DNA from: Elusimicrobiota bacterium | Lineage (GTDB): Bacteria > Elusimicrobiota > Elusimicrobia > UBA1565 | Direction of reading: 5' to 3' | Length of the DNA: 64,000 bases | Assembly: GCA_043819795.1 (NCBI GenBank) | Contig: JBDREN010000083.1 | Location: forward strand, 5,298 to 69,297 | Shown: positions 1 through 64,000 of the stretch, one piece after another | Numbering within the stretch: the stretch's first letter is position 1 | Layout: each line of letters begins with the position of its first letter | Position numbers and translations under genes: made by a program | The notes under the pieces: generated by a model | Database searches by the model: none | What the model was told of the DNA's origin: nothing | The model's input: the letters and a program-made list of their open reading frames with translations, nothing else

Positions 1-714
1 CCCCTTCAGGAAATCCCCGTCTCCCGGACGGGAGCGGTCGAGCGCCGCGTGCTCCGTCTTCATGAGGTCCACCACGAGGCGGGGCGGATCCTTCGCGACG
101 AAGGCGCTGTACGGGACCGGCCGGTCCAGCTTGAGCCGCACCTGGTCGGCGCCGACCTCGACGCCGCGCAGCGAGGCGACCCTCGCGGGCACGGGCGGCA
201 GGGGCGAGAGGATCCCGAGGGCCCGTCTAGCCGGGGAGCTCTCCGAAGCCGGGCCCGACAGCGGCCCCAGAGCGTCCTTCAGGTCGCCGGGGACGTCGGG
301 CACGAGGCGCAGCGACATCTCGGACCCGAGCCAATAAGTCCAATAGCGCGCCTCGGCGCTCAGGTCGAGTACGATCCGCGTCACCGGCACGGGATCGGTC
401 TCGAACTGACCGCTGCGGACGGCGCGGAACGGCGCGCCCCGCCCTTCCCACAAGCGCGGCGCCGCGTCGTGGACGGTATCGAAGAGGTCGACCACAAGGC
501 GCGGCGGGTCGTGGAGGAGGAAGGTCGCGTGCCGCGCGGGGTTGTCCAGCGAGATCTGAATCCCGTCCGAGAAGACCTGCACGCCCTGGAGGACGCTTTC
601 CGCCAGCGCCTGCCGGGGCGGCAGCGCGGACGCGACGACGAACGCGGCCAGCAGAGCCCCGGCGGCCGTGCGGGTGCCGCACCGGCAGACGTCTAGGTTT
701 TTCGGTTTCATCAT
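1..714 (-). CDS. AMIN-domain secreted protein, N-terminal part (gene runs off window start); signal peptide MMKPKNLDVCRCGTRTAAGALLAAFVVASALPPRQALA followed by three AMIN-like repeats (..PPRLVVDLFDT.., ..VTRIVLDLS.., ..PPRLVVDLMKT..); amidase AmiC-type or secretin-type N-terminus
   Basis: Hand translation of minus strand from ATG 714; open to position 1 in frame (no tta/cta/tca at positions =1 mod 3); start abuts OMP stop (TAAATGATG). Not in the supplied ORF track because it is truncated. Confidence 0.6.
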   Translation of the reverse strand, partial: MMKPKNLDVCRCGTRTAAGALLAAFVVASALPPRQALAESVLQGVQVFSDGIQISLDNPARHATFLLHDPPRLVVDLFDTVHDAAPRLWEGRGAPFRAVRSGQFETDPVPVTRIVLDLSAEARYWTYWLGSEMSLRLVPDVPGDLKDALGPLSGPASESSPARRALGILSPLPPVPARVASLRGVEVGADQVRLKLDRPVPYSAFVAKDPPRLVVDLMKTEHAALDRSRPGDGDFLKG

Positions 715-2379
715 TTAGAACATTACCCTCAGGTTGAAGGATGTACGGTCGTCTTTGTAGTTGAACTGGCCGCTGAAGCGCGAATGGCGCTGCCGCCGGC
801 CGTAGGCGATCCCGGTGGACAGCCAGCGCCGGACCGCGTAGTCGGCGCTCAGGGTCCCGCCGTAGAGATCGTCGCGCCGGTTGGCCGACTCCCCGGACAC
901 GGTGGACGACTCCGGGTAGCGGTCGGTCTGGAGGCTCCCGTCGATGGACACCTTCAGCTTGTGGTACGTATGGCTGGCGCCCAGGCTGGCCCCCGTCGCG
1001 ACGTAATAACGGTTGCTGGAGAAGGTCGCCTCGTTGATCCTGCGGAACGCGCCGATCCGCACATTGGTGCGGCTTCCCGGGGCGTAGACCAGCTGGACGG
1101 AGGTCAGCAGATTCCGAACGTCCCTGTCGCCGCCGGCGGGGGCGTAGTCGTAGCGGCGCAGCTGCGCGTCGGCCTGGACTCGCCCCGAGAGCTTCGCCGT
1201 CAGGCGCCCGTCCACCCCCAGCCCGAAGCGGTGGGACTTCGAATGCTTCCGCGCTCCCGCGGAGTAGTGGATGATCTGGCGGCCGTAGGCGGCGAACAGG
1301 CGCGTCTTCGGCTGCAGCCGTATGCCCGCCTCGCCTTCTATCGAAAGCTCGAAGCGGTTGAGGTTAGAGGAAAGAGACGGGTCGAGGTACTTGTGCAGCA
1401 CGTGCAGCCCGGAAAGCTTGTAGACGAAGCGCCGGCTGCGGGCGTGATCGACGCTCACGCCGAGATCGGCCTTCGTGCGCCGCTTCCGGGCGACGAGCTC
1501 GCTGAAGGCCGGGTCCTCCGTGTTGAGATAGGTCTCCCACGCGCGCATCGAGACGCCCCTGCGCCCCTTGTGGGCGAAAGCCACCTTGATGAGCTGATCC
1601 ACGGAGTTGTTGGCCTTCGGCTGCCGGGAGTACGTGGTCAGCTTCGAGTCGTAGACCACGTCCAGGCGGTTGCGCCGGTTGAACGGGACGGCGAAGTCCG
1701 CTCCCAGGTTGTTCTGGGTGATCCAGGAGCTCCTCACTCCTCCGCCGGTGCGAGCCCCGTTCGCCCTGTCGGGCGGGACGAGATAGATGTTCGAGTCGTA
1801 TGTCTGCCTCAGGCCGTAGTACGGATGCACCTCGATGACCAGGCGCAGCTCCGGCTTCTTGAAGCGCGCCATCTTGTCGAAGGCCCTGGCCAGCCCGGCG
1901 AGCGGGTCCCAGGCGGCGGGTGGAGCGGGCTCCTCGGGGAGCGGGGGCCTGAGGGGAGCGGGCAGCTCTCCGGCCTTGGGCCCGGTCAGAGGCACGAACT
2001 GCCCGGCTCCGACACCGACGGCGGCCGCGCCGCGGGGGGTGACCTCGACCTCCCCGGCGTGGACGAGCATATGCCCCTCCCCTTCCGCGATCAGGAACGT
2101 GAACGAGTCGCCCTTGTCCGCGCGGACCAGCGTCTCCTCCACCAGCAGCAGAGCGTCACCCTCGACGATGGACGCGCGCGCGCCGGAAGGCAGAGAATAG
2201 CCGGAAGAACCGGGAGCGAGGCGGACCGGCCGCTTGTCCACCTCCAGGAGCAGCTTGTCCGAAAAACCGATGACCTGCAGCTTCAGGTCCGCCTTCGTTT
2301 GAGCCAAGCAGGTGTTCGCCGCGATGAGAAGGCCGGCAGCCGCTATACAAGCGCGGATACTCCGGTCCCAGTCAATCAT
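715..2379 (-). CDS. outer-membrane beta-barrel protein (554 aa from MIDWDRSIRACIAAAGLLIAANTCLAQT signal peptide; C-terminal ...FNLRVMF aromatic terminus typical of OMPs)
   Basis: ORF 715..2553; internal Met at 2379 followed by signal peptide; alternating beta-strand pattern and C-terminal F. Confidence 0.6.
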   Translation of the reverse strand: MIDWDRSIRACIAAAGLLIAANTCLAQTKADLKLQVIGFSDKLLLEVDKRPVRLAPGSSGYSLPSGARASIVEGDALLLVEETLVRADKGDSFTFLIAEGEGHMLVHAGEVEVTPRGAAAVGVGAGQFVPLTGPKAGELPAPLRPPLPEEPAPPAAWDPLAGLARAFDKMARFKKPELRLVIEVHPYYGLRQTYDSNIYLVPPDRANGARTGGGVRSSWITQNNLGADFAVPFNRRNRLDVVYDSKLTTYSRQPKANNSVDQLIKVAFAHKGRRGVSMRAWETYLNTEDPAFSELVARKRRTKADLGVSVDHARSRRFVYKLSGLHVLHKYLDPSLSSNLNRFELSIEGEAGIRLQPKTRLFAAYGRQIIHYSAGARKHSKSHRFGLGVDGRLTAKLSGRVQADAQLRRYDYAPAGGDRDVRNLLTSVQLVYAPGSRTNVRIGAFRRINEATFSSNRYYVATGASLGASHTYHKLKVSIDGSLQTDRYPESSTVSGESANRRDDLYGGTLSADYAVRRWLSTGIAYGRRQRHSRFSGQFNYKDDRTSFNLRVMF

Positions 2380-2439
2380 CCTGGACGATGGGCGCGCCGC
2401 ATCCGATAGCGATTCCTCCTTACGACGACAATCCGGCAA

Positions 2440-2480
2440 GAAAAACGCCGCGGCGCCCCCCGCGGGGGGGTTTGTCGCGG
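2440..2480 (-). terminator. GC hairpin (CCCCCCCGCGGGGGG / CGCCGCGGCG) followed by TTTTTCTT on minus strand between LysM gene and OMP gene; terminator or attenuator
   Basis: Palindrome plus T-run read on minus strand; sits between a TTGACA-17-TATCCT promoter-like sequence and the AAGGAGG of the OMP leader. Confidence 0.3.
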
Positions 2481-2604
2481 CGTCAATGGTCCTAAAGTCC
2501 TTATAGGACTTTTGGGAACATCGAAGGATAACCGAAATTACGCGATTTGTCAAGACTCTACACGCTCTTTTCGCAAAGTAGCCTTACTGTGGCGGAGCCT
2601 GCCC

Positions 2605-3378
2605 TCACCTCTTGACCACCGGCACCAGCAGCTTCTGGCCCGGCGTCAGCTCCCCTCCGCGCTGGATCCTGTCGTGATTGGCCTGATACAGCTCGATCCA
2701 GCGCTCGGCGCTCCCGTAAAGCTTGGTCGCGATGCTGCGCAGCGTGTCTCCCCGCCGGACCACGTAGATCCGCGCCCGCGACTCCTCGGAGGGAAGGCCC
2801 CCGTCGCGGAGCGTGGCCTCGATGACGTCGAGGCGCTTGCGCGACTCCTCGGCCTCGCGCTTGGCGCGGCGCGCCTCCGCCTGGGCCTCTTCGACCTCCC
2901 TCTTGAGTTTGTCGAGCTCCTCGGACGACGGAGCGGGGACCTCGACAGAATCCCCCGCCTGCCCCGGATCCGGCGCGGCGGCCGCCGGCGCCTCGACCTG
3001 GATCACCTCCGGGGGACGCGAAGCCTTGGCCGCCCAGCCTGTTCCCGGCGGGGCCTCCACCGTCAAGCGGTAAGCCGCCGAGAGCGCCTCTTCGGGGATC
3101 GCGGAATCCTCTCCCAGGGTCGCGATGAAACGCCCCTTCTCGGCCAGAACGTAGCGGGACTCTCTCCAGACCTCCTTGCCACCGGCGAATTCGTTCCAAA
3201 GGCGGAAGTGCAGCAGGAAGGTCCCGTTCTGCGGTTGGCCTCCGGAATCGGTGAGCTCCCCGGAATATCGCAGGGTCGTCCTGCCCGCGGATGCCGGCAG
3301 ACACAGGATCATGACCGCCAGGGCCGCCAAAGCGCACGGACGAACGCCGGATGTGGATGTGTCGCGCGTCGTTCTCAT
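2605..3378 (-). CDS. LysM-domain periplasmic protein with signal peptide and central coiled coil (257 aa)
   Basis: Start MRTTRD at 3378 with GGAGGA SD; ATGA overlap with upstream response-regulator stop; C-terminal LysM motif YVVRRGDTLRSIATKLYG...YQANHDRI...L.PGQKL. Confidence 0.8.
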   Translation of the reverse strand: MRTTRDTSTSGVRPCALAALAVMILCLPASAGRTTLRYSGELTDSGGQPQNGTFLLHFRLWNEFAGGKEVWRESRYVLAEKGRFIATLGEDSAIPEEALSAAYRLTVEAPPGTGWAAKASRPPEVIQVEAPAAAAPDPGQAGDSVEVPAPSSEELDKLKREVEEAQAEARRAKREAEESRKRLDVIEATLRDGGLPSEESRARIYVVRRGDTLRSIATKLYGSAERWIELYQANHDRIQRGGELTPGQKLLVPVVKR

Positions 3379-4625
3379 GGGATCTCCTCCCGTATTCGTT
3401 CTTCGAAGGCCGACAAGGGCCGGACATGGACGGTGCCGGAGCCGTCCCGGCCCATCCATACGTCGTCGCCCCGCAGCGTGAAGCCGGACAGCGGCGCCCC
3501 CCCCTCGTTCAAGAGCGGGAGGCTGTAGACGGCCAGGACGCCCAGCCTGGCGTCGAGCCGGTGCCTGTAGATCATCCGCGTCTCCGAGTCGGCCGACCAG
3601 AAATACGAGCCGTCCTTGAAGATGGAGGAGGGGGCCCTGCCCGGGGCCGGATAGCTCTCGAGCACCGTCAAGCCGGCGTCGATCCCATGCTGATAGAACC
3701 GCCGCTCCGAGGCGTCGCTGGACCACAAGTAGCGACCGTCGAAATAGACCCCGGCGGGGTTCGGTCCCGGGCTCCGATAGGCGCGCACGAGAGAGAAACG
3801 CTCGTCGAGGCGGCGCTTCTGGATCTCGCGCTTCCAGGAGTCGCATACGTAGAGATGCTCGCCCGAAACGGCGATCCCCGTGATATGCGTCTCCGGCAGG
3901 TGAACGGAGCGGACGACCTCGAGGCGGTTGCCCCGGCGCTCGTACTCGTAGACGCTCTGCGTGACCCAGTCGGCGCTCCAGAGCCGGTCCCCGCGCCAGA
4001 CAAGCGCCGTGGCGTTCTCGTGGGGGATGGCGAAATCCCTGCCCGCCTGCCGTCCGTAGAGCGTCCAGAGGATCCAGGCGCAGAACGCTCCCGCGATGAG
4101 CGCGCCCGCCAGCAGCCACGGCCACCCGGACGCTTCGCGCTTCGCCGGCCCGGCGGACCGGCCGCGCGCCGGCAGAGGCGCGGGACGGGCGTCCAGCGGC
4201 GCGATGACCCCGCGGACCTTCTCCGCGAGACGGCGTCCGAGGACTCCCATCCCTTCCGGAGCCTTGCCGCCGGTGAGAACGCGGTCCACGGTCTCCCTCA
4301 GCTCCCGGTTGCTGAAAGGCTTGGCCAGATAGTGGCTCGCGCCCAGCTGCATGACTTCCACGGCCGACTCCACGCTGCCGTAGCCGGTCACCATCACGAC
4401 CGGCGTCGTCCCATCGACCTCCCGAAGCTTGCGCAGGATCTGCACGCCGTCCATCCCCGGCAGGCGCATGTCCAGCAAGACGAGGTCCGCGCCCTCGCGG
4501 GACAAAAACTGCAGCGCGGTGGGGCCGTCCCCGGCCTCGTAGACCTGGTGACCCAGCCGGCTAAGGACGTTCGCGAGCGCCATCCGCATGTCCGCTTCGT
4601 CGTCTACCACCAGGATGCGTGCCAT
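3375..4625 (-). CDS. response regulator with N-terminal REC domain, one TM helix and a C-terminal extracytoplasmic repeat (beta-propeller-like) domain
   Basis: MARILVVDDEADMRMALANVLSRLGHQVYEAGDG..LVLLDMRLPGMDG = CheY-like receiver; TM WPWLLAGALIAGAFCAWILWTLY; 5 repeats with (L/F)(W/Y)xxD(W/S) motifs. Confidence 0.85.
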   Translation of the reverse strand: MARILVVDDEADMRMALANVLSRLGHQVYEAGDGPTALQFLSREGADLVLLDMRLPGMDGVQILRKLREVDGTTPVVMVTGYGSVESAVEVMQLGASHYLAKPFSNRELRETVDRVLTGGKAPEGMGVLGRRLAEKVRGVIAPLDARPAPLPARGRSAGPAKREASGWPWLLAGALIAGAFCAWILWTLYGRQAGRDFAIPHENATALVWRGDRLWSADWVTQSVYEYERRGNRLEVVRSVHLPETHITGIAVSGEHLYVCDSWKREIQKRRLDERFSLVRAYRSPGPNPAGVYFDGRYLWSSDASERRFYQHGIDAGLTVLESYPAPGRAPSSIFKDGSYFWSADSETRMIYRHRLDARLGVLAVYSLPLLNEGGAPLSGFTLRGDDVWMGRDGSGTVHVRPLSAFEERIREEIP

Positions 4626-4626
4626 G

Positions 4627-7600
4627 TCATCCTCTCTTCGCTTCGACCGAAAGCGTCACAGTCGAGGTGCTGCCCGCGTCCTTCTTGCTCCGGAACTCGA
4701 AGGAACCGCCGTGCGCCGCGACGATCCGTTTCGCGATCGCCACGCCCAGCCCCAGGCCGCCGGCCTTCATGGTGTAGAACGGCCGGCCCACATCCTTGAC
4801 GTGCTCCGGCGCCACTCCGGCGCCGGTGTCGGAGACCTCGACGCGGACGGTCCCGCGCGCCGCCTGATAGCGGGCCCTGATCGTCAGAGTGCCTCCCTCC
4901 GGCATCGCCTCGATCGAGTTGAGCAGCAGGTGCAGCAACGCCTCCTTGAGCCGCTCCGAATCGCCGCGAAGCTCCGGGACACCCTCCGCGACATCCGCCA
5001 CGATCCTGATATGCTTCTCGTCGCACTGCCGGGCGACCTCCGCGACGGCCGAGTCGATCCACGCCTCGACCTCGAGCGCCTGCGGCTTCAGGCCCAGGGG
5101 GCGAGTGAAGTCCGTGAGCTGCTCCAGACGCTCCCGCAGGTTCCCGATCGCCCGGAGGATGGCGTCCATGGTCGCGCGCTCCTTGCCGCCGACCCACAAT
5201 CCGGAGAGCCGGTCCTCCGCCAGGCTCTGGATGATGCCCAGCGGGTTGCGGATCTGATGGGCGATCCCGAAGACGAGATCGGTGAGCTCGGTCTCGAAGG
5301 CCACCTGCGGCAGGCGCCCCGTCTCCGCCTCGGGCTTCAGCCCGGAGAGCAGCCGGTCGCGCAGCTGACGGAGCTCCCTCTGCCGCCGCTCGATGTCGAC
5401 CTCCGCCCCGGCAAGCTTGTCCTCGCGCCCCTGGGACTGCCTTTCCCTGGCCGTCATCTCCTCATCGAGCTTCCGGCGACGACGCTCGAGCTCGGCCTCC
5501 TCATTCTTGAGCCGCTCGCGCAGCTTCTTGTCCGTCCCCCGCAAGAGCTCCTCGACTTCCTCGCGGCGCCGCTCGACCTCCGCTTCCTTCTGAGCGGACT
5601 CGTCCATGAGGCGCTTCTCGCCGGACTGCTCGCGCTCCTTGAGCGCCTTATCGCGAGCGTCGAGCTCCGCCTCCCTCTTGTGAAGCTCGGACGACGCGGT
5701 TTCCTGCTGCTTCTGCAGGCGCTCGCCTTGGAGCCGCGCGGTCTGCTCGACCTGGACGGCGCTCTGCTCTTCGAGCTCCTTGCGGCGCTCATCGAACTCA
5801 GCCTCGAGCCTGGTGCGCTCCACCACGAGCCTCTTGCGGTTGGCGGCCAAGAGGGCCGACTCCTTCTCGGCCAGGACGGTCCGCATCTCGCGCTCGAGCT
5901 CCTCGCGACGCCGCGCCTGGTCCTCATCCGCCGCCCTCTGCGACTCGCGCAGCAGACGGCGCTCGTGCTCGAGCTGCGCGTCAAGGTCCCGCTCGTGCGC
6001 CAAACGGCGCTCCTCCCCCTGCTTCTCCAGGAGGTCCTCGCGCTTGCGCAGCTGATCCTCCAGGCTCTCCGCGTGCAGGCGGAACTCCTCCTCCTTCTCC
6101 TTGAGCTGCGCGCGGAGATCGTCCTCTTTGGTCTGCAGATCCCGGTCGTAACGCGCGCGCTCCTCGCGCCGGATGCCGCGACGCGCCTCCTCGACCTTGT
6201 GCAGGAACTCCTTCTGAAGCGCGGCGCGCTCGGCGTCGAGGCCCTCCTCGCGCCTGGCCATCTCATCGCGCAGAGCGACGTGCATCTCCTCGGACGACTT
6301 GCGCAGCTCCGCGCGGTTGCGCTCCTGAGCCTCGCTGACCTCATTGAGCAGCGCCTCCTCCCGCTTCTTCCACGCGCGCTGAAGCTCCTCTTCCCTGCCC
6401 AGATGCTCCCGCTGCAGGGCCGTCTCGCGCTCGCGGAAGTCGCGCTCGAGCTCGGCGCGGCGGGCGTCGAGCCCCGCACGGGCGCGCTCGAGCGCCTCGC
6501 GCTCCGCCGCGACGGACTGCCGCAGGTCGCTGCGCTCCCGCTCCAGCTCGGCCTCGCGTTCCTCGACCGACTCGCGCATGGCCGTCTCCTTGCGCGCGTA
6601 GGCTTCCCGCAGCTCCGTCTCCCGGGCCTTCAGCTTCCGGCGACTCTCCTCGACCTCGACCTCGAGCTCGGCCTTGGCCTTCGCCCAATCCTCCCGCAAC
6701 GCCTCCCGCTGCGCATCGAGATGACCCGAGACCTCCGCCTCGGCCTCCTCGCGCGCGCGCCGCAGCTCGGCCTCCTTCTCGCTGACCGCCTTCTCCAGAG
6801 CCCGCTCCCTCTCGCGGTACTCCCGGGCCACTCCGCTCTTAAACGACTCCAGCTCCCGGGACCGCCGCACCTCCTCGGCCGCGAGCTCGGCGCGCTCCCG
6901 CTCGAGCTCCCCGTGACGCGCCTGGTAGGCGGCCTGCAACTCCTCCTGCCGGTTGCGATACTCGGCCTCCAGGCCGGCCCGGGCCTTTTCGACGTCCCGA
7001 CTTCGCTCCGCCAGCGCGGCGCTCTTGCTCTCGATCTCCCGGACCTGCTCCTGCCGCTCCCGCTCGAAGCGCGCGGCCAGCTCGGTTCTCTGGTCGGCCA
7101 GCTCCTTGCGAAGCTCGGCCTCGCGATGAACGAAGGACTCCTCAAGAGCCTGCTCGCGCTTCCGGAGCGAATCCTCCACACGCTTTTGGGCCGCCCCCAG
7201 CCCCTCGGTCTGGCGTTCGAGCTCGGCCTGACGCGCGCGAACGCCCTGCTCCTGCTTCTGCTGCTCCATGGCCAGAGCATCGCGAAGCTCGGCCTCGCTC
7301 TGCGCGAACGACTCCTCAAGAGCCTGCTCGCGTTTCCGGAGCGAGTCCTCCACGCGCTTGCGGGCCGACTCCAACTCCTCGGTCTTACGTTCGAGCTCGG
7401 CCTGACGCGCGCGAACGGCCTGCTCCAGCGTCTGCTGCTCCGCGGCCAGCGTCTCGCGGTCGCGCTCGAAGCCGGCGCGCAGCTCCCGTTCGCGCAACGC
7501 CGAGGCGGAACGCACCCCCTCCTCCCGCGCCCGGAAGGCGTTCTCGAGCTGCGTCTCGCGCTCACGCAGGCTTTTCTCAACCTGTAATTTGGACGCGTCG

Positions 7601-10600
7601 AGTTCCCGCATCCGCCGCGCCAGCTCCGCCTCGAGGCGCTCGCGCTCAGCGGCGAGCTCCTCCTCTTTCTGCCGGACCGCCGATTCCACCTCGGCCGCGC
7701 GGTCGCCGTGCTCGCTCTCCAGCAGCGACCGCCGGTGCGCGAGCTCTTCTTGGAAAGCCTTGCGCTCCCGCTGCGTCCGGGCGGAAAGCTCCGCGTCCCG
7801 CTTGGCGAACCCCGCGCGCAGCTGTTCCTCCCGCGCCGAGTAGGCGCGCTGCAGATCGGCCTCACCCTCCCGCGCGCGCTCCTCGAGCGCGAGGCGAGCC
7901 TCCTCGAGCGCCTTTTCCTTGCGCGCGAGCTCGTCCTGTCGCTGCTCGGCGGCCTGATCGAGCTGCTTTTCCTTATATATGAGCTCGGCCTGGCGCTCGG
8001 CAAGGACGCGCTCGTGCTCCTCGTACGTCTCCTGAAGCCGCCGGCGCTCCTCGACGAGCGCGGCGCGCAGCTCGCTCTCTCGAGCCGCCAACGCCGAGCG
8101 CGACTCCTCCTTCCGCTTCTCGAACTCGCGCTCGAGCCGCGCCTCGCGTTCCTGCAGCCTCTTTTCCTCGTCCATCCGGGACGTCTCCAGCTCGCGCTTC
8201 TTGCGCCCCGTCTCGTCCTCGATGCGGGTGCGCTCGCGCTCGATGGCCTCCTCCCTCCCGCGCAACACCAGGTCCATCTCACGCTGACGGTCCTCGAACG
8301 CCCGGTGCATCTCGGCGCGCTCGCTCTCCGACTCCACCTTGCGCCGCTCAAGACGCTCCATGGCCTGGGCGCGCTCGTTGTTCGCGGCGTCCTCGCGCTT
8401 CCGGAAGTCCGACTCGAGCTCCGATAGACGCTGCTGGTGGGCCTTCTCCAGATCAGCCTCCTGGGACCGGATCGCCTTCTCCAGCTCGAAACGCAGGCGG
8501 TCCAGCTCACCCTCCCTTCGGTCGTACTCGGCCTCAAGCGCGGCGCGCTGCTTCTCAAGAGCCGCCTCGAGCTTCCGTCGAGACTCGTCCTCCCAGCGGG
8601 CCTCGCGCTCGTTGAGACGCTCCGTGAAGGACCTGAGCTCGGCCGCCAGGCGGTCCTCGGCCTCGCGCTTCGAAAGATCCTGCTTATGCTCCCATTCGGC
8701 CTTCAACTCGGCCTCGAGCTGGAGGAAGTTCTTCTGAAGCGCATCTTCGCGCTCCCGGTAGAGAGCGTCGAGAGCGGCCCGCTCGCGGGACTGATTGTCC
8801 TGCATCTCGGAGACCATCGCCTGCTCGCGCCGACGCAGATCCTCGCCAAGAGACTCGTCCTTGGACTTGTACTCAGCCTCGAGGGCCTGCCTCCGCGAGT
8901 CAAGGTCCTTGACGCGCGACTCCAGCTCGGCGGCCTGCGCCGCCATCGCCTTGCGATGCTCCTCCTGGAAGTGCTGGTACTCCTTCGCGATCTCCCTGCG
9001 CTGATGGTCCAGCCAGGCGTCGTTGCGCTTCTTCATCTCCGCGCGGGACTCCGCGAGGCGGCGCTTGTACTCGCGCTCGAGATTGTCCTGCTGGTTCTTC
9101 AGCTCGGCTTCCCGCTGGGCGATCGCCTCGCGCATCTCGCCTGCGATGCGCTCGGTCTCGTAGCGTATGCGAGCGCGATAGCTCTCGCGCTCCTCGTCGA
9201 CCTTCTGCAGCAGCTCGCTCTCACGCTGGCTCCACCGCTTCTCGAGCTCAGCCTCGCGCTCGAGATAGGACTTATCCAGCCTCGTCTCCTTCTCCCGCAT
9301 CTCCTTTTGGAGCTGCGCCTGCAGCTTCTCCAGCTCCAGCTGCTTGCGCTCGTATTCCTCCTCCAGGACCGCACGTTGCGACTCGAGCTGCGCCGCCCTC
9401 TTGACCTCGAACTCGGCCTCCGACTGGCGGACCTTGCGCTGGATCCCGTCCTCCTGCTCCTTGAGCGAGCGTTTGAGCTTCTCGGCGGACTCCTCCTCCA
9501 GGAGTTGGGCCTTGTGCGCCCGGTCATCCTTCAGCTGCTTCTCGAGGCTCACATAGTTCGAATGCAGGGTCTCCTCGCGGCTCCGGTAAAGCTCGTCGAG
9601 GGACTGACGCTCCCGCGTCAGGACGACCTGCTGCTCCTCGATGAAGCGTCTCTCCCTGAGACGCCACTCGTCGGCGAGCTCCTCCTCCCGCTTCCGGTGG
9701 TAAGCCTGGAGGGCGTCGCGCCGCTTGGCCAGCTCACCCTCCCGCTCGTTCGACTCGGCGTTGAGCGCCTCGAGGTGGGCGCGGGCGTGCTCCTTCTGCT
9801 GCTCCCGTTCGCGGATGGTCATGCGGCGCTGGCGCTCCAGCCACTGCTCCTTCTCCTTCTCGGACTCGGCCAGGGCGTCTCTCTTCCAAGCTTCGAACCG
9901 CACCGCCAGCTGCGAGTCCGCCTCCGCGAGGGCCGCGGCGTGCTGCTCCCGCTCCTTCTGACGCTCGGCCTCGAGCGCCTGCACGGTCTCCGCGAAGCGC
10001 TGCGCCTGCGCCTGGAGGGCTTCCTGCCGCCGCGAGAGGTATTCCCTCTCCTTGCCCGTCCATAGCTCCTGAAGGCCGCGCTCCATCTCGATGTACTTCT
10101 CCTCGCGCTGGGCTTCTCGGCGCTTCTGGGCCTCCTGAATGGAGACGCGCTCCGCCTCGTGCCGGCGCTCGCGCGACTGCAGGTCCTCCCAGAGCGCCCG
10201 CTTCTCCGCATCCAACTTCTCGAACTCTTCGCGGACGCGGCTCAGCTCCAGATCCTTCTCCGAAAGCTGCTTCTCGCGCTCCAGGAGCTCGCTCTGATGC
10301 CCTTCCTTCAGGTTCTTGACCCGAAGCTTCCACTCGGCCTCGCGCCGCTCGTACTCGGCGTCCAGGTGCCTGGCCTGCTGGAGCAGATGCCGGCCCTGCG
10401 CCTCCTTGAGCGCCCGGACCTCCGCGGCGTGAGCGTCCTTGGCTTCGGCCTCCCGGCGATCGTAGCGGTCCTCGAGGTCCCGCTCCAGGCGCGCGTAATC
10501 CTGCTTCATCTTCTCGGACCGGCCGAAGAGATCGGCCTCATCGCGCTGGCGCCGCTGGTCGTGCTCCTCCTTCGTCTTCTCCATCTCCATGCGGGCCGCG

Positions 10601-12225
10601 CGGCGCACCTGCTCCAGCGCGATCTCGTAGCGGCGCACCAGCTCGGCCTCCCGCAGGTGCCACTGCTTATCGAGGTTCTTCTCCTTCTGGATGTACTCCG
10701 AGATCACGGTCTGCTTCCACGTCCGGAACTGCTCCTCGATCGTCTGCTGGGTCCTCTCCAGCTCGGCGACCCGGGCCTGGTAGGCCTCCTCGAGCGTCCG
10801 GTCGCGCTGCTCGAACTGCGACTTCAGGGAAGCCCGCTCGGCCTCGACGGCCTTCTCATGCTCCTCGAGGAGCTCCATCTTGCGGCGCGTCCACTCCTCG
10901 CGCAGCGCGTTCTCCTTCGCCAAGTACTGCTCCTGCATCTCCACGTGCTTGTGCTGGGAGGCCTCCTCGAGCGCCTTCTCGCGCTCTTGCACGCGGTTCT
11001 CGGCCTCCGCCCAGCGGGCGTTGAACTCGGCTTCGAGGGCGGTGCGTTGGCGGTCCCCGTCGCGCTGGACCTCGGCCTCCCGCCGCTCGAGGTCCCGGGA
11101 CCGCGCCTGATACTCCTCCTCGAGGGCCTTGGCGCGCTGTCGCGCCCGCTCGGCGGCTTCCGCCTTTTCCTTCTCGAGCTCGTCCTCGACGCGCTTGAGC
11201 AGCTGCGCCTCCTTACGGATGTGGCTCTGCTGCTGCTGGGTCTCCATCTCGGCGTAACGCGTCTCCACGCTCTTCACACGCTTCTGGAAGTCCTCCTCCA
11301 GCTCCCGACGCCGGCGCTCGAGAAGCCCTTCGATCTCGCGCGAGCGGTCGGCCAGCGCGCGGGCACGCTCCTCGAACTGCTCCTGCACGGCCGTATCCAG
11401 CTTCTCACGCGCATCCTTCGCGCGCTGCCACAAGCCGTTCTCGAGCTCCGCCCAGGCGGCCTGCAGCTCGGCCTCGCGCTTGCCGTACTTCTCCTGCAGG
11501 GCGAGCTCCTTGGACCGGAACTCCCCGAAGAGCTTCTCCTCGCGCTCCTGGAGCTTGAGCTCGCCCTCCTTCGCGGCGGCGGCCAGCACCCGCTGGAACT
11601 CCTCGTTCTTGCGCCTAAGATCGAGTATCTCGCGCTCCTTGAGCTCGAGCTCCGCCTCGCGGTTCTTCAGCGTGTTGAGGATCTCCTCGTCGCGTTTCTG
11701 GCGCAGCCGCTGCACCATATCCTGGTCGCGGTGGAAACGGTTGACGAGCTCGGCCTTCTCGCGCTGGGAGGCCATCAGCTCGGCGTCGCGCTGCTCGAGA
11801 ATGCGCCTGAGCTCCCGCCACTGCTCCTCCTTGGAGCGGTGCGTGCCCTTCCACTGCTGGACCTCTGCCGTCAGGCGGGACAGCTCCTCGTCCATGTGCC
11901 CGCGGTCGCGCTCCACGCGCGTCCGTTCCTCTTCGCGGACCTCGAGACGCACACGGTCGCGCCAGCGCTGCTCCTGATCCCGATGATTCTTGCGCTCCTC
12001 CTCCCAGCCTTTGGACTCGTCCTTCCATGCGGCGACCTGTCTCGTCAACTCCTCCTTCTCCTGCTGGAGCATCTGCTGTCCGTTCTGGGCTTCCTGGAGG
12101 TTCCCCTTGAGGCGCACATTCATATCCTGGAGGTCACGGATCGTGGCCACGGCCCCCCGGATCGCAAGTCGCGCAGCTTCCAGATCGGTTATCTCTCGAT
12201 ATGCCTCTTCATCCCATGGGTTCAT
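4627..12225 (-). CDS. giant (~2530 aa) coiled-coil sensor histidine kinase: ~2250 aa of E/R/K/A/L/Q-rich heptad sequence then HisKA (IAHQIRNPL) + HATPase_c (GTGLGLGVA)
   Basis: Single ORF 4627..12309; real start MNPWDEEAYRE at 12225 supplied by upstream repeat unit (GGGAGGcgaccATGA); no TM segments evident; internal 58-codon tandem duplication. Confidence 0.85.
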   Translation of the reverse strand: MNPWDEEAYREITDLEAARLAIRGAVATIRDLQDMNVRLKGNLQEAQNGQQMLQQEKEELTRQVAAWKDESKGWEEERKNHRDQEQRWRDRVRLEVREEERTRVERDRGHMDEELSRLTAEVQQWKGTHRSKEEQWRELRRILEQRDAELMASQREKAELVNRFHRDQDMVQRLRQKRDEEILNTLKNREAELELKEREILDLRRKNEEFQRVLAAAAKEGELKLQEREEKLFGEFRSKELALQEKYGKREAELQAAWAELENGLWQRAKDAREKLDTAVQEQFEERARALADRSREIEGLLERRRRELEEDFQKRVKSVETRYAEMETQQQQSHIRKEAQLLKRVEDELEKEKAEAAERARQRAKALEEEYQARSRDLERREAEVQRDGDRQRTALEAEFNARWAEAENRVQEREKALEEASQHKHVEMQEQYLAKENALREEWTRRKMELLEEHEKAVEAERASLKSQFEQRDRTLEEAYQARVAELERTQQTIEEQFRTWKQTVISEYIQKEKNLDKQWHLREAELVRRYEIALEQVRRAARMEMEKTKEEHDQRRQRDEADLFGRSEKMKQDYARLERDLEDRYDRREAEAKDAHAAEVRALKEAQGRHLLQQARHLDAEYERREAEWKLRVKNLKEGHQSELLEREKQLSEKDLELSRVREEFEKLDAEKRALWEDLQSRERRHEAERVSIQEAQKRREAQREEKYIEMERGLQELWTGKEREYLSRRQEALQAQAQRFAETVQALEAERQKEREQHAAALAEADSQLAVRFEAWKRDALAESEKEKEQWLERQRRMTIREREQQKEHARAHLEALNAESNEREGELAKRRDALQAYHRKREEELADEWRLRERRFIEEQQVVLTRERQSLDELYRSREETLHSNYVSLEKQLKDDRAHKAQLLEEESAEKLKRSLKEQEDGIQRKVRQSEAEFEVKRAAQLESQRAVLEEEYERKQLELEKLQAQLQKEMREKETRLDKSYLEREAELEKRWSQRESELLQKVDEERESYRARIRYETERIAGEMREAIAQREAELKNQQDNLEREYKRRLAESRAEMKKRNDAWLDHQRREIAKEYQHFQEEHRKAMAAQAAELESRVKDLDSRRQALEAEYKSKDESLGEDLRRREQAMVSEMQDNQSRERAALDALYREREDALQKNFLQLEAELKAEWEHKQDLSKREAEDRLAAELRSFTERLNEREARWEDESRRKLEAALEKQRAALEAEYDRREGELDRLRFELEKAIRSQEADLEKAHQQRLSELESDFRKREDAANNERAQAMERLERRKVESESERAEMHRAFEDRQREMDLVLRGREEAIERERTRIEDETGRKKRELETSRMDEEKRLQEREARLEREFEKRKEESRSALAARESELRAALVEERRRLQETYEEHERVLAERQAELIYKEKQLDQAAEQRQDELARKEKALEEARLALEERAREGEADLQRAYSAREEQLRAGFAKRDAELSARTQRERKAFQEELAHRRSLLESEHGDRAAEVESAVRQKEEELAAERERLEAELARRMRELDASKLQVEKSLRERETQLENAFRAREEGVRSASALRERELRAGFERDRETLAAEQQTLEQAVRARQAELERKTEELESARKRVEDSLRKREQALEESFAQSEAELRDALAMEQQKQEQGVRARQAELERQTEGLGAAQKRVEDSLRKREQALEESFVHREAELRKELADQRTELAARFERERQEQVREIESKSAALAERSRDVEKARAGLEAEYRNRQEELQAAYQARHGELERERAELAAEEVRRSRELESFKSGVAREYRERERALEKAVSEKEAELRRAREEAEAEVSGHLDAQREALREDWAKAKAELEVEVEESRRKLKARETELREAYARKETAMRESVEEREAELERERSDLRQSVAAEREALERARAGLDARRAELERDFRERETALQREHLGREEELQRAWKKREEALLNEVSEAQERNRAELRKSSEEMHVALRDEMARREEGLDAERAALQKEFLHKVEEARRGIRREERARYDRDLQTKEDDLRAQLKEKEEEFRLHAESLEDQLRKREDLLEKQGEERRLAHERDLDAQLEHERRLLRESQRAADEDQARRREELEREMRTVLAEKESALLAANRKRLVVERTRLEAEFDERRKELEEQSAVQVEQTARLQGERLQKQQETASSELHKREAELDARDKALKEREQSGEKRLMDESAQKEAEVERRREEVEELLRGTDKKLRERLKNEEAELERRRRKLDEEMTARERQSQGREDKLAGAEVDIERRQRELRQLRDRLLSGLKPEAETGRLPQVAFETELTDLVFGIAHQIRNPLGIIQSLAEDRLSGLWVGGKERATMDAILRAIGNLRERLEQLTDFTRPLGLKPQALEVEAWIDSAVAEVARQCDEKHIRIVADVAEGVPELRGDSERLKEALLHLLLNSIEAMPEGGTLTIRARYQAARGTVRVEVSDTGAGVAPEHVKDVGRPFYTMKAGGLGLGVAIAKRIVAAHGGSFEFRSKKDAGSTSTVTLSVEAKRG

Positions 12226-12348
12226 GGTCGCCTCCCATGGAGATGGACGCGGCCATCCCCTGCGCGATGCTCGGTCATGGTCGCCTCCCACGGCAGTCGA
12301 CGCGACCATTTCCTGCGCTATGCTCGGTCATAACACTGCCTCCAGGTA
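12222..12348 (-). repeat. two tandem 57-nt copies of SD/start-codon-bearing intergenic repeat (mini-ORFs MTEHSAGNGRVDCRGRRP* and MTEHRAGDGRVHLHGRRP*), with own GGAGG SD, ATGA-coupled to each other and to the giant HK start
   Basis: Reverse complement matches repeat at 50606-50719 and 59231-59397; internal 8-bp inverted repeat ATGGTCGC/GCGACCAT; GGGAGG 6 nt before terminal ATG. Confidence 0.7.
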
Positions 12349-12547
12349 GATACGTCCGCCCCCCACGATGGGGCGATGCCCTATAGCACGAACTCTCTCT
12401 TCAACGTTAGTGTATAGCCGCAACCGGAAAAATCAAGCACTCTCAGCCATTACTTGGCCGAGCCTCGGCGGGTTCCCAGATCCGACTCCTAGCCTAGGGA
12501 AAGGATAACGGGGGGTAATTACAGATTCTTTAACGAAAATCGGGGCC

Positions 12548-12774
12548 TAACAGTCCGTGGCAAAAGTCTTCCGGGGCCTGCGATCGCCTGGATGCGGCCT
12601 GCGCCCGCGTTGCTCCTCGGTCACACCGGGCCCCGGCAGGGGCCCAGTGCCGCACGACCTCAGGAAATGCTTCGGAGCGCTGTCATCCCGTAGAGGGATG
12701 CTACCTCGTCGCGCCTTGGCTCGGCTCGCCCCGGACGATTTCGCCATCCGAAATACTTTTGCCACGGACTGTTA
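12548..12774. mobile_element. MITE-like element: 20-bp perfect terminal inverted repeats TAACAGTCCGTGGCAAAAGT flanking ~187 bp, in intergenic region between two HK genes
   Basis: Left IR 12548-12567, right IR 12755-12774 (exact reverse complement); right IR overlaps stop codon of PAS-HK gene; symmetric spurious ORFs MAKVFR on both strands. Confidence 0.45.
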
Positions 12775-13839
12775 AGGCCGCGATCGAGCGGGGAAGACAA
12801 CGGTGACGGCCGTCCCTCGGCCGGCCTCGCTGTCGAAGGAGATGGTCGCCTCGTGCTCGGCCAGGACGCGCTTGGCGAGATAGAGCCCCAGACCCGTGCC
12901 GTCCTCTTTGGTCGTGAAGAAGGGCGCGCTGACCTTCGCCAACACCTCGGGCGCCATCCCCGCGCCCGAGTCCCCCACGACGAGACGCGCCCCCCCCCGC
13001 TCCGGGACGTCCGTGACGACGCGCAGGCGCCCCCCTTTCGGCATGGCCTCGATCGCGTTGACCAGCAGGTTATGGACCACGGCGCGGACATGCTGCTCGT
13101 CGAGGAGCAGTCTCGGGATGTCGCCGAGCCGCACATCGAGCTCGATCCGCTGCTTCTGGCACATCTTCTCGACGAGACGGACGACGCCGCGCGCCACCTC
13201 GTTGAGCGAGCCCTCGCGCAAGAGAGACTTCCCCACCTTGGCGAAGTCCAGAAGGGCCCGTATCGAAAGCGACCCGTGCCGGGCGTTGCGGAGGATCATC
13301 TCGAGGTTCTCTTTCATCTTGGAGTCGGGGGAGAGGGACTCGAGCCCGAACTCGGCCGTGCTGGCGATGACGTGCAGCGGCGTGCGCATCTCGTGAGCGA
13401 AGGTCGCCGCCATTCGCCCGACAGCGCTGAAGCGCTCCATCCTGACCAACGCCTCCTGGACGGCCTTGTGCTCGGGGGCCGTCTCGAAGTCGGCCACGGG
13501 GGGGCTGATCATGACGAGGAAGGCCTCGGGGCCCTTCCCCAGCGAGCGGACGGTCAAGAACACCCTTTCCGGGCTCCCGTCGCGGCGCGTCATCCGCGCC
13601 TCGTAGTTTTTGAGCACCTTCACGTTGCAGGCCGCCTTGAGCAATCCGACGCATTCCTCCCGCCTCGGGAAGAACTCCGCGAAGTCGCGATCGACAGCCT
13701 CCTCGAGGGGGACGCCAAGGAGCTCGGCGGCTCCGCGGGACCACGTCCGGACCACGCGGGAACCGTCGAGCCCGACGAGCGCATCCTCGGACTCGTCGAA
13801 CATGCAGGCGAAAAGGCGGTCTTTCAACCGTTCTTCCAT
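12772..13839 (-). CDS. PAS-domain sensor histidine kinase (PAS + HisKA FAHEMRTPL + HATPase_c)
   Basis: Motifs FAHEMRTPLHVI, NLLVNAIEAM, GDSGAGM, GTGLGLYLAKR. Confidence 0.85.
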   Translation of the reverse strand: MEERLKDRLFACMFDESEDALVGLDGSRVVRTWSRGAAELLGVPLEEAVDRDFAEFFPRREECVGLLKAACNVKVLKNYEARMTRRDGSPERVFLTVRSLGKGPEAFLVMISPPVADFETAPEHKAVQEALVRMERFSAVGRMAATFAHEMRTPLHVIASTAEFGLESLSPDSKMKENLEMILRNARHGSLSIRALLDFAKVGKSLLREGSLNEVARGVVRLVEKMCQKQRIELDVRLGDIPRLLLDEQHVRAVVHNLLVNAIEAMPKGGRLRVVTDVPERGGARLVVGDSGAGMAPEVLAKVSAPFFTTKEDGTGLGLYLAKRVLAEHEATISFDSEAGRGTAVTVVFPARSRP

Positions 13840-13979
13840 AGCTTTCCAGCGCCCCGGCGACGACCCCGGGACCGCGCTTCGCCGGTCCTGGCGCCGACGA
13901 CGGCAAGTATACCGCCTCCCCCGCGAAAAATCAATGACCGCTTCGCGACGTGACCGCTTCGTGACCGCCGTCGTGGGTC

Positions 13980-14008
13980 TTGCGAGGCTTCGACTTTTAC
14001 TTTACAAT
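13980..14008 (+). promoter_or_regulatory. sigma70-like promoter TTGCGA-17-TACAAT upstream of orphan gene 14029; preceded by three TGACCGC(TTCG) direct repeats (13935-13969)
   Basis: Near-consensus hexamers with 17-nt spacer; AGGAG SD 9 nt before ATG 14029. Confidence 0.45.
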
Positions 14009-14028
14009 TACGGACAGGAGCCCGACGC

Positions 14029-14919
14029 ATGAAGCCCGAGTCACCAACCGCAGCGCAGAAGCCGGCCGAGATCCGCGAGGGCCTGTGGAAGATCAAGCTG
14101 CCCAATCCGAAGTCCTTCTTCAAGATCGGGGTCGGCAAGAAGCACGCCCAGGCGAACTCTCTGTTCCTGGAGATCGACGGCAAGCGCCGCTTCGAGATCG
14201 GAAACGACTGCGACACCTGCCACTTCTGGTTCAAATGCCTGCAGGATCCTAAGATCTTCGCCCAGAAGAAAGTCGTCAACCTCCCGAAGTCCTTATCGGT
14301 GCCGCGCCCCCTCGACGCAAAGCTCATCCGCGAGATCCTCCCGGTGATCGAGCTCATGGACAAGGGGGATCACTACATATTCAACACGAAGCTCCAGCTC
14401 GCCGGACCGTACCGTTCCGACGACGAGTCCTCCTACTTCTACAACAGCGAGTTCATGGAGATATGGGACATCGAGGACCCCGCCTCCGAGGACCTCCTCT
14501 CCGGCTGGGAGCATTACGAGGGCAAGACCCCGCGCGTCTTTCGGCACGACGGTGTGATCGAAAAGCAGTTCGACTTCGTGATCCCTCTCGTCCCCCAACA
14601 ACGTCTCAAGCAGGAGAACATACGCGTCTACCAGCAGATGATCGCGGGCGGGGACCGGCCGCGGGTCCTGCTGCTGGGCATGCTCCACCGCCCCGTCCCC
14701 GGGAGCGTCTCCTCCGGACAGACGAAGAACCTGCATTCGTACTTCGCGGGCTTCGTGCTCGACGGGCACCACAAGCTGGCCGCCTATCAGCGCGCCGGGG
14801 TCCCGGTGAACTCCCTCGTAGTCTTGTCCCAGAAGGCCAGCAAGTACTTCCTGCTCGAGGGCGAATCCGCCCCTCAACGGACGCGCCTCGAGGACCGCCT
14901 GGCCTCGATGGCGACCTGA
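14029..14919 (+). CDS. hypothetical cytoplasmic protein (296 aa), lower GC than surroundings, no recognisable domain
   Basis: ORF with AGGAG SD and strong promoter; codon composition less GC-skewed. Confidence 0.6.
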   Translation: MKPESPTAAQKPAEIREGLWKIKLPNPKSFFKIGVGKKHAQANSLFLEIDGKRRFEIGNDCDTCHFWFKCLQDPKIFAQKKVVNLPKSLSVPRPLDAKLIREILPVIELMDKGDHYIFNTKLQLAGPYRSDDESSYFYNSEFMEIWDIEDPASEDLLSGWEHYEGKTPRVFRHDGVIEKQFDFVIPLVPQQRLKQENIRVYQQMIAGGDRPRVLLLGMLHRPVPGSVSSGQTKNLHSYFAGFVLDGHHKLAAYQRAGVPVNSLVVLSQKASKYFLLEGESAPQRTRLEDRLASMAT

Positions 14920-15167
14920 CCCGCCTCTTACACGAGCCCCTGTGGCGGAGCGTGGATCGTGCTGGGCCCTCCGGCCCTTTCGATCTCGCCACCCGGGACC
15001 AAGCGGCGGTGCCGGCGGCTTGGGTCCGGGCCTCAGCCGCCTCGGCCCACGCGCTCCTCCGAAAACGCTCCCGACGGGGACCCCCGATCCGCCTTAGGCC
15101 CTAAGTCCCGAGAAAGCATGGGCCCCCCGGCACTGGCCTTCTAGGACTTTTCCCCTATCCTATCGGT

Positions 15168-18100
15168 ATGCGGCGGACCAATGGGCCCAGGTGGGTTCTA
15201 CTCGCGGCCTGCGCGTTGAGCCTCCAGGGCGCCGCCCGCGCCGGGACCGGTCCCCGTCCCTCTCCGAAGAGACTCCAGGAAGAGAAGCTGCCCGGCGCCA
15301 TCGTCGCGAGGCTCCCTGTTCCCGCCGCCTTCGCGTCTCCGGGGGCCCCGGCTTCGACGCTCTCCTCTCCGGCGGTCCTGCTCGCGCGGGAGATCGATGA
15401 GCTGTTCGCCGGCCTGAGCAGTGAGACCAACGACGGCACGCGGGCTCTCCGCCAGCCGGCTCCGGAAAAAGCCCCGCCCCGGGGAACCGGCTCCGGACGG
15501 CTTTCGTCGCGATCGTCTCCCGCGGCGGGAACGCGCGAGCCCGCCGAGGTTTTCGCCGCCCTGGACCGACGGCTCTCCGACATCCGCGCCCGGATCATCG
15601 ATACGATCGACGATCCCGAGGAGGTCGCGATCCTCCTGGCCCGCGTCGACCGGATCCGTGGCGTCCTGGCCAAGCTCCGGAGGGCCGGGGAAACGGGCCA
15701 AGCCCGTTCCCTGTCCGGGGCGATGGCCGGACTGGCGCGGGCCCTCGGGCGGGGGACCGATGACGAGAACCTCTCCAGGTTCGAGACCCTGGTCGACCGC
15801 CTGATGCAAGCGCGGTCGCTGCCCCCCGACCGGCTCGGAACGATCTTCGACAACACGCCCGAGTTCCCGGACAGCGATGTTCTCGCCCCCGTCCCGGCGG
15901 AGGGCTTCAAGGCCCGGGCCCCGCGAGCAAGGGCGAGCGGAGCGGGCGTTTCGCAAGCGGCCCTGTTGGACATCGACCGCTACCCACGGCCCCTGACCGG
16001 GATCCGTGTCGACGGCGGCGTCGTTCCGAAGCCGAGAGGGCCGGGAACCTCGGCCAAGGCCGAGCCGGAGTCCGAGGTCGGCCGCCCACAGCGACGAGCG
16101 GTCACCGCTTCGCAGGGGCTTGAGCGCTCGGCTGTCGCGGCGCTCTCGCCCTTCGCGGGACTGAGCCCGAAAGGCCGCCAGGACCTGTTCCGAAAGGACC
16201 GGGCCGCTCTCAGGCGGGAGCTGCTCGCCGTCGGACTCCGGGCGCTCGAGGAGGGCGACGCGGAGCTCGAGCCGTATCGGGAGGATCTGGACGCCGCGGA
16301 CGGAAGGCTCTCCGGGATGCGTAAAGCGCTGCTGGCCCGGCTCGGGTTCGATGCGCCCCCGCACAACGACCAGGAGCGCAGCGGGCGGTTCGCGACTCTC
16401 ACGAAAGAAGCCCCCCATCTGTCTCTCTATTTCGCGCGGCGCGGGATTTACCAGATGCGCATGCGGCAGGCCCACGGCGAGCATGCCGTGCCGCCGGAGA
16501 CGCGCTTCGCACCCTGGGAACTCGGCATCGAGGACGGCAGCGAGAAAGCCGTCGTCTACGCTACGGCCAAGGACGGCGACCGCACGTTCTACGGGCTGCG
16601 CCGGGAGTTCCAGGACGGCTCCTCGCGCTTCGCGGCGACCGACGGAGCGGAGGGGCTGGTCGTCGTGGTGTCCCCCTCCGATAGCCGCGAGATCCGCACG
16701 CGTATCCGTTTCGACGACCAGGGCCGGCCGGATCGCACCCGGACCTCGATCATCGACACGGGGACCGGCAAGAGGATCCGGGAGGAGATCGCCGACATCG
16801 CGCGGGCGCTCACGCGCTTCGTCGATTACGATCAAGCCGGCGACGCGGTGAGGGTCCTGACCCTGGACAGCGGCACCGGCGAGCAGGTGGTGGAGGACCG
16901 CCGGCAGGGCCGCCGCGTCGCGACCGACAAAGACGGAAAGGTCACGATCACGCCGATCCGAGGCGGAGCCCAAGCCTGGCAGCAGCAGGGCCGGCTCGAT
17001 GAGAGCGGCCGCTTCATCCTCGACCGCCTGGTGCGCGAAGACGGCAGCGTCGTCGAGCGCGTCAGCCCGCACGTCCTGAAGATATCGCGAGACGGCAAGG
17101 CGCAGGGCTATGAGATCGTCGTCGACTCCATCTTCCATGGCGCCCGGGGGCCTGAGCGCGAAGCGGAGTCCTCCAGGATCGCCCGCGAGATCATCGCGGC
17201 GCTCGGCTACCAGGACAAAGACGACCGGCGCTCGCGCCCCCTTAGCAACTGGCTCTCCGACACCTGGACGAAGGACGAGCGGACGCGCGGCGTCGCGATG
17301 ACGGTCGATCCGCGCGGAAGGTTCCAGGTCGTCTACAGCTACAAAGACGGGACCAAGCGCATCGAGCGCGCCAAGTACGGCCTTTCGACCTCGTACGGCG
17401 ACGGGAAGCGGGAGCTCGCGCTCGTGACGCTGAGGCCGGTCCATACCGACCGCCAGGGCCGGGCGCGGCTGGACCCCCGGCGCTACCGCGAGTACCTGGC
17501 CGGCGGCGGCTACAACCAGTGGCATTCCACTTTCGAGTTCAAGAAGGCCGGCTGGTTCTCGAACGCGAAGACGATCGAGCACGTCTCCCTCATCCGCTAC
17601 GGCCGGGACGGAAGCCTTCCACGCCTGGGTCCCGGGAGCGGGGGCGAGCGGGACGGAGACTCCGGCAGCGGCCGCTGGACGGAACGCGGCCGGGAGAAGA
17701 AGGACGAATTCGTCAATGAGGTCGGCGGGACATCGACCTTCGGCATCGTGGGGACCGCGATCCATGAGGCGCCGGTGGTCGGGGACGTCCTGCAGGCCGG
17801 CGGAGCGGTCGGAAAGACGCTCTGGACGGGCATCATGGCGGCTCCGCCCACCTTCATCTATGCGGTCACCAAGGACACGGATTACGGCCTCGCCATGTCG
17901 GGAAGCTACGCGAAGAACCCCCTGGTGAACCGTCTGGTGGGAGACCAGGGACACCTCGACCGCATGGACGGCAAGATGTGGGAGGTCGTCCTTATCGAGG
18001 CCCGCGAAAACCGCCGAAAAGACCTCGATCAGATGGGCTACACCGAGGGGAATACGGACCCGGAGGAGCATCAGCGTTTGCTCTCCCAATGGCGCGGAGA

Positions 18101-20408
18101 CCGCTTCGTGTCCCCCGAGGATTGCCTCAAATCACATCCGCGCGGCTATTGCGATCGGTTCCGGTACAGCAGAGAGGAGCTCATGCGCGCGGTGCGCGGC
18201 TACGGCGCCCTGACCTGGGGCGACCGCCTGATCGAATCGGCCGAGGGCAAGAAGGGCGCGGCCTACTGCGCCACGGCCGGCGCGGGGTGGGGGCTCAAGG
18301 TGTTCGAGAACGTGGGCGAGACGCTCTTCAATCCCGTCATCTGGGCCACTTTCGGCGTGGGCAAGGGAGTGCAGGCCATGACGGCCATGCGCGCCGCGGG
18401 CAACAGCTCGCTCGCGGTCTCCGGCGCGCTCTCCACCGCTCGCGTCACGCACGCGCTCTTGAGCACGACGCTCTACAGCACGTGGGTCGTGGGCGGGGTG
18501 GACAACCTCGGCCAGACCGTGGTCGCGCTCCAGGAAGGCGACAGAGAACAGGCATTGAAGAAGTCGGCCGACCTCGGCACCGATCTCTTCTTCGTCTGGA
18601 TGATGGCCCGCGAGTCTCGCAGCCACAAGCTCCGCCAGAAGGCCCGACAGGCGCTCCTAAAGGAGCAAAGGCTGATCACAAAAGAATACAAGGCCGCTTC
18701 CAAAGCGGTCCGCACTAAGTCCGCGCACGCGACGAACGGCAAAGCCCCGGTCAAGAGCGCCGAGAAGGCGCTCCAGTCCAAGGCCGCGCACGCGACGAAC
18801 GGCAAAGCCCCGGTCAAGAGCGCCGAGAAGGCGCTCCAGTCCAAGGCCGCTCACGCGACGAACGGCAAAGCCCCGGTCAAGAGCGCCGAGAAGGCGATCC
18901 GTTCCAAGGCCGCGCACGCGCAGAAGCCCGCGAAGCCGGCCCCCGAGCCAAAAACGGAGGCCGCACGGGGCAAGACGACGGGCAAGGGCGAGACGCGGGC
19001 CACGAGCGGAGCCCCCAAGAAGCCGGCGCCGAGGACGATCAGGGAGCGCATGCACGAGTGGAAGGCCCGCCTGGTGGAGAACAAGCCCAGGGTCATGGAC
19101 TTTCTGAAGAAGCGTATGCCTAAGCTCAAGTCCTCTCAAGCATCCAAGGCCAAAGCGCTCAAGGCGCGCCAGACCGCAAGGCACACCAAGGCGAACCGGG
19201 CGAAGAAGACGGAATCCAAGTCCGGCAAGAATGCGAAGAGGGGAGGCGAGTCGCCGCTCCGGAATCTCGGCGAACGAGTCGTGGCGGTCGCCAAATCCTT
19301 GATCTCGAAGGGCAAGACGACGGGAAGGAAAGCCCGCAACGCCGGCAAGCTCAAGAAGGCCGCTGTCGCGCCCCGCGCAATCCTGAGTCCCGAGCTCAAC
19401 AGGTTCGCCTCCGAGACGGAGCCCGTACCCGCACCGGACCCGGCGGACTCGGACGCGCGATACACCGCCGATGAGGAGCCTGGAGAAGAGGCCGGCGTGG
19501 ATCCCGGGCAGCGCGGAGAAGACGACGGCCGCGCCGCCCGGGATGCCGCGAAGCCCCGGGCCGAGCCCTTGATCGGAGCCGGCCGCGCGGCGGATTCTCC
19601 CGCCGGCGCCCCGGATTCCGGCGGGGATCAGGCGAGCCCAGGCTCAGGCGGCGATTCCGGAAGCGAAGCCGGCGGCGGCGAGACCGGTTCGGGCACGGGA
19701 AGCGGCGCTCTGGGCGGCGGAAGTCTCGCGAGCGGATCGGGGAGCGGAGGCTCGGGCGGCGGCCGCAAGGGTGCGGGGCGGAATCCCCGCGTGCATGGGC
19801 GGGCGGGACAGAAGTTCGACGGTGGACGGACTACCGTCGCTCGCCTGACCCCGACTTCCCCCCGGCCGTTGCCCTCCCTGCAACCGGAGCGGCCCCGAAT
19901 CATGCCGAGAGCCCCCGAGCCCATAGATCCTTACCGCCAAGCGCACGCTTCGCCGGAGCGCCGGTCCGTCCCGCCAGTCGAGGAGAAACCCGCGCCCCGG
20001 GTGTCCAGGAAGAGTTCGCCGCCCGGGTTCAACGCGACGGGCGGGTCGGGCGGGTCTCTAGCGCCCGGCGGCCCGGAGTTCAAACCGCGGGACCCGTTCC
20101 CCGAGGGCAGGAAGGCGGCTCCGCCGGCGACACCTTCCCCGCCCCGAACCGAGGCGCGCAGCGGCGCTCCCGCCGCCGCGGCCGCCTCTCCCGCCGCGCA
20201 CGACGGCTTCTTCGAGATCCCGCGACACCGCCTCCGCCCGGCCGGCCACCTCCCCAACGGCCGCCTTCCCGAACGGGGGCAAGAGAGCCCCTACCGCGCG
20301 CACGCGCTCAGCCTCCTGCTGGAGCTGGCCGGGCTGGGGGCCGCGATCTACCTTTTTAGGCTCTCAAGATTCCCGTTCCTTATCGGCATCGCGCGCAAAC
20401 GTCTCTGA
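15168..20408 (+). CDS. giant secreted/membrane-anchored protein (1746 aa): signal peptide, large unknown domain, 3x21-aa tandem repeats, lysine/alanine-rich histone-H1-like basic region, G/S-rich and P-rich low-complexity region, C-terminal TM anchor
   Basis: Single long ORF; N-terminal MRRTNGPRWVLLAACALSLQGAARA; C-terminal LSLLLELAGLGAAIYLF; contains two in-frame copies of the 45-nt GC palindromic repeat. Confidence 0.7.
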   Translation: MRRTNGPRWVLLAACALSLQGAARAGTGPRPSPKRLQEEKLPGAIVARLPVPAAFASPGAPASTLSSPAVLLAREIDELFAGLSSETNDGTRALRQPAPEKAPPRGTGSGRLSSRSSPAAGTREPAEVFAALDRRLSDIRARIIDTIDDPEEVAILLARVDRIRGVLAKLRRAGETGQARSLSGAMAGLARALGRGTDDENLSRFETLVDRLMQARSLPPDRLGTIFDNTPEFPDSDVLAPVPAEGFKARAPRARASGAGVSQAALLDIDRYPRPLTGIRVDGGVVPKPRGPGTSAKAEPESEVGRPQRRAVTASQGLERSAVAALSPFAGLSPKGRQDLFRKDRAALRRELLAVGLRALEEGDAELEPYREDLDAADGRLSGMRKALLARLGFDAPPHNDQERSGRFATLTKEAPHLSLYFARRGIYQMRMRQAHGEHAVPPETRFAPWELGIEDGSEKAVVYATAKDGDRTFYGLRREFQDGSSRFAATDGAEGLVVVVSPSDSREIRTRIRFDDQGRPDRTRTSIIDTGTGKRIREEIADIARALTRFVDYDQAGDAVRVLTLDSGTGEQVVEDRRQGRRVATDKDGKVTITPIRGGAQAWQQQGRLDESGRFILDRLVREDGSVVERVSPHVLKISRDGKAQGYEIVVDSIFHGARGPEREAESSRIAREIIAALGYQDKDDRRSRPLSNWLSDTWTKDERTRGVAMTVDPRGRFQVVYSYKDGTKRIERAKYGLSTSYGDGKRELALVTLRPVHTDRQGRARLDPRRYREYLAGGGYNQWHSTFEFKKAGWFSNAKTIEHVSLIRYGRDGSLPRLGPGSGGERDGDSGSGRWTERGREKKDEFVNEVGGTSTFGIVGTAIHEAPVVGDVLQAGGAVGKTLWTGIMAAPPTFIYAVTKDTDYGLAMSGSYAKNPLVNRLVGDQGHLDRMDGKMWEVVLIEARENRRKDLDQMGYTEGNTDPEEHQRLLSQWRGDRFVSPEDCLKSHPRGYCDRFRYSREELMRAVRGYGALTWGDRLIESAEGKKGAAYCATAGAGWGLKVFENVGETLFNPVIWATFGVGKGVQAMTAMRAAGNSSLAVSGALSTARVTHALLSTTLYSTWVVGGVDNLGQTVVALQEGDREQALKKSADLGTDLFFVWMMARESRSHKLRQKARQALLKEQRLITKEYKAASKAVRTKSAHATNGKAPVKSAEKALQSKAAHATNGKAPVKSAEKALQSKAAHATNGKAPVKSAEKAIRSKAAHAQKPAKPAPEPKTEAARGKTTGKGETRATSGAPKKPAPRTIRERMHEWKARLVENKPRVMDFLKKRMPKLKSSQASKAKALKARQTARHTKANRAKKTESKSGKNAKRGGESPLRNLGERVVAVAKSLISKGKTTGRKARNAGKLKKAAVAPRAILSPELNRFASETEPVPAPDPADSDARYTADEEPGEEAGVDPGQRGEDDGRAARDAAKPRAEPLIGAGRAADSPAGAPDSGGDQASPGSGGDSGSEAGGGETGSGTGSGALGGGSLASGSGSGGSGGGRKGAGRNPRVHGRAGQKFDGGRTTVARLTPTSPRPLPSLQPERPRIMPRAPEPIDPYRQAHASPERRSVPPVEEKPAPRVSRKSSPPGFNATGGSGGSLAPGGPEFKPRDPFPEGRKAAPPATPSPPRTEARSGAPAAAAASPAAHDGFFEIPRHRLRPAGHLPNGRLPERGQESPYRAHALSLLLELAGLGAAIYLFRLSRFPFLIGIARKRL
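15899..15946 (+). repeat. 45-nt GC-rich palindromic repeat copy, in-frame inside giant secreted protein (EGFKARAPRARASGAG)
   Basis: Match to consensus GGAAGCCTTCAACGCCTGGGCCCCGCGAGCGAGGGCGAGCGGGAC. Confidence 0.6.
17606..17657 (+). repeat. 45-nt GC-rich palindromic repeat copy, in-frame inside giant secreted protein (GSLPRLGPGSGGERDG), flanked by GGACGGA direct repeats
   Basis: ggacggaagccttccacgcctgggtcccgggagcgggggcgagcgggacgga. Confidence 0.6.
18717..18905 (+). repeat. 3 x 63-bp perfect/near-perfect tandem repeats encoding KAAHATNGKAPVKSAEKALQS
   Basis: Units start 18717, 18780, 18843; partial fourth unit. Confidence 0.8.
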
Positions 20409-20450
20409 TGGTTCCGCAATTTGCTACACTCGGCAGGTAAACGCCCTGCC

Positions 20451-21470
20451 ATGAAGTGCCCGAACTGCCAGTTCGACATCAAAGAGTCCGTAGAGACATG
20501 CCCCTTCTGCAGCTTCGTGCTCCCCGTCGACGAGGAAGCGGAGCAGGACAATAAACCGCCCGATCTCCCATCGAGAACCGAGCAGACGGACCCCGCCGCG
20601 CCCAGCCTGATAGACCTGGACGGCGCGGATGTGGACCCCGAGGTCGGCCGGATCCCCAAGCGTCCGGAGGACGCGGCGGGCGCCGCACCGGAGCCGGTCC
20701 AAGCCCCGGAGCCGAAGCCCTCGGCTATGAAGTCAATCCTCACGTTGCTGGTCGCCGCCGCGATAGGCTTCGGCGGCTATCATCTGGGCCTGTTCGACAA
20801 CCTGCTGTCTTTGGCCGGCATCACGAGTGCGGCCCCGCAGCCCGAGGCGCAGACGGCCCGGCCCGGCCCGGACGCCCCCCGGCCCGCGCCGCCCTCTCCC
20901 GCCGCGCTCCCGACCTCATCGCCGGCCTCGGCGGGCGGCCCCATCGAGGAAGAGCCGCATCAGGGTCCGGCGGGCTCGGCGCTCGTCGACCCGCGCATGG
21001 CGGCGCTGCTGCAGGATCAGACCGCAGCGATCCAAGTCGAGCAGCCGCCTCCCCCCGAGCCCGAAGGAGACTGGGTATTCCTGGGGACGGTCTACGACAT
21101 GATCACGCTGAAGCCGATCCGCGACGCGCAGATGTTGTTCTTAAGCGGCAGCGCGCAGACCGACTACGACACGACCACGGATGCCAAGGGCCGCTACCGA
21201 ATCCGCCTGCCGGCGTCGACGCGCGACGACTACCGTTTGATCATCGACCATCCGGACTATCTGGCCGATTACTTCGACGAGAAGAGCCCCAGCTACCGGA
21301 CGGTCTCCCTCGCCGTCCGCCAACAGCTGCGCTCGGCCAAGCCGAAACTGGAGGCGTGGAAGGGCGTCGTGGGCAAGAACGCCCGCCGAGACATCGTCCT
21401 GTTCCCCGAGATCCCGGACCGGAACCTGCCCCCGGGAGAGTCCCACGGCGATTCCTTCCCGGCGCAATGA
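20451..21470 (+). CDS. zinc-ribbon (CPNC..CPFC) - TM - proline-rich linker - carboxypeptidase-regulatory-like domain protein
   Basis: MKCPNCQFDIKESVETCPFCSF; TM ILTLLVAAAIGFGGYHLGLF; C-terminal GTVYD..KPIRDAQ..TDAKGRYRIRLP. Confidence 0.6.
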   Translation: MKCPNCQFDIKESVETCPFCSFVLPVDEEAEQDNKPPDLPSRTEQTDPAAPSLIDLDGADVDPEVGRIPKRPEDAAGAAPEPVQAPEPKPSAMKSILTLLVAAAIGFGGYHLGLFDNLLSLAGITSAAPQPEAQTARPGPDAPRPAPPSPAALPTSSPASAGGPIEEEPHQGPAGSALVDPRMAALLQDQTAAIQVEQPPPPEPEGDWVFLGTVYDMITLKPIRDAQMLFLSGSAQTDYDTTTDAKGRYRIRLPASTRDDYRLIIDHPDYLADYFDEKSPSYRTVSLAVRQQLRSAKPKLEAWKGVVGKNARRDIVLFPEIPDRNLPPGESHGDSFPAQ

Positions 21471-22234
21471 CCGCGATGAATCTCGCGGGCTGCGCCCTGC
21501 TGATGCCGATCCTGCTGGCCGCCGCGCCCCCAGGAGCCGCCGCTCCCGGAATCCTCCCCGCTGAAAGCGCCGAAGCCGGCCCGGGCGAAGAGACTCTCGC
21601 CACCGGACAGTTCGGCAGCGTGCGCCGGCTCCTGGAACGGACATGGAAGATGGCCCGAGAGTGGTCGGAGGACGCCGCTCTCTACTCCGTCCTCGGGAAA
21701 ACGCCGCGTAATTCGGCGCGTTGGGAGCCTGAACAGTGGCAGTTCATCTTCGGAGACTCCAACGGCAAGGACGGCGCGTTCCTGGTTGTCTATGTCGATG
21801 GGGTCCTGCACGGCCGCGAGGGGATCAAGGGACAGGTCAGACTCACCGAGTTCTTCAAAGACGGGCATTTCGTGAATCGGAGTGCCCGGATCGTGGACTG
21901 GACGACGAACGACTACCGGGACTGCCGCCCGGTTTCGCCGAAATTCGCCGACACGCCGGTCCTCGAGGAGAAGATCCGCGACCTCAAGCTCGTCCCCAAC
22001 GAGCTCAGCCAGTTCCGCGTGGCGCTATTGCACCCCAGCAACAACAACTGCGACGGGCTCGGACACTTGAGCCTGTTCCTGCCCGAAAAACCGATCCCGC
22101 GCAAGCTGCTCAAGAGAAGCCTCTGGATCGTCACCGGCTCGAAGGCGACGACTTTCTTCGACGCGCGCACCGGCAAGAAGCTTTGGCGCCGCGCTCGGGA
22201 CCGATCCGGGAACGACCCGGCTCCAACAAAATAG
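21467..22234 (+). CDS. secreted hypothetical protein (signal peptide MTAMNLAGCALLMPILLAAAPPGAAA), start ATGA-overlaps upstream stop
   Basis: In-frame Met at 21467 overlapping TGA of preceding gene. Confidence 0.6.
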   Translation: MTAMNLAGCALLMPILLAAAPPGAAAPGILPAESAEAGPGEETLATGQFGSVRRLLERTWKMAREWSEDAALYSVLGKTPRNSARWEPEQWQFIFGDSNGKDGAFLVVYVDGVLHGREGIKGQVRLTEFFKDGHFVNRSARIVDWTTNDYRDCRPVSPKFADTPVLEEKIRDLKLVPNELSQFRVALLHPSNNNCDGLGHLSLFLPEKPIPRKLLKRSLWIVTGSKATTFFDARTGKKLWRRARDRSGNDPAPTK

Positions 22235-22287
22235 CTGGCGTCATCACGCCGGAATTGTGTATACTTTTATCCCGTTGACGCCGATTT

Positions 22288-22342
22288 AGAAAGCCACCGA
22301 CCCACTCCCCGTACGGCAACTCGCAGGTGGCTTTCTTCTTTT
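22288..22342 (+). terminator. stem (AAAGCCACC/GGTGGCTTT) with T-rich 3' tail TTTCTTCTTTT downstream of gene 21467..22234
   Basis: 9-bp stem, large loop, T-run. Confidence 0.35.
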
Positions 22343-22543
22343 CCCCCAAACCGAAGCGCCCCTACGACCTCATCGGCTTCGACTGCTGCGAAACGCTCAA
22401 TCAATATCGAGTTCGGGCTGGAGCAGGCCGGATACCGCCCCTACCGCCGGATCGTGGCCGCCGGTCCGCCGCCCGCCGCTGAATTTGCTATATAAGGGAA
22501 GCCGGCCGGAGCGGGAGGTACCCGTCACGCCGGAGCTTCACCC

Positions 22544-23572
22544 ATGAGCCCGGATTCGCCGAAGAAAATCCTCGTGATCGTCCTGGACAATCTGGGCGAC
22601 GTCGTCATGGGAAGCTCGCTGTTCGGACCTTTGCGGACGGCGTTCCCGCGAGCCGCCATCGGGATCTGGGTCAAGAAATACGCGGCCGGGGTATTCGACC
22701 TTCAGGGCTCCTCGATACGGGTGCACGCCGCCGACCTTTTCTGGGACAAGTCCCCGGGCCGCGGGAAAGGAGGCTGGAGACCGTTCCTGAGGACCCTGGG
22801 AGAGATCCGGGCGGAAGGCTACGATCTGGCTTTCGTTCTGAACGCCGAATGGAGGCGCTCGCTGGCCTGTCGGTGGGCGGGGATCCGCAACCGGGTGGGC
22901 CACGGGAAGAGGAAAGCCGGGATATTCCTCTCCCGCGCCGTCCCCGCGACGGGCGGGCGCAAGCACGTGGTCGAGGAGCACGCCGAGCTCTTCGCCGCTT
23001 GGACCGGCGCGCGCCTTCCGCTCTCCCGCTTCAAGCCGCAGATCGGCTTGTCCGACGGGCAGAGAAGGCGCGGAGAGGAGTGGGAATCGGGCCTGCGGTG
23101 GTCGGACAAGACCATCGTGGTGCTCCACGCCTTAACGGGCGATCCCGGGAAGGATTGGCCTCTGCGCAAGTGGACCCGGCTCGTCCGGCTCCTGTCCCGA
23201 CGGTCGGATGATTTCCGCTTCGTCGTCCTCAGCTCCCCGAAAGAAGCGAGCGTCCTTAACGGCGTCTTCGAGGCGTTTCCCAAGAGCGCCCTGCGGGTCT
23301 CGGTGGGTTCCGTGTCCGAGATCAAGCCGATCGTCTCCCGGGGCGACATATTCATCGGCGGGGACTCGGGCCCGGGCCATCTGGCCGCCGCGCTGGGGGT
23401 CCCGGTCGTCTCCCTCTTCGGTCCGACCGATCCGGACCGCTACAGGCCGATCGGGGACGCCCCCATCAAGGTCATCCGCCGCGATCCTTTGAGCGAGCTC
23501 TCCGTCGACGAGGTCATTGAGACCGTACTGGCGAGCAAGGCCTCGAATTTCCTAAGCTTCGCTACTCCGTGA
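22544..23572 (+). CDS. glycosyltransferase family 9 (LPS heptosyltransferase-like)
   Basis: KILVIVLDNLGDVVM N-terminal GT9 motif; GGDSGPGHLAAALGVPVVSLFGPTDP C-terminal motif. Confidence 0.8.
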   Translation: MSPDSPKKILVIVLDNLGDVVMGSSLFGPLRTAFPRAAIGIWVKKYAAGVFDLQGSSIRVHAADLFWDKSPGRGKGGWRPFLRTLGEIRAEGYDLAFVLNAEWRRSLACRWAGIRNRVGHGKRKAGIFLSRAVPATGGRKHVVEEHAELFAAWTGARLPLSRFKPQIGLSDGQRRRGEEWESGLRWSDKTIVVLHALTGDPGKDWPLRKWTRLVRLLSRRSDDFRFVVLSSPKEASVLNGVFEAFPKSALRVSVGSVSEIKPIVSRGDIFIGGDSGPGHLAAALGVPVVSLFGPTDPDRYRPIGDAPIKVIRRDPLSELSVDEVIETVLASKASNFLSFATP

Positions 23573-23597
23573 AGCCGGAGGCCAAGCGAGACATCCC

Positions 23598-24293
23598 ATG
23601 AACACACCCGCCGCCAAGCGCGAACTTCGCGATTTCAGGTCCCCCCGAGTGATCCGAGCCCAGAGCAACGTGGTCCGCCTTTGGCACGCTCGTGAAGGGC
23701 GGATCCGCACCTGGCAGGACGCCCGCCGGAGGATCCCGACGGCAAGGGGCCGGCTGCGCGAACTGGCGTCCTCGATCGCCAGGATCAACAGCTACCAGTG
23801 GCACGAGGAGGACAAGGCTCGGGCCACCGGCGTCCGCGATGGCGTGATCGCCCGGATCAAGCGGAACATCGACGCGTCCAACCAGCGCCGGGTGGACGAG
23901 ATCGAGAGGCTGGATTCGTGCCTGGAGACGTCTCTGAAGGAGCTGGGACTCCTTGGTGATCCGCGACTACCCTTGAGCTCCGAGACGCCGGGCAGCATCG
24001 CGGACAGGATATCGATCCTTATCCTCAAGATCTATCACATGAGCGAGCAGCGTCGCAGGAAGGACGCCACTGCCGCCCAGAGGCGGAGGTTTTCCGGCAA
24101 GGTCCGGATATTGAAGGAACAGCTGGCCGATCTCTCATCCTGTCTGGACGCCCTGATGGAGGACATCCTCGGGAAGAGTCGGCGGTTCAAGACCTATTTC
24201 CAGCTCAAGATGTACAACGACCCGGAGACCAACCCTTACATGAGAACCGCCCGGCGAGGTCAGGGCTCGCGCAAGCCGACCGCCCATCGCTGA
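23598..24293 (+). CDS. hypothetical protein conserved next to LPS-core glycosyltransferases (possibly DUF4254-like)
   Basis: ORF with ATG; family assignment from memory only. Confidence 0.55.
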   Translation: MNTPAAKRELRDFRSPRVIRAQSNVVRLWHAREGRIRTWQDARRRIPTARGRLRELASSIARINSYQWHEEDKARATGVRDGVIARIKRNIDASNQRRVDEIERLDSCLETSLKELGLLGDPRLPLSSETPGSIADRISILILKIYHMSEQRRRKDATAAQRRRFSGKVRILKEQLADLSSCLDALMEDILGKSRRFKTYFQLKMYNDPETNPYMRTARRGQGSRKPTAHR

Positions 24294-24305
24294 CGGTACG
24301 GCTCC

Positions 24306-25730
24306 GTGCCGAAGCCGGAACCGACACCGCGGCCGGAGACCCCGCCCATAGCGGGACGGAAGCCTTCAACGCCTGGGCCCCGCGAGCGAGGGCGAGCGGG
24401 ACGGACGCGCCGGCTGCTGGCCTTCGCGTTGCTCGCCGGGGCGTTGGCGCGCTTCGCAACGGCATTCCTCTATTGGGAAGCGCCGCTCAGCCCGGGCGGC
24501 GATGACCTCCAGTACCATGAGCTGGCCTCCGGGATCGCTTCCGGGCGGGGATACCTCCTGCAGGACGAGCCGAGCGCCTACCGCGGCCCTCTCTACCCCC
24601 TCTTTCTGGCGGCGGCCATGCGGGTGACGGCCAGCGACGCGCCCGGCGTCCTCCGGCTCATCCAGGCGATCCTGGGCCTGCTGGCCCTCTGGCTCGTCTA
24701 CCGTCTAGGCGCGGCCATCCATTCCCCCGAGGCGGGCGCCTGGGCGGCGATGCTCATGGCTCTCTATCCGGAGCAAGTCCTGCTCCCGACGTCGCTCTAC
24801 ACCGAATGCTTCTACGCCTTGATCCTGCTCGTCGTGGCGTGGGCGCTCGCATGCTGGCGGCAAGACCCCCGGCCGGCGCGGCTCGCGGGGCTCGGCGCCG
24901 CGATCGGCCTGAGCCTGCTGACGCGTTCGACGCTGGCGGCCTTGCCCGTCCTGCTCGCGGCTTGGCGGCTCGCGGAGCTCCGCGCCGGACGACGGTGGCT
25001 GCGGGAAACCGCCCTTCTCGCCGTGACCGTTCTGCTGCCGCTCACGCCCTGGATCGTCCGCAACTACGCGCGTTTCGGCAGGGTCATCCCCATGGAGACC
25101 GGCGTCGCCGGTCCCGCGTTATGGTACGCCTCCAAGGGCTGGGTCACGGCGCCCTCGGACATGTCCAGCGTGGAGCCGATGAGGACGATGTACCGGAGGC
25201 TTCCGCATACCGAGTGGGACCGCTTCGCGACGCCGCGAGCCCTGCGCAACATGCGGGCCCGCCCGATGGCGTATCTTCTCGGATGCGCGAAGAGGGCTCT
25301 CTACCTTTGGACCACCGCATACACCCCCTACCTGCTCTACTACCACCACCGCCTCTCGGCGTGGATGCAGAGCGGCGGCCGCTGGAGCTGGATCGCCCTG
25401 GGCGACTGGCTCCTTCGGCTCTGCCTGATCCTGCCGGGGGCCTGGGTACTGCTCCGCAGCGCGCGAAAACGCGGCGGAAGCCTTCAGCGCCTGGGCCCCG
25501 CACCGGCCTCCAACGCAAATCCAAAGGGAGGCCGGCACGGCGCCCCTACCGGGGTGGACGCCGCGAGCACGGGCGAGCGGGGGCTTTGGGCGGTGGCCGG
25601 TTTGGTCCTATACTTCCACATCCACGTCTTCGCGACGGTCTTCGTCCGCTACATGGCGCCGGTGACGCCCCTGCTGTGCGTCCTGGCCGGGGCGGGGTGG
25701 GCCGAGTGGCGAGCCTCGCGCCGAGGCTAA
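24306..25730 (+). CDS. GT-C family membrane glycosyltransferase (ArnT/PMT-like, GT83-type); start uncertain (GTG), N- and C-terminal regions each carry a copy of the 45-nt repeat
   Basis: Multiple TM helices, motif LSPGGDDLQYHELASGIASGRGY; repeat copies at 24353-24406 and 25474-25583 in frame. Confidence 0.7.
   Translation: MPKPEPTPRPETPPIAGRKPSTPGPRERGRAGRTRRLLAFALLAGALARFATAFLYWEAPLSPGGDDLQYHELASGIASGRGYLLQDEPSAYRGPLYPLFLAAAMRVTASDAPGVLRLIQAILGLLALWLVYRLGAAIHSPEAGAWAAMLMALYPEQVLLPTSLYTECFYALILLVVAWALACWRQDPRPARLAGLGAAIGLSLLTRSTLAALPVLLAAWRLAELRAGRRWLRETALLAVTVLLPLTPWIVRNYARFGRVIPMETGVAGPALWYASKGWVTAPSDMSSVEPMRTMYRRLPHTEWDRFATPRALRNMRARPMAYLLGCAKRALYLWTTAYTPYLLYYHHRLSAWMQSGGRWSWIALGDWLLRLCLILPGAWVLLRSARKRGGSLQRLGPAPASNANPKGGRHGAPTGVDAASTGERGLWAVAGLVLYFHIHVFATVFVRYMAPVTPLLCVLAGAGWAEWRASRRG
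24353..24406 (+). repeat. 45-nt GC-rich palindromic repeat copy (gggacggaAGCCTTCAACGCCTGGGCCCCGCGAGCGAGGGCGAGCgggacgga), translated as [15 protein letters not shown]
   Basis: Best-conserved exemplar; 8-bp flanking direct repeat GGGACGGA. Confidence 0.65.
25474..25583 (+). repeat. 45-nt repeat copy split by a ~62-nt nested hairpin insertion (CCGGCCTCC..GGAGGCCGG)
   Basis: 5' half ggaagccttcagcgcctgggccccgca and 3' half cgcgagcacgggcgagcggggg separated by insertion. Confidence 0.5.
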
Positions 25731-26563
25731 TAATAGACGCTTCGCGTGTCGGGCTGACGCTCCGATACGCCCCGGCGCCAGAGAAGGACGCCCGCGACCA
25801 GCAGTCCCGCCGACGAAAACCACTGGGAGGGAGAAAGGGCCGGCCACAAGAAAACGCCGCGGTCGTCGCCGCGAAAGAACTCGATAACGAAGCGCATCAA
25901 TGAATACAAGAATATGTAGCCGAGGAACGACGTGCCGTGGGTGAAACGCTTGCGCTCGATGTTCGGCAGCACGTAGTAGAGGAGAAAGAGCAGCAAAGCC
26001 AGCTCCCCCGCAGCCTCGTAGAGCTGGGTCGGATGAAGCGGCACCCCCATCAGCCCTTCGGACACGCTGCAGCCGGGATGGCTGAACGTCACGCCCCACG
26101 GCAGCGCCGTCGGCCGTCCGTGACAGCAACCCTGAGCGAAGCATCCGAGCCTGCCGAAAACATGCCCCATGGGAAGCGCGACGATCAGATAGTCGGCCAG
26201 GGGTAGGTACCGCCGCTTCTCCCGGCGTCCGCGGTTGAACACCCGCTGGAACGCCCAGCCGGCCAGCATCGCCCCGCCCAAGGAGGTCCAGAACACCCAG
26301 CCGATCTTCCAGCTCGACAGCATCTCCCGGGGCTCGGCGAGAAAGTCGCGCCATTCGACGACGAGGAACCCGATCTTCCCCCCCGCCAACCCCCCGAGAA
26401 CGAGGCTGTAGATCAGGGCCCAGAACTGGCCGGGGGTCTCTCCCGGAGCCTTTCCCCGAGGCCGCTCGACCCAGAGCCAGAGGATCCCCAGAGCGGCGCC
26501 GAAGACGACGAGCAGGCCGTAGAGCTCGAGGCGAAAAGGACCGGCGGTGAAGAAAGGCAGCAT
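25727..26563 (-). CDS. lgt: prolipoprotein diacylglyceryl transferase
   Basis: Motifs GRLGCFAQGCCHG, HPTQLYE; convergent 4-nt overlap with GT-C gene. Confidence 0.85.
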   Translation of the reverse strand: MLPFFTAGPFRLELYGLLVVFGAALGILWLWVERPRGKAPGETPGQFWALIYSLVLGGLAGGKIGFLVVEWRDFLAEPREMLSSWKIGWVFWTSLGGAMLAGWAFQRVFNRGRREKRRYLPLADYLIVALPMGHVFGRLGCFAQGCCHGRPTALPWGVTFSHPGCSVSEGLMGVPLHPTQLYEAAGELALLLFLLYYVLPNIERKRFTHGTSFLGYIFLYSLMRFVIEFFRGDDRGVFLWPALSPSQWFSSAGLLVAGVLLWRRGVSERQPDTRSVYY

Positions 26564-26576
26564 AAAACGAGACGCG

Positions 26577-27116
26577 TCAGTCCATCATGCGCAGGACCCC
26601 CAGCTTGGGCTGGGGAATCAGAGACTTGCTGAGGGAGCTGACCCCCTGCTGCATGAACATGGCGACGATGAGGATCACTGCCCCCATGATGAGCGCGACG
26701 CCCGTATTGCCCCTGCCGATCTCGACCTCCTCGTCGAGGTCGCGGGTCAGCACCTGGAAGAGCTTCAGCGCGATCTGGACGCACCCGACCGAGAGCAGGA
26801 AGCCCAAGACCAGGTGGCCGAGAGCGTAAGCGGCCAGCGCGAGCACTCCGTGCTCGGCCCCTCCGCGCCCCATGACGCCGACGGTGATGATGCTGACGAC
26901 GGGATAGATCGATTGGCGCATGATCAGCGCGGCGCCGGCCATCAGCGAGGCCATCAGCACCGAGACGGCGACGTTCCCCTTCCGGATCTCGGCCTCGGCG
27001 TCGAAGGCCGTGTTGAACCGGACGAAACTCTTGTAGCTCCAGAATACGATGAAGACCGACAGGACGATCGAGAGACCGAATTCCGCCAGACTAATCAAAA
27101 GACGCGTCCAGAACAT
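26577..27116 (-). CDS. DUF350-type membrane protein (two repeats ..AEIRKGNVAVSVL.. / ..VEIGRGNTGVALI..)
   Basis: Start MFWTRLL with GGGAGG SD; supplied ORF start is a GC-rich artefact extension. Confidence 0.7.
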   Translation of the reverse strand: MFWTRLLISLAEFGLSIVLSVFIVFWSYKSFVRFNTAFDAEAEIRKGNVAVSVLMASLMAGAALIMRQSIYPVVSIITVGVMGRGGAEHGVLALAAYALGHLVLGFLLSVGCVQIALKLFQVLTRDLDEEVEIGRGNTGVALIMGAVILIVAMFMQQGVSSLSKSLIPQPKLGVLRMMD

Positions 27117-27130
27117 CGAACCTCCCGTGT

Positions 27131-28222
27131 CTAAAGGTCGAGCGGCTGGATCCCGAACGAGTTGCCCGCCTCGAGATAGGCCCTCGTCGTGTCCCCGACC
27201 CGGCCCGGCGGCAGCCAAGCCGGACCCGCCGATTCGATCATCACGAAGGGGAACCCCTCGTGCTCGATGAATACGTCTCCGCTGCGCGGCACGCGCTGGA
27301 CGGCCATCAGGTAATGCCCGGGGATGGACAGTCCCACCATGCGCAGATTGGGCCAGCTCATGAGGATGCTCGCCAGGACCGCGGTCTTCGTGTCGCAGTC
27401 GCCCTGCCCGAGGGCCAGGGCCTTGGGCGGCGGCAGCATGCCCGCGATGACGCGGGAGCCTTCGCTCCTCCCGGGGACCTCGTAGCGCATGGCGGTCTGC
27501 ACCATGGCGGACGCCGCCCCCACGAGGTCCTCGGCGTCGTACCCGCGGCGACGCGAGAGGTCCGCGAAGCTCAAGGCCACGGGCCGCACCCGTTTCCAGT
27601 TGCGCCGCACCATGGCCGGGATATCCACCTCGAGGATGCCCTTTCCCTTCAAGCGGAAACCGGAGCGATCGAAGACCTCCAGCCGCCGCCGGCGGTACTC
27701 GCGGGCGAGGTCGGCGATCGTCCGATCCAGCTCCTGCTCGATCCGCGCGTTCTGGGCCTTGAGCCTCTCCATCTTGCGGGCGAGCTCCGCCCGGGTCTTG
27801 GCCGTCACCTTTCCGCTGACGTATCTCCCCTTGGCGGCGGCGATCGCGCTCTCCTGCGACCTTTTGTACCAAGCGTCGAGATCATCGAGCTCGTCCTGGC
27901 TGTAGCCGAACTCGCGGACCGAATCGGAGACCGTCCCGGAGTCCAGGCTCGCCTTGACCGACAGGACGTCCCCGTTGAAGTTCTTGAAACCGAACTCGAG
28001 GGAATAGCCATCCGGACCCTGGAGGATCCGGCGGTACGGGGGCGTCCTTTGGCGCGCGTCGCCGGAACCCATCGGCTCGAAGGGCCCGAAGCGGCGGGGC
28101 TCGAGCCGCTCGGCCGCGTGCGCTCCTCCCTGGTGGATCACCCAGGTAAAGCCCGCCAGATAGAGATATACCGACAGGGCCGAGAGGGCCCACCAACGCC
28201 CGCCGCGGGCTAGGCCGAGCAT
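27131..28222 (-). CDS. membrane-anchored protein with possible transglutaminase-like Cys-His fold (GQGDCDTKTAVLASIL...GLSIPGHY)
   Basis: N-terminal TM, coiled-coil segment, C-terminal C...H motif; weak assignment. Confidence 0.5.
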   Translation of the reverse strand: MLGLARGGRWWALSALSVYLYLAGFTWVIHQGGAHAAERLEPRRFGPFEPMGSGDARQRTPPYRRILQGPDGYSLEFGFKNFNGDVLSVKASLDSGTVSDSVREFGYSQDELDDLDAWYKRSQESAIAAAKGRYVSGKVTAKTRAELARKMERLKAQNARIEQELDRTIADLAREYRRRRLEVFDRSGFRLKGKGILEVDIPAMVRRNWKRVRPVALSFADLSRRRGYDAEDLVGAASAMVQTAMRYEVPGRSEGSRVIAGMLPPPKALALGQGDCDTKTAVLASILMSWPNLRMVGLSIPGHYLMAVQRVPRSGDVFIEHEGFPFVMIESAGPAWLPPGRVGDTTRAYLEAGNSFGIQPLDL

Positions 28223-28432
28223 GTCCGGATTGTATTCGCATTGGGAGCCCCTGGCAAGGGGTAGAACGCGAGGGTAGAACGCGAGGATGGGGATTCGCGA
28301 CGCGAATCTTCAGCCTTGCGCGACCTCACCGGTCCTTTAAGTCGGGCGCAAAGCGCCCGACGTCTCAAGTATCTTTGCGGAGCTAGGCGGCGATCGCGTA
28401 GAAATTCCGGTTCAGGACCTGGCTCATGCCGG

Positions 28433-29623
28433 TCAGTAGATCCATCCGGGAGCGGTGCGTCGCTTCTCCGGGACCCGGCGTCGGGGACGCCGCGCAGGCT
28501 CGAGGGTGCGAGGGACCTCCTCCTCGATATCCTCGAGCTCCTCCCTCTCGGGCATGCTCTCGATGAAGGGACGCCGCCGGGACTCCCGCTGCCGCGCCGA
28601 GACCCAACCGAACCGGTAGGTGAATCCGATGCGGTGGGTGTCGCTGAAGGTCTCCGTCATCCCCCAGGCGTAGTCGATGCCGATACCCCGCCAGGAAGCC
28701 CCGAATCCTATGGTCAGCCCCACCACGTCGCGGTTGAGCCGGTAGCCGAGCCGGAGCGCGTGCTGCTGGAGCACGGAGTACTCCATGCCGAGATTCACGT
28801 ACCACTGCCGCTCGAAGGTGAGGTACTCCCCGTCTGCGGCGAGCAGCAAGGCCCTGCTCTCTCCCAGCGTCACCGCGCCCGGGAGGGCCGGCCTGTAGGC
28901 GAACCCGCCGCGCACGGTCAGCGGCAGGGGATCGCCCTCCTCGATGAACCGCATATCGCTGCCCAGGTTCAGGACGGAGGCCCCCGCGGTGACGCCCACG
29001 TCGGGAACGTCGAGGAAATAGCCGATGTCGCTGGCGAAAGCGGTGGCCGAGTACGTCTGCGCCAAAGTCGACCGGACGAGCTTGCCGCTGACACCCAGGA
29101 AATGGTGCAGGCCGACGGGGCCGCGCTTGGTGTCGATATCGAAGCGCCCGAGACGCTCGGAGTAGCCCACGGAGAGGACCAGATCCCCCCCGGCGCTGAG
29201 GGACTCCGATCCCAGGAAAGAGCCGTCGGAAGCCGTCCGGTTGACCTCGATGGAGCCGTGCTGCGCGAAGAGCAGGCTCGCTCCCAGCGAGGCGTATCCG
29301 GAGCCGATGATCCCGGGCAGCGCAAGCGGAGTGCCGGCCGAGATATGCTCGATGGTCTGGTCCTCGATGCCCTTGAGGTACATGAAGCTGACCTCGCTGT
29401 GGTCGAGGTTGCTCAAGCCCGCGGGGTTGTAGAAGAGGGCCGACGCGTCCGAGGCGACGCCCGTGAACGCCCCGCCCATTCCCACCGCCCGCGCGCCCAC
29501 CGGCAGCTGCAGCACCGGCGCGGCCGTCACCCCGGGGTTCTCCGCTGCGAAGCACGGCGCCCCCGCGGCGGCTCCCGCCGCCCAGGCCGCCGCGAAAAGA
29601 ACCGTCGGCCGCATTCTCAGCAT
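28433..29623 (-). CDS. PorV/PorQ-like (UPF0164-type) outer-membrane beta-barrel protein
   Basis: Signal peptide; hallmark N-terminal motif GARAVGMGGAFTGVASDASALFYNPAGL; beta-barrel periodicity. Confidence 0.6.
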   Translation of the reverse strand: MLRMRPTVLFAAAWAAGAAAGAPCFAAENPGVTAAPVLQLPVGARAVGMGGAFTGVASDASALFYNPAGLSNLDHSEVSFMYLKGIEDQTIEHISAGTPLALPGIIGSGYASLGASLLFAQHGSIEVNRTASDGSFLGSESLSAGGDLVLSVGYSERLGRFDIDTKRGPVGLHHFLGVSGKLVRSTLAQTYSATAFASDIGYFLDVPDVGVTAGASVLNLGSDMRFIEEGDPLPLTVRGGFAYRPALPGAVTLGESRALLLAADGEYLTFERQWYVNLGMEYSVLQQHALRLGYRLNRDVVGLTIGFGASWRGIGIDYAWGMTETFSDTHRIGFTYRFGWVSARQRESRRRPFIESMPEREELEDIEEEVPRTLEPARRPRRRVPEKRRTAPGWIY

Positions 29624-29636
29624 CGCGTTCAGGCGT

Positions 29637-32600
29637 CTACTTGACGACGATCACCTTCTTCGTCTCCCGGATACCCGGAGCCTCCAGGTTCAGCAGATAG
29701 ATGCCGCTCGCCACGCGGCTGCCCAGCCGGTTCGCCCCGGACCAGTCGACCGAGCCCTTCCCGGCCGGCTTGAACTCGTCGATGAGCGTCAGCACGTGCC
29801 GTCCCGTGCGCGTGAACAGGCGCAGGCGCACGTGGCCCGCGCTCTGGATCTCGTAGCGGATGGTCGTGAACTCGCCCCGACTCGGATTGAAGACGTTGTT
29901 GAACGGCGTCAGCGCCGTCCTGTCGGCCGTCAGGTTGATCGCCGGCGAGAACCCGAGAGACTGCACGTGTCCGAGCGGGTTCCCCCCGAAGACCTCGAGG
30001 TGGACCGTCCCGACGGCCCGGAAGCGCTCGTTGAAGCCCGAAGCGAGCGCCAACGTCCCGCTGACCCTCCCGAGCCCGTTGCTCGAGGAGACGAACGTCA
30101 AGAAGGGAGAGGCTCCGTCGGTCGCCGTCCCCGGCAACACCCGGAGCGCATGGTCGCGCAGTCGCGCATGATGGAACATGTAGTTCTGCGACGTCACGAA
30201 GGTGGCCACGCGGACCTCGAAGCTTATGACGTCGTTGTCGAACGACGCCGCGACGATGCTCGACGCGACCGGGCCGGCCCGGCTGTACTCGGCCTCCAGC
30301 CCGTAGAACTCGGTGGAGTTGTTGTTCGTGACCAGAGCGTACTCGTCCCCCTCCGGCGCCGAGACCACGAGGAAGTACTGATCGGAGCGGGGGCTGACGT
30401 ACTCGAGCACGACCTTCCGGCTGCTCGTCCGGCAGCCCGTGTCGGGACAATAGCCCCCGAGCGTCGGATTGATATCGATCACGGGCCCGGCCTTCCGCAC
30501 GATCTCGTAGCGCGAGTCGATGAGCGACATCGAGTAGGCGCGGTAGGTCCCCGGAAAGCCCGGGTCCTGGGGGAGCGTCAGCGTGAGCCGGATGAGCCCC
30601 TCGGCGGCTCCGAAGGCGTAATAATCCAGATCGGCCGCCGGATAGATGCGGGCGCTGATGACCGGCGCGGTCGTGATGTCCGTCGCGGACTGGATCCCGT
30701 TGTTCGGCTCGTAGACGTCCTCGTCCGGCGGGTTGAGCACGATGTTGTGCAGCGCGAAGGCGTTCACGATGTCGCCGCCGCGGAGGTTGTCCCCCCCGCA
30801 GGCCGCCACGAGGGCCGCGGCGCGCTTATCGACCTCCAGCATCGCCTCCAGGAAATCCTCAAAACTGTCCGGAAAGAAGAACAGCGCCTGGAACACGAGC
30901 CCGTCGGCGCAGGCCTGGCCGTTGGCCGCGCCCAGCTGGGTCATGAGCTGTCCGCGCAGCCCCCACACAGCCTGGCTGATCATGCGGCTGTCGTCGTGGA
31001 TCGCGCCGGTCCAGTGGGCCGGGAAGATCACACAGGCCGTCTCAGACGGGCAGTCCAGCTCGCGCAGGGCTCCCTCGCTCTGGAACCCGACGTTGGCGTA
31101 CGTTCCTATGGCGCTGTTCCCCAGCGAGCTCGCGGCGAAGTAGTCGGCGAGGGCCTCCGAGATCGCTCCGAACTGGCCGAAGTTGATGATCGGATAGATC
31201 TGGTCCACGACGAAGTGGACGTACTCGTGTCGCACCACGCTCGCGTCCAGCGCCAGGCTGTTGCCGACGTCCCCGAACATGAGGTTCTCGTGCAGCGGGT
31301 CGTAGAAAGCGTTGGAAAGCCCCGGCCCCGCTCGAGCCATGACGGGCACCGGCTTGTCGATATCGGCGCCATCCGCGCTGTTCGGCCCGTCGGCGAAATA
31401 GTCGTGCATCCTATTGATGTGGTAGAAGAGGTTTATCTCGTCTTCGGTCCCGTCGAAAGTGCGGGCCGTGGTCCACGTGAAGGTCGCCGTCGCGTTGTCG
31501 CTGGAGCCGGGGCTGTTCGTCAGATAAAGGTAGCTGGAGTGGCTGATGTCGAAGCCGTTGCGCGTGCCGCTCTCGTTGGACTTCAGCCGCAGGCGCAGCT
31601 GCGTGCCCGCCACGGCCGCGCCGTTGAACGGGCCCCGATTGCCCAGGTAGCCGGCCACCGGGTAGCCGTCGGCGTCCAGGATGGCGACTTGGTCGTCGTC
31701 GGTGATTTCGAGATCACCCGCGAAAAACTCGATGCCTCCCACGTCGAAAGAGCTGAATACCGGCAGGAGCTTCACGGCTCCGGGGGCATCCTGCGGCGTC
31801 GCGTTGATCGTCGAGATGAGGACGGCGTCGTTCGAGTAGGGGTGCGGCGAGGACAGCGGCGTGGAGAAGGTCTTCCATTTCCCCCCGCCGTTGTCGTAGT
31901 GGGCGTTGGGGACGTTGAAGTTGGCCACATGGACGTACGGTCCCTGAAGGGAGGTGAAGATCTTCCCCGCGGTCTGGCTGCAGAAGAACCCGTTCGCGTC
32001 GGTCAGGGCGAAGGTGCTCGAATCGACCACGTAGACGCGCTGGTTCTTGAACGGCCGGACGGACAACGGCGAGGTGCCCGCGTCTATGTCGTAAACGTTC
32101 CCGGTCACGGTCCCCGAGCTCGCGCACGCGGCCTGGAACCGGAGGTCGTTGTAGCGCAAGAGGATCTCGCCCGAGCCCGCGTCCACGTAGTAGATCCAGC
32201 CGCCGCCGCGGCCCGAAACGCGGAACCTCCACGCCAGACGCACGGCATCGGAGCCGCGCAGAGGGAAGAACACCAGACGCCCTCCCCGAGGCCGCGGCGC
32301 CGCGCCGCCCAGGTCCGCCGCGGCGCGCAGCGCGGCCGCGGCCTCGTCGAGGCGAGGCACGGGGGATTCCCGGACGCCCGGGCGGTAGCTCGACTGGAGG
32401 CTCAGGATGGCGCCGGCCTCGTCGAGGTGCACCTTGACCCGCGAGAACTCGACGGGGACTCCCTCGACCACCTGCTCGAACAGAAGGTGATGGATCCCGC
32501 CCGCGGTGCGCCCCAGCTCCAGGCGAAGCTCGTCGGCGCGCAGACCCAGCTCCGGGCCGTATTCCCGCAGGAAGGCCACCGCCACCTCGCGCGCCTCCAC

Positions 32601-32927
32601 TCGGGCCCGCGGCGTCCCCCCGGGACCGACGCCCTTCGGACCGAAGCGCAGGCTGTGACGCCCCCGGCGGGCGCCGTTGAAGCGCCGTACCGCGGCGCGC
32701 GCCCGCCGAGACCTCCCCACCGCGCGCGTGCGGGGCGGCTCGGGCCGGTCCAGGCCGAAGCGTCCGGCGTCGTCGCGATGATGCGGCTCCGGACGCACGG
32801 CGAACGCGGCGCGGGCGCCGCCCGCCATGAGCAGCGCGGCCAACGCCCCGGAAGTCATCAACACACGGGCCCCGCGAGCCGGGGCTCGCGGGGAGACCGC
32901 CGGAGGCCTGGATACCCGGCGCATCAC
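29637..32927 (-). CDS. secreted zinc metalloprotease (fungalysin/thermolysin-like, HEYVHFV) with C-terminal T9SS-type sorting domain (ends KKVIVVK)
   Basis: HExxH motif VRHEYVHFV; propeptide-like N-terminus; C-terminal ~80 aa matches Por secretion CTD pattern (FNPSRGEFTTIRYEI...GIYLLNLEAPG...KKVIVVK). Alternative start 32858. Confidence 0.75.
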   Translation of the reverse strand: MMRRVSRPPAVSPRAPARGARVLMTSGALAALLMAGGARAAFAVRPEPHHRDDAGRFGLDRPEPPRTRAVGRSRRARAAVRRFNGARRGRHSLRFGPKGVGPGGTPRARVEAREVAVAFLREYGPELGLRADELRLELGRTAGGIHHLLFEQVVEGVPVEFSRVKVHLDEAGAILSLQSSYRPGVRESPVPRLDEAAAALRAAADLGGAAPRPRGGRLVFFPLRGSDAVRLAWRFRVSGRGGGWIYYVDAGSGEILLRYNDLRFQAACASSGTVTGNVYDIDAGTSPLSVRPFKNQRVYVVDSSTFALTDANGFFCSQTAGKIFTSLQGPYVHVANFNVPNAHYDNGGGKWKTFSTPLSSPHPYSNDAVLISTINATPQDAPGAVKLLPVFSSFDVGGIEFFAGDLEITDDDQVAILDADGYPVAGYLGNRGPFNGAAVAGTQLRLRLKSNESGTRNGFDISHSSYLYLTNSPGSSDNATATFTWTTARTFDGTEDEINLFYHINRMHDYFADGPNSADGADIDKPVPVMARAGPGLSNAFYDPLHENLMFGDVGNSLALDASVVRHEYVHFVVDQIYPIINFGQFGAISEALADYFAASSLGNSAIGTYANVGFQSEGALRELDCPSETACVIFPAHWTGAIHDDSRMISQAVWGLRGQLMTQLGAANGQACADGLVFQALFFFPDSFEDFLEAMLEVDKRAAALVAACGGDNLRGGDIVNAFALHNIVLNPPDEDVYEPNNGIQSATDITTAPVISARIYPAADLDYYAFGAAEGLIRLTLTLPQDPGFPGTYRAYSMSLIDSRYEIVRKAGPVIDINPTLGGYCPDTGCRTSSRKVVLEYVSPRSDQYFLVVSAPEGDEYALVTNNNSTEFYGLEAEYSRAGPVASSIVAASFDNDVISFEVRVATFVTSQNYMFHHARLRDHALRVLPGTATDGASPFLTFVSSSNGLGRVSGTLALASGFNERFRAVGTVHLEVFGGNPLGHVQSLGFSPAINLTADRTALTPFNNVFNPSRGEFTTIRYEIQSAGHVRLRLFTRTGRHVLTLIDEFKPAGKGSVDWSGANRLGSRVASGIYLLNLEAPGIRETKKVIVVK

Positions 32928-34039
32928 TTCTTCCTGGACCCCCCCGCCCGCTGCAGGAGGTTCACAAGGGCCGCGGCCGCCCGCACCCGCACGCGCATCT
33001 CGCGGTCATCGAGCGCGCTCTCGAGCTCCTCGATCGCCGCGTCCCCCCCGACCGTCTCGAGCACCTCGACGGCGAGCACGCGGGTGTCGACGTCATGCTG
33101 ATAGAGGGCACGCCGGGCGGCGGAAAGGTCCACCTTCTCGCCCGCGCGCGCCAGGCCGGCGATCGCGAGAAGCTCGATGAAGACGTTCGCGGAGGTCCGC
33201 CGCGCCTTCTCCAGATGCTGCACGGCGCCTCCGGCCCCGAGACGCCCCATCGCCGCCACGGCCTTCGAACGCACGAGCTCGTTCTGATCCTCGGCGCCGG
33301 CGGACAGCTCCTCGATGCCCAGGACGCTGCCGGACTCGCCCAGCGCCTCCATCGCGGCCGCGCGGACCTGGTGGCTCGGGTCCTTGGCCAGCGCCTTGAG
33401 ATACCGGACCGCCTCCGGCGCCGCCGAGACCGACGCGACCTCTCCTAGAGCGCGCGCGGCCTTCACCCGGATCTGGGTATTGTCGCTGCCGACGGCATCC
33501 ATGATACTGCCCATCTCCCGGTCGCTTCCGAGCCTCGCCAGCGCGACCGCGGCCGCGTCCCGCACCGCTCCGTCCCGGTCGGAAAGCGCGCCCTCCAAGA
33601 CCTTCACCGACGACGGCTCGGCCATGCGCCCCAGCGCCCGCGAGGCGACGACGCGGACCTTGTTGCGGGCGATGTAGCGCAACTCCTGAACCGCGCTGAG
33701 GGACGCGCCCTCCTCGGGGGGGTCCGGAGCCGCCTCGACGATCTTCTCCACCTCGACCACGCCGCTCTTGTCCCCCAGCTGATACAGGCTCCCCGCGGCC
33801 GCGATCCGCACGTTGGCGTTCCGGTCCTTCAAGGCGCGCTTGAGGACCCGCGCGGAGGCCCGGTTGCCGATCGGCCCCCATTGCTCGGCGGCCAGCACCC
33901 GGATATCGGAATCATCGTTCAGCATCGCCGAATAGAGGATCTCGAGGGCCTTCGCCCCGAGGGCGGCCTTCGGGTCCTTCCCGCCCGCGGGCCCGGCCAG
34001 CGGCGCGCGGGGAAGAGCCCCGACAAGGACGCCCACCAT
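32924..34039 (-). CDS. HEAT/PBS-lyase-type repeat protein with N-terminal hydrophobic segment; start uncertain (alternative ATG 34186)
   Basis: Repeated ..VR..AA.ALG.. HEAT-like units; stop abuts protease start. Confidence 0.55.
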   Translation of the reverse strand: MVGVLVGALPRAPLAGPAGGKDPKAALGAKALEILYSAMLNDDSDIRVLAAEQWGPIGNRASARVLKRALKDRNANVRIAAAGSLYQLGDKSGVVEVEKIVEAAPDPPEEGASLSAVQELRYIARNKVRVVASRALGRMAEPSSVKVLEGALSDRDGAVRDAAAVALARLGSDREMGSIMDAVGSDNTQIRVKAARALGEVASVSAAPEAVRYLKALAKDPSHQVRAAAMEALGESGSVLGIEELSAGAEDQNELVRSKAVAAMGRLGAGGAVQHLEKARRTSANVFIELLAIAGLARAGEKVDLSAARRALYQHDVDTRVLAVEVLETVGGDAAIEELESALDDREMRVRVRAAAALVNLLQRAGGSRKK

Positions 34040-34196
34040 AAAGGTTACGACGACGCATTTAGGAAAAGATTGCGCGGATGTTGCCGGAAGATGAACAACC
34101 GGGGCCCGGCGGCCGGCCTCCCGGACCGGGGCCTCGCGGCGCGGGAGCTTTTTGGCGGGGCGCCGATGCGGGATAGGGGTGAGCATGGCCAAGAAG

Positions 34197-34268
34197 TGCG
34201 CCCGGCAGGAATCGAACCTGCACCAGCGGTTCCGAAGACCGCTACTCTATCCGTTGAGCTACGGGCGC
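34197..34268 (-). tRNA. tRNA-Arg (anticodon TCG), 72 nt
   Basis: Hand-folded cloverleaf: acceptor GCGCCCG/CGGGCGC, D-stem GCTC/GAGT, anticodon stem GCGGT/ACCGC, loop CTTCGGA, T-stem GCAGG/CCTGC, T-loop TTCGATT. Confidence 0.9.
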
Positions 34269-34364
34269 CAGCCCTAAGTTTAAGAGGCCTCCGTCATACT
34301 GTCAATACCAAGAAAAACCCGCGGCCGCGGCGAGCCGGCGAACTTCCCCGCGCCGTCGATAATT

Positions 34365-34373
34365 TGCTAGAAT
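34365..34373 (+). promoter_or_regulatory. extended -10 element TGcTAGAAT upstream of yebC
   Basis: 30 nt upstream of ATG 34403; GGAGGGG SD follows. Confidence 0.3.
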
Positions 34374-34402
34374 ATCTCAACATTATTTCGGAGGGGCGAG
34401 AA

Positions 34403-35155
34403 ATGTCCGGGCATTCGAAATGGGCCAGCATCAAGCACAAAAAAGCGGTCGTGGACGCCAAGAAAGGCAAGGTGTGGACCAAACTCGTGCGCGAAATAAC
34501 GATCGCCGCCAAGCTCGGGGGCGGCAACCCGGACAATAACCCCCGCCTGCGCAAGGCCATCGACGACGGCCGCGCCTCGAACATGCCCGCCGACAACGTC
34601 AAGCGCGCGATCCAGAAAGGGACGGGGGAGCTCCCGGGCGCCCTCTACGAGGAGCTGACGTTCGAAGGGTACGCCCCGGGCGGCGTCGCGGTCTATTGCG
34701 AGGGCAGCACCGATAATCGCAACCGGACCACCAACCAAGTCCGCAAGATATACGAGGACAACGGCGGGAACATGGGCAGCACCGGCTGCGTCTCCTTCCT
34801 GTTCGAGCGCAAGGGCTACCTGAGGGTCAAGAAGGAGCGGACCTCCGAGGAAGCGCTCATGGACATGGTCCTGGAGCTCGGCGCCGACGACCTCAAGGCG
34901 GATAGCGCCGACGATTTCGAGGTGCTCACCGCCCCGGAAAGCTTCGAGAAAGTCCGCGACGGCCTCAAGGAGAAAGGAATCCCGTTCGAGTCGGCGGAGA
35001 TCACGATGATGCCGAAGACCACGGTCGTCCTCGACGAGGCCAAAGCCGCCAAGAACCTGAAGCTGATCGAGGCCCTCGAGGAACACGACGACATCTCGCA
35101 CGTCTACGCGAACTTCGACATCCCCGACGAGATTTTTGCCGCCCTTGAGAAATAA
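34403..35155 (+). CDS. yebC: YebC/PmpR family transcriptional regulator
   Basis: MSGHSKWASIKHKKAVVDAKKGKVWTKL... canonical family N-terminus. Confidence 0.9.
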   Translation: MSGHSKWASIKHKKAVVDAKKGKVWTKLVREITIAAKLGGGNPDNNPRLRKAIDDGRASNMPADNVKRAIQKGTGELPGALYEELTFEGYAPGGVAVYCEGSTDNRNRTTNQVRKIYEDNGGNMGSTGCVSFLFERKGYLRVKKERTSEEALMDMVLELGADDLKADSADDFEVLTAPESFEKVRDGLKEKGIPFESAEITMMPKTTVVLDEAKAAKNLKLIEALEEHDDISHVYANFDIPDEIFAALEK

Positions 35156-35245
35156 CCGGCCTGGACAAGGCGACCCCGGCGTGAACCGCGTCCTGGGGGC
35201 GGTCCCCCCGGCGGCGGAGCCGCGTCAATGAAGAAAGACCCCGGA

Positions 35246-35767
35246 ATGGACCGTGTTCTTGGAGTCGACCCCGGGCTCTCCGAGACGGGCTGGGCGGTGC
35301 TGGAAGGGCCGGGGAGCCGGCAGGCCCGTCTGGTCGCAAGCGGCTGCATCCGCACCTCGCCCCGGACCCCCCTGCCGCTGCGCCTGCGGGAGATCCACGG
35401 AGAGGTCGCCCGCCTCCTGCGGGCGCACCGGCCCGGCCACATGGCGGTCGAAGAGATGTTCTTCCTCAAGGCCGCGCACACGATCCGCGCGACGCTGCAG
35501 GCCCGCGGCGTGGTCCTGCTCGCGGCCTCCCAGTCCGGCACGCCCGTCACGGAGTACAACCCGCGCCAGGTGAAGATATCGCTCACCGGCTCCGGCAACG
35601 CGGCGAAACCCCAGATGCAGCGCATGGTCCAGGCGGCGCTTGGCCTGGCCGACAGGCTGACACCCGACGACGTGGCCGACGCGGCCGCGATCGCCCTGTG
35701 CCAACTGCGCTCGAGCCGCCTGAAGAGCCTCGTCGTCCTCGACCGCGTCGGCGGGAGGAAGGCATGA
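35246..35767 (+). CDS. ruvC: crossover junction endodeoxyribonuclease RuvC
   Basis: [19 protein letters not shown]...; alternative upstream ATG 35228. Confidence 0.85.
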
Positions 35768-36384
35768 TCGCCAGCCTCCGCGGGACCATCCTCGAGAACG
35801 ACGCCGGTCACGTGATCATCGAGTCCAACGGAGTCGGCTACGAGCTCGTCGTCAACCCTTCCACGGCCGCGCGGCTGCCCGGCGAGTCCCACGAGGCCGT
35901 GCTTTACGTGTCCGAGTCGTTCGGCATGTACGGGGGAGGCACGACGCTGTACGGATTCGCGAGCCGCGAGGACAAGCAGATGTTCCTCTGCTTCAAGGAC
36001 CTCCCCTCCACCGGAGCCAAGAAGGCCCTCGATCATCTCGAGAAGGCCTCCCGCTCGCTGCCCGATTTCCGCCGCGCGATCATCGACGGGGACGCGCGCA
36101 TCCTGACCGCCATGTTCGGCTTCACGCGCAAGACGGCCGAAAGGCTGATCAGCGGCCTCAAGGACAAGCTCGGCGCCGTATCGGTCGCGGCGGGAGGCGG
36201 GCGCATCCGGCACGACGCCGGCCGGGCGACCGCCGGCCCCTTGTCCCAAGCGCTGGAGGCGCTCTCCGCGCTCGGGTACCGCCCCGCCGAGACCCGCTCG
36301 GCGCTCGATGCCGTCCGGCACGACCTGGAGGGACGCGAGGCGGCCGTGGAAGAGATCGTCCGCATGGCCCTGCGCAAGCTTTGA
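35764..36384 (+). CDS. ruvA: Holliday junction DNA helicase RuvA
   Basis: [11 protein letters not shown]...GVGYEL; ATGA overlap with ruvC. Confidence 0.9.
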
Positions 36385-36386
36385 TC

Positions 36387-37415
36387 ATGAGCGAAGCCGG
36401 GGATTCCATCACCACCAACGAAGCGCTCAAGGAAGATGAGCGCTTCGACCGGGCTTTGCGCCCGAAGACCCTGGACGAGTTCATCGGCCAGGAAAAGCTT
36501 AAGGACAACCTCCGGGTATTCATCGAGGCCGCGCGAAACCGCCGGGAACCCCTGGATCATTCCCTCTTTTACTCCCCGCCGGGCCTGGGCAAGACGACGC
36601 TCGCCTCGATCCTGGCCCGCGAGATGGGCGTCAACCTGCGCACGACCTCGGGCCCCATCCTCGAGCGCGTCGGCGACCTGGCGGCCATCCTGACGGACCT
36701 GAGCGAGGGCGACGTCCTGTTCATCGACGAGATCCACCGGCTGAGCAGGCTCGTCGAGGAAGCGCTCTATCCGGTGATGGAGGACTCCACCTTCTACATC
36801 TCGACAGGCAAGGGGCCGATGGCGGCGACCGTCAAGCTGGCGATCCCGGGGTTCACCCTCGTGGGCGCCACGACGCGCGCCGGACTCCTGACGGGGCCGC
36901 TCCGCAACCGCTTCGGCATCGTCGGGCACCTGGGATTCTACGACGAGGCGGACCTCCGCCGGATCGTCAAGCGCTCGGCCGGTCTCCTCGGGGTAGAGAC
37001 GAAGCCGGCCGGCGCGGCGGAGATCGCGCGACGCAGCCGCGGCACGCCCCGTATAGCCAACCGCCTCTTGCGCCGGGTGCGGGATTTCGCCGAGGTCAAG
37101 GCCGACGGGACCATCACCGAATCCGTCGCCAAGGGAGCGCTCGAGGCGCTCGAGGTCGACGGGCTCGGGCTAGACCACATGGACCGGAAGTTCCTGCGCG
37201 CCCTCATCGAGAAGTTCTCGGGCGGGCCGGTCGGCATCGACACCCTGGCTATGGCCGTGTCGGAGGAGGTGGACACGATCACCGAGGTCCTCGAGCCCTA
37301 CCTGATCCAGGCGGGCCTTCTCCAGCATACCCCCCGCGGGCGCATGGCGACCCGCTTGGGCTTCGAGCACATGGGCGTCAAGCCCCCTCCCAAGCGCGGC
37401 GAGCTTTTCCCATGA
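36387..37415 (+). CDS. ruvB: Holliday junction DNA helicase RuvB
   Basis: Walker [12 protein letters not shown]; alternative TTG start 36381 overlapping ruvA stop. Confidence 0.9.
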
Positions 37416-38773
37416 GCCGCGGCGTCCTGCTCGCGGCGTCGTGCGCCTTGGCCGCCGTGGCCGCCGCGGCGCCCCTATCGGGGAGCCGCCCGGAGGGCCC
37501 GCCGGCACGCTCACGCGCTTTTGTGGCAAGCGCGGTACTGCACACTCCGGCGCCGGAAACACCCTCGGCACCGGCCGGTCCCGGCGTCGTTCCGGGGCCG
37601 GGTCCTGTGCCGGGCTCGCCGCCGCGCGCGGCCGCGGCGGAGTCCCTCACCCCCGCGAGCCCGTCGGAACCGATCATCGCGGTGGGCATCGCCCACAGGG
37701 TCCCGAAGATCACGGTGCGTCCGGAGGGCCGATTCTCGGTCATAGACGAGACGACCGGCGAGATGAAGCGGCTCGAGCGCGGACGCGCCTACACGGTCGA
37801 AGCCGACGAGGGAGAGCGCCTCATCCTGGGGCCCTTCCTCTTCTTCGGCCCGACGCGGCTCCTGCCCGGCCGGCCCGAGGAGTATGTCCTGATCGGGGAG
37901 CGCAAGTACCGCGGGAATCTGGTTTTCCGCCCGAATAAAGACGAGACGATCACCGTCATCGATGAGTTGGGCCTCGAAGAATACCTCTACGGGGTCCTGC
38001 CGACGGAGATGAGTCCCGAATGGCCGCTCGAGGCTCTCAAGGCCCAGGCCGTCGTCGCGCGCACCTTCGCGCTCAACAACCTCGGCAAGTACTCTTCCTC
38101 GGGCTACGACCTGACCGACGACTCCCGCAGCCAGATCTACACCGGGATCACGATCGAATCCGTCCGGGTCCGGCGAGCGGTGAAGGAGACGGCCGGCCAA
38201 GTGATCTATTGGCGCGGGAAACGCCTCCCGGTCCACTTTCATTCCTGCTGCGGAGGCCGCACGACCGATCCGGCCTCGGTCTGGGGCCCGTTGCGGACCG
38301 CCGACGCCGGAGAGCGGGGCGCGGCCGAGAGCCCGCGCCCCCTGCGCGGCGTGCGCGATCGCTACTGCCAGGACACGCCGCACTACGGCTGGACGGCGTA
38401 CTTCAGGAAAGACGACATGCTCCGGGCGCTCCAGCGCGGCGGCCACAACGTGGCCACCCTCACGGCGATCAAGCCCGGGCGCCGGACCTCTTCGGGCTAC
38501 CTCCGGTACCTCCGCCTCAAGCTCGACGGCGCCTGGAGACGCGTGGCGGCCAACGACCTGAGGATGTGGCTCGGCCCCGCCGAGCTAAAGAGCACGCGGA
38601 TACGACGGGTGACCCGCCGGCGCAAGGGCTTCGAGTTCGCCGGGCGCGGCTACGGGCACGGCGTCGGCCTGTGCCAGTGGGGAGCCCGCGTCCAGGCCGA
38701 GCGAGGCGGCGGATACCGCGATATCCTGGGATTCTATTTCCCCGGAGCGGAAATCGGCCCGCGGGAGCGCTAG
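37412..38773 (+). CDS. SpoIID/LytB-domain protein (amidase enhancer-like)
   Basis: Signal peptide, proline-rich linker, SpoIID motifs [39 protein letters not shown]. Confidence 0.75.
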
Positions 38774-38774
38774 C

Positions 38775-38825
38775 CACGGAAACCTTCAACGAGCGGACCC
38801 CGCGAGCGAAGGCCGGCGAGACGGA
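38775..38825 (+). repeat. 45-nt GC palindromic repeat, divergent copy 1 of tandem pair in spoIID-queA spacer
   Basis: cacggaaaccttcaacgagcggaccccgcgagcgaaggccggcgagacgga. Confidence 0.5.
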
Positions 38826-38829
38826 GGCC

Positions 38830-38888
38830 GGGACGGAAGCCTTCAACGCCTGGGTCCCGCGAGCAAGGGCCAGCGAAGCGCGGTCCCG
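38830..38888 (+). repeat. 45-nt GC palindromic repeat, copy 2 of tandem pair
   Basis: gggacggaagccttcaacgcctgggtcccgcgagcaagggccagcgaagcg. Confidence 0.6.
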
Positions 38889-38890
38889 GT

Positions 38891-39960
38891 ATGGGGAATC
38901 CGTTCCCGGGGCGAGCGGTTTTCGCCTCGAAGACTACGAATTCGCCTATCCCCGATCACTCATCGCCACGGCTCCCGCGACCCCGCGCGACGCGGCGCGC
39001 ATGCTGGTGCTCGACCGGACGACGGGCCGGATCGAGCATCGCCGCTTCCTCGACCTGCCCCAATACCTGCGGCCCGGGGACTGCCTCGTCCTCAATCGCA
39101 GCAAGGTCCTCCCCGCCCGCCTGGTAGGGCGCAAACCGACCGGCGGCAAGGTCGAGCTCAACCTCGTCCGCCGGCTCGCGCCGGACCGCTGGACCGCGCT
39201 CTCGGCGAACCTCAAGCCCGGCGTCGAGGTGCTCTTCCCCGGCGGGATCCGCGCCTCCGTCGAGAGCCTCGACCCCGAAGGCGAGTGGATACTCAGGTTC
39301 TCGGTCGGGGAGGTGGAGCTCCTCATGCTCCGCCACGGTCACGCGCCGCTTCCCCCCTATATCCAGAAGCGGCGCAAGCGGCTGCCGCCGGCCGCGGTCG
39401 AGGACCGGGACCGCTACCAGACCGTCTATGCCCGCGAGGAAGGCTCGGTCGCGGCGCCGACGGCCGGCCTGCACTTCACTCCCGAGCTGCTCGAAGCGCT
39501 GCGGCGGCAGGGCGTGCGCGTCGCGGAGGTGGTGCTCCATGTGGGCCGCGGCACGTTCCGGCCGGTCACCGCCCGCGACATCCGGGCTCATCGCATGCTG
39601 CCCGAGAGGTTCTACATCCCGGACGGGACGGCCGCCGCGCTCCGAGAGGCCCGCCGCGACGGAGGCCGCGTCATCGCGGTCGGAACGAGCAGCGTCCGCA
39701 CCCTGGAGACGATAGCCCGCCGCGGAGGCGGGGCCAACGGGGCGCACTCCCCCATCGAGGAGACCGAGCTCTTCATCCTGCCCGGCCACCGCTTCCTTTC
39801 CGTCGACGCCTTGATCACCAACTTCCATCAGCCGGCCTCCACGCCCCTTCTGCTGACATCCTCCTTCGCCGGACGCGAGCGTCTGCTCGAAGCCTACCAC
39901 GCGGCCATCGCCCGGGAGTACCGCCTCTTCTCCTACGGCGACTCGATGCTCATCGTTTGA
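38891..39960 (+). CDS. queA: S-adenosylmethionine:tRNA ribosyltransferase-isomerase QueA; N-terminus unresolved (conserved frame has no in-frame start after spoIID stop; ATG 38891 is in the -1 frame, possible 1-nt indel in G-run 38905-38912)
   Basis: GFRLEDYEFAYPRSLIA..LVLNRSKVLPARL..GRKPTGGKVE aligns with E. coli QueA from residue ~4. Confidence 0.75.
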
Positions 39961-39967
39961 GGCTCCC

Positions 39968-41131
39968 ATGAGCGGACAGCCCGCCTTCGAGGTGACCGCC
40001 AAGGACCGCGCCAGCCGGGCGCGGACCGGGACGCTCCGCACGGAGCATGGCCGCGTCGAAACGCCGGTGTTCATGCCGGTCGCGACGCAGGGATCCGTGA
40101 AGGCCCTCAGCTCCCAGGACCTTTCGGATCTCGGCATCCATGCGATCCTCTCCAACGCCTACCACCTCGCCTTGCGCCCCGGCGCCGACGTGATCGAGGC
40201 GGCGGGGGGCCTCAACGCCTTCATGGACTATCCGGGGACGATCCTGACCGACTCGGGCGGCTACCAGATATTCAGCCTGGCGGACCTCAGACGCCTCAGC
40301 GACGACGGCGTGACCTTCCAGTCGCATATCGACGGCTCGCTCCATACGCTGACGCCGGAGGGCGTGATCGGCCTGCAGGCCCGGCTCGGCTCCGACATCT
40401 GGACCTCGCTCGACGAGTGCCCCGCGTATCCCTGCACCGAGGCGGAGGCCCGCCGCGCGCTCGAGCGAACGATGCGCTGGACCGAACGTTCCCATCGCGC
40501 GTTCACGCAAGAGAACGGCAAAAAGGCCCTGTTCTTTCCCGTCATCCAAGGCTCGGTCTACCCCGAGCTGCGCCGCCGCGCATGCGAGCACCTGCTGGAG
40601 ATCCGGCCCGACGGGGTCAGCCTCGGCGGATTCTCCGTCGGCGAGCCCAAGGAGAAGACGTGGGAGGCCCTGGAAAGGACCGTGGAGCGCCTCCCGGACG
40701 GCATGCCCCGCTACCTGATGGGGATGGGCGCGCCCGACGATCTGTGGGAGGCGGTCCGTCTCGGCGTGGACATGCTGGACTGCGTCTGGCCGACGCGCAC
40801 CGCGCGCAACGGGGTCGTCATGACGGCGGCCGGGCGCTTGAACATCAAGAACGCGCCGATGCGCAAGGACTTTTCCCCCCTCGATAAGGAGTGCGACTGC
40901 GCGACCTGCGGCCGCTACAGCCGGGCGTACCTGTCCCACCTCTTCCGCGCGCGCGAGCTCTCGGCCTACCGGCTGCTGAGCGTCCACAACCTGCACTTCA
41001 GCCTGCGGATCATGCGGAGGATCCGCGCGGCCATCCGCGAGGGCAGGTTCCTCGAGGAGCGAAAGCTGTTCCTGGAGCGGTATAGGGGAGATGCGCGCGT
41101 CCCTCCCCCGCGGGGAGGGACGCGGAAGTAG
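39968..41131 (+). CDS. tgt: queuine tRNA-ribosyltransferase
   Basis: TPVFMPV, DSGGYQ, zinc site CDCATCGRYSRAYLSHL. Confidence 0.9.
   Translation: MSGQPAFEVTAKDRASRARTGTLRTEHGRVETPVFMPVATQGSVKALSSQDLSDLGIHAILSNAYHLALRPGADVIEAAGGLNAFMDYPGTILTDSGGYQIFSLADLRRLSDDGVTFQSHIDGSLHTLTPEGVIGLQARLGSDIWTSLDECPAYPCTEAEARRALERTMRWTERSHRAFTQENGKKALFFPVIQGSVYPELRRRACEHLLEIRPDGVSLGGFSVGEPKEKTWEALERTVERLPDGMPRYLMGMGAPDDLWEAVRLGVDMLDCVWPTRTARNGVVMTAAGRLNIKNAPMRKDFSPLDKECDCATCGRYSRAYLSHLFRARELSAYRLLSVHNLHFSLRIMRRIRAAIREGRFLEERKLFLERYRGDARVPPPRGGTRK
41095..41125 (+). terminator. perfect 13-bp-stem hairpin CGCGTCCCTCCCC-cgc-GGGGAGGGACGCG inside last codons of tgt, followed by second G/C hairpin at 41140-41165; candidate terminator/attenuator
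   Basis: Exact palindrome read directly. Confidence 0.35.
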
Positions 41132-41268
41132 GAGGGGGACAGATGCCGTGTCGCCCCCCCCCGCAGGGGGGCCGCATACTCCAGCGCTTGAGGGGCTGAC
41201 GCGTTATTTAGTAGGATTATCCGACTTTATCTGCATAAGTCCGCAAGTTCCGCGCACAGGAGCAGAAC

Positions 41269-41580
41269 ATGAACGGGGCATCGCCGTCTCCTCTCGCCGG
41301 GTTCATCCCGATCCTCTTCATCATCGGGATCTTCTACTTCCTCGTCATCCGCCCCCAGCAGAAGCAGATGAAGGAACAGCGCAGGATGCTGGAGCTCTTA
41401 AAGAAGGGAGACCGCATCCTGACCGGCGGCGGCGTCTACGGCACGATCGTCTCCCTCCGGGGCCCGGACCTCGAGCTCAAGATCGCCGACAACGTCAAAG
41501 TGCTCGTCACTCGCTCGTCGGTCAGCAAGCTGGCGAACCACCCGGAACTGGCTTCGGACGGCGGCCCCAAGGACGGATAA
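41269..41580 (+). CDS. yajC: preprotein translocase subunit YajC
   Basis: PILFIIGIFYFLVIRPQQKQMKEQ...; AGGAG SD. Confidence 0.85.
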   Translation: MNGASPSPLAGFIPILFIIGIFYFLVIRPQQKQMKEQRRMLELLKKGDRILTGGGVYGTIVSLRGPDLELKIADNVKVLVTRSSVSKLANHPELASDGGPKDG

Positions 41581-41626
41581 GAGGCCTGCGCGGATCCATC
41601 GCGGGGCCCGGAAACAGGCTGACAAC

Positions 41627-43075
41627 ATGACGAAACTGCAGATGAAATGGGCGGGAGTCGGCGTGCTGATCGCGCTGGCCCTGCTGTTGCTCTATCCCAC
41701 GGTCGACTGGTACACCAAGGAGGCCGGCCAGCGCCAGCGCCTGGAGGCCAGCCGCATGCGCCCGAAACGGCTGCTCAACCTCGGCCTCGACCTCAAGGGC
41801 GGGACCCACCTGCTCATGCAGCTCGACATCGAGCGCCTGCCGCCCGACGCCGATGTCTTGGACGCGCTGAGCCGGGCCATCGAGATCATCCGCAACCGGG
41901 TGGACCAGCTCGGCGTCGCCGAGCCCCTGATCGCCCGTCAGGGCGAGCGCTGGATCGTCGTCCAACTGCCCGGGATCCGGAACTCGCGCCTGGCCAAGGA
42001 GGTGATCGGCCAGACGGCGATGCTCGAGTTCCGCATGGTGGATTCCTCCGAAGCGGCTCAGGAGGCGTCCCAGAAGATGTACGAGCTCGGCGAACCGTTC
42101 CTCAAAGACGACAACGGGCAGTACGTCAAGATGGACGACGGCAAGTTCGCTATCTCGACCGCCGCCGCCGCCCTGCTTCCCAAGGGCGACTGGATCTTCC
42201 CGGCTCGTGAGGGTGGGTACTACATCGTCCGCGACACCGTGCCGGTGACCGGGGCCCAGCTGGACTCGGCCCGCGTCGAGACCGGCAACAACGGGCTTCC
42301 GATCGTGGCGTTCAAGTTCAAACCCGAAGGCGGAAAGATCTTCGGCGATCTCACGTCGGCCAACGTCGGCAAGAACCTGGCCGTCGTGCTGGACGGGCTG
42401 GTCCAGTCCGCCCCGGTCATCCGCAGCGCCATCCGCGGCGGCAGCGGGATCATCGAGGGGAACTTCCAGATGGAGGAGGCGCGCAAGCTGGCCATCGTCC
42501 TGCGGGCCGGCGCGCTGCCGGCGCCGCTGCGGATCATCGAGGAGAGGACCGTGGGCGCGACGCTCGGCGAGGACTCGATCCGCAAGGGCCTGCGGGCCTG
42601 TCTCGTCGGCGGGCTGCTCGTGCTCCTTTTTATTGCCGTCTACTACAAGATGGCCGGCGTATTCGCCGACGCCGCGATGATCCTCAACCTCTTGTTCGTC
42701 CTGGCGATGATGTCCTATTTCGGGGCGACTTTGACGCTGCCCGGCATCGCCGGCATCGTGCTGGTCGTGGGCATGGCCATCGACGCGAACGTACTCATCT
42801 TCGAGCGCATCCGCGAAGAACTGCAACTGGGCAAACCCACGCGCATCGCCGTGGACACCGGCTACGACAAGGCCTTCTCGGCGATCCTGGACGCGAACGT
42901 GACGACGCTGGTGGCGGCGCTCTTCCTGTTCCAGTTCGGGACCGGGCCGATCAAGGGATTCGCCCTGACCCTGACGCTCGGCATCCTCTGCAGCATGTTC
43001 ACGGCGATCGTCGTGACCCGGCTCATGTTCCAGGCGTACCTCTCGGCCGGCCCGGTGGATCGGCTGAGCATCTGA
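41627..43075 (+). CDS. secD: protein translocase subunit SecD
   Basis: Conserved SecD periplasmic and TM regions. Confidence 0.9.
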   Translation: MTKLQMKWAGVGVLIALALLLLYPTVDWYTKEAGQRQRLEASRMRPKRLLNLGLDLKGGTHLLMQLDIERLPPDADVLDALSRAIEIIRNRVDQLGVAEPLIARQGERWIVVQLPGIRNSRLAKEVIGQTAMLEFRMVDSSEAAQEASQKMYELGEPFLKDDNGQYVKMDDGKFAISTAAAALLPKGDWIFPAREGGYYIVRDTVPVTGAQLDSARVETGNNGLPIVAFKFKPEGGKIFGDLTSANVGKNLAVVLDGLVQSAPVIRSAIRGGSGIIEGNFQMEEARKLAIVLRAGALPAPLRIIEERTVGATLGEDSIRKGLRACLVGGLLVLLFIAVYYKMAGVFADAAMILNLLFVLAMMSYFGATLTLPGIAGIVLVVGMAIDANVLIFERIREELQLGKPTRIAVDTGYDKAFSAILDANVTTLVAALFLFQFGTGPIKGFALTLTLGILCSMFTAIVVTRLMFQAYLSAGPVDRLSI

Positions 43076-43108
43076 ATCTCATGAACGACAACACTTAACG
43101 AGACCCGC

Positions 43109-44089
43109 ATGAAAATATTCAAAAAGACCCCGACGATCGAATTCGTCGACAAACGCGCCCTCTACTTCGCCTTCTCCGGCGTCCTCCTGGCCGCGAGCCT
43201 CGCCCTGATCGTCACGCGGGGACTCAACTTCGGGATCGACTTCACCGGCGGCAGCCTCGTCCAGATCACCTTCGAGCAGCCTGTCGAGCTGGCCGAGCTG
43301 CGGGAGATGACGACGCGGGCCGGCTATCCCGACGCCATCCCACAGCACTTCAGCGGCACGGACTCATTCGCGATCCGCGTCAAGTCCCAGGGCGGCGCCG
43401 ATGAGTCGGCGGACACCGCCGAGAAGTTCCTCGGCGCCCTCGAGAAGGCCGATCCCGGGCGGCCCTTCACCGTGGACCAGAAGGAGTTCGTCGGCCCCAC
43501 CGTGGGGCGCCATCTCTACAAGCAGGCGCTCTTCGCGGTCGTCTTCTCGCTTTTGGGCATCGTCGGCTACGTGGCGTTCCGCTTCTCCAACCCCCTTTGG
43601 GGCTTCGCGGGCGTGTTCGCGCTGGCGCATGACGTCCTCGCCACCCTCGGCCTCTTCGCGGCCCTGCAGTTGGAGGTGGACCTCGTCCTCGTGGCCGCCG
43701 TCCTGACGATCGCCGGCTACTCTATCAACGACTCGATCGTCGTATTCGACCGCCTGCGCGAGAAGATGCGCGTCATGCGCCGCGAGAGCTTCGACACGGT
43801 CGCCAACACCAGCATCAACGAGACCCTGTCCCGGACGCTGATCACGTCCATGACGACGCTGTTCACGGTCGTCGTGCTGCAGCTCCTCGGCGGGACCGTC
43901 ATCCACGATTTCGCCGTGACGCTCACGTTCGGCATCGTCGTGGGGACATACTCCAGCATCGCGATCGCCGTCCCGGTCGTCTGCCAGTGGGAGGCCTCGC
44001 GAACCCGGAGAGTCGAGAAGGGCCGGACCGCGGCCGCTCCGGAGGCGACTCCCGAGAGCGCCCGCGGCGCCCGCCGCCGCAGGAGGTAG
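43109..44089 (+). CDS. secF: protein translocase subunit SecF
   Basis: NFGIDFTGGS..., C-terminal TM bundle. Confidence 0.9.
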   Translation: MKIFKKTPTIEFVDKRALYFAFSGVLLAASLALIVTRGLNFGIDFTGGSLVQITFEQPVELAELREMTTRAGYPDAIPQHFSGTDSFAIRVKSQGGADESADTAEKFLGALEKADPGRPFTVDQKEFVGPTVGRHLYKQALFAVVFSLLGIVGYVAFRFSNPLWGFAGVFALAHDVLATLGLFAALQLEVDLVLVAAVLTIAGYSINDSIVVFDRLREKMRVMRRESFDTVANTSINETLSRTLITSMTTLFTVVVLQLLGGTVIHDFAVTLTFGIVVGTYSSIAIAVPVVCQWEASRTRRVEKGRTAAAPEATPESARGARRRRR

Positions 44090-44092
44090 CCG

Positions 44093-44692
44093 ATGAGGAA
44101 GATCCGCGAATTCAACCTCCGTCTCCCGTTCAAGGAGATCCGGCGCCGCGCCCGGCAGGCGGCCGACCTGAACGCCATGGGCCTCGATGACCCGAAGCTG
44201 CAGCTGCTCATCGAGGTCGTCCAGCGCCGCCTGCGGCCGGCCGTGATCTTCGCCTCCTTCGGCCCCGAATCCCGCGAGACGGCCGCCCTCGCCCCGATAC
44301 CCGGTCTCGCCCACACGCTGGGGCTGGCGACCCTCGGCCCCGACATCGCGCCCCTGATCGCCGAAACACGGACCGAGAACGAGCAGCGCGGCGGCCTCCT
44401 CGAGCTGGTCGCCGCGGTCGCCCTGGAGCGCGCCGTCCAGTTCGTCACCGGGCTGCTCCGAGACGAGGTGGAGTCCGAGCGGTGCGAGCTCAGCCCGATC
44501 CAGCATCTCGACGAGGCGGAGGCCGTCTCGGCCGTGCTCGAACGCCTCGGGGGCGGGAAGATCGGCCTCAAGCTCGAGGCCGGACGCCTCTCCCCCGAGC
44601 ATTCGACGGCATTCTGCCTCAGCTGGATCGCCAGGAAGGGCCGCCGGAGAAAGTCCAAGACCAGGGCTTCGTCGGGAAGCCGCGACAGATAG
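44093..44692 (+). CDS. hypothetical protein (possibly methionine-synthase-activation-domain-like); C-terminal basic tail may be spurious
   Basis: AGGAGG SD; no firm family recognised. Confidence 0.45.
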   Translation: MRKIREFNLRLPFKEIRRRARQAADLNAMGLDDPKLQLLIEVVQRRLRPAVIFASFGPESRETAALAPIPGLAHTLGLATLGPDIAPLIAETRTENEQRGGLLELVAAVALERAVQFVTGLLRDEVESERCELSPIQHLDEAEAVSAVLERLGGGKIGLKLEAGRLSPEHSTAFCLSWIARKGRRRKSKTRASSGSRDR

Positions 44693-44697
44693 CGTTG

Positions 44698-45330
44698 GAC
44701 GTCCTGCGCGCCGCGGCCCCCTATCTCGCCTACGGCTTCGCCACGATAGTCGGGGGGACCTCCAGGATCCGCTGGGAAGGCGCCGAACACCTGCGCGCCG
44801 TCAAGAAGGGGGGCAAGGGCTTCATTTACGCCTTCTGGCACCAGCGGCAGATACTGTTCACCTACACCCACCGGAGCCAAGGCGCCCACGTGATGGTCAG
44901 CCGCAGCCGCGACGGAGAGATCATCGCCCGGACCATGCGCCTTTCGGGGATCGGAGCCGTCCGCGGCTCTTCGTCCCGGGGAGCGTCCGCGGCCACGCGG
45001 GAGATGCTGGATCTGCTCGCCCGCGGCCGGCCCATCGGGATCACTCCCGACGGGCCCCGCGGGCCCGCGCGCACCGTCAAGACGGGCGTGTTGTACCTCG
45101 CGCTCAAATCCGGCTGCCCCATCCTCCCGATCACCAATGCCGTGAGCCGCCGCATCGTATTCCGCAAGGCATGGGACGATTGCCATCTGCCTCTCCCGTT
45201 AAGCACGGCATGCGTGGCGCACGGCGCCCCCATGAGGGTCCGAGCCGGCGACGATATCCAAAGGAAGGCAGCCGAGCTCAAGGAAACCCTCGACCGGATC
45301 ACCGCGGAAGCGGACCGGCTCGTCTCGTGA
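44698..45330 (+). CDS. DUF374-type lysophospholipid-acyltransferase-like protein (commonly paired with Kdo transferase); TTG start inferred
   Basis: AFWHQRQILFTYTH...VMVSRSRDGEIIAR...ITPDGPRGP. Confidence 0.55.
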   Translation, partial: DVLRAAAPYLAYGFATIVGGTSRIRWEGAEHLRAVKKGGKGFIYAFWHQRQILFTYTHRSQGAHVMVSRSRDGEIIARTMRLSGIGAVRGSSSRGASAATREMLDLLARGRPIGITPDGPRGPARTVKTGVLYLALKSGCPILPITNAVSRRIVFRKAWDDCHLPLPLSTACVAHGAPMRVRAGDDIQRKAAELKETLDRITAEADRLVS

Positions 45331-45337
45331 ACGGACC

Positions 45338-46642
45338 ATGAGCCTGCTGCTCTACCAGATCGTATTCCCGCTGATCGGGCTCATGATCCTCGCGAGGATG
45401 CTGCTGGCGGGCAGAGGCGGCGCCATCAGGGAAGGGGCTCCGGACATCCGCCAGCGCCTCGGCCTGCTCTCGCCCGAGGAGCGGGCCCGCCTGGGCGACG
45501 GCCCCGTCGCGTGGTTCCACGCCGCCTCCGTCGGAGAGGTCCGGGCCGCGGCCCCCCTCCTGCGGATGCTCGCCGCGGCCGCGGACCGTCCCCGCATACT
45601 CGTGACGACGTCGACCGTCTCCGGGCGCGAGCACGCCCGGAAGCTCCCGGAGGTGGACCTCGCGGTCCTGGCGCCGATGGACTTTTTCCCCGCGGTGTCC
45701 GCCTTCCTGCGCCGCGCGCGGCCGCGCTCGCTCGTCCTCATCGAGACGGAGCTCTGGCCGATGACGCTGTGGGCCGCGCGCCGTCGCGGCATCCGCCTCG
45801 GCATCGCCAACGGACGCATCACGGAGCGGGCGTTCTCCCGCTACCGATGGATACGGGGCATCATGGCCCGCCTGCTCTCCGGTTTCGAGCGCGCCGCCGT
45901 GCAGACCGGCGCGGACGCCGAGCGCTACAAGGCCCTGGGATTGCCGCCGGCGGCGACGAAGCGGACCGGAAACTTGAAATACGACCAGCAGCTTCCCTCC
46001 GAAGAGGCCGTCGCCAAAGCCCGAGAGCGGCTCGCGGGCCTCGGCTGGGCCGAGGACCCGTGCTGGGTCGCCGGCAGCACGCGCCGCGGCGAGGAGGCCA
46101 TCGTGCTCGAGGCGCACAAGAAGGCCGTTCGCGAGATCCCCCGCCTGCGCCTCATCCTCGCCCCGCGGCATCCCGAACGCAGCCAGGAGGTCGAGAGCCT
46201 GCTGCGCGCCGGAGGCCTGCGCTGCGTGCGTTGGTCGCAGCTGCTCCCCTTCCAGGCGGACCCGGAATGCATCCTCATCGACGCCCTGGGCGTCCTCGGA
46301 TCCCTGTATCCGGTGGGGCGGGCGGCCTTCGTCGGCGGCACGCTGGTCCCGGTGGGCGGCCACAACCTGCTCGAGCCGGCCCTCGCGGGCGTCCCGGTCC
46401 TCTTCGGGCCCCACACCGCGTCCGTCCGAAAGGTCGCCCAGGAACTGGAGCGGTCCGGCGGCGGCCGGGTGGCCCAAGACGCCGCGGGGCTCGCGACGGC
46501 CCTCACGGACCTGCTCTTGAACGAGTCGGACCGCCGCGTCGCGGGAACGCGGGCCCGGCGGGCGGCCATGCGCTTCAGCGGGGCCACGGAGCGGACTTTC
46601 GAGCACCTCCGTCCCCTCCTCCTGCCGGAGAAAATGGTATAA
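45338..46642 (+). CDS. waaA: 3-deoxy-D-manno-octulosonic acid (Kdo) transferase
   Basis: WFHAASVGE motif, GT30 C-terminal domain. Confidence 0.85.
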   Translation: MSLLLYQIVFPLIGLMILARMLLAGRGGAIREGAPDIRQRLGLLSPEERARLGDGPVAWFHAASVGEVRAAAPLLRMLAAAADRPRILVTTSTVSGREHARKLPEVDLAVLAPMDFFPAVSAFLRRARPRSLVLIETELWPMTLWAARRRGIRLGIANGRITERAFSRYRWIRGIMARLLSGFERAAVQTGADAERYKALGLPPAATKRTGNLKYDQQLPSEEAVAKARERLAGLGWAEDPCWVAGSTRRGEEAIVLEAHKKAVREIPRLRLILAPRHPERSQEVESLLRAGGLRCVRWSQLLPFQADPECILIDALGVLGSLYPVGRAAFVGGTLVPVGGHNLLEPALAGVPVLFGPHTASVRKVAQELERSGGGRVAQDAAGLATALTDLLLNESDRRVAGTRARRAAMRFSGATERTFEHLRPLLLPEKMV

Positions 46643-46709
46643 TTCATCAGGTTTCTCCGTACGCGCGCCCGTACGCGAGCGTAGCGGCGGGGAATCTCGG
46701 CAGAAATCG

Positions 46710-48356
46710 ATGGCACGCCGCATCCTGGTCCTGCGTCTTTCCTCGCTGGGAGACGTGGTCCTTACCGCTCCGGTATACAAGAACCTCAAGGCGCACTGGC
46801 CGGAGGCACGCGTCTGCGTCCTCGTCAAGCCGCAGTTCGCTCCCGTCCTCGAGAACAACCCCTGCATCGACGAGGTTCTTCCGTATCGCGGCCTGCTGAA
46901 GACCCTGCGCGAGATCCGCCGCCGGGGATTCACCCATCTGCTCGACCTGCACGCCACGTGGCGCACTTTCTGGATCCGCCATCTGAGCGGCATCGCGAAC
47001 GTCTCGGTCTACCGCAAGAACGCGCTGGCCCGACGGCTCTACGTCCTTTTCCGCCGCTCCTCTCCCGTCCTCTTCAAGCACTCGCTCGACCGCTACCTCG
47101 AGAGCCTCGCGGCGTGGGGCGTCCCCGTCCGCCACCGCGACCTGGCCCTCGGCGATTACGGGAGCGTCCATGCGGGCAACGGAGCGCGCCCGAAGCCCGA
47201 CGCACAGCCCGAGACGCCCGGGGAAACGACTGAACGGCAAGAAAGAACACCCCCAGAAACAGAAACACGGACCCCCCGATCCCTCGCGCCCCCCCGCGGG
47301 GGGGGCGCGTATCGTGTCCTCATCGTGCAGACTTCGTTCCTCGGCGACGCCCTGTTGACGCTGCCCTTGGCGCGCCGCGTGGCCGAGATCATCGGCGGGT
47401 GCCGCATCAGCGTCCTGACCCGGCCCGAGACGGTCTCCGTCTTCCAGCGATCCCCCTGGATCGACGAGGTCATCGAAGACGACAAGCGCGGCGCCAGCGC
47501 GAGCGCGGCCGGACTGCTGAGGCTTGCGAGAGACCTGCGCGGGCGCGGGTTCGATCTGGCCCTCGTCGCCCACCGGAGCTTCCGCAGCGCGCTCCTGGCG
47601 TGGCTCGCCGGCATCCCCCACCGCATCGGCTTCACCTCCAGCGCGGGCTCGTTCCTTTTTCACCAGAAGGTGTTCTTCCCCTGGGGCATGCCGGATCTGG
47701 AGCGCAACCTCGCGCTGCTCCTTCCGCTCAAACCGGACCTGCGCGCCGACCGAGAGGATTCCCTCTACCTCGCCTCCGCGAAAAACTCTCGGGCCATCGC
47801 CGCCCGTCTGGCCGAGAGCGGCATCGGCCCCGGAGACCGGCTCGTCGGCATCCACCCCGGCTCGGTATGGCCGACGAAACGGTGGCTGCCCGAGCGCTAC
47901 GCTCTCCTCGTCAATCGTCTGGTCAGGGAGGCCGGCGTCCGCGTCGTCATCGTGGGGGGCCCCGGAGACCGTGAGCTCGCCGGGCGCATCGCCCGAGCGG
48001 CGGACGTCGCGGCCCTCGACTGGACCGGAAAGACGACGCTGCCCGAGCTGCTCGAGCTGGCCGGACGCCTGAGCCTGCTCGTGACCAACGACTCCGGTCC
48101 GATGCATATCACGGCCGCCCACGGCGTTGCGACCCTCGCGATCTTCGGACCGACGACCCGCGAGCTCGGGTTCTTCCCGTACGGGGAAGGGCACCGCGTC
48201 CTGGAGGCCGACCTCGCGTGCCGCCCCTGCGGCCTGCACGGCAGCCGCGCCTGCCCCGAGGGGCATTTCCTCTGCATGGGCCTGATCAGCGTGGACGAAG
48301 CCTATCGCAACGCCGTCGAGCTCCTCGAAGGCGTCGCGGCGAAAGAACCGGCATGA
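46710..48356 (+). CDS. GT9 heptosyltransferase-like protein with duplicated N-terminal domain (aa 1-170 = extra N-domain; 190-548 = complete GT9), joined by T/E/P-rich linker
   Basis: RILVLRLSSLGDVVLTAPVYK and RVLIVQTSFLGDALLTLPLAR both match GT9 N-domain start; single C-domain GPTTRELGFFP. Confidence 0.75.
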   Translation: MARRILVLRLSSLGDVVLTAPVYKNLKAHWPEARVCVLVKPQFAPVLENNPCIDEVLPYRGLLKTLREIRRRGFTHLLDLHATWRTFWIRHLSGIANVSVYRKNALARRLYVLFRRSSPVLFKHSLDRYLESLAAWGVPVRHRDLALGDYGSVHAGNGARPKPDAQPETPGETTERQERTPPETETRTPRSLAPPRGGGAYRVLIVQTSFLGDALLTLPLARRVAEIIGGCRISVLTRPETVSVFQRSPWIDEVIEDDKRGASASAAGLLRLARDLRGRGFDLALVAHRSFRSALLAWLAGIPHRIGFTSSAGSFLFHQKVFFPWGMPDLERNLALLLPLKPDLRADREDSLYLASAKNSRAIAARLAESGIGPGDRLVGIHPGSVWPTKRWLPERYALLVNRLVREAGVRVVIVGGPGDRELAGRIARAADVAALDWTGKTTLPELLELAGRLSLLVTNDSGPMHITAAHGVATLAIFGPTTRELGFFPYGEGHRVLEADLACRPCGLHGSRACPEGHFLCMGLISVDEAYRNAVELLEGVAAKEPA

Positions 48357-49495
48357 GGATCCTGCACATCATCGACGAACCCTACGATAGCGGGATCGTG
48401 CAGTACGCGCTCAAGGCCGCCGAGGGCCTGATGCGGCGGGGCCACGCCTGCCGCGTCTGGGGCCTGAAGGGATGCTATCCGCTTCTGGAAGCGCGGCGTC
48501 GCGGCATAGGGGCCGACGGCTACTCGCACCCCTGGCTGAACCTGGCGGTCCTGCGCCGGTCGCTCCGCATCCAGGGGCTGGACCTCGTCGTCGCGCATAC
48601 GGGCTCCGCCCACACGCTGGCCGTCGCGGCGGCCGCCTGGCACCGGGGCCCCGGGACGCGCCGGAGCTCCGCCGCCTCGTCCTCGGCGAGCGGACCGGTC
48701 CCGGCGGACGGAGGCGGAGGCTACCTCCCCGTCGTACGCACGCGCGGTGACGCCCGGCCGCAGAGCAGGCGTCCCGGTGGGCGCCTGCTCTGGAGCCGGA
48801 CATCCGGGTTCGTGGCGGCCAACCGCCGCATCCTCGATGAGCACTCCCGGCTCTACGGACGCCCGGACCTGCACGCGGCCGTCGTGTACGAGGGGCGCGA
48901 GGATCCCGGCCCGCCACGCCCGCCGGCGCGGGGCGCGCCGACCGTCGGCATCGTGGCCCGGCTCGACCCCGTCAAGGGCCACCGCTGCTTTCTCGAGGCG
49001 GCAGCCCGCGTCCTCAGGGAGTGCCCCGACGCGCGGTTCCTCGTCGTCGGGCGCCAGGAGAACGTGCGCGCGGCGGACCTGCTCGGCCACGCCCGGCGCC
49101 TCGGGCTCGCGGACCGCCTGGACCTGACCGGACACGTCCCCGACGCGCTCGAATTCATGCGGCGCTGCCACGTGGGGGTCGTGGCCTCGACCGGCTCCGA
49201 AGCCGTCTCTCGCTCCGCCGTCGAGTGGATGGCGGTGGGGAGGCCGCTGGTCGCGACGAAGGTCGGCTGCCTTCCCGAATACGTGATCGAAGGCGAGACC
49301 GGCTTTCTCGTGCCGCCGGGGGACGCGCCGGCGCTGGCGCGCGCGACCGGCCGTCTGGTGCGCGACGCGTTCCTGCGCGAGCGCATGGGACAGGCCGGGC
49401 GCCGGCGCTACGAGTCCCGCTTCACGCTGGAGCGATTCCTGGATGAGACGGAGCGCCTCTATGGCGAAACGATTCACGCTGTTCCATCTCGATAG
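48353..49495 (+). CDS. glycosyltransferase family 4 (with low-complexity insertion in N-domain)
   Basis: ATGA overlap with upstream stop; C-terminal E..G.PLVATKVGCLPEYV GT4 motif. Confidence 0.75.
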   Translation: MRILHIIDEPYDSGIVQYALKAAEGLMRRGHACRVWGLKGCYPLLEARRRGIGADGYSHPWLNLAVLRRSLRIQGLDLVVAHTGSAHTLAVAAAAWHRGPGTRRSSAASSSASGPVPADGGGGYLPVVRTRGDARPQSRRPGGRLLWSRTSGFVAANRRILDEHSRLYGRPDLHAAVVYEGREDPGPPRPPARGAPTVGIVARLDPVKGHRCFLEAAARVLRECPDARFLVVGRQENVRAADLLGHARRLGLADRLDLTGHVPDALEFMRRCHVGVVASTGSEAVSRSAVEWMAVGRPLVATKVGCLPEYVIEGETGFLVPPGDAPALARATGRLVRDAFLRERMGQAGRRRYESRFTLERFLDETERLYGETIHAVPSR

Positions 49496-50609
49496 CGAAC
49501 GCGGCTTCCGCGGCGGCGAGCGCCAGCTCCTGTATCTGGCCGCTCATCTGCGCGCCCGGGGTCACGAGAACGTCGTGGTCTGCCGGGGACGCGAGGCCCT
49601 CGAGGCCGAGGCCCGCCGCCAGCGCTTCCGAACGATGCGCCTACCCTTCCTCGGCGAATGGGACCCGGTCTCCGCGTGGCGGCTCCGGAGGGCGTCCCGG
49701 TCGGCGCGGCACGCCCCCGTGCTCCACGCCCACACCGCTCACGCCGCCGCCCTCGCCTACCTGGCGTCGCGCTTCGGAGGTCCCCCGTGGGTGGCGCACC
49801 GCCGCGTCGACTTCCACCTCAACGGCTCGCTCAGCCGCCGTCTCAAATACGACACCGCGCCCCGCGTGATCGCCGTCTCCGAGAGCATCCGCCGCATCCT
49901 GGTCGCCGACGGAATGGAGGGCTCGCGCATCACGGTCGTCCCGGACTGCATTCCTCTCACTGACGATGAGGCGCGCCTCGCGGGTCTCGACGCCGGTCCG
50001 ATGCGCCGGGCCACCCGCTCGGAAACCGCCGCCATACGCCGTCCCCTCGCCGAGAACCTGGGCCTTCCCGAGACCGGGCCCTGGATCGGCAACCTGGCGG
50101 CCCACGTTCCGCACAAGGACCAGGCGACCCTGATACGAAGCCTGCCTTCTGTGCTGAAGGCGCTGCCGAAAGCGCGCCTGCTGCTCGTGGGCGACGGCCC
50201 TCTCCGGACGGAGCTCGAGGCGCTGGCTCGGTCGCTGGGCGTCGAATCGGCCGTCCGCTTCGCCGGCCACCAGAGCGATCCGGCGCCGTGGCTGAGCTGC
50301 CTCGACGTCTACGTCCAGTCGTCCTGGGGAGAGGGGATGGGATCGGTGCTTCTCGAGGCGATGGCCTGCGGCGTCCCGATCGTCGCGACGACGGCGGGAG
50401 GGATACCCGAGGTGATCGAGCACGGGCGCAGCGGGCTCCTCGTGCCCCCGCGCGATCCGGAGCGAATGGCGGGTGCGATCGTCGACTCCTTGCTCGATCC
50501 CGAAAGCGCCCGGCGCAGGGCGGACGCGGCGGCCGAGGATCTGAAGTCTTTCGGCCTCAGCCGCGTCGGTGACCGCATGATCGCGCTCTATCGCGAGGTG
50601 ACGGAGTGA
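49461..50609 (+). CDS. glycosyltransferase family 4
   Basis: GEGMGSVLLEAMACGVPIVATTAGGIPEVI. Confidence 0.75.
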   Translation: MAKRFTLFHLDSERGFRGGERQLLYLAAHLRARGHENVVVCRGREALEAEARRQRFRTMRLPFLGEWDPVSAWRLRRASRSARHAPVLHAHTAHAAALAYLASRFGGPPWVAHRRVDFHLNGSLSRRLKYDTAPRVIAVSESIRRILVADGMEGSRITVVPDCIPLTDDEARLAGLDAGPMRRATRSETAAIRRPLAENLGLPETGPWIGNLAAHVPHKDQATLIRSLPSVLKALPKARLLLVGDGPLRTELEALARSLGVESAVRFAGHQSDPAPWLSCLDVYVQSSWGEGMGSVLLEAMACGVPIVATTAGGIPEVIEHGRSGLLVPPRDPERMAGAIVDSLLDPESARRRADAAAEDLKSFGLSRVGDRMIALYREVTE

Positions 50610-50719
50610 CCGAGCATAGCGCGGTTTCGGCTGCGTGCCTCAGCCATTCCCTCGCGTTTGGCCGCAAACGCTTCGGTCACAGGAATGGTCGCGTCGATCG
50701 CCGCGGGAGGCGACCATGA
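50606..50719 (+). repeat. 114-nt long form of SD/start-bearing intergenic repeat: mini-ORF GTG..TGA (37 codons) whose GTG overlaps upstream GT4 stop (GTGA) and whose TGA overlaps downstream GT2 ATG (ATGA)
   Basis: Near-identical to 59231-59344; internal hairpins GCGTTTG-gccg-CAAACGC and ATGGTCGC..GCGACCAT; GGGAGG 6 nt before ATG 50716. Confidence 0.7.
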
Positions 50720-51519
50720 AGCCGAAGCTGAGCGTCATCGTCATCGCCCGCGACGAGGAGCGAGACCTGCCGGCCTGCCTCGAGAGCGTGCGGGGCCTCG
50801 ACGCCGAGATCATCGTCCTGGACAGCGGCTCGACCGACCGCACGCGCGAGATCGCCCGCCGGTTCACGCCCCATGTCTTCCAGCAGCCCTTCCGGGACTT
50901 CGGCTCCCAGAAACAGTCGGCCTTGGAACGCGCCTCGGGCGAATGGGTCCTCTCTATCGACGCCGACGAACGCCTGAGCGGCGAGCTGCGCCTGGAGATC
51001 GCCCGCCTGATCGAGTCCCCCCCGGGCGGCGTCTCCGGCTACGACATCCCTTTCGAGGTCCACTTCATGGGCCGCCGCCTCCGGTTCGGCGGCCTGGGCC
51101 GGGAGCGGCACCTGCGCCTGTTCCGGCGCGGGGCCGGGGTCTTCACCGGAAACCACCTTCACGAGGGCGTCTCCGTCACGGGGGCGACGGCGCGCGCGGG
51201 CGCGCCGATCCGGCACATCCCCTACCGGGACCTCGACGACTATCTGGGGAAGCTGCGCGTCTACACGACCCGGGCCGCCCGCAAGAGATTCGACCAGGGG
51301 CGGAGGTTCCACCCGCTCCACCACCTGCTGCCGCTTTGGGAGTTCTTCCTGCGCGTCGTGGTGAGGCTCGGGATGCTGGACGGGACCCCCGGCCTGCTTT
51401 GGGCGGGGCTCTCTTCGTTCCATACGTGGATCAAATACGTGAAGCTGCGCGAGATCGCGGAGGAGCCCGGAAGCCTTCCACGCCTGGGTCCCGCGAGCAA
51501 GGGCGAGAGGAAGCGGTGA
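50716..51519 (+). CDS. glycosyltransferase family 2; C-terminal 15 aa encoded by a copy of the 45-nt repeat (51468-51514)
   Basis: SVIVIARDEERDLPACLESV...DADE; C-terminus PGSLPRLGPASKGERKR. Confidence 0.8.
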   Translation: MKPKLSVIVIARDEERDLPACLESVRGLDAEIIVLDSGSTDRTREIARRFTPHVFQQPFRDFGSQKQSALERASGEWVLSIDADERLSGELRLEIARLIESPPGGVSGYDIPFEVHFMGRRLRFGGLGRERHLRLFRRGAGVFTGNHLHEGVSVTGATARAGAPIRHIPYRDLDDYLGKLRVYTTRAARKRFDQGRRFHPLHHLLPLWEFFLRVVVRLGMLDGTPGLLWAGLSSFHTWIKYVKLREIAEEPGSLPRLGPASKGERKR

Positions 51520-52334
51520 CCGGCCTTTATCTGGTGGCCGGCGGCATCGGAGCCATCTCGGCGGCGGCGGTCTCGGCCCGCTGGAACTGGTGGCGGCCGC
51601 GCGCGCACGGCCTTCCGGTGCTGATGTACCATAGGATCGGAGACCCCCCCGCGGGCAGCCGGCTGAAGAAGCTCTGGGTCCGCCTCGCGGATTTCCGCTG
51701 GCAGATGGAGCACCTGCTTCGCGACGGCTACACGCCGCTGCTCTTCTCCGAGCTGGAGGCCCTGGAGGCCGGGAAGAGCCCGAAGCCGCCCCGGCCGGTC
51801 ATCATCACCTTCGACGACGGCACGGCCGACAACTACGAGCTCGCCTTTCCGGCGCTGCGGGAGCTCGACGTCAAGGCGAACATCTTCCTGGTCTGCGACG
51901 CGGTCGGCGGACACAACTCCTGGGAGGACCCGGCCGTGGGCCCTTGGCAGCGGATGCTGAGCTGGGGACGGGTCCTGGAGATGCAGGAGTCGGGACTCGT
52001 CGAGTTCGGCTCCCATACCATGAGCCACCGCGACCTGGCGCGGCTGCCTGTGGAGGAAGCCCGCTGGGAGGTCCGTGAATCGAAAAAGCGGCTGGAGGAC
52101 CGGCTCGGCCGGCCGGTGACGGCGTTCGCTTATCCCTACGGCTCCGGCGCCCGCGTCCCGGAGCTGCGCGCCGCGGTCCGCGAGGCCGGCTATCGCTACG
52201 ACTACGGGATCCGGCAGGGGATATCCCCATGGCCCGACGGCCGGGATGAGGCCGCCAAACGCCTGCTGATCCGCGGCGACGATCTCCGGATCGACTTCCG
52301 CCTCAACCTGACCCGCGGGAGGGCACGCCTCTGA
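51516..52334 (+). CDS. polysaccharide deacetylase (NodB-homology) family protein with N-terminal TM; GTG start overlapping GT2 stop (GTGA)
   Basis: VIITFDDGTADNYELAFPAL, SHTMSHRDL, FAYPYG motifs. Confidence 0.75.
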   Translation: MTGLYLVAGGIGAISAAAVSARWNWWRPRAHGLPVLMYHRIGDPPAGSRLKKLWVRLADFRWQMEHLLRDGYTPLLFSELEALEAGKSPKPPRPVIITFDDGTADNYELAFPALRELDVKANIFLVCDAVGGHNSWEDPAVGPWQRMLSWGRVLEMQESGLVEFGSHTMSHRDLARLPVEEARWEVRESKKRLEDRLGRPVTAFAYPYGSGARVPELRAAVREAGYRYDYGIRQGISPWPDGRDEAAKRLLIRGDDLRIDFRLNLTRGRARL

Positions 52335-53413
52335 TGCATCCTCCCCGCAGGATACTCGTCATCATGCTTCGCCGCATCGGCGACGTGATCCTCACGACCC
52401 CCGCGGTCCGCGCCCTGCGCCGGCTTTATCCCGACGCCGTCATCGACTTCCTCGTCGAGCCCCCCGCGCACGAGCTGCTGGCCGGCGATCCGGACATCTC
52501 GAACGTCCTCGTCTACGGAGGCGCGGATCTTCCGTTAAGGAGAGGGCTTCCTCGCACGCTGCGTGCGCTTTGGGATTACGTATACTGGCCGTGGCGCGTA
52601 TTCCGCTCGCGATACGACTGGGTCATCGATTTCATGGGCAATCCCCGCACCGCGGTGCTGACGTTCCTGAGCCGGGCCGGGGTCCGGGCCGGGCCGGGGC
52701 GCGTCTCGCACCGATGGGCGTACACTCATCGGCTCCGGCAGCCCTCCGAAGCGTGCTACGGCGCCCTCGAGAAGATCCGCATGCTGCGCTCGCTCGGGCT
52801 CGACCCGGACGAGTCGGACGCCCTTCCGCGCCTGAGCCCGGACCCGAGTTCCGAGGAGTTCGCGCGCGCCACGCTCAACCGCCTGCCGGAACCCGCGGGG
52901 CCGCTGATCGGCGTCGTCCCCGCCTCCCGCCGCGTCACCCGCCGGTGGCCGGCCGAATCCTTCGCGCGGCTCGGCCGGATGCTGCGCGACCGGCACGGGG
53001 CGAGCCTGCTGGTATTCTGGGGGCCCGGCGAGCGGGAGCTCGCGCGCAGGGTCCGCGACGGGATCGGCGAGGGGGCGCACCTTTCCCCGGAGACGAAGAG
53101 CCTGCGGGAGCTCGCCGCGCTCGTCGGACGTTGCCGGTTGGTGGTGACGAACTGCAACGGCCCCAAGCACATCGCGGTCGGCCGCGGCGTGCCCACGCTC
53201 ACGATCCACGGATCCAGCGACCCCGTGTCCTGGACGCCCATGGGCGATGTCCGCCATCGCGCGTCCCGGCTCGACCTGCTCCACTGCATCGGCTGCAGGC
53301 GCAACCGCTGCCCGTATTCGCTTGAATGCATGACGGAGCTGACGGCCGAGCAGGTCTGCACGACCGCCGAGAATCTCCTGAGATTGACCGGCAACGGAAG
53401 GCTGCCCGGATGA
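52334..53413 (+). CDS. glycosyltransferase family 9 (heptosyltransferase-like)
   Basis: RILVIMLRRIGDVILTTPAVRAL; NCNGPKHIAVGRGVPTLTIHG. Confidence 0.8.
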   Translation: MHPPRRILVIMLRRIGDVILTTPAVRALRRLYPDAVIDFLVEPPAHELLAGDPDISNVLVYGGADLPLRRGLPRTLRALWDYVYWPWRVFRSRYDWVIDFMGNPRTAVLTFLSRAGVRAGPGRVSHRWAYTHRLRQPSEACYGALEKIRMLRSLGLDPDESDALPRLSPDPSSEEFARATLNRLPEPAGPLIGVVPASRRVTRRWPAESFARLGRMLRDRHGASLLVFWGPGERELARRVRDGIGEGAHLSPETKSLRELAALVGRCRLVVTNCNGPKHIAVGRGVPTLTIHGSSDPVSWTPMGDVRHRASRLDLLHCIGCRRNRCPYSLECMTELTAEQVCTTAENLLRLTGNGRLPG

Positions 53414-54558
53414 GGCCCGAGGCGCTCCGCAATCGGATCCAGGCCCACGCCGCGGGAAGGCTATTGCTCGGCGCGCTCGCGCTCCTCTACGGCGCGGCGG
53501 TCCTGCTGCGCAACATCCTGTACTGGCTCCGCCTGCTTCCGAGCAGGAAGCTGCCGGTCAGGACGGTCTGCGTCGGCAACCTGACGACCGGCGGGACCGG
53601 GAAGACGAGCGCCGTGCTCCTGGCGGCGCAGACGCTGCACAAGAAACAGGTGAGTACGGCCATCCTCAGCCGGGGCTACGGCCGCCGGCGCAAGGCGCGC
53701 GACGTCCAGGTCCTGCTCAACACGCAAAGCGCGCGCTGGGAGGAGACCGGGGACGAGCCCTGGATGATGCACCGCGCCCTGAAGGGCACCGCCATCCCGA
53801 TCCTCATCTCGTCGGACCGCTGTCGCGCCGGCGACACGGCCCTGACCTACTACAAGCCGCAGGTGCTCCTGCTCGACGACGGCTTCCAGCACCGCAAGCT
53901 GCGGCGGGACCTCGACATCGTCCTCATCAACGCCATCAACCCCTTCGGGGGAGGCAAGCTGCTGCCGGCCGGGAACCTGCGCGAACCCCTGCGCGCCCTG
54001 CGGCGCGCCGGGCTGGCCGTCATCACCCACGCGGATCAGGTCCCGTCGCGGCGTCTCGCCGAGATCCGCGAGACGATCAATGGGTACAATCCCAAGCTCC
54101 CGGTGCTCGAGGCGATCCACCGCGCCGACTTCCTTCTCGACCTGAAGCGCGACCGCAGACGGCGGCTCTCCCACATCAAGAAGAAGGCGGTGGCCTGTTT
54201 CTCCGGGATCGGGGACCCCCGCCCCTTCGAGGAACAGCTGCGCCGTATCGGGTCCCGCCTGATCCAGACATGGCGCTATCCCGACCACCACCCGTACACC
54301 CTCGACGAGCTTCGCTCGATCGAGAGCCTCCGCCGCGGGCTCCCGGTCCTCACCACGTTCAAGGACTTCCCCCGGCTGCCGCCCGGCTGGCAGGAGATCC
54401 TGCGCGGAGAGGTCCTGGCGCTGGGCATACGCATGGAGATCACGAAGGGGCGGCCCTTGTGGGAGGAGGCCCTCTGGCCCCCCCCCGCGAGCGCGAAGCG
54501 CCCGCAAGATCACAAGCCCGCTAGCGAAAAAGGCCGGGAAAAGGATAAGACATCATGA
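53410..54558 (+). CDS. lpxK: tetraacyldisaccharide 4'-kinase
   Basis: VGNLTTGGTGKT P-loop; ATGA overlap. Confidence 0.85.
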   Translation: MRPEALRNRIQAHAAGRLLLGALALLYGAAVLLRNILYWLRLLPSRKLPVRTVCVGNLTTGGTGKTSAVLLAAQTLHKKQVSTAILSRGYGRRRKARDVQVLLNTQSARWEETGDEPWMMHRALKGTAIPILISSDRCRAGDTALTYYKPQVLLLDDGFQHRKLRRDLDIVLINAINPFGGGKLLPAGNLREPLRALRRAGLAVITHADQVPSRRLAEIRETINGYNPKLPVLEAIHRADFLLDLKRDRRRRLSHIKKKAVACFSGIGDPRPFEEQLRRIGSRLIQTWRYPDHHPYTLDELRSIESLRRGLPVLTTFKDFPRLPPGWQEILRGEVLALGIRMEITKGRPLWEEALWPPPASAKRPQDHKPASEKGREKDKTS

Positions 54559-55169
54559 GACCCAGATCACCCCGAAAGCCGTCCCCCCGTACCGGGGCCG
54601 CGCCCCGCTCGCCCGTGGTATTCCTGGACCGCGACGGCACAATCATCCACGACCGGCCGGGGTTCTACCTCAAGCGGCCGGAGCAGTTGCGCCTCTACGC
54701 CAGCACCCCGCCGGCGCTGCGACTGCTTCGCGACGCCGGTTACCGCCTCGTCGTGCTCTCCAATCAGAGCGGCATCGGCCGCGGCTTCCTCGACCACGCG
54801 ACGCTGGCGCGCATCCATCGCCGGTTGCTGAGCGCGTTGCGCCGCCGCGGAGCGGACCTCGACGCGATCTACTTCTGCCCGCACCATCCCGCCGACGGGT
54901 GCCGCTGCCGCAAGCCCTCGCCGGTGCTGGCCCGACGGGCCCTCCGGGAGAACCACATCACGCTCAGGGGTTCCGTCGTCGTCGGCGACAAGAAGGCGGA
55001 CATCGACCTGGCGCGCGCGATCGGCATCCCGTCGGTGCTGCTCAAGACCGGCCACGGCCGGGAGCAGCGCGCCATGTTCGGGCGAAGACTGAGGCCGACC
55101 CACGTGGCGCGCGACATCCTAGGCGCCGCTCGATGGATATTGAAGTCCGTGCCGAGGCCCCCGCGGTGA
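54555..55169 (+). CDS. gmhB: D-glycero-D-manno-heptose 1,7-bisphosphate phosphatase
   Basis: FLDRDGTI, HAD motifs, zinc site CRCRKP; ATGA overlap. Confidence 0.85.
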   Translation: MRPRSPRKPSPRTGAAPRSPVVFLDRDGTIIHDRPGFYLKRPEQLRLYASTPPALRLLRDAGYRLVVLSNQSGIGRGFLDHATLARIHRRLLSALRRRGADLDAIYFCPHHPADGCRCRKPSPVLARRALRENHITLRGSVVVGDKKADIDLARAIGIPSVLLKTGHGREQRAMFGRRLRPTHVARDILGAARWILKSVPRPPR

Positions 55170-55197
55170 CGCCCCGCATTCGAACGGTCCGCCCGCG

Positions 55198-56037
55198 ATG
55201 AGGCTTGGCTGGCTGGGACTGGCTCTGCTGATCCCCTCGGCGGCCGGGGCCGAGCCCTCATTGCCCCACGGCGAGCCGGTGCGGATCACGAGCGACACGG
55301 TCCCGTCCCCATACGCCCTCATCGCCGGCACCCTGCCCTACTCGTCGGAGTACGCCCAGGTCCCCTGGTTCCCCGAGTCCCTCGAGTTCGAGGTCAAATG
55401 GGGCGTGTTCTCCATGGGGTTCGCGACCATGGAGTCCAAGAGGATCGTGGATTTCGGGGGCCAGCCCGCCTTCGAGATCGTGTCCACGGCGAGATCGAAC
55501 CGGTTCGCGGACAGCTTCTACCAGGTCCGCGACATCAACGAATCCTGGATCCGAGCACGCGACCTGAGCTCTCTGGGATACTCGAAGAAGCTGCGCGAAG
55601 GGAAGTTCTTCCGCGACGAGTGGGTCCTCTTCGACTACGGCCGCAAGAGCTTCCTGTCCAAGCGCGTCAACCGCGACGGCAGCTTCAGCCATAGCGCGGG
55701 GGACATACCCGGCACGGTCCAGGACATCCTTTCGAGCATGTACTATATCCGCCCCCGCCGCCTCGAAGTGGGCGATGAGATCACGCTGGACGTCAACACG
55801 AAGGAGAACTGGCCGCTGGTGATCAAGGTCCTGCGCAAGGCCACGGTCCAGGTCCCGGCCGGACGCTTCCGGACTGTCGTCGTCGAGCCGTTCCTCCGGA
55901 AGGAGGGCATCTTCATCCAGAAGGGCAAGAGGATGCGCGTCTGGGTCACCGACGACGAGCGCCACATCCCGGTCCTCCTGAAGGTGGAGATCGTCTTCGG
56001 CCACATCTCCGCTTATCTCACCAAGATCGACCGCTGA
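55198..56037 (+). CDS. DUF3108-like secreted protein (frequent in LPS clusters)
   Basis: Signal peptide; family call from memory of architecture. Confidence 0.55.
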   Translation: MRLGWLGLALLIPSAAGAEPSLPHGEPVRITSDTVPSPYALIAGTLPYSSEYAQVPWFPESLEFEVKWGVFSMGFATMESKRIVDFGGQPAFEIVSTARSNRFADSFYQVRDINESWIRARDLSSLGYSKKLREGKFFRDEWVLFDYGRKSFLSKRVNRDGSFSHSAGDIPGTVQDILSSMYYIRPRRLEVGDEITLDVNTKENWPLVIKVLRKATVQVPAGRFRTVVVEPFLRKEGIFIQKGKRMRVWVTDDERHIPVLLKVEIVFGHISAYLTKIDR

Positions 56038-58094
56038 TGCCGCCCGCGGCCCTCCGGCGCCTGAAAGAGCCGGCGATCGTGCTCCTGATCCTGGCGGCGG
56101 CGATCGCCGTCGTCTACGCCGTCGTCCTGGGAGCGCCCGTCGTATACGACGACGACGTCCTGGTCCGGGGGAACCCGGCGTTCCTCCTCCCGCCGGCGGA
56201 GTTCTGGAGCCGCCTTTGGTCGCTCGACTATTTCGCGTTCACGCAGGAGCGCTCTTACCAGCCGCTCGTGACGCTGCTGCACTACCCGCTCTTCCGGCTG
56301 CCCTGGGCGTACCGGAGCCTGGGACTGGCTCTGCACGCGGCCAACGGCCTGCTCGTCTACGCGATCGGCCGCCGGCTCGCGTTCGGCTCCGGCCAAGCGC
56401 TGGCCGCGGCGCTCCTGTTCGCGCTGTTCCCGGCGTCCACTGAGGCCCTCAACATCTCGTCGTTCAAGGGCCACCCGCTCGCGCTCGCGTTCTCCCTGAG
56501 CACGCTGCTCGCCTGGATGCGAACCGGCGAACGGCCTTCGGCCCCGGCCCCGCTCGCCCCCGCTCGCGGGGCCCAGAAATTGAAGGCTTCCGCCCCGCTT
56601 CTCCTCGCCCATCTTTCGCTCGTCTTCGCCCTGCTGTCCAAAGAGACCGGGCTCATCGCCCCGGCGCTCGTCGTCGTCCACGCGCTGTGCTATCTGCGCG
56701 GGCGGCCGCGGGCGGCTCTCTGGCGCGCTTCGGGCCTGCTGGCGCTCAGCGCCCTCTATCTTTGGTTCCGCTTCGGGCTGCTCCCGCCGCCCCCTTCCCT
56801 GGCGCCCGGGGAACGTGCCGTCGCGACGCTCTGGCTCCCCTGGGAGTCCTTCGGCTGGTACTTAAAGACCCTGATCGCGCCGCTGCCCCTCTGCCTGGAG
56901 CATTCCCTGGACCACGGGCCCTCGGCGACGGCCCGTGCCGGGGCCGCCTTCCGCATGCTCTTGCCCGCGCTCTACGCCTTGCTGCTGTGGCGCTGGCGGC
57001 GCCGGTCCGACAGGCTCTTTTTGCTGCTCTGGATACTCGCCGCCACGCTCCCCTTCCTGCACCTGATCCCGTTCTCCAACTACAGCCCGGTCGCCGACCG
57101 CTACCTCTACGCGGCCTCGGCCGGTCTCTCGCTTCTGGCGGTCCGCGGTCTCTGGGACACGCGCATGAGGGCCGCCCTCCTGGCCGTCGCGCTCGCCTGG
57201 GGCGCGCTTTCCATCGCCCGCAACGCCCTGTATAGGGACACCCGCGCCCTCTACGAGCAGACCGCCGCGTGCGCTCCCGGCAACCCGCGCGCGCACGCCC
57301 TGCTGGCGGGCTGGCACTACAGCGCGGGGCGCGATTATCCCGCGGCGCTCGAGGGCTTCCGCCGGGCCTTCGCCTTGGCCCCGGAGCTCTTGTCCCACTT
57401 CCGCGACCCGGGACTCGTGCATGCGCAGCGCCCCTCGTATATCCTCGGGCTGATCCATCACCGGATGGGCGACGAAGACCGGGCCGCCGAGCTGCTCGAG
57501 CGGGCGCTGGGAGCCGAAAGCCGGCCCCTCGCCCGCGCCGCCCTCCATGAGAAGCTGGGCGACGTCCACGGGGCGCGGGGGGACCTCTCCCGGGCGCTGG
57601 CCGAATACCGGGCCGCGCGCGCCATCCTGCCGCACTGGGGATTGCCGTACCTCAAAGAGGGCCTCGCGCTCCAGACGAGCCAGCCCGCGCGTGCTCTGGC
57701 TCTCATGGAGCGCTCCCGCGCCCTGACCCCGGACCACGACGAGCCCCACCGCCGCCTGCAGGCCAGGATCGACCGGCTGCTCGGGGACGCCTATCTGGCG
57801 CAAGGGATGCCCGAGAGGGCCGTTCGCGCCTGGGAGTCGGCCGAAGCCAAGGTCCCGGGCCGACTGGACCTCCTGCTCCACCTAGCCGACACCTACCGGA
57901 GCATCGGGGATCGATCGGCTTCCGCTTCGGCCTACCGCCGCGCCCTGGCCGCGGCGGACCGGACCCTCGCCCGGCTTCGCCGGCTTCCGGAGGCCGGCGC
58001 CGGCACGGCTGAGTCGGAGAGGCTCATCTCCTCCGTGCGCCGGCAGGCGCGGAAGGCGGAGGCGGCGCTCCGAGAGCTCGAATCGGCCCCCTGA
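56037..58094 (+). CDS. TMTC/PMT_2-like GT-C membrane glycosyltransferase with C-terminal TPR repeats; carries in-frame inverted copy of 45-nt repeat (56546-56596)
   Basis: N-terminal VVYDDDVLVRGNP motif, ~10 TM helices, TPR-like C-terminal half. Confidence 0.65.
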   Translation: MPPAALRRLKEPAIVLLILAAAIAVVYAVVLGAPVVYDDDVLVRGNPAFLLPPAEFWSRLWSLDYFAFTQERSYQPLVTLLHYPLFRLPWAYRSLGLALHAANGLLVYAIGRRLAFGSGQALAAALLFALFPASTEALNISSFKGHPLALAFSLSTLLAWMRTGERPSAPAPLAPARGAQKLKASAPLLLAHLSLVFALLSKETGLIAPALVVVHALCYLRGRPRAALWRASGLLALSALYLWFRFGLLPPPPSLAPGERAVATLWLPWESFGWYLKTLIAPLPLCLEHSLDHGPSATARAGAAFRMLLPALYALLLWRWRRRSDRLFLLLWILAATLPFLHLIPFSNYSPVADRYLYAASAGLSLLAVRGLWDTRMRAALLAVALAWGALSIARNALYRDTRALYEQTAACAPGNPRAHALLAGWHYSAGRDYPAALEGFRRAFALAPELLSHFRDPGLVHAQRPSYILGLIHHRMGDEDRAAELLERALGAESRPLARAALHEKLGDVHGARGDLSRALAEYRAARAILPHWGLPYLKEGLALQTSQPARALALMERSRALTPDHDEPHRRLQARIDRLLGDAYLAQGMPERAVRAWESAEAKVPGRLDLLLHLADTYRSIGDRSASASAYRRALAAADRTLARLRRLPEAGAGTAESERLISSVRRQARKAEAALRELESAP
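56546..56596 (-). repeat. 45-nt GC palindromic repeat copy (inverted orientation), in-frame within TMTC-like gene ([17 protein letters not shown])
   Basis: ccgctcgcccccgctcgcggggcccagaaattgaaggcttccg. Confidence 0.6.
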
Positions 58095-58127
58095 TGATTC
58101 CTATTTGATATAATTTTGCTGGAAAAC

Positions 58128-59234
58128 ACGATGAAACCCTCCCGCCCGTCGCTCAAACGCCTGCTTTCCATCCTGGCGCGATTCCGCCGGAGACGAGTGC
58201 TCGTTCTCGGCGATCTGATGCTCGACCATTTCGTTCGGGGACGCGTGAACCGCCTCTCGCCCGAGGCGCCGGTGCCGGTCGTCGCCGTCGACGAGGAGAC
58301 CCATATGCCGGGAGGGGCCGGCAACGTCTGCAGCAACCTTAGCGCCCTCGGCGCGGCCGTCTCGGTGTTCGGCGTGCTCGGCGACGACGCGGCCGGCGGC
58401 CAGCTGATCCGGGACCTCCAGGCCAGAGGCGTGGACACCGGAGGCGTCGTGCTCGACGCCTTGCGCGTGACGACGCAGAAGTGCCGCATCGTCGCGGAGC
58501 ACCAGCAGGTGGTCCGGTTCGACCGGGAGACCCCTCGCGTGCTCTCCGCGCAGACGCAGTCGAAGCTCCTCCGGAAGCTGAGCGAGGCGATGAGCGGGGC
58601 CGACGCGGTGGTGGTTTCCGATTACGGAAAAGGCGTCGTCACGGCGAACGCCGTGCGTAAGGCGCTGCGGGCGGCGCACCGCGCCCGGCTGCCGGTCGTC
58701 GTCGACCCGAAGGTGGAGCACTTCCGCCGCTATAAGGGAGTCGACTGCATCACGCCGAACCTCCAGGAGGCGTGGGGCGGCATGGGACTGCACCCCTCCC
58801 AGGACGAGGCCGCCATCCACCGGCTCGGCCGCCGCATCCTGGCGGCCCTCCGCGTGCGCTCCGTGCTGATTACCCGGGCGGAGAAGGGCATGACCCTCTT
58901 CGCGGCGAACGATCCGGGGCCGATCTTGCCGTCGCGCACGCGCGGGGCGGAAGCCCTCGACACCCGGGCCCCGCGAGCAAGGGCGCGCGGGGCGGGCAAG
59001 ATCGTCGTCGACCACATCCCGACCCAAGCCAAGGAGGTCTACGACGTGACCGGAGCCGGGGACACCGTCGTCAGCGTGCTGTCTCTGGCGCTCGCCTCAG
59101 GCGCCCGCCTCTATGAGGCGGCCGTTCTGGCGAACCTGGCGGCGAGCATCGTCGTGGGCAAGCTAGGGACCGCCACCATCTCCGCCGACGAGATCAAGCG
59201 GGCGGTCCGCGAATCCGGCCGGAGGCGCTCGTGA
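58128..59234 (+). CDS. hldA: D-glycero-beta-D-manno-heptose-7-phosphate kinase (RfaE/HldE domain I type, stand-alone) with in-frame 45-nt repeat insertion (58945-58995)
   Basis: RVLVLGDLMLD, PGGAGNV, DPK, VTGAGDTV ribokinase-family motifs. Confidence 0.85.
   Translation, partial: TMKPSRPSLKRLLSILARFRRRRVLVLGDLMLDHFVRGRVNRLSPEAPVPVVAVDEETHMPGGAGNVCSNLSALGAAVSVFGVLGDDAAGGQLIRDLQARGVDTGGVVLDALRVTTQKCRIVAEHQQVVRFDRETPRVLSAQTQSKLLRKLSEAMSGADAVVVSDYGKGVVTANAVRKALRAAHRARLPVVVDPKVEHFRRYKGVDCITPNLQEAWGGMGLHPSQDEAAIHRLGRRILAALRVRSVLITRAEKGMTLFAANDPGPILPSRTRGAEALDTRAPRARARGAGKIVVDHIPTQAKEVYDVTGAGDTVVSVLSLALASGARLYEAAVLANLAASIVVGKLGTATISADEIKRAVRESGRRRS
58945..58995 (+). repeat. 45-nt GC palindromic repeat copy inserted in-frame into heptose kinase (EALDTRAPRARARGAG)
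   Basis: ggcggaagccctcgacacccgggccccgcgagcaagggcgcgcggggcggg. Confidence 0.6.
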
Positions 59235-59397
59235 CCGAGCATAGCGTGGTTTCGGCTGCGTGCCTCAACCATTCCCTCGCGTTTGGCCGCAAACGCTTCG
59301 GTCACAGCAATGGTCGCGTCGATCGCCGTGGGAGGCGACCATGACCGAGCATAGCGCAGGAAATGGTCGCGTCGATCGCCGTGGGAGGCGACCATGA
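59231..59397 (+). repeat. long (114 nt) + short (57 nt) tandem units of SD/start-bearing repeat between hldA and kdsB; GTGA overlap with hldA stop, ATGA between units, ATGA into kdsB
   Basis: Direct comparison with 50606-50719 (4 substitutions) and 12222-12335. Confidence 0.7.
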
Positions 59398-60164
59398 TCC
59401 TAAGGCGCAGCCGCTCGAGAACGCTCGTCGTGATCCCGGCGCGTCACGCCTCGACGCGCCTGCCCGGCAAGGTGCTCAAGCCCCTCGGCGGCATCCCGGT
59501 GGTCGAGTGGGTGCGGCGGTCCGCGATCCGGGCCGACCGCGGACCCGTCGTCGTCGCGACCGACCACCCGGACGTCCTGCACGCCGTCGAGCGTTTCGGC
59601 GGCTCGGCGGTACTCACCTCGGAGCGCTGCTCCTCCGGGACCGATCGCGTCGCCGAGGCGCTGCGGATCGTCGAGGCCGCCCGCGGGCTCCGCTTCCGCG
59701 CCGTCATCAATCTGCAGGGCGACGAGCCGTTCATCCGTCCGGCCACGATCCGCAGGGTCGCGGCCCTGATCGAGAAAGGGGCGGACATCTCGACCGCGGT
59801 CGTCCCGCTCTCCTCGCGGCGCGCGGCCGCCGATCCGAACGTCGTCAAAGCGGCCGTCGCGGCCGACGGACGCTGCCTCTATTTCTCCCGCTCGGCCATC
59901 CCCTTCGCCAACGGCGTGGACCGCCGCCTTTCCTTCCGCCATATCGGCATATACGGCTTCACTCGCGAGGCGCTACGGCGCTTCGTGCGCCTGCGCCCTT
60001 CGCCTCTCGAGCGCGCCGAGCGCCTCGAGCAGCTGCGCGCCCTCGAGGACGGCATGACGATCGTAGCCGCGCGCGTCGCCGATCCCGGCATCGCGATCGA
60101 CACCCCGGCCGATCTTGCGCGCGCGCGCCGGCGATGCCGAGGCAGGACCAAGACACATGGCTAA
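59394..60164 (+). CDS. kdsB: 3-deoxy-manno-octulosonate cytidylyltransferase
   Basis: [17 protein letters not shown]..., LQGDEP. Confidence 0.9.
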
Positions 60165-61785
60165 GTTCATCTTCGTCACCGGCGGCGTCGTCAGCTCCCT
60201 AGGGAAGGGCATCAGCGCGGCCTCGCTGGCCAAGCTCCTGCAGGCCCGGGGCATCAAGGTCACCTGCCTAAAATGCGACCCCTACATAAACGTGGACCCC
60301 GGGACCATGAACCCCTATCAGCACGGGGAGGTCTTCGTGACCGAGGACGGCGCCGAGACCGACCTCGACCTGGGCCATTACGAGCGCTTCCTCAACACCG
60401 ACCTGCACCACACGAACAATTTCACGGCCGGGCAGGTCTACGAGACCGTGATCGCCAAGGAGCGCGCCGGGGAGTTCCTGGGGAACACCGTCCAGGTCAT
60501 CCCGCACATCACCGACGAGATCAAGCATCGCTACCGCCTCGTGGCCAAAGGCCGGGACGTCGTCATCATCGAGGTCGGCGGGACGGTGGGCGACATCGAG
60601 AGCCTCCCCTTCCTGGAGGCGGCGCGGCAGCTCGGCCTCGAAGCCGGGAAAGACAACGTCCTCTACATCCATGTGACGCTTCTGCCGTTCTTGCGCGCCT
60701 CCGAGGAGGTCAAGACGAAGCCGACGCAGCATTCGGTCGGCAAGCTGCGCGAGATCGGCATCAACCCCGACATCATCATCTGCCGGGGCGAAAAGCCCCT
60801 CGCCCCGGAGCTGAAGGCCAAGATCGCGATGTTCTGCAGCGTCCACAAGGATGCCGTCATCGAGGCCCCCGACGTCTCGACGATCTACGAGGTCCCTCTC
60901 GTCTTCCGCCGGCAGGGGCTCGACGAGCAGGTGCTGATGCTGCTGCGGCAGCGCGCCCACACGAAGGATCTCGAGGATTGGAAGAAGCTGGTCGACCGGA
61001 TCAAGAAGCCCGGGGAGGAGGTGCGCATCGCGCTCGCGGGCAAGTACACCGAGATCAAAGACGCCTACAAGTCGGTCCATGAGGCCATCGTTCACGGAGG
61101 CATCGCCAACGACGCCCGGGTGCGCATCCACTACGTCGACACCACCTCCCGGGATCTCGAGGAGACCCTGAAGGATCTCGACGGGGTCCTCGTTCCCGGA
61201 GGCTTCGGCGACCGCGGCATCGACGGCAAGCTGCGCGCGATCCAAATCGCGCGGGAGCGGGAGATCCCGTTCCTCGGGCTCTGTCTCGGGATGCAGCTGG
61301 CCGTCGTCGAGTTCGCCCGGAACGTCCTCAAGCTGGCCGGCGCCAACTCGACCGAATTCGATCCCAAGACGCCCTACCCGGTCATCGACCTGCTCCCCGA
61401 GCAAAAGAACGTCAAAGAGAAGGGCGGGACGATGCGCCTGGGAGCCTACGAGTGCAGCATCAGGAAAGGAAGCTTGGCCCACAAAGCCTACCGGACCGGC
61501 ATGGTCTCGGAGCGCCACCGCCACCGCTTCGAGTTCAATAACAAGTTCCGGAAGCTCGTCGAGGACTCCGGTCTGCTCGTCACCGGGATCTTCGCCTCCA
61601 AGAACCTCGCCGAGATCGTCGAGATGCGCGGGCACCCCTGGTTCCTGGCGTCGCAGTTCCATCCGGAGTTCAAGTCGCGGCCCGAGGAACCCCACCCCCT
61701 ATTCGCCGACTTCGTCGCCGCGGCGCTCGCTCGCTCGCGCGCTCGGCGCCGCCCCGCGCGGAAGGCCCCCCATGCGAAAAGGTAG
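60157..61785 (+). CDS. pyrG: CTP synthase
   Basis: [19 protein letters not shown]..., GATase domain GLCLGMQ, HPEF. Confidence 0.95.
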
Positions 61786-62689
61786 CCCCGCTCGCCCCCG
61801 CTCGCGGGGCCCGGGTGTTGAAGGCTTCCGCCCTGCCCGCGGCGTGCGCATCGGAGCCTTCTCCGTCGGCAACGAACTCCCGCTCTTCTTCATCGCCGGC
61901 GCCTGCGTGCTGGAGTCCAGCGAGCTCCTCTACCGGGTGGGGCGCGCCCTGAAGACCGCTTTCGCCCGCGCCGGAGTCCCCTGGGTGCTGAAATGCAGCT
62001 TCGACAAGGCGAACCGGTCCTCCCTGCGCGGGTTCCGGGGCCCGGGCATGTCGCGGGCGCTCGAGGTATTCGCCCGGGCCAAGAGGGACCTCGGCGTGCC
62101 GTTTCTGACCGATATCCACCAGCCCTCGCAGGCCGAACAGGTGGCGAAGGTCGCCGACATCATCCAGGTCCCGGCGTTCCTCTGCCGGCAGACGGACCTC
62201 CTGGTGGCCGCCGGCAAGACGGGGAAGGCGGTCAACATCAAGAAAGGGCAGTTCCTCTCCCCCTGGGACATGACCAACGCCGTCGAGAAGGTCGCCTCCA
62301 CGGGGAACCGGAAGATCCTGCTCACAGAGCGCGGCACCTCGTTCGGTTACGCCAATCTCGTCGTGGATATGCGCTCGCTCGAGATCATGGGGCGGACAGG
62401 CTGTCCCGTGGTATTCGACGCGACGCACTCCTGCCAGCTTCCCGGCTCGATGGGGACCGCGACCGGCGGGCAACGCCGCTACGCGTGGCTTCTCGCCCGG
62501 GCCGCGGCGGCCGCGGGGGTCGCGGGCATATTCCTGGAGGCCCATCCGGACCCCGCCCGAGCGAAGTCCGACGGGCCGAACTCGCTTTGTCTAAGCGACG
62601 TGCCGGCGTTCGTGCGCAGCGTCACGCCCATAGACCGCCTCGTAAAGACCGGGGCGGCCCGACGCGCGAGGAGGGGCGTCCACCCATGA
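61772..62689 (+). CDS. kdsA: 2-dehydro-3-deoxyphosphooctonate aldolase (Kdo8P synthase); first 24 codons are an inverted 45-nt repeat copy, GTG 61844 may be true start
   Basis: [14 protein letters not shown]...[11 protein letters not shown]...[10 protein letters not shown]. Confidence 0.85.
61786..61836 (-). repeat. 45-nt GC palindromic repeat copy (inverted) at pyrG/kdsA junction
   Basis: ccccgctcgcccccgctcgcggggcccgggtgttgaaggcttccgcc. Confidence 0.6.
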
Positions 62690-62931
62690 AATGCCCGAAT
62701 TGCACTCAGGAGAACAAGGAGAACGCGAAGGCATGCAAGAAATGCGGCCGGGACCTGACTGCCCCCCCCGCGTGGTTCCCGGACTGGAGGTGGCACGCCA
62801 GGACGCTGGCCATCATCTACGCATGCCTCATCGTATTCTACTTCGCGACCTCGTTCGCCCTCAAGCAGCTTCCCGAGCCCTACAACATCCGCAAGATCCC
62901 GGCCGAGTTGACCCCCTGGCTGAAGCGGTGA
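62686..62931 (+). CDS. small zinc-ribbon membrane protein (81 aa), paralogous N-terminus to gene 20451
   Basis: [21 protein letters not shown] + TM LAIIYACLIVFYFATSFAL; ATGA overlap with kdsA stop. Confidence 0.6.
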   Translation: MKCPNCTQENKENAKACKKCGRDLTAPPAWFPDWRWHARTLAIIYACLIVFYFATSFALKQLPEPYNIRKIPAELTPWLKR

Positions 62932-63419
62932 AGGCCCTCGTAGTGCTGCTCGCATTGTGCGTGACGTCCTGCGCGCGCAGTTCCTCGGGGCCTCCCGAGC
63001 AAGCCCGTCAGGTCATGGAGGACTTCACAATGACGCAGACGGTCGCCGGGACGAGGCTGTGGCAGCTGGGCGCTCCGGAAGCCCGCATCACGCTCGAGGG
63101 GGAGGCCCGCCTCGATAGCCCGGAGATCCTCTTCTACCGCCACGGCGAGCATGTGACGACGGCCCGCGCCCGGGAGGCGTCCGTCGACGGGGAGACGAAA
63201 GACGTTTCGCTGAAGGAGAACGTCGTCATCACCGCTCACGGAGAGCGGACCACGCTCTACACCTCGCGCCTCGACTATTCCTCCCGCGACCAACGCTTTC
63301 GCACCAAGGCGGCCGTCACCGTGGAGCGTCCCGGAGCGCGCGTCCGGGGACGCGGCCTCGAAGCCGACGCCGCCCTCACGGACATTACCGTCTACCATCA
63401 GGAGACCGTCCTCCGGTGA
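62928..63419 (+). CDS. lptC: LPS export protein LptC-like (lipobox VTSC)
   Basis: GTGA overlap start; OstA-like beta-jellyroll pattern, position before lptA. Confidence 0.65.
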   Translation: MKALVVLLALCVTSCARSSSGPPEQARQVMEDFTMTQTVAGTRLWQLGAPEARITLEGEARLDSPEILFYRHGEHVTTARAREASVDGETKDVSLKENVVITAHGERTTLYTSRLDYSSRDQRFRTKAAVTVERPGARVRGRGLEADAALTDITVYHQETVLR

Positions 63420-64000
63420 TCAGGATACTCGCCGCCCTCCAGGCCCTTCTGCCGGCGACGGCGCTCCTGGCCGCCGAGCCGCCCGGGGCCGTCGTGGATG
63501 AGTCTTTGATCGGCACCGTCGTGCGAAGCGAGCGATGGAACGTGCGCCGCACCTCCGGCACGGTAGAAGAGCTGAGCGGCAACGTCGTCTATGAGTACGA
63601 GGACCGCATGGCGCGCGCCGAATGGGCGCGATACGATCACGAGAGCGGCGTCCTCGAGGCCAAGACTGACATCCGGGGCCGCCAGAGGCTCCGGGACGGG
63701 ACGACGGCCGCCCTGGAAGGCCAGCTCATGACCTTCGACCGGCGCAACGGGAAGGGGACGCTCCGCGGCGAAAGCGAGGCCGACCCCATCCGCTTCTCGC
63801 TGACCCCTCCGGACGGCGACGGGACCGCGCGCGGGAGCGCGCGCCGCCTGGTCTTCGACGCCTCGAAGGAGACGGTCTCCCTCGAGGGCGACATCCGCCT
63901 CGCCGCGCCCCGCGGCGACGCGCGGGCCGAAGACGCCCTCTTCGAGCGCAGGGCGCGCTCGCTGACGCTGAGCGGACGCCGCCCGGTATTGACCGCCCGC
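63416..64000 (+). CDS. lptA: LPS transport periplasmic protein LptA (OstA-like), 5' partial gene continues past window end
   Basis: Signal peptide ILAALQALLPATALLAAEP; OstA-like repeats; GTGA overlap with lptC. Confidence 0.65.
   Translation, partial: MIRILAALQALLPATALLAAEPPGAVVDESLIGTVVRSERWNVRRTSGTVEELSGNVVYEYEDRMARAEWARYDHESGVLEAKTDIRGRQRLRDGTTAALEGQLMTFDRRNGKGTLRGESEADPIRFSLTPPDGDGTARGSARRLVFDASKETVSLEGDIRLAAPRGDARAEDALFERRARSLTLSGRRPVLTAR

Follow-up and report, generated by a model that had tools for sequence, protein, structure and literature searches.

A glycosyltransferase gene in a 68% G+C Elusimicrobiota metagenome-assembled genome (MAG) carries a 108-nt block that, judged by comparison with orthologues, is supported as an insertion and is composed of the two halves of a short dispersed repeat with 63 nt between them. 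The intervening DNA partly resembles a degenerate second unit of that repeat, and not some other mobile element. We give about even chances to the resulting reading of the whole block as a lineage-specific insertion from one repeat family, forming a partial head-to-tail dimer like the tandem pair at 38769-38884. Positions refer to the window, the whole 64-kb stretch of DNA analyzed, and the features of the host gene are as follows.

24306 to 25730, + strand: GT-C fold glycosyltransferase gene (GT39/PMT_2 family), host of the insertion, assigned from Pfam, an NCBI match, orthologues, and AlphaFold2
24349 to 24408, + strand: uninterrupted second family copy at the 5' end of the GT39 gene, the best nhmmer match (E = 8.4e-17)
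25476 to 25583, + strand: whole insertion block, 108 nt or 36 codons, with in-frame translation GGSLQRLGPAPASNANPKGGRHGAPTGVDAASTGER and edges ambiguous by a few nucleotides
25475 to 25501, + strand: canonical 5' module of unit 1, CGGAAGCCTTCAGCGCCTGGGCCCCGC, with one mismatch to the consensus
25502 to 25526, + strand: 25-nt linker, an A followed by the left arm CCGGCCTCC and the A-rich 15-nt loop AACGCAAATCCAAAG, by direct reading
25527 to 25564, + strand: putative diverged second 5' extension and 5' module (unit 2), GGAGGCCGGCACGG, CGCCCCTACCGGGG, and TGGACGCCGC, by a gapless fixed-register match
25538 to 25563, + strand: second small predicted hairpin, core GCCCC-TACC-GGGGT, by RNA folding
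25565 to 25583, + strand: canonical 3' hairpin half, GAGCACGGGCGAGCGGGGG (GAGC-ACGG-GCGA-GCGGGGG), with one mismatch to the consensus, in the loop

The host gene matches PF13231 (PMT_2/GT39; E = 5e-12), and its protein is 100% identical to the NCBI entry [quoted passage not shown] which is annotated in a shorter form of 428 aa (MFH1724139.1). The protein is colinear with 10 orthologues (39 to 52% identity) on either side of the insertion, and exactly 36 residues are missing in all ten, leaving one clean 36-column gap; the comparison with GT-C orthologues suggested as a check in the initial annotation thus came out in favor of an insertion. With the block removed, SARKR-GGLWAVAGLVLYF of the host is colinear with ERKR-AGVLAVACLILYF of the orthologues. 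Conserved residues resume after the block, and both flanks belong to the same gene in one frame. We observe no family copy in the syntenic orthologous locus L013 (GT-C gene beside lgt) and L014, which together span 41 kb. The open reading frame (ORF) continues through the whole insertion, in agreement with the open frame and the translation first reported for it. In the AlphaFold2 model (mean pLDDT 85.6, pTM 0.86), which is confident outside the insert, the insert (model residues ~391 to 418) is predicted as coil with pLDDT 47 to 55, a loop of low confidence joining the final two helices (359 to 390 and 419 to 443). The protein probably includes the translated block as a mildly basic, disordered loop.

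The repeat family was delineated with a profile built from eight copies and searched with nhmmer over the 64-kb window, which yielded 10 full copies (E from 8e-17 to 6e-12) in addition to the two GT39 halves, or 11 loci. The length contributed by one unit is 45 nt, rising to 57 nt when the 5' extension is counted; its 5' module is GGAAGCCTTCAACGCCTGGGCCCCGC, and its 3' hairpin reads CCCCGC-GA-GC-loop-GC-GA-GCGGGG, with the 3' half (GAGC-loop-GCGAGCGGGG) lying on the same strand, 3' of the 5' module. In this hairpin, 71% of cells are paired versus 32 to 46% in slid controls, with no significant covariation. The copy alignment displays neither terminal inverted repeats nor a conserved GTAG/CGTC-type tag, and terminal direct repeats of 8 to 12 nt were found in 4 of the 11 copies. 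Most copies are situated in ORFs, at least five of them within coding sequence. Besides the copy already listed, the window contains the following members.

15892 to 15951, + strand: copy in frame in the 1767-aa ORF 15105-20408
17602 to 17661, + strand: copy in frame in the same 1767-aa ORF, with 5' extension GGCCGGGACGG
32842 to 32898, + strand: copy whose 10-bp stem is perfect, positioned antisense over the 5' end of a protease-like gene
38769 to 38884, + strand: head-to-tail tandem pair with a period of 57 nt, between a SpoIID-domain gene and queA, the second unit beginning GGAGGCCGGGACGG
51465 to 51519, + strand: copy forming the C-terminal tail of a GT2 gene, whose stop codon lies at the 3' edge of the copy
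56542 to 56598, - strand: antisense copy, in frame in a PMT_2-like and TPR membrane protein gene (55779-58094)
58942 to 58999, + strand: copy in frame inside a heptose 7-phosphate kinase (PfkB) gene, from translation and alignment to PDB 4e84
61785 to 61836, - strand: copy between the pyrG stop and the conserved kdsA start, as an N-terminal extension or part of the 5' untranslated region (UTR)

In the alignment to PDB 4e84, three residues stand where the PfkB protein has 34, and the copy carries a 12-nt terminal direct repeat. Its in-frame position in this heptose kinase indicates that the family is tolerated within conserved enzymes. The second copy in the GT39 gene forms an N-terminal tail if translation begins at GTG 24306 and otherwise belongs to the 5' UTR; its residues are absent from the GT39 orthologues, and it bears an 11-nt terminal direct repeat, AGCGGGACGGA, spaced 45 nt. 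The tandem pair at 38769-38884 is an in-window precedent for a two-unit arrangement. A further occurrence of GGCCGGGACGG at 3442-3452 was rejected as a repeat copy. The family matches no Rfam family above threshold (at the gathering threshold, the search returned only tRNA), and weak Rfam matches to CRISPR-DR23 and miRNA were not reproduced at other copies. Scanning genome contigs with the 5' half of the repeat gave two matches, neither extending past the scanned pattern, and these were treated as chance, as were all 10 matches from a metagenome scan for the repeat, since none had the 3' hairpin. A profile of the frame-B peptide found two matches among 1.84 billion representatives, and the one inspected is an unrelated tandem-repeat protein.

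Both outer halves of the GT39 block can be assigned to this family on the basis of their sequences. The 5' module of unit 1 was detected by nhmmer (25469-25501, E = 1.5e-5, model positions 5 to 37), was recovered by pattern search together with the copies at 24358 and 38835, and scores 40 bits on a leave-one-out position-specific scoring matrix (PSSM), inside the range of genuine copies. For the 3' half, the nhmmer match (25556-25582, model positions 29 to 55) has a window-wide E of 0.073, and the pattern search agrees. Strand and order of the two halves are as in an intact copy, and without the intervening DNA the copy aligns full length and agrees with the consensus at 43 of 45 positions (two mismatches). 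The initial annotation was therefore right about a 45-nt repeat copy interrupted inside the GT-C gene, at 25475-25501 and 25565-25583, and about the presence of an interruption, but the length it gave (~62 nt) is to be corrected to 63 nt, or 21 codons (25502-25564). The split falls after CCCCGC (25501), with a junction ambiguous by 4 nt, CCGC. Because a canonical copy is restored once the 63 nt are taken out, the block is most naturally read as the product of at least two events at a single site. The proposal of successive insertions into the same site holds insofar as the block is an in-frame, composite insertion, but not in making the inner piece a separate hairpin element.

Within the inner segment, we recover the 9-bp inverted repeat that had been described, CCGGCCTCC/GGAGGCCGG, at 25503-25511 and 25527-25535 with a 15-nt loop. 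Positions 25527-25535 are inverted without a mismatch in the left arm. With imperfect pairing (16 of 19 complementary), the inverted repeat reaches 19 nt and runs into the outer repeat. Folding the 62 nt at 25502-25563 as RNA predicts two hairpins (ΔG -33.9 kcal/mol, z = -3.55), better than 200 of 200 shuffles. A perfect 9-bp hairpin is not unusual in this DNA, the window containing 15 (loops of 3 to 20 nt) versus 12.8 expected under a first-order Markov model. Read position by position, the linker (25502-25526) is without similarity to the 3' half of the family, and local alignment of at least the first 36 nt of the segment to the family was not significant. Protein searches with translations joined end to end, from the inner segment and from the repeat, had no power: at E <= 10 they gave no match and failed to recover even the host protein.

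The last 38 nt of the segment (unit 2), which supply the right hairpin arm at 25527-25535, appear to correspond to the 5' region of the family. In the register set by the GAGC that comes next, they match the copy at 38834 without gaps at 24 of 38 positions; genuine copies share 21 to 33 of 38 among themselves over the same region. A register scan gives a single peak, with 24 matches at offset 0 and at most 20 at other offsets. The fixed-register test, devised after the similarity had been noticed and the sole significant test of unit 2, gives P = 2e-4 against random 38-mers of the window and 1e-3 against composition-preserving shuffles (PSSM P = 2.3e-4). Aligned locally to the consensus, a synthetic dimer, and the tandem pair, the inner segment gave p = 0.13 to 0.55, and its alignment to the reverse complement of the consensus was not significant either. 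Block by block, the match is 13/14, 4/14, and then 8/10 to the consensus TGGGCCCCGC (7/10 to the copy at 38834). The 5' part scores -2.7 bits by PSSM, far under genuine copies (15 to 45 bits), and the central 14 nt are unrelated to the family (4/14, -19 bits). The motif GGCCGGSACGG occurs four times in the window versus 0.58 expected, with two occurrences at the 5' ends of copies. In the frame of the gene, unit 2 reads GGRHGAPTGVDAASTGERG, and the copy at 38834 reads GGRDGSLQRLGPASKGQRS. Divergence is uneven, the outer halves being ~96% consensus and the unit 2 module ~46 to 63%, and simple tandem duplication would therefore not give this locus.

Reading the last 38 nt as a second family 5' region leads to the partial head-to-tail dimer. 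Under this scenario, a young, near-consensus copy would occupy, without a frameshift, the loop that joins the two final helices of the GT39 enzyme, and the 63 extra nucleotides would sit at the foot of its hairpin, after CCCCGC. In the last 38 of these, the 5' extension and the 5' module of the family would recur in diverged form and in register; among the first 25, nine would be the inverted complement of the 5' end of the second unit, creating the 9-bp hairpin, and 15 the A-rich loop. The extra DNA may derive from another, diverged family member, either with a paralogous copy as template for break repair or recombination in the hairpin, so that its 5' module and part of its upstream flank would have been copied in, or through self-targeted insertion of a second unit. 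The gene stays intact because the additions of 45 and 63 nt are both multiples of three and because the family consensus and the inner segment are alike stop-free in five of six frames. Against the dimer, the first 25 nt (25502-25526) are left unaccounted for. No donor copy for the 63 nt was seen in the 64-kb window.

That excision rebuilds a near-consensus copy would also suit a distinct nonautonomous hairpin element of ~53 to 63 nt (MITE-, REP-, or PATE-like, or an insertion sequence excision scar) inserted in the hairpin arm of the repeat, where an imperfect 10-bp target duplication, TGGGCCCCGC/TGGACGCCGC, may have formed. Insertions of this kind are known to go into repeats. We regard the explanation by a separate element as unlikely. 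It draws on the predicted two-hairpin fold and on the possible target duplication, which is perfect over 4 nt (CCGC, common to both junctions) and imperfect over the 10 nt before each junction (8/10, P = 0.006); in addition, insertion sequences are reported to target REP sequences (PMC1525189). However, the initial annotation, which favored a separate element, looked to independent copies, and none turned up: blastn-short and nhmmer found no second copy in the 64-kb window, versus 11 loci of the outer family, one metagenome pattern scan gave zero matches to the inner hairpin, and plasmid records gave only chance matches to the locus (blastn). A weak nhmmer match at 12631-12677 had no convincing similarity on reading. 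The segment is also devoid of terminal inverted repeats, its inverted repeat being internal and of a kind common in the window, and nothing would explain why GGAGGCCGGCACGG precedes TGGACGCCGC by exactly 14 nt, the spacing of canonical copies. The same annotation would have given up its reading had the inner segment lacked other copies and the orthologues shared the sequence; we find the former in the sequences searched, whereas the orthologues do not share it.

Two direct-repeat modules ending in the same CCGC are a natural deletion substrate, and the common 45-nt form could have arisen by deletion between the two from the 108-nt form, which would then be a progenitor or a long subfamily made up of 5' module, linker hairpin, degenerate 5' module, and 3' hairpin; size varies widely in small bacterial repeat families (PMC10969869). 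We consider this rather improbable, given that none of the other 10 window copies is long and that the second module is too diverged for a recent partner of the first. One-off filler DNA made during replication or repair at the hairpin, by fold-back or template-switch synthesis without a donor element, appears quite improbable as well. It would account for a left arm that inverts the neighboring 9 nt without a mismatch and for the imperfect inverted repeat that reaches 19 nt with outer-repeat bases included, and the PfkB copy too has extra DNA with a 10-nt inverted copy of its downstream flank. Of the 63 nt, however, fold-back synthesis covers ~19 at most; there is no local template for the CGCCCCTACCGGGG block or the A-rich loop, and flanking inverted duplication, found at the PfkB copy alone of the ten other loci, is rejected as a general family trait. 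As for an inner segment that is ancestral between two partial repeats, or an assembly artefact, the source is a MAG and assemblers can be misled by repeats, but a 45-nt repeat is shorter than usual assembly k-mers. The absence of the whole block from all orthologues, the colinear flanks in one frame of the same gene, the conserved residues after the block, and the in-frame, stop-free extra DNA make this reading highly improbable.

The putative partial dimer and its family can be set beside several known repeat systems. Rickettsia palindromic elements (RPEs) are ~105 to 150 nt long and reside in AT-rich obligate intracellular Rickettsia, whereas the family here measures 45 to 57 nt in a G+C-rich Elusimicrobiota MAG, displays terminal direct repeats in some copies, and matches no Rfam family. 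What the two have in common is a short palindromic make-up and the in-frame position, here in the GT39 and heptose kinase genes, where the units are readable as extra peptide; RPEs lie in frame in unrelated housekeeping genes and are read through with the host protein kept (PMC10969869; PMC3184786). Like mycobacterial interspersed repetitive units (MIRUs), the family consists of G+C-rich units of 40 to 100 bp with internal inverted repeats. MIRUs are found as single units or as short arrays arranged head to tail, a habit that the tandem pair and the putative GT39 dimer, as well as the single dispersed copies, would fit. Unlike the copies here in coding sequence, MIRUs lie between operon genes, there is no sequence relation, and the phylum differs from that of Mycobacterium. 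REP, BIME, and REPIN sequences resemble the family as short G+C-rich hairpin repeats that cluster and attract further insertions (PMC1525189; PMC3116915). REPs carry a GTAG or CGTC tag (PMC3733652) next to a 20- to 40-nt palindrome, are extragenic, and depend on a RAYT transposase; the present family has the hairpin but is often intragenic, is without the tag, and has no transposase among the window ORFs scanned, and hence does not qualify as REP. Intragenic MITEs (Coxiella QMITE1, ERIC, and BOX) can form in-frame fusions with host ORFs (PMC10969869), as the family does here. MITEs, usually >100 nt, have flanking direct repeats and a related autonomous insertion sequence, and they possess terminal inverted repeats in contrast to the 3' hairpin of this family, which, with direct repeats in a minority of copies and the same lack of a transposase among the ORFs scanned, falls outside that class too.

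A more far-reaching and doubtful proposition is that the family constitutes a mobile hairpin element, self-targeting and neutral to the reading frame, whose new units land on old ones, with the GT39 locus as a snapshot of stacking. Each event would add exactly 15 codons, stop-free in five of six frames; the 3' hairpin arm would be duplicated from, or matched to, the target (8- to 12-nt direct repeats, 45 nt apart), and stacked units would build disordered peptide loops in essential envelope-biogenesis genes.

Taken alone, the split copy is a small curiosity. If confirmed genome-wide, the family would extend selfish repeats of the Rickettsia type, read within housekeeping proteins, to G+C-rich uncultured Elusimicrobiota with a unit of only 15 codons, and the GT39 locus would show such units piling up at one site and lengthening new protein loops. 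For annotation, the family explains why this MAG shows start codons in the wrong place and unusual inserts of low complexity.

Across the window, G+C content lies at 65-73% (2-kb windows), and the ORFs scanned have envelope and housekeeping roles (GT9 heptosyltransferases, KdtA, LpxK, heptose kinase, KdsB, PyrG, KdsA, Lgt, RuvCAB, QueA, Tgt, and SecDF), with no transposase among them. The gene that hosts the split repeat copy encodes a product identical (100%) to MFH1724139.1, which NCBI lists as [quoted passage not shown] on a 72,290-bp MAG contig. At the 5' end of the gene (24306-24446), the NCBI start of this 428-aa protein falls on codon 47 of the ORF, a TTG, and cuts away most of the first helix, which is conserved in orthologues. 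With the GTG at 24306 as start, the helix would be kept and the repeat copy at 24349-24408 would become a translated N-terminal tail.

The initial annotation described a 45-nt repeat copy within this gene, itself interrupted by a hairpin element of ~62 nt. Direct reading of 25474-25583 agrees with that description, and the 45-nt repeat is a genuine dispersed family, with 10 full copies in the window recovered by repeat finding and profile search (8 + strand copies, two of them in tandem, and 2 - strand copies; E from 8e-17 to 6e-12 in the profile search). The gene and the parts of the split copy are as follows.

24306-25730, + strand, GT39/PMT_2 (GT-C) gene; ORF open, with the translation as originally quoted
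25469-25501, left half, profile match to model positions 5-37 (E = 1.5e-5), ending in CCCCGC
25502-25564, inner segment
25503-25511 and 25527-25535, arms of the 9-bp inverted repeat, present as described, loop of 15 nt
25556-25582, right half, profile match to model positions 29-55 (E = 0.073)

With 25501 as the last base of the left half and 25565 as the first base of the right half's GAGC, the interruption stands but measures 63 nt, or 21 codons, rather than ~62 nt. When it is deleted, a copy with 2/45 differences from the family consensus remains.

In the proposed comparison with orthologues (39-52% identity), 10 of 10 can be aligned to the left and to the right of a single block of exactly 36 residues, GGSLQRLGPAPASNANPKGGRHGAPTGVDAASTGER, which none of them has. 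These residues correspond to 108 nt, the sum of 45 and 63, and once they are taken out the loop is colinear with that of the orthologues, one of which is also positional (GT-C with lgt next to it on the other strand, the arrangement seen in the window). By sequence comparison, the 108-nt block is an insertion. An AlphaFold2 model built on the orthologue alignment has high confidence over most of its length (mean pLDDT, 85.6; pTM, 0.86) and drops to pLDDT 47-55 at residues ~391-418, modeled as coil between helices 359-390 and 419-443; the conserved last helices come in frame after the block. The orthologue gap and this low-confidence coil together indicate that the block is a tolerated, probably disordered loop.

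That the inner segment is a separate hairpin element is weakly supported. It has no second copy in the 64-kb window: none was found with ≤3 mismatches allowed, and neither blastn-short nor nhmmer gave one. A weak match at 12631-12677 was unconvincing on reading. A metagenome scan for the inner stem and following bases returned 0, and blastn against plasmids gave chance matches only. The number of perfect 9-bp hairpins in this DNA is ordinary (15, with 12.8 expected), while the fold of the 62 nt at 25502-25563 beats 200/200 shuffles (z = -3.55). The 63 nt may be a truly foreign element, and it is also possible that the 108-nt form represents a long subfamily.

The last 38 nt of the inner segment (25527-25564, GGAGGCCGGCACGG CGCCCCTACCGGGG TGGACGCCGC) resemble the 38 nt preceding GAGC in full copies. 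In a gapless comparison whose register is set by the GAGC that comes next, copy 38834 (GGAGGCCGGGACGG AAGCCTTCAACGCC TGGGTCCCGC) agrees with them at 24/38 positions and the consensus at 20/38, where genuine copies share 21-33/38 with each other. For 24/38, P is 2e-4 against random window 38-mers (maximum over 10 copies) and 1e-3 against mono- and dinucleotide shuffles; a position-specific matrix gives P = 2.3e-4. When the register is shifted between -12 and +12, the sole peak is at offset 0 (24 matches versus ≤20 elsewhere). The likeness is carried by the flanking blocks, one matching copy 38834 at 13/14 (+9.4 bits) and the other matching consensus TGGGCCCCGC at 8/10 and copy 38834 at 7/10 (+7.1 bits), with the central 14 nt unrelated (4/14, -19 bits). 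The total score is -2.7 bits, far under genuine copies (15-45 bits), and ordinary local alignment of the inner segment to the family is not significant. The register match and three agreeing nulls therefore make a good, not conclusive, case for reading this stretch as another 5' region of the family, strongly diverged from the first.

This putative second unit supplies, with its 5' extension, the right arm of the 9-bp hairpin, and the left arm is an exact inverted copy of the right one. The 63 nt could also be a one-off fold-back filler. The block runs 5' module, linker, 5' extension plus module, and 3' hairpin, mirroring the tandem pair at 38769-38884 save for a 25-nt linker in place of the first unit's 19-nt 3' hairpin. 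We infer that a canonical copy first entered the GT39 loop (+45 nt) and that 63 nt were afterwards gained at the foot of its hairpin, at least partly from another diverged family member. One route would be a hairpin break repaired on a paralogous copy, which would explain why the right junction is seamless and in register, why the left one is abrupt, and why the sequence upstream is unique; alternatively, a second unit may have inserted by self-targeting. The nested insertion initially proposed is partly supported: successive events produced the block, which is composite and in frame, but they probably did not involve two different elements.

The family consensus lacks stops in 5/6 frames, and 71% of cells in its 3' hairpin are paired versus 32-46% in slid controls, with no significant covariation. 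Four copies have perfect direct repeats of 8-12 nt at their ends, with a spacing of exactly 45 nt (background P, ~0.003 each), the 3' member being the 3' arm of the hairpin. These may have arisen by target-site duplication where GCGGGRCGG is the preferred target, or they may belong to the unit itself.

17603-17656, terminal direct repeat CGGGACGGA
24349-24404, terminal direct repeat AGCGGGACGGA
58937-58993, terminal direct repeat CGCGCGGGGCGG
56546-56598, terminal direct repeat AGCGGGGC

The copy at 51465-51519 forms the tail (last ~17 residues) of a GT2 glycosyltransferase, with the stop codon at its 3' edge. Copies also lie at three gene starts and in frame within a PMT_2-TPR protein gene, a 1767-aa ORF (two copies), and the heptose 7-phosphate kinase (PfkB) gene, where 34 residues stand against 3 in PDB 4e84. 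At 58913-59010, the PfkB copy is preceded by ~30 additional nt, including CGATCTTGCC, the exact inverted copy of downstream flank GGCAAGATCG; the entire insertion is ~26-31 residues relative to PDB 4e84. The 1767-aa ORF (15105-20408) has coding-like GC3 and no Pfam match; its two copies lie in different frames, and 18689-18925 is occupied by a 63-nt tandem array. Copy 32842-32898 has a perfect 10-bp stem (GAGC/GCTC compensated) and an in-frame ATG; in antisense orientation, it overlaps a protease-like gene with an FTP propeptide motif at its start and signal-peptide region. Searches of 41 kb of orthologous loci, of GTDB species representatives, and of JGI metagenomes did not find the family.

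A second dispersed repeat of ~114 nt, with palindrome GCGTTTGGCCGCAAACGC, is intergenic at 50606-50719 and 59231-59344 (96% identity), the latter followed by a partial re-duplication. It terminates in GGGAGG-N6-ATG, precisely where the GT2 gene and kdsB have their start codons, and seems from its sequence to supply their ribosome-binding site and start. A 2567-aa ORF (4627-12327, - strand) is full of internal degenerate repeats, with a 174-nt tandem duplication at 7096-7443; from the repeat pattern, we guess at a coiled-coil protein.

MIRUs have a tandem habit. The 45-nt family resembles them in size and short direct repeats (PMC3184786), and lacks the extragenic position and GTAG or CGTC tag that define REP elements and the terminal inverted repeats that define MITEs. 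In function it resembles Rickettsia palindromic elements, 105-146 nt long (PMC3184786), which insert in frame into housekeeping genes and are read through (PMC10969869). Repeats serving as targets for further insertion are already known (PMC1525189).

Follow-up and report, generated by a model that had tools for sequence, protein, structure and literature searches.

PorZ and PorU are the two T9SS proteins whose C-terminal domains (CTDs) are retained, and both stay bound to a barrel (PMC10202324). CTDs of this type A adopt a seven-stranded Ig-like fold, serve in Bacteroidota as surface-sorting tags, and are distributed across genomes in step with the T9SS core components (PMC10202324). Cargo genes also cluster with cognate PorV-like barrels, for which anchoring has been proposed, and the type B CTD is thought to be uncleaved and to act as an anchor (PMC10202324). 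The T9SS literature, reviews included, confines the system to Bacteroidota or to the FCB superphylum.

Here we describe a trio of genes encoding a HEAT-repeat protein, a zinc metalloprotease whose C-terminal domain shows homology to T9SS type A CTDs, and a PorV-like barrel. The trio resembles the PorZ-PorQ and PorU-PorV pairs of Porphyromonas gingivalis in that a large surface protein would keep a type-A-like CTD and be held by a PorV-family 14-strand barrel. Unlike those pairs, the partner of the barrel is an M4 metalloprotease, not the C25-type sortase PorU or the A-LPS carrier PorZ, and the models for the latter two (NF033707 and NF052228) match the trio protease in the CTD only. In addition, the trio barrel fails both equivalog models, the trio adds a HEAT gene and a barrel tail, and no T9SS core was detected in the DNA scanned. 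SprB-SprF of Flavobacterium johnsoniae, and type B CTD proteins with PorP/SprF barrels, likewise have a cargo clustered 1:1 with its cognate PorV-like barrel; the trio differs in having a CTD of the type A or FlgD-Ig kind rather than TIGR04131/PF13585, in a barrel that falls under the PorV/PorQ model, and in lying outside Bacteroidota.

Secreted M4 proteases with a PPC domain (vibriolysin MCP-02, LasB, aureolysin) share with the trio protease the FTP/PepSY propeptide, the HExxH...ExxxD motif, the M4 fold and a PPC-like domain. In contrast to them, the trio protease scores below the Peptidase_M4 threshold, has a CUB-like stretch of ~120 residues inserted in its N-lobe, carries a further Ig domain along with a CTD like those of the T9SS, and has the genes for a barrel of its own and for a HEAT protein beside it. 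Bacteroidota T9SS metallopeptidases (NF038113, M36; NF052323, M6-like) also fuse a zinc metalloprotease to a type A CTD, but only the CTD of the trio protease aligns to these models (13-25 bits vs cutoffs of 600-885), its catalytic domain is M4-like, and those proteins are without a private barrel. FadL, TodX and the spirochaetal UPF0164 FadL-like proteins belong to the same superfamily as the trio barrel, which is nearer to PorV, strictly coupled to a CTD protein, and distinguished by a family-specific tail motif, RRPFIES...PGWIY. Some FadL-like proteins of Treponema pallidum also carry periplasmic C-terminal extensions.

Gene layout and the HEAT-repeat protein

The window, the 64-kb stretch of DNA that was analysed, derives from a MAG of an uncultured member of the Elusimicrobiota, a phylum outside the FCB group; the original prediction had called the genome non-Bacteroidota-looking, and so it proved. 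The three predicted ORFs, encoding in order of transcription the HEAT protein, the protease and the barrel, lie on the minus strand as proposed, and their translations contain the strings that had been quoted from them (HEYVHF, the C-terminal ...GIYLLNLEAPG...KKVIVVK, and GARAVGMGGAFTGVASDASALFYNPAGL). GC3 is 0.88-0.90 in all three genes, marking them as coding frames. The gaps between them are 65 nt (HEAT/protease) and 13-22 nt (protease/barrel), and in orthologous loci the trio genes adjoin or have a 4-nt overlap. A consensus scan detected, ahead of the HEAT gene, a sigma-70-like promoter candidate, TTGACA-17-TAAACT (34277..34305, minus strand; 10/12 matches). Sites of this type number three vs 0.5 expected in shuffles, by consensus match only. 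The gene arrangement suggests that the trio is co-transcribed. All three proteins have signal-peptide-like N-termini, and we infer that all are exported by Sec. Envelope and housekeeping genes, among them lgt, LPS genes and SpoIID, surround the trio in the window.

The HEAT-repeat protein (32924..34039, minus strand; ORF to 34192) comprises 371 aa by the NCBI start. It belongs to the repeat family by Pfam HEAT_2 (PF13646, 112.4 bits vs cutoff 27.7) and HEAT (PF02985, 79.3 vs 23.5), and its ~60 orthologues, 33-60% identical, are found in Elusimicrobia only. The N-terminus is hydrophobic, and signal-peptide-like in 4/4 aligned orthologues, so that from its sequence the protein is probably exported to the periplasm. 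The HEAT gene lies directly upstream of the protease gene in 22 of 25 assessable loci, which confirms the claim that it is an operon partner: it is a true, conserved neighbour across orthologous loci. In the remaining three loci no HEAT gene stands beside the protease-barrel pair, and the tail motif of the barrel, described below, is intact in all of them, so that the comparison yields no information on a dependence of the tail on the HEAT protein and any link between the two is hypothetical.

The metalloprotease and its C-terminal domain

The central gene (29637..32858, minus strand; ORF to 32927, 1096 aa) is predicted by profile, AF2 and Foldseek to encode a pre-pro M4-type zinc metalloprotease of 1073 aa with a C-terminal domain of the sorting or anchor type. 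Orthologue alignment and the NCBI call of 1073 aa place the start at M24 of the ORF (32858) rather than at the ORF start (32927). The putative signal peptide, MTSGALAALLMAGGARAAFA followed by V (32790..32858), was read from the translation, the residues before M24 being gaps in most orthologues. It precedes an FTP/PepSY propeptide (residues ~27-240, 32139..32780; Pfam FTP 33.5 bits vs 21) that aligns to the thermolysin propeptide (5a3y). A CUB-like beta-sandwich (residues ~327-445, 31524..31880), seen in the AF2 secondary structure, is inserted in the catalytic N-lobe; it appears as an insertion against thermolysin in the family-profile alignment, and Foldseek matches it to the C1s CUB domain (9x1h, TMt 0.45). 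The zinc site, HEYVH with the third ligand E in GAISEALADY (31155..31229), was identified from the translation and the orthologue columns: H544, E545, H548 and E568 show no variation among 60 orthologues, and the HExxH and downstream ExxxD motif of M4 is present. The catalytic part is followed by a PPC or collagen-binding-like domain (residues ~733-857, 30288..30662; Foldseek to the ColG/ColH collagen-binding domains, TMt 0.77-0.79) and, in the AF2 model, an Ig-like beta-sandwich (residues ~864-970, 29949..30269). All these features are on the minus strand.

Several comparisons point to the M4 family. The family profile detects pro-thermolysin (5a3y) with E 4e-19 and further M4 enzymes with E values between 1e-9 and 1e-7, and the AF2 model (pLDDT 88.9) shows the M4 fold, with Foldseek matches to aureolysin, thermolysin, vibriolysin and LasB at TMt 0.60-0.64. 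Pfam Peptidase_M4 gives 18.4 bits on the single protein vs a gathering threshold of 22.4, and a PF01447 match is precomputed on several of the ~95 orthologues, which are found in Elusimicrobia only. On these models we class the protease as a zinc enzyme of the M4 (thermolysin-fold) type whose active site is intact. The top Foldseek match of the whole protease was PorU (6za2, E 5.6e-12); we rejected it as a fold match (TM 0.08, rmsd 30 Å), since it reflects strings of beta-sandwich domains.

The CTD itself (29640..29915, minus strand) is a 92-aa domain of the FlgD-Ig or T9SS type A kind, identified by TIGR04183, AF2 and translation, and would be the barrel-binding tag. In the AF2 model its seven strands (residues 982-1071 of 1073) form an Ig-like sandwich at the extreme C-terminus, and Foldseek matches PorZ (5m11) over 129 columns (E 1.5e-4). 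The original prediction had described a textbook Por-secretion domain. Homology to T9SS type A CTDs is upheld; "textbook" is overstated, because TIGR04183, whose model aligns through the last residue, gives 20.0 bits on the full protease, below the cutoff of 23, and 25.8, above it, on the isolated 100-aa domain. The sub-threshold HMM score that the original prediction had named among its refuting conditions was thus borne out for the whole protein and contradicted for the domain, a split outcome. TIGR04183 matches 26/27 orthologue CTDs (best E 4.7e-8); the same proportion matches the PorZ CTD region and 16/27 the PorU CTD region, and NCBI names some of the orthologues "T9SS type A sorting domain-containing protein". 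Pfam PF18962 had no match to the protease CTD at E<=0.1, FlgD_ig scored 17.2 vs 27, and the best PDB sequence matches were FlgD, not gingipain CTDs. An exhaustive search with the CTD profile returned roughly 205,000 representative proteins, many of which carry 5-15 tandem copies internally; FlgD-Ig multi-copy repeats dominate these matches, so the core fold is generic, and the search did not separate sorting CTDs from internal repeats. The CTD is thus a borderline case between the FlgD-Ig and the T9SS type A kinds. No other domain of the protease is as well conserved: identity is 56% in the CTD vs 54% in the catalytic lobe and 49% over the whole protein.

The barrel and its pairing with CTD proteins

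The third gene (28433..29614, minus strand; ORF to 29623, 396 aa) encodes an outer-membrane beta-barrel of 393 aa by the NCBI start, predicted from NF033709, AF2 and Foldseek. NF033709 gives 132.5 bits vs a cutoff of 90, with residues 33-338 covering model positions 2-326 of 326, and an identical protein (P0001) is named "PorV/PorQ family protein" by NCBI. The AF2 model (pLDDT 86.7) has as its top Foldseek matches 8gl6_F (E 2.4e-15, TMq 0.60) and 6h3i_F, the PorV chains of T9SS translocon complexes; FadL (E 4e-9, TMq 0.43), second to PorV as a fold match, and TodX come next. Pfam UPF0164 scores 30.6 bits vs 21.4. The equivalog models are failed by a wide gap, with 42 vs 250 bits for PorV (NF033710) and 62 vs 220 for PorQ (NF033711), and the PorV2 model gives 33 vs 325. 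By these models the barrel is a PorV/PorQ-family member that is neither PorV nor PorQ. Family membership, as claimed, is thus borne out by the full-length HMM and the fold. The N-terminal signature GARAVGMGGAFTGVASDASALFYNPAGL, on which the claim had relied, is present and is not specific for PorV/PorQ, because the motif, common to the FadL superfamily, also aligns to Pfam Toluene_X.

After its last strand the barrel carries a family-specific C-terminal tail (…RRPFIESMPERE…APGWIY; 28436..28606, minus strand), defined by translation and orthologue alignment and presumably periplasmic. The tail is found in all barrel orthologues, whereas most paralogous barrels stop at the beta-signal; W394 and Y396 are invariant, and pairwise identity over the last six residues is 88%.

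The protease gene ends 0-50 nt ahead of the barrel gene at 32 of the 33 orthologous loci, which come from some 30 species of Elusimicrobiota, and the sole exception (L038) is a locus without upstream DNA. The genes flanking the trio vary between loci. As a module, the trio is both conserved and restricted to the phylum. The pairing extends beyond the protease: seven further Elusimicrobia PorV-family barrels (7/7) each directly follow a different CTD-bearing protein, including an S8 subtilase, BNR-repeat proteins and an NHL propeller, several of which pass TIGR04183. Since the barrels follow CTD proteins of unrelated kinds, the common factor is the CTD and not the enzyme. Altogether 39/39 Elusimicrobia CTD ORFs adjoin their own barrel, with zero unpaired in 659 kb, vs 31 unpaired CTD ORFs in 720 kb of FCB-type and other phyla sampled alike; as the loci were gathered by barrel search (+/-10 kb around homologues), these adjacency counts are conditioned on barrel presence, and the CTD HMM, its training set being CTDs next to barrels, could have missed divergent unpaired ones. 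CTDs that occur only beside their own barrels are the mark of cognate anchoring pairs rather than of a single PorV shuttle that serves many cargoes.

These data bear on the possibility that the barrel is a FadL-like uptake channel that imports hydrophobic peptides or other products of the enzyme, the CTD being an Ig-like spacer. Enzyme-plus-transporter operons are common, the barrel belongs to the FadL superfamily with an N-terminal NPA-type hatch motif aligning to Toluene_X, and FadL and TodX follow PorV in the structural search. However, PorV is the clearly better structural match, the partners of the barrels (M4, S8, BNR, NHL propeller) are unrelated in activity and share only the CTD, and a spacer would not be expected to be the most conserved domain of the protease. 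We give this explanation hardly any weight.

We also consider it highly unlikely that the protease stays in the periplasm, where, jointly with HEAT and the tail of the barrel, it would process or quality-control envelope proteins, its neighbourhood reflecting that role. Such a role would suit a single-copy, widely conserved module lying among housekeeping and envelope genes, the probable periplasmic location of both the HEAT protein and the tail, and the lack of an identified outer-membrane translocon in the window and related loci scanned. Yet the flanking genes are not conserved between loci, and M4 enzymes with an FTP/PepSY propeptide and a PPC domain are typically secreted, in keeping with the structural matches. 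The homologous CTDs of Bacteroidota, moreover, are surface-sorting tags (PMC10202324).

T9SS core models and the cognate-pair proposal

The original prediction had named the locus a T9SS cargo operon. Models for SprA, PorK/L/M/N (GldK/L/M/N), PorU and PorZ had no match among the ~45 genes scanned in the 64-kb window, and the large ORFs tested in related Elusimicrobia loci likewise yielded no T9SS core component. Those of L022, L024 and L004 had no Pfam match, and the large ORF in L025 was rejected as a core component, being an ABC transporter. Within the window, an unannotated 1746-aa protein (15168-20408) was considered as an SprA-like translocon and rejected, for it is low-complexity, largely non-barrel and without family matches. 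No PorU was found beside any barrel examined. NF033707 scored 14-49 bits vs a cutoff of 420, in CTD regions only, on the window protease and on ~1100-aa ORFs upstream of barrels in FCB-type loci; a reading as porU-porV pairs was rejected, the window protease and the upstream ORFs of ~1100-1200 aa (Ignavibacteria, Calditrichaeota and others) matching NF033707/NF052228 by the CTD only. With no core in the window or the related large ORFs, the equivalog models failed, and CTDs only beside their own barrels, the cargo-operon designation is not supported as stated.

The protease might still be an ordinary cargo of a full T9SS encoded elsewhere in the genome, exported by an SprA-type translocon, handed over to this PorV and cut from its CTD by a PorU sortase. 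The barrel, a PorV/PorQ-family member, is structurally nearest to SprA-bound PorV, the isolated CTD passes TIGR04183 with some orthologues named accordingly, and the core search, which covered the window and related flanks only, leaves room elsewhere in the genome. Against this stand the literature range of T9SS, which Elusimicrobiota fall outside, the missing core matches in the DNA tested, barrel scores far below both equivalog cutoffs, upstream proteins that are not PorU, and a strict 1:1 pairing unlike the many-cargo-one-PorV arrangement. We regard this reading as unlikely; it fits less well than a cognate anchoring cassette.

We slightly favour the proposal that the trio is a cognate cargo-barrel surface-anchoring cassette, by analogy with PorZ-PorQ or SprB-SprF. 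The barrel, PorV-like and of the FadL type, would insert in the outer membrane, and the pro-protease would be kept at the cell surface by its CTD, which would stay bound to loops of the co-encoded barrel; adjacency and homology are what suggest this contact. On loss of the FTP/PepSY propeptide, the protease, with its CUB-like and PPC-like binding domains, would act on extracellular or surface proteins, degrading or processing them. The HEAT protein may be a periplasmic accessory, either a chaperone or adaptor of the pro-enzyme or a partner of the conserved periplasmic tail of the barrel.

A more far-reaching idea, which we advance tentatively and consider rather doubtful, is autonomous display or secretion: Elusimicrobiota would be without SprA or PorKLMN, their CTD and private-barrel cassettes would predate or parallel T9SS, CTD-PorV recognition would be the older, modular element, later co-opted by the T9SS of Bacteroidota, and the HEAT protein and PGWIY tail would form a new periplasmic coupling element. 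On that reading the trio is the most conserved of the Elusimicrobiota cassettes of this type.

Annotations already exist for the components of the trio; neither the module nor the pairing rule appears to have been described, and literature searches on T9SS or PorV brought up nothing relevant to Elusimicrobia. A type-A-like CTD and a PorV-family barrel, both parts of the recognition step, are tightly paired outside the FCB group, with the translocon and motor unseen so far in the window and flanks. Should a full T9SS be present in the genomes that carry the trio, the finding would shrink to an extension of phylum range. If pairing reflects binding, the trio would provide a minimal, compact model of CTD-barrel recognition, with a HEAT accessory and a barrel tail unlike known systems, and a handle on the evolution of the T9SS attachment step. 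It would also offer a simple way to predict, in uncultured Elusimicrobia and in candidate phyla close to them, which enzymes are exposed at the surface. Our results suggest that the CTD-tag and barrel partnership of Bacteroidota operates, too, in a phylum to which no T9SS has been attributed, in cassettes of one cargo and one barrel each.

A conserved HEAT-protease-barrel gene trio

Three co-directional ORFs occupy positions 28433-34192 on the minus strand, with a GC3 of 0.88-0.90 that marks the coding frame in a window of 68% GC. As the original prediction described, they encode a HEAT-repeat protein (32924-34192; Pfam HEAT_2, 112 bits against a cutoff of 27.7), a 1096-aa protease containing HEYVHF (29637-32927) and a barrel of 393-396 aa (28433-29623) with a signal peptide and the motif GARAVGMGG...NPAGL. 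Each protein is 100% identical to an NCBI entry, all from one 'Elusimicrobiota bacterium' MAG contig. The HEAT entry is 371 aa long, placing its start at 34039, and orthologue alignment together with NCBI's 1073-aa version places the true protease start at M24 (32858), which opens the signal peptide MTSGALAALLMAGGARAAFA. Spacers of 65 nt and 13-22 nt separate the genes, which in orthologous trios adjoin directly or have a 4-nt overlap. Sigma-70-like sites lie upstream of the HEAT gene and before the next gene downstream.

The orthologue family of each protein is restricted to Elusimicrobia, with >100 barrels at 44-62% identity, ~95 proteases at 35-60% and ~60 HEAT proteins at 33-60%. We collected 33 orthologous loci by examining long-contig gene neighbourhoods and scanning 185,579 species genomes. 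In 32 of them a protease ORF with the C-terminal domain (CTD) at its end stops 0-50 nt before the barrel; the exception, locus L038, has its upstream DNA absent from the sequence. The HEAT gene lies directly upstream in 22 of the 25 loci with enough sequence, bearing out its proposed role as co-operonic partner, and in locus L031 an ABC transporter takes its place. Flanking genes otherwise vary, with three often nearby: a conserved 363-aa protein (27131-28222, minus strand, in the window) with an N-terminal TM helix, a coiled coil and a C-terminal block GQGDCDTKTA...PGHYLMAV...IESAGPAW that has no family match, then a DUF350 protein (26577-27872, minus strand; the listed 431-aa ORF is over-extended, orthologues being 176-194 aa) and lgt (25727-26563, minus strand). 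This set recurs downstream of the trio in loci L001 and L003 with inserted genes between, so its association is looser.

Domain structure of the protease and the barrel

A 60-orthologue protease profile matched pro-thermolysin (5a3y; E 4e-19) in separate segments for the propeptide and the catalytic domain; with the single sequence, Pfam M4 was sub-threshold (18.4 against 22.4) and FTP passed. H544, E545, H548 and E568 (HEYVH...SEALADY) are invariant in the orthologues. The AlphaFold2 model (pLDDT 88.9), read with Foldseek, gave in order a signal peptide, an FTP/PepSY propeptide, an M4 N-lobe with an inserted CUB-like sandwich, a helical catalytic lobe, a PPC/collagen-binding-like domain, an Ig-like domain and a seven-stranded C-terminal sandwich (residues 982-1073). 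The catalytic lobe matched aureolysin, thermolysin, vibriolysin and LasB at TMt 0.60-0.64, and the PPC-like domain matched ColG/ColH at TMt 0.77-0.79. PorU, the nominal top Foldseek match, had a TM of 0.08 and is no fold match.

The CTD is the most conserved domain of the protease (mean pairwise identity 56%; catalytic lobe 54%, whole protein 49%). Its terminal position, strand count and terminal motifs (NNVFNP, GIYLL, KKVIVVK) are CTD-like, as expected of the 'textbook' T9SS CTD first proposed, but the T9SS model TIGR04183 gave only 20.0 bits on the whole protease, under its cutoff of 23, and 25.8 bits on the isolated 100-residue segment. Pfam Por_Secre_tail had no match in the whole protease. 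Among 27 orthologue CTDs, TIGR04183 and the PorZ CTD region each matched 26, the PorU CTD region 16 and FlgD Ig all 27. Because among PDB sequences FlgD (E 1e-4) matches the CTD profile better than do PorZ (0.058) and the RgpB CTD (0.3), and because an exhaustive search with it found ~205,000 representative proteins with the fold, many with 5-15 internal copies, 'textbook' is too strong, and by sequence the domain is assigned to the FlgD-Ig/T9SS-CTD superfamily at large.

The barrel matched the NCBIfam PorV/PorQ family model end-to-end (132.5 bits against a cutoff of 90), and its best fold match was PorV, in agreement with the initial assignment. For its AlphaFold2 model (pLDDT 86.7, pTM 0.80, from 61 homologues) the best solved structures were the PorV chains of two T9SS translocon complexes, 8gl6_F (E 2.4e-15, TMq 0.60) and 6h3i_F; FadL (E 4e-9, TMq 0.43), TodX, OmpG and Bacteroidota BamG ranked behind. 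The N-terminal motif taken as a PorV/PorQ signature is present, but is general to the FadL superfamily and aligns to Toluene_X. The equivalog cutoffs were not reached for PorV (42 against 250), PorQ (62 against 220) or PorV2. After its terminal beta-strand (...FTYRFG) the barrel continues into a charged tail of ~55 residues that contains RRPFIES.PER and ends in PGW(I/V/L)Y; W394 and Y396 are invariant, and the final six residues share 88% pairwise identity. The tail was not seen in paralogous barrels, most of which terminate with the canonical beta-signal phenylalanine. In NCBI the barrel already carries the name 'PorV/PorQ family protein', and some of the protease orthologues are annotated as 'T9SS type A sorting domain-containing' or 'FlgD Ig-like', so the parts of the trio are of known kinds.

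Pairing of CTD proteins with barrels

The same genome scan returned distant PorV-family barrels (26-34% identity) from other Elusimicrobia and from Ignavibacteria, Cytophagia, Zixibacteria, Gemmatimonadetes, Calditrichaeota, Marinimicrobia, Krumholzibacteria, Eisenbacteria, FCPU426 and Riflebacteria. An iterated CTD HMM placed a CTD-ending ORF directly before all seven paralogous Elusimicrobia barrels. The proteins concerned are unrelated, among them an S8 subtilase, BNR-repeat proteins and an NHL/OmpL47-type protein. Several exceed the TIGR04183 cutoff, with scores of 27.8-33.1 bits, and the pairs have neither HEAT neighbour nor tail. That the barrel is a FadL-like uptake channel, as its more distant fold matches would allow, is disfavoured because the CTD is the only constant among its upstream partners.

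Across 659 kb of Elusimicrobia sequence, 39/39 CTD ORFs adjoin a barrel and none lies elsewhere, whereas in 720 kb from other phyla, identically sampled, 39 of 54 barrels are paired and a further 31 CTD ORFs are unpaired; the contrast is suggestive and not a census, since the sequence was sampled around barrels and the HMM's training set consisted of barrel-adjacent CTDs. Three tandem CTD-protein/PorV-like-barrel pairs on a candidate division FCPU426 contig (L037, 1-10953) and two divergent pairs, with an S8 subtilase and a BNR-repeat protein, in Elusimicrobia RBG_16_66_12 (L032, 5214-10972) indicate that such cassettes can be arrayed. The PorV-like gene in MAGs of Ignavibacteria, Calditrichaeota and other groups follows a gene for a CTD protein of ~1100-1200 aa, similar in size to PorU (in L039, L048, L049, L056, L057, L062 and L083, ORFs of ~1040-1260 aa run up to the barrel start). 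Outside the CTD, the PorU model had no match in the four tested (L039, L056, L057, L083); these large proteins may represent a highly diverged PorU or a different class of enzyme.

Genomic setting and proposed role

The suspected non-Bacteroidota origin holds: NCBI taxonomy places Elusimicrobiota directly under Pseudomonadati, outside the FCB group. The other window genes (LPS-core biosynthesis, SecDF/YajC, Tgt, RuvABC, YebC, SpoIID, Lgt, two-component sensors) are consistent with a diderm. A long co-directional LPS-core and Kdo cluster (45338-62689, plus strand) holds waaA, several heptosyltransferases and GT4 glycosyltransferases, lpxK, gmhB, hldE, kdsB, pyrG and kdsA; this region also encodes a TPR protein at 56037-58094 and has two ORFs lacking annotation (44093-44692 and 55198-56037). 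A 2560-aa ORF (4627-12309, minus strand), in strongly negative AT skew (-0.28 to -0.35), looks like a giant sensor kinase: only a C-terminal HATPase_c domain can be recognised, ~2400 residues match no family, and a response regulator and a PAS/HisKA kinase flank it (3375-4625 and 12772-13839, minus strand). At 15168-20408 (plus strand) lies a 1746-aa signal-peptide protein, low-complexity and A/R/G-rich, with 'KAAHATNGKAPVKSAEKALQS' repeated three times in tandem near aa 1184-1245 and a hydrophobic segment at its C-terminal end; being low-complexity and without Pfam or NCBIfam matches, it was excluded as a SprA-like barrel. Plus-strand ORFs at 14029-14919, 20421-21470 and 21356-22234 flank it and may form one unit with it; they have good coding signal and no family assignment, one showing a zinc-ribbon-like N-terminus and a sub-threshold CarboxypepD_reg-like domain.

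CTD proteins are found together with T9SS core genes, and both are considered restricted to Bacteroidota (PMC10202324). The trio could belong to an ordinary T9SS with its core encoded elsewhere in the genome. Against this stand the phylum, the failed PorV/PorQ equivalog tests, the 1:1 cargo-barrel pairing, the finding that PorU adjoins no barrel examined, and the core models, which had zero matches among the remaining window genes and were likewise without matches in the related-locus ORFs scanned. The original label of T9SS cargo operon is thus not upheld, and the pairing favours a cognate cassette. The known 'cognate PorV-like barrels' are PorQ, which serves PorZ, PorV, which serves PorU, and the PorP/SprF barrels of type B cargo, which are encoded beside their cargo and proposed to anchor it via an uncleaved CTD (PMC10202324). 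As the Elusimicrobia cassettes match this cognate-barrel pattern, unlike that of many cargoes sharing one shuttle, we read the trio as a putative surface-anchoring cassette. The M4 pro-enzyme would be exported by Sec, reach the cell surface and be kept there by its CTD binding to its own private barrel; the protease could instead be purely periplasmic, with a maintenance role. In the anchoring cassette, the HEAT protein, probably periplasmic, would act as an accessory, either chaperone or adaptor, possibly engaging the barrel's presumably periplasmic PGWIY tail. HEAT protein and tail are both exclusive to the trio's family, and the tail persists where HEAT is not adjacent.

We found no literature linking Elusimicrobia to T9SS, PorV or CTD-barrel cassettes, and three elements appear undescribed: the conserved trio of HEAT, protease and barrel genes, the tail, and strict pairing of cargo and barrel in a phylum outside the FCB group. 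The module amounts to a variant of the cognate CTD/PorV-like-barrel theme, whose significance would rise substantially if these organisms prove to be without a T9SS translocon and motor.

Follow-up and report, generated by a model that had tools for sequence, protein, structure and literature searches.

The closest described counterparts of the repeat reported here appear to be the Rickettsia palindromic elements (RPEs), which measure ~100–150 bp, and other in-frame intragenic MITEs (PMC10969869). Our repeat comes from an uncultured Elusimicrobiota genome, of which we analysed one stretch of 64 kb with 68.4% GC (hereafter the window, from whose first letter all positions are counted), and it occupies the 5' border of queA, a gene of the + strand cluster yebC-ruvC-ruvA-ruvB-spoIID-queA-tgt-yajC-secD-secF. 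The features around this border are the following, L001, L002 and L003 being the loci of three of the nearest QueA homologues (60–67% identity):

37412–38773, + strand: spoIID, given as the longest open reading frame (the true start may be further downstream), with a Pfam SpoIID match and a C-terminus that ends as in relatives
38891–38893, + strand: ATG, putative ancestral queA start, matching the queA starts of L001–L003 once 38776–38889 is deleted
38914–39960, + strand: frame that codes for the conserved QueA (SGFRLEDYEF... to the stop codon), intact by its PF02547 match and codon score
39968–41131, + strand: tgt, the next gene of the cluster, intact (Pfam TGT profile positions 2–355 of 357; synteny with L001–L003)

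The QueA frame is in phase with position 38893 and open back to 38020, inside spoIID; the conserved protein in this frame begins SGFRLEDYEFAYPRSLIA..., and position 1 of the Pfam Queuosine_synth profile falls on Leu 38926. A start-codon scan finds no ATG, GTG or TTG in it from the spoIID stop (TAG 38771–38773) to ATG 39001, the first canonical in-frame start, whose use would cost 25 conserved codons. The near-cognate codons CTG, ATT, ATC and ATA are also absent from the spoIID stop to ATC 38962, and hence from the vicinity of the QueA N-terminus at 38890–38926. The original prediction had described a frame that runs back into spoIID and offers no start before the conserved N-terminus, and the sequence directly confirms it. 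The prediction was also right to place ATG 38891 outside the QueA frame, for this codon lies one base off the QueA frame, shares the register of spoIID, and opens a junk ORF of 78 codons. A stretch of 51 codons without a start is not unusual by itself at 68% GC (estimated chance ~15%). The real anomaly is that a fully conserved gene is startless at a site where all of 119 relatives have a start: an in-frame start 0–20 codons before the conserved (D/E)(F/Y)x(F/Y) N-terminus is missing from the window queA, and 115 of the 119 relatives have 0–19 residues there.

Could QueA simply be shorter than its relatives, or begin at an unusual codon? Translation might start at ATG 39001 or at GTG 39007, or reinitiate at some non-canonical codon; ACG 38776, for example, lies in the QueA frame 2 nt past the spoIID TAG. 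A start at 39001, however, would drop the conserved DYEFAYPRSLIA... block, which every relative possesses, and ATG 39001 is preceded by no Shine-Dalgarno (SD) sequence; ACG, for its part, is a very weak bacterial initiator. We find this reading scarcely credible.

The body of the gene shows no decay. It matches PF02547 (S-adenosylmethionine:tRNA ribosyltransferase-isomerase) over the full length of the profile (1–322 of 322) at 395.7 bits, and of the 57 columns without variation among the 119 relatives it retains 56; the single deviation, a singleton L to N change, is normal by the standard of the relatives themselves. Codon usage is normal (+0.45 bit per codon, GC3 0.90). No promoter or terminator was found in a scan of 38500–39100, and the Rfam 15 covariance models, run at a permissive threshold over 38500–39200, gave chance matches only (E 1.5–6.7, far under the gathering scores), with no preQ1 or other riboswitch among them.

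Relatives show where the start belongs. The nearest other QueA proteins are 66–67% identical to ours and the 100 best relatives 53–67% in a protein search; exact-match searches with Tgt and the NCBI QueA revealed no second assembly of the same species in the collections searched, and the NCBI clusters are single-member. The ruvCAB-spoIID-queA-tgt-yajC-secDF cluster is conserved, and L001, L002 and L003 share the order ruvC-ruvA-ruvB-spoIID-queA-tgt. In all four loci the SpoIID end is homologous, with five residues after YFPGAx[I/V/L]. We directly observe queA starts at +3 nt from the spoIID stop in L001, −13 nt in L002 and −4 nt in L003 (an overlap as ATGA), with SD sequences (GGGAGGAG in L001, GAGGAG in L003) 5–8 nt before the queA start, within the 3' end of spoIID. 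Taking the 114 nt at 38776–38889 out of the window yields GGGAGcgcTAGcctATG, that is, GGGAG-N9-ATG with a 3-nt spacer after the spoIID stop, which is the layout of the relatives. The element that would have served as ribosome-binding site is:

38763–38767, + strand: GGGAG, probable ancestral queA SD, a role assigned from sequence

Since the relatives' starts lie near the spoIID stop and deletion of 38776–38889 recreates their layout, we infer that ATG 38891 was the ancestral queA start. The comparison with relatives proposed along with the original prediction, carried out on the three loci and the 119 homologues, likewise puts the start at the position of ATG 38891. The distance from GGGAG to this codon is now 123 nt instead of 9, and what intervenes is a pair of repeats:

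38776–38832, + strand: repeat copy 1, more diverged, hairpin arm degenerate (nhmmer E=2.9e-11)
38833–38889, + strand: repeat copy 2, near the family consensus in its 5' two-thirds, 3' arm degenerate (nhmmer E=1.8e-16)

The copies measure 57 nt (19 codons) each and align without gaps at 74% identity in a repeat search; Tandem Repeats Finder leaves this 57-nt pair unreported. Tandem copies had been predicted at 38775–38888, and two copies do exist, at 38776–38889, but they are not a mere local duplication. Both begin with the 16-mer ACGGAARCCTTCAACG, which has nine matches in the window at up to three mismatches against 0.98 expected, and an nhmmer profile built from the copies recovers a family of 11 members in the 64 kb at E<1e-4, with positions 15899, 17604, 24351, 25469, 32844, 38773, 38829, 51465 and 58943 on the + strand and 56539 and 61773 on the − strand. 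The pair consists of two unequally diverged copies of a dispersed element, inserted in the former 3-nt spacer between spoIID and queA.

The family has a palindromic core. In the family alignment, the conserved part extends over ~55 nt (CGGGaCGGAAGCCTTCAACGCCTGGGyCCCGCGAGCrrGGGCGAGCGGGrc), and its 3' half forms an imperfect hairpin of 8 bp, a tandem G·A, 2 bp and a tetraloop, into which the canonical copies fold. Pairing holds in 75.5% of cells, compared with 28–43% for slid partners. A single double change (C-G to U-A) occurs, and covariation is not above that of shuffles. Both copies upstream of queA fold without the family hairpin, and the RNA fold of the pair is no better than that of shuffles. 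Conservation stops ~55 nt in, and the flanking inverted repeats are specific to individual copies, such as GATCTTGCC/GGCAAGATC around 58943; the family alignment defines neither terminal inverted repeats nor target duplications. Two patterns of the repeat gave no matches in GTDB species representatives, one pattern gave none in JGI metagenomes, and Rfam does not contain the element. A hairpin-only pattern hit two JGI contigs (L004 and L005), which share just the CTCTCCCCGCGAGCGGGGGCGAGCGGGGAGAG hairpin, without the 5' module, and were not counted as members. The members other than the queA-upstream pair are:

15899–15954, + strand: copy in the ORF 15216–20408, in frame f0
17604–17666, + strand: copy inside the same 1730-aa ORF, in frame f2 (DGSLPRLGPGSGGERDG)
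24351–24415, + strand: copy that best matches the consensus, in the spacer upstream of a PMT_2 glycosyltransferase gene
25469–25531, + strand: further copy
32844–32892, + strand: further copy
51465–51526, + strand: copy at a gene junction, comprising the last codons and TGA of a GT2 gene as well as GAGAGGAAG and GTG 51516 of the next gene
56539–56598, − strand: further copy
58943–58995, + strand: copy in frame in an HldA-like (PfkB) heptose-7-phosphate kinase gene, whose PfkB match is split in two
61773–61835, − strand: reversed copy, located between genes for CTP synthase and a kdsA-like protein

At least five of the 11 copies, about half, lie inside ORFs and leave them unbroken, being read as either an f0 (xEAFNxxAPRARASG) or an f2 (GSLxRLGPASxGER) peptide. 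The copy in the HldA-like gene shows that the family is tolerated within coding sequence: exactly at 58943–58995 the kinase has 34 residues (266–299) where PDB 4e84 has 3. At the junction 51465–51526 the element contributes to the expression signals of its neighbour, GAGAGGAAG within the copy being the SD of the downstream gene. The gene at 59394–60164 was considered as an 'empty-site' paralogue of the GT2 gene (50716–51519) at this junction and rejected, the two proteins being unrelated; the DNA shared upstream of these two genes is a second repeat family.

Repeat sequence may also have reached the gene itself, at the following site:

38908–38918, + strand: GGGGCGAGCGG, the same sequence as the family's 3' hairpin arm, a possible repeat remnant in the first queA codons

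This 11-mer occurs four times in the window against 0.56 expected, three times within repeat copies and the fourth time here, over a G-run. An nhmmer search found no third, partial copy over the queA 5' end, and in a local-alignment scan 0.7% of random 38-nt segments match the repeat consensus as well as the queA 5' segment does. These observations are suggestive of a remodelling of the first queA codons by repeat sequence, and we offer them as a lead only.

Public annotation solves the missing start by going further upstream, to:

38677–38679, + strand: GTG, start of the 427-aa NCBI QueA (MFH1724151.1, protein P0001 of our set), which the protein search identified as the window's own gene, on a 72-kb contig of an Elusimicrobiota MAG; overlaps spoIID by 97 nt

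If this model were correct, QueA would carry an 80-aa extension spanning both repeats in f0 (TETFNERTPRAKAGETEAG / TEAFNAWVPRARASEARSR). GTG 38677 is the only canonical in-frame start upstream, and several properties of the repeats speak for it and against any missing base: the QueA frame across them is the stop-free f0 frame, the one in which the copies at 15899 and 58943 are translated within their ORFs, it is mildly coding-like (+0.21 bit per codon, GC3 0.84), and the 57-nt period is divisible by three. A frame and a length of this kind are what translation of an N-terminal extension would require. Other observations, however, speak against the model. The first 32 codons (38677–38772) score −0.90 bit per codon in the QueA frame, as off-frame sequence does, versus +0.37 in the overlapping spoIID frame, which encodes the conserved SpoIID C-terminus. 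The model would place 83 residues before Pfam position 1, versus 0–48 (median 6) before the position aligned with Leu 38926 in the 119 relatives. No SD precedes GTG 38677, a 97-nt overlap with spoIID is unusual, and L001–L003 start queA at the spoIID stop rather than at the equivalent of this codon. Read-through translation across the repeat copies, one of the options raised in the original prediction, is left without a usable start by these objections to its sole candidate. We hold this reading to be decidedly unlikely, and the 427-aa MFH1724151.1 is almost certainly an annotation rescue with a wrong N-terminus.

A single extra base is sufficient to restore a conventional gene. Inserted anywhere in 38893–38922, it links ATG 38891 to the QueA frame, and three runs of four identical bases are the obvious sites:

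38893–38896, + strand: G-run, candidate indel site 1; an extra G gives MGESVPGASGFRLEDY
38905–38911, + strand: C_CCG_GGG, holding the G-run 38908–38911, candidate indel site 2 and the one originally predicted; an extra G gives MGNPFPGASGFRLEDY
38919–38922, + strand: T-run, candidate indel site 3; an extra T gives MGNPFPGRAVFRLEDY

The repair proposed earlier, one G added to a cccgggg run, does restore the QueA start: with a further G, the GGGG at 38908–38911 gives MGNPFPGASGFRLEDYEF (the run itself ends at 38911 and not at 38912). It is not the sole solution, though, as the runs at 38893–38896 and 38919–38922 serve equally well. The product of site 1, MGESVPGASGFRLEDY, looks closest to the MGRVVPESARLEAY of one homologue (P0004), the GTC/GTT and CCG/CCC differences being synonymous; the N-terminal tail is too variable for choosing among the three. 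Repaired and read from ATG 38891, QueA would have 12 residues before the Pfam start, and 11–12 residues are found there in 12 of the 119 relatives.

The second of these sites invites a different explanation, in which the sequence is correct as it stands and ribosomes that initiate at ATG 38891 slip by −1 at C_CCG_GGG, by programmed or 'savior' frameshifting, to produce MGNPFPG-ASGFRLEDY.... The heptamer conforms to X_XXY_YYZ in the frame of ATG 38891 and is formally valid as a slippery sequence exactly where a −1 shift would rescue queA, which counts against the indel; the slipped product would be a QueA of normal length, and an 8-bp hairpin begins 5 nt downstream. The motif is of a poor kind, however: a systematic survey, whose data come from E. 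coli only, found C_CC.G_GG.C and C_CC.G_GG.U to shift poorly and does not list C_CC.G_GG.G as efficient (Sharma et al. 2014; PMC4066793). Downstream of the heptamer, the fold does not surpass that of shuffles (z=+1.12), and by our estimate such a heptamer occurs by chance in ~7% of GC-rich intervals of 30 nt. Nor is the two-frame arrangement conserved, as L001–L003 and the 119 homologues, the nearest of them 66–67% identical, start in frame. We know of no citable precedent for a −1 shift at codons 6–7. Slippage at this site appears very improbable to us, and it is unlikely altogether that a correct deposited sequence still yields QueA, whether by slippage at C_CCG_GGG or from GTG 38677 through translated repeats.

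The explanation that we consider likely combines the original start at ATG 38891, an insertion of repeats and a deposited sequence that is one base short, with no special decoding. In the ancestor, ATG 38891 would have stood ~3 nt past the spoIID stop and used the SD-like GGGAG within the 3' end of spoIID, and queA was probably translationally coupled to spoIID, as in relatives. Two repeats of ~55 nt with palindromic cores would then have entered the spacer (38776–38889) and put another 114 nt between the ATG and its SD. Independently of this, one base appears to be missing from the deposited sequence within 38893–38922, most simply at a 4-base run, with the outcome that ATG 38891 reads a junk frame and the intact QueA frame is left startless. 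The discrepancy of one base between ATG 38891 and QueA, which the original prediction had ascribed to an assembly indel or an authentic frameshift, remains the best reading and agrees with the relatives, and either source is possible.

On the one hand, the shortened sequence might be a genuine frameshift allele that arose very recently in the population sampled and would leave queA non-functional or poorly expressed. On the other hand, it might be an indel of the consensus or assembly. The window sequence is not generally indel-ridden, as can be judged from the full-length Pfam coverage of ~35 other genes, none of them split, and from the intragenic repeat copies, all of which keep the frames of their host genes; queA presents the sole frame problem among ~55 genes. 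One such problem in ~55 genes fits the indel rate expected of a short-read metagenome consensus, and it fits genuine recent frameshift alleles equally well. Our judgement is divided roughly evenly between the two sources, with a slight lean to the genuine frameshift: loss of queA is slightly the more attractive because the break adjoins a mobile repeat that would already have removed the SD and the coupling to spoIID.

The finding is real and most likely ordinary, a one-base discrepancy at the queA 5' end that an implausible public start has hidden, and no new mode of initiation. Its practical value is one of annotation hygiene, and the queA of MFH1724151.1 merits a frameshift flag. The lasting result concerns the supposed tandem repeat, which turns out to be part of a dense family of short palindromic elements in an Elusimicrobiota genome, absent from the other collections scanned, whose members enter gene junctions and, in frame, conserved enzymes, a behaviour best known from the RPEs of Rickettsia. 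If the frameshift is real, the locus would show an insertion uncoupling a gene from its ribosome-binding site ahead of gene loss. If, instead, the DNA is correct and QueA is made, an RPE-like element that coding sequences tolerate would have remade the 5' end and translation start of a housekeeping gene for tRNA modification.

How does the locus compare with known systems of decoding and of repeats? It resembles the programmed −1 sites of dnaX and of the IS3/IS911 family in having an X_XXY_YYZ heptamer in the upstream frame and the product in the −1 frame, and differs from them in that the motif class is weak, unconserved and without a significant stimulator, and lies at codons 6–7. Closer are the startless or frameshifted genes of draft genomes and MAGs, where an intact ORF likewise lies one base off its native ATG at short homopolymers, and here too automatic annotation extended the ORF to the next upstream GTG. 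The difference is that the break in queA falls within the first 10 codons, 2–30 nt downstream of a mobile-repeat insertion that would already have parted the start from its SD. As for the repeat, its size class, imperfect GC-rich hairpin, high copy density and sites at gene junctions recall REP/BIME elements, whereas REPs are defined as extragenic and about half of the copies here are intragenic. From MITEs it differs by the lack of definable terminal inverted repeats or target duplications, and from RPEs by a core of only ~55 nt (~93 nt are inserted in hldA), its GC-richness, its Elusimicrobiota host, the absence of sequence similarity and the restriction to this genome among those searched in the GTDB representatives and JGI metagenomes. 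In its behaviour, nevertheless, the family appears closest to the RPEs and other in-frame MITEs: it is a short dispersed repeat with a palindromic core, free of stops in the frames used, which is found in intergenic DNA as well as, in frame, within unrelated housekeeping genes, where it adds a recurring peptide.

The lipopolysaccharide-core genes of the window form a long plus-strand run at 44695-62689:

44695-62689, plus strand: Kdo transferase, three GT9 heptosyltransferases, LpxK and an HldA-like kinase
44695-62689, plus strand, further members: HAD phosphatase, a KdsA-like DAHP_synth_1 gene and GT2/GT4 genes

The majority of copies of both dispersed repeat families, the first being a ~55-nt element with a palindromic core, lie within this block. 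One copy of the first family coincides with a ~31-aa in-frame insertion (window 58911-59012) in the HldA-like heptose-7-phosphate kinase (gene 58116-59234), recognized by alignment with the solved structure PDB 4e84. The insertion divides the PfkB domain into two halves and is flanked on both sides by a 9-bp inverted repeat, GATCTTGCC/GGCAAGATC. Another copy (51465-51526) covers a gene junction: it supplies the TGA stop and the C-terminal ~17 residues of a GT2 glycosyltransferase. It also contains GAGAGGAAG and GTG 51516, where a polysaccharide deacetylase gene is predicted to begin, the two genes overlapping at GTGA.

The second dispersed repeat, AATGGTCGCGTCGATCGCCGYGGGAGGCGACCATGA, occurs in four copies against zero expected in the window:

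12275-12310, minus strand: second repeat copy
50684-50719: second repeat copy
59309-59344 and 59362-59397: second repeat copies

Its stem is formed by the 7-bp inverted repeat TGGTCGC/GCGACCA and its loop holds GGGAGG; the stem is followed directly by an ATG. Three unrelated genes are predicted to start at this ATG: a giant ORF on the minus strand, the GT2 gene at 50716 and a gene at 59394. In two copies the identity extends to a further 30 nt upstream (50653-50682 and 59278-59307). The element has the appearance of a portable RBS/start cassette or of a translational operator that the genes share.

Start assignment is also at issue in spoIID and queA, between which two copies of the first family are located. 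The longest spoIID ORF (37412-38773) encodes 453 aa versus 379-385 aa in relatives; its predicted start is uncertain, and the Pro/Ala-rich N-terminal ~70 residues may be untranslated, because a codon-score gene model favours GTG 37607. In the public annotation QueA has 427 aa (MFH1724151.1, window 38677-39960), with an 80-aa N-terminal extension and a 97-nt overlap with spoIID; the extension is very probably artefactual, a start codon having been imposed on a frameshifted gene. Residue 83 of QueA (counted from Ser 38914; window ~39160-39162) is Asn, whereas Leu is present in 119/119 homologues (KVELNLV versus KVELLLV). At no other invariant column does the protein deviate, and singleton deviations of this kind are also found in 13 relatives.

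Outside the window, CTCTCCCCGCGAGCGGGGGCGAGCGGGGAGAG, a hairpin core identical to that of the first repeat and lacking its 5' module, is present in two unrelated soil metagenome contigs, L004 (465-488, minus strand) and L005 (300-323, plus strand). The GCGAGC-GGGG-GCGAGC hairpin may be a REP-type core that recurs among GC-rich bacteria.

Follow-up and report, generated by a model that had tools for sequence, protein, structure and literature searches.

What is the 114-nt piece of DNA that fits exactly between the stop codon of one glycosyltransferase gene (GT4) and the start codon of the next (GT2), and what becomes of translation across it? The question arises from a 64,000-nt stretch of DNA with a GC content of 68%, which we refer to as the window. 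An earlier reading of its letters alone had described an element that recurs along the window, that contains a mini-ORF overlapping both neighboring genes, and that provides the downstream gene with a ribosome-binding site and a start codon. This sequence-only reading took the element for a mobile or duplicated coupling cassette and placed it in a feature class that it did not recognize. Is the element indeed mobile? What do its insertion sites have in common? And does it matter to the cell that the mini-ORF is open?

Anatomy of the repeat units

Five units are present at three sites within the window, namely two 114-nt composites and three short units. The basic unit represents a net addition of 53 bp, or 57 nt when the NTGA at both ends is counted; as neighboring units have ATGA in common, the period and the net insertion are both 53 nt. 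A short unit has the sequence ATGACCGAGCATAGCGCAGGAAATGGTCGCGTCGATCGCCGTGGGAGGCGACCATGA, and the 53-bp unit runs CCGAGC...GGGAGGCGACCATGA, with TGACCGAGC... and ...GGGAGGCGACCATGA as the element termini.

The unit between GT4 and GT2 (50606..50719, + strand), which we delimited by sequence, repeat comparison and translation, reads GTGA-CCGAGCATAGCG...GGGAGGCGACC-ATGA. Upstream, the GT4 gene (49443-50609; Pfam GT4/GT1 domains) ends with a TGA inside the 5' junction GTGA (50606..50609, + strand), and the GTG of this same tetranucleotide, the former GT2 start, is now the start of the mini-ORF. The mini-ORF is open for 37 codons, from that GTG to the TGA at 50717-50719, which lies within the 3' junction ATGA (50716..50719, + strand) and overlaps the ATG at 50716-50718 that is the present GT2 start. 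The element also carries the Shine–Dalgarno (SD) sequence for GT2, GGGAGG at 50705..50710 (+ strand), 5 nt upstream of the ATG; this hexamer is the same in every copy, but it was required by the pattern with which copies were sought. Pfam PF00535 matches the GT2 product from residue 6, and the same 267-aa product (P0241) has been annotated by NCBI. Two hairpins are predicted, one of them, GCGTTTG-gccg-CAAACGC (50654..50671, + strand), within an insert peculiar to the long form, and the other, by RNA folding, the core hairpin ATGGTCGC-17 nt-GCGACCAT (50685..50717, + strand; arms 50685-50692 and 50710-50717). For this copy, then, the description given by the sequence-only reading is borne out in full: the exact fit between the two genes, the GTG/TGA and TGA/ATG overlaps, the 37-codon open frame, the gift of SD and ATG to GT2, and the two hairpins.

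The long form is a basic unit with a 58-nt internal insert (50622-50679) placed after CATAGCG, and it has lost one nucleotide, an A; the net change of +57 nt is in frame. A second long unit (59231..59344, + strand), which differs from the first at 4 positions, begins at the GTGA that ends a pfkB-like gene and is in tandem with a short 57-nt unit (59341..59397, + strand) whose ATG at 59394 is the start of kdsB. The KdsB encoded in the window is 100% identical to P0001 and has the same start. The third site is a two-unit array, 12222-12331, on the minus strand. Its first short unit (12275..12331, - strand) has as its 5' ATGA the former, free-standing start codon of a large ORF, with a native GGAGG 7 nt before it, and its second (12222..12278, - strand), which differs from the first at 9 of 57 positions, has the ATG at 12225 that now starts this ORF of 2,532 codons. 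The recurrences reported earlier are thus correct for the copy at 59231 and the unit at 59341-59397; the array near 12 kb, by contrast, ends at 12331 rather than 12335 and lies on the minus strand. A 45-nt core of the repeat occurs 2 times in the window and 0 times in 100 shuffles.

Empty sites and evidence for mobility

Related genomes preserve both of the forward-strand junctions in an empty state. For example, pfkB and kdsB meet in an element-free 4-nt overlap in three orthologous loci (ATGA in L058, GTGA in L060 and TTGA in L062), where the window has GTGA plus 163 nt and then the same KdsB N-terminus (MILR, versus LILR in L062). Similarly, three relatives have GT4 and GT2 without the element: in L065 and L067 the two genes share a 4-nt ATGA overlap, and in L066 the ATGA with which GT2 begins falls within the last part of GT4, giving a 17-nt overlap. 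Since the relatives have empty stop/start overlaps at both junctions, the element is an insertion at an NTGA, with duplication of the TGA, and the downstream coding sequence is restored exactly behind it.

Copies have also traveled. Identical 57-mers occupy unrelated loci of a single genome (L004/L021; L010/L019), and L004 and L009, from different species, share one as well; the 114-nt composite stands at two loci of the window and was therefore copied after its internal insert arose. Units in tandem are not identical (2-9 differences), and for the array near 12 kb these sequences fit successive insertions into a regenerated ATGA better than slippage. In L008 and L052, a full unit is immediately preceded by a truncated remnant. 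Additionally, we considered whether the insert of the long form is a nested inverted copy of the unit; it contains a short inverted stretch resembling unit positions 10-28, a match too weak (nhmmer E=8.5) for us to keep the idea. The suspicion of a mobile cassette, with a mini-ORF geometrically coupled to the genes on either side, has in any case proved sound: the element is dispersed and evidently mobile.

Start codons as the common target

Where else does the element occur, and next to what? We scanned one genome per GTDB species with the pattern GGYCGCGTC-N9-GGGAGGCGACC, in which neither junction is specified. The scan returned 31 loci, 20 of them true (21 copies) in 8 species-level MAGs, 7 of which are labeled Elusimicrobia/Elusimicrobiota and 1 only 'bacterium' (L014); the remaining loci are evident chance matches inside actinobacterial and other genes. 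The same pattern found further copies in metagenome contigs (the Hainich groundwater wells are the source of L033-L036, L048, L050 and L054), and after removal of duplicates there are 29 unique sites, from at least 8 high-GC Elusimicrobiota genomes and from metagenomes. Both collection scans demanded an intact hairpin arm plus GGGAGGCGACC, so any copies with a decayed SD region, such as neutral ones off start codons, would be passed over.

Within this set the geometry is remarkably uniform. The 5' junction is NTGA at all sites, and more precisely ATGA or GTGA at all except L028 (CTGA); 26 of the 29 sites have ATGA at the 3' end, the exceptions being GTGA (L025), GTGG (L048) and ATGC (L027). 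At 29/29 sites the ATG or GTG of the element opens an ORF of between 88 and 2,532 codons, which is true of just 37% of NTGA sites overall in the same DNA; the element points the same way as the gene at every one of the 29. The downstream proteins are largely familiar: nine of the ten tested are recognizable as housekeeping gene products (HPr, MiaA, GT4, NuoD, a CtpA-like protease, PanC, GTP cyclohydrolase I (FolE), NuoE and GT2), as is KdsB, which was tested separately. Pfam domains begin within ~6 residues of the element's ATG in HPr, MiaA, PanC and GT2 and within 12 in KdsB, and since the profiles begin in the first residues, the ATG supplied by the element is the working start codon. As for copies off start junctions or out of frame, which the sequence-only reading had proposed looking for, the geometry is kept at 29/29 unique sites.

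What lies upstream is less uniform. Around half of the sites lie behind a long ORF whose stop codon is the 5' TGA; at the other half there is intergenic DNA upstream, often with a native SD (the window at 12331; AAGGAG in L020; L015). The generalization that every copy shows the same stop/start overlap must accordingly be given up, as about half of the sites, including the 12.3-kb array of the window, are free-standing start codons. In other words, the shared trait of the sites is a start codon followed by A (NTGA), and not a stop/start junction. Purifying selection against insertions elsewhere and the intact-SD requirement of the search may both contribute to this restriction to start-codon NTGAs.

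The reading frame of the mini-ORF

Natural length variants of the element bear on the mini-ORF. Relative to 57 nt, variants of 51 nt (L038), 111 nt (L034), 114 nt (the window) and 330 nt (L025) represent changes of -6, +54, +57 and +273 nt, every one a multiple of 3; all four are open, and all end in a TGA overlapping the start codon. Three independent 56-nt variants, at different genes (L014, L015 and L027), are frame-shifted, and each runs into a stop (TAA, TGA and TAA) 5 nt beyond the start codon's A, where the chance of a stop within 2 codons in this DNA is about 3% per site; these frame-conservation statistics are post hoc and come from about 8 variants. In L048 the TGA has been lost (GTGG), and the stop is at +10. 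In-frame indels together with compensating stops argue for selection on a translational relay across the element. The peptide itself is not conserved, 3 of the 4 substitutions between the long copies being nonsynonymous, and what is kept thus appears to be the path of a ribosome ending at the start codon rather than a protein.

Could the same mobile element function with no relay at all, each gene being initiated independently at the element's own SD and ATG, and the mini-ORF being an unselected by-product? At 5 nt from the ATG, GGGAGG comes close to a consensus initiation site, and a consensus SD alone might suffice; moreover, the L028 copy persists with a 5' CTGA that offers no canonical start, and the sequence of the mini-peptide is not conserved. 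Against this stand the very variants just described: all four of the larger indels are in frame and open, including the one that consists of a nested 273-nt MITE, and all three of the -1 variants have a compensating stop nearby, which is unexpected if reading to the start codon is irrelevant. We consider independent initiation unlikely on this evidence, and we continue to favor a relay.

Folding predictions are consistent with a relay as well. The hairpin AUGGUCGC-17 nt-GCGACCAU is the dominant predicted structure, with a context MFE of -29 to -34 kcal/mol and z-scores of -2.5 and -3.9 for two short-unit sequences and of -1.2 for the long form in a 140-nt context. In the predicted structure, the SD falls mainly within the loop, and the 3' arm includes the spacer together with the AU of the AUG. 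A ribosome on the mini-ORF would unfold this stem shortly before it terminates on AUGA, which would be the classical arrangement for translational coupling. The 3' arm is invariant among these copies because both collection scans fixed it; in the few variants of the 5' arm, a pair is broken and the stem is weakened, with no compensation. Rfam 15 gives only a tRNA for the window at the gathering threshold and no match for 59150-59470 at E<=1.

A proposed mobile relay

Taking these observations together, we think it probable that the element is a non-autonomous mobile repeat of the type of the mycobacterial MIRUs, which lands on start-codon NTGAs and preserves expression through a translational relay. 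A unit, presumably mobilized in trans by an enzyme, would integrate at an NTGA whose NTG is the start of a gene, either free-standing or overlapping the TGA stop of an upstream gene, and would leave a TGA on both sides of the insert. Since the unit ends in ATGA and so recreates its own target, tandem arrays via successive insertions are possible. Composites with internal inserts would be copied as whole units.

At the RNA level, the relay would make such an insertion nearly harmless. The original initiation signal, be it the gene's own SD or termination-reinitiation from the upstream gene, would now start the 18-codon mini-ORF. The ribosome would then read through the hairpin, in which the new start region is otherwise paired, and thereby open it, before terminating at the UGA that overlaps the new AUG, 5 nt after a consensus SD. 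Finally, it would initiate, or re-initiate, on a downstream coding sequence that has not changed. Translation of the mini-ORF, its coupling to the gene behind it and the role of the hairpin are suggested by the geometry of the element.

How might the units move?

In the fetched loci we saw no transposase, and we found no terminal inverted repeat of the unit itself. Nor does any locus have a gene between the two ends of the element, as an autonomous copy would; the widest separation is the 330 nt of L025, which is due to the nested 273-nt MITE with its TIRs.

One candidate history is that the units are miniature derivatives of an IS200/IS605-type element (PATE/REP-like), inserted 3' of NTGA on one strand by a Y1 HUH transposase. 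Several features are in keeping with such an origin. The units have no convincing terminal inverted repeats, their insertion beside a fixed tetranucleotide is mimicked by their own 3' ATGA, the hairpin is subterminal, strand polarity is strict, and the arrays are head-to-tail. Yet IS200/IS605 ends carry one hairpin each, and the basic unit has a single one; no tnpA, nor a longer element with these ends, was seen in any fetched locus; and an NTGA target accounts for the tetranucleotide and not for the restriction to start codons. Nor do the flanks of occupied sites hint at any further recognition sequence, as they score no differently from those of 70 unoccupied NTGA gene junctions (p=0.13). 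This origin is therefore doubtful in our view.

An extended target motif was also considered for its own sake, as the flanks of L008b, L052 and L019 resemble the GGGAGGCGACC end of the element; the resemblance is by eye only, and we rejected the motif. The flanks of L008b and L052 are better read, from their sequences, as truncated older units.

A different possibility is that the element is not selfish DNA at all and is instead a regulatory cassette evolved by the host, acting as a micropeptide, as an attenuator or leader, or as an mRNA-stabilizing or processing hairpin. A conserved hairpin and a leader-like short ORF placed before genes would suit such a role, and so would conservation of the element across species. 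Its targets, however, are functionally unrelated (HPr, miaA, panC, nuoD, nuoE, folE, kdsB, glycosyltransferases, ctpA), it is present or absent among orthologous loci, its peptide varies freely and tolerates inserts of 18-91 codons, and it has neither a terminator-like U run nor an Rfam match. We judge a host-evolved cassette to be very improbable. Finally, coincidence, local tandem duplication (VNTR slippage) or an assembly artefact is scarcely credible and, for the family as a whole, is refuted, for although L009 and L050 share element and downstream gene while their upstream DNA diverges exactly at the 5' junction, as in a chimeric assembly, the repeat is found in independent NCBI, ENA and JGI assemblies at about 29 different genes, shuffles gave 0 matches, and slippage cannot put copies 8.6 and 47 kb apart.

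Implications

A mobile repeat that would hand ribosomes from one start codon to another has several consequences. The natural length variants amount to a comparative experiment: their in-frame inserts and compensating stops are a sign that it matters whether reading continues as far as the start codon, and the comparative evidence for a translational relay seems to us unusually clear. There is also a practical consequence for annotation: the units cause N-terminal over-extension of the downstream gene, as in the window ORFs 50635..51519 and 4627..12309, and the same can be seen in the database entries for RegX3, which run to 245-277 aa versus the true 227 aa. Additionally, the unit is a ready-made natural cassette of the bicistronic design.

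MIRUs are used worldwide in the strain typing of tuberculosis. That the same design should be found in a distant, uncultivated phylum, with no detectable homology, suggests a general solution for an expression-neutral selfish element: land on a start-codon NTGA, carry an open mini-ORF, and hand over SD and ATG. We entertain, tentatively, the bolder idea that start-codon-homing relay repeats are a general, convergent class of bacterial selfish DNA whose machinery recognizes initiation sites and not merely NTGA; it may be so, and we would not yet wager on it. On this view, presence/absence profiling over the many Elusimicrobiota genomes that carry a family unlike the MIRUs in sequence would make the mobilizing enzyme of MIRU-type elements findable.

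Relationship to known elements

How does the element compare with the small repeats and coupling devices already described? The classical MITE was considered and rejected; the element does have a direct repeat of TGA, but its two ends mismatch (ATGACCGA against the reverse complement of ATGGTCGC agrees at only 5/8 positions), and a repeat search found no TIR. REP/BIME sequences, REPINs (RAYT) and the PATEs of IS200/IS605 are likewise short, GC-rich, hairpin-forming, of non-coding size and devoid of DDE-type inverted ends, with a tetranucleotide associated with the hairpin. REPs, however, are found outside genes, for the most part behind them, in either orientation or as inverted doublets, and have a GT[AG]G head. 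The element lacks a GTAG head, is confined to start codons, always points in the direction of the gene, and brings with it an SD, an ATG and an ORF; no gene for a RAYT (Y1) was seen in the fetched loci. For an IS200/IS605-derived PATE, the tetranucleotide target and the lack of TIRs fit, but the basic unit has one hairpin only.

The Rickettsia palindromic elements (RPEs) are similar in spirit, in that they too are selfish repeats that survive by compatibility with the translation of host genes. An RPE inserts in frame within a coding sequence and joins the protein, whereas the element stays outside the protein and would relay ribosomes to it. A second repeat family in the window behaves more like an RPE.

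The bicistronic-design cassettes and natural coupling uORFs are also akin to the element, in that a short leader ORF overlaps the main start and delivers ribosomes to it (PMC12548453); such leaders remove dependence on local mRNA structure (PMC12548453). They are single-locus or synthetic devices, in contrast to the element, which is a dispersed mobile family.

The closest likeness is to the MIRUs. These repeats measure 40-100 bp, have direct repeats of a tetranucleotide, show filled as well as empty sites, and contain ORFs that overlap with the genes next to them (PMC3184786); the design has been on record since 1997 (Supply et al. 1997 Mol Microbiol 26:991; summarized in PMC12548453 and PMC3184786). 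In the open-access literature, MIRUs are treated as a mycobacterial feature, and we found nothing relevant there on MIRU-like elements outside mycobacteria. The correspondence extends to nearly every aspect of the architecture. Both are short repeats, dispersed and in tandem, and co-oriented with the flanking genes; both insert at start codons or between cistrons, with short direct repeats and with empty as well as filled sites; and each contains a mini-ORF that begins in an overlap with the stop codon of one neighbor and ends in an overlap with the start codon of the other, with an SD just before the 3' junction. Both also fall into length classes related by in-frame indels, of 77 and 53 bp for MIRUs and of 51, 57, 111, 114 and 330 nt for the element, and the 53-bp period of the element is that of the short MIRU class. 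In the senX3-regX3 array of M. tuberculosis (L064 1355-1593; 77 bp x 3.1), for example, each unit starts with ATGACC on the senX3 stop, contains GAGCGTAGCG where the element has GAGCATAGCG, and has ...GGGGGAGAGTGGCGCTGATGA as its end, after which comes the next ATG or regX3.

There are differences, too. The hosts are Elusimicrobiota for the element (the KdsB and GT2 of the window are 100% identical to proteins of an Elusimicrobiota MAG, on a 72,290-nt contig of which the window lies) and Actinomycetota for MIRUs. The internal MIRU junctions at senX3-regX3 are TGATGA, with a 1-nt UGA/AUG overlap, whereas the overlap used by the element is 4 nt long (ATGA). A strong 8-bp hairpin that places the SD in its loop is predicted for the element and not for the MIRU (z=-0.07). 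In sequence, a global alignment of the element with the senX3-regX3 MIRU 77-mer, the one MIRU locus compared of the roughly 40 in M. tuberculosis, gave p of 0.05-0.13 versus shuffles, and an HMM of the element (nhmmer) had no match in L064 at E<=1. Because the MIRU architecture is matched and the similarity is not significant, we class the element as one that works like a MIRU and not as belonging to the MIRU sequence family. The earlier impression of an unrecognized feature class thus gives way to a more specific assignment, as the mycobacterial MIRUs share the design: the element is a new family of the known MIRU kind, and not a new class.

Junctions, mini-ORFs and nested sequences

The element, a MIRU-like start-codon repeat, is found with its downstream miaA gene in identical form at two loci from other Elusimicrobiota or metagenomes, L009 (5895-5950) and L050 (1277-1221, minus strand), whereas the upstream DNA of the two is wholly unlike, with the point of divergence lying exactly at the 5' NTGA. 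Either of two events would account for this mismatch: recombination between dispersed copies of the element or chimeric metagenome assembly at the repeat.

The relay geometry of the element, in which the start of a mini-ORF overlaps the upstream stop and its TGA overlaps the downstream start codon, also occurs in the window in the absence of the repeat sequence. Two unique, non-repeated mini-ORFs of 10 and 11 codons (23569-23601 and 55166-55201, both on the plus strand), each linking two adjacent long ORFs, have GTGA as their 5' junction and ATGA as their 3' junction; they could be chance occurrences, native ORFs that serve in coupling, or units that have decayed completely.

Elsewhere, the element itself hosts other DNA. 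At a third such locus, L025, a 273-nt MITE (3985-4257, minus strand) with inverted ends of ∼32 nt (AGAGCGCCTAAAGAAACCTGGGAGGGCCTTGG...) sits within a copy of the element, and the composite keeps a single open frame of 109 codons, the terminal TGA of which overlaps the downstream GTG. A pair of 32-nt inverted repeats in the window (12543-12574 and 12748-12779; 88% complementary, spaced 173 nt) looks like a MITE of ∼237 nt, and this candidate occupies the intergenic region adjoining the array of two minus-strand units at 12.3 kb.

Repeats within coding sequences

Numerous degenerate repeats (families D3, D5, D6 and D8-D13) lie inside a 2,532-codon ORF (4627-12225, minus strand), among them a 174-nt tandem at 7096-7443. 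The product of this ORF is probably a giant coiled-coil protein; a Pfam search of its first 300 residues returned zero matches. The 1,746-codon ORF 15168-20408 contains the tandem repeat D7 (18689-18925, plus strand; 63-nt period), made up of three overlapping 111-nt copies that are 83-87% identical.

Another GC-rich repeat family in the window, unrelated to the element and with core GGACGGAAGCCTTCAACGCCTGGGCCCCGCGAGCRRGGGCGAGCGGG, comprises no fewer than 11 copies, which run in both directions: plus-strand copies at 15893, 17604, 24352, 25470, 32844, 38772, 38829, 51463 and 58943, and inverted copies at 56533-56600 and 61768-61853. One copy falls in the pfkB-like gene (∼58917-59008), where the protein carries a 28-30-residue insertion (GPILPSRTRGAEALDTRAPRARARGAGKIV) that three orthologues lack, and the copy at 51463-51528 supplies the GT2 protein with its stop and a different, longer C-terminus. 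This family looks like an in-frame invader of coding sequences, in which respect it resembles the Rickettsia palindromic elements (RPEs).

Start-site overcalling

Longest-ORF calling extends the frame of the downstream gene backward, and the part of the element taken in this way contributes 27-28 spurious codons; ORFs 50635-51519 and 4627-12309 (minus strand) are N-terminally over-extended by this artefact. The element shares this effect with the MIRU of mycobacteria, where backward reading through MIRUs has given Mycobacterium tuberculosis RegX3 database entries (P0121-P0124) of 245-277 aa versus the true 227 aa.
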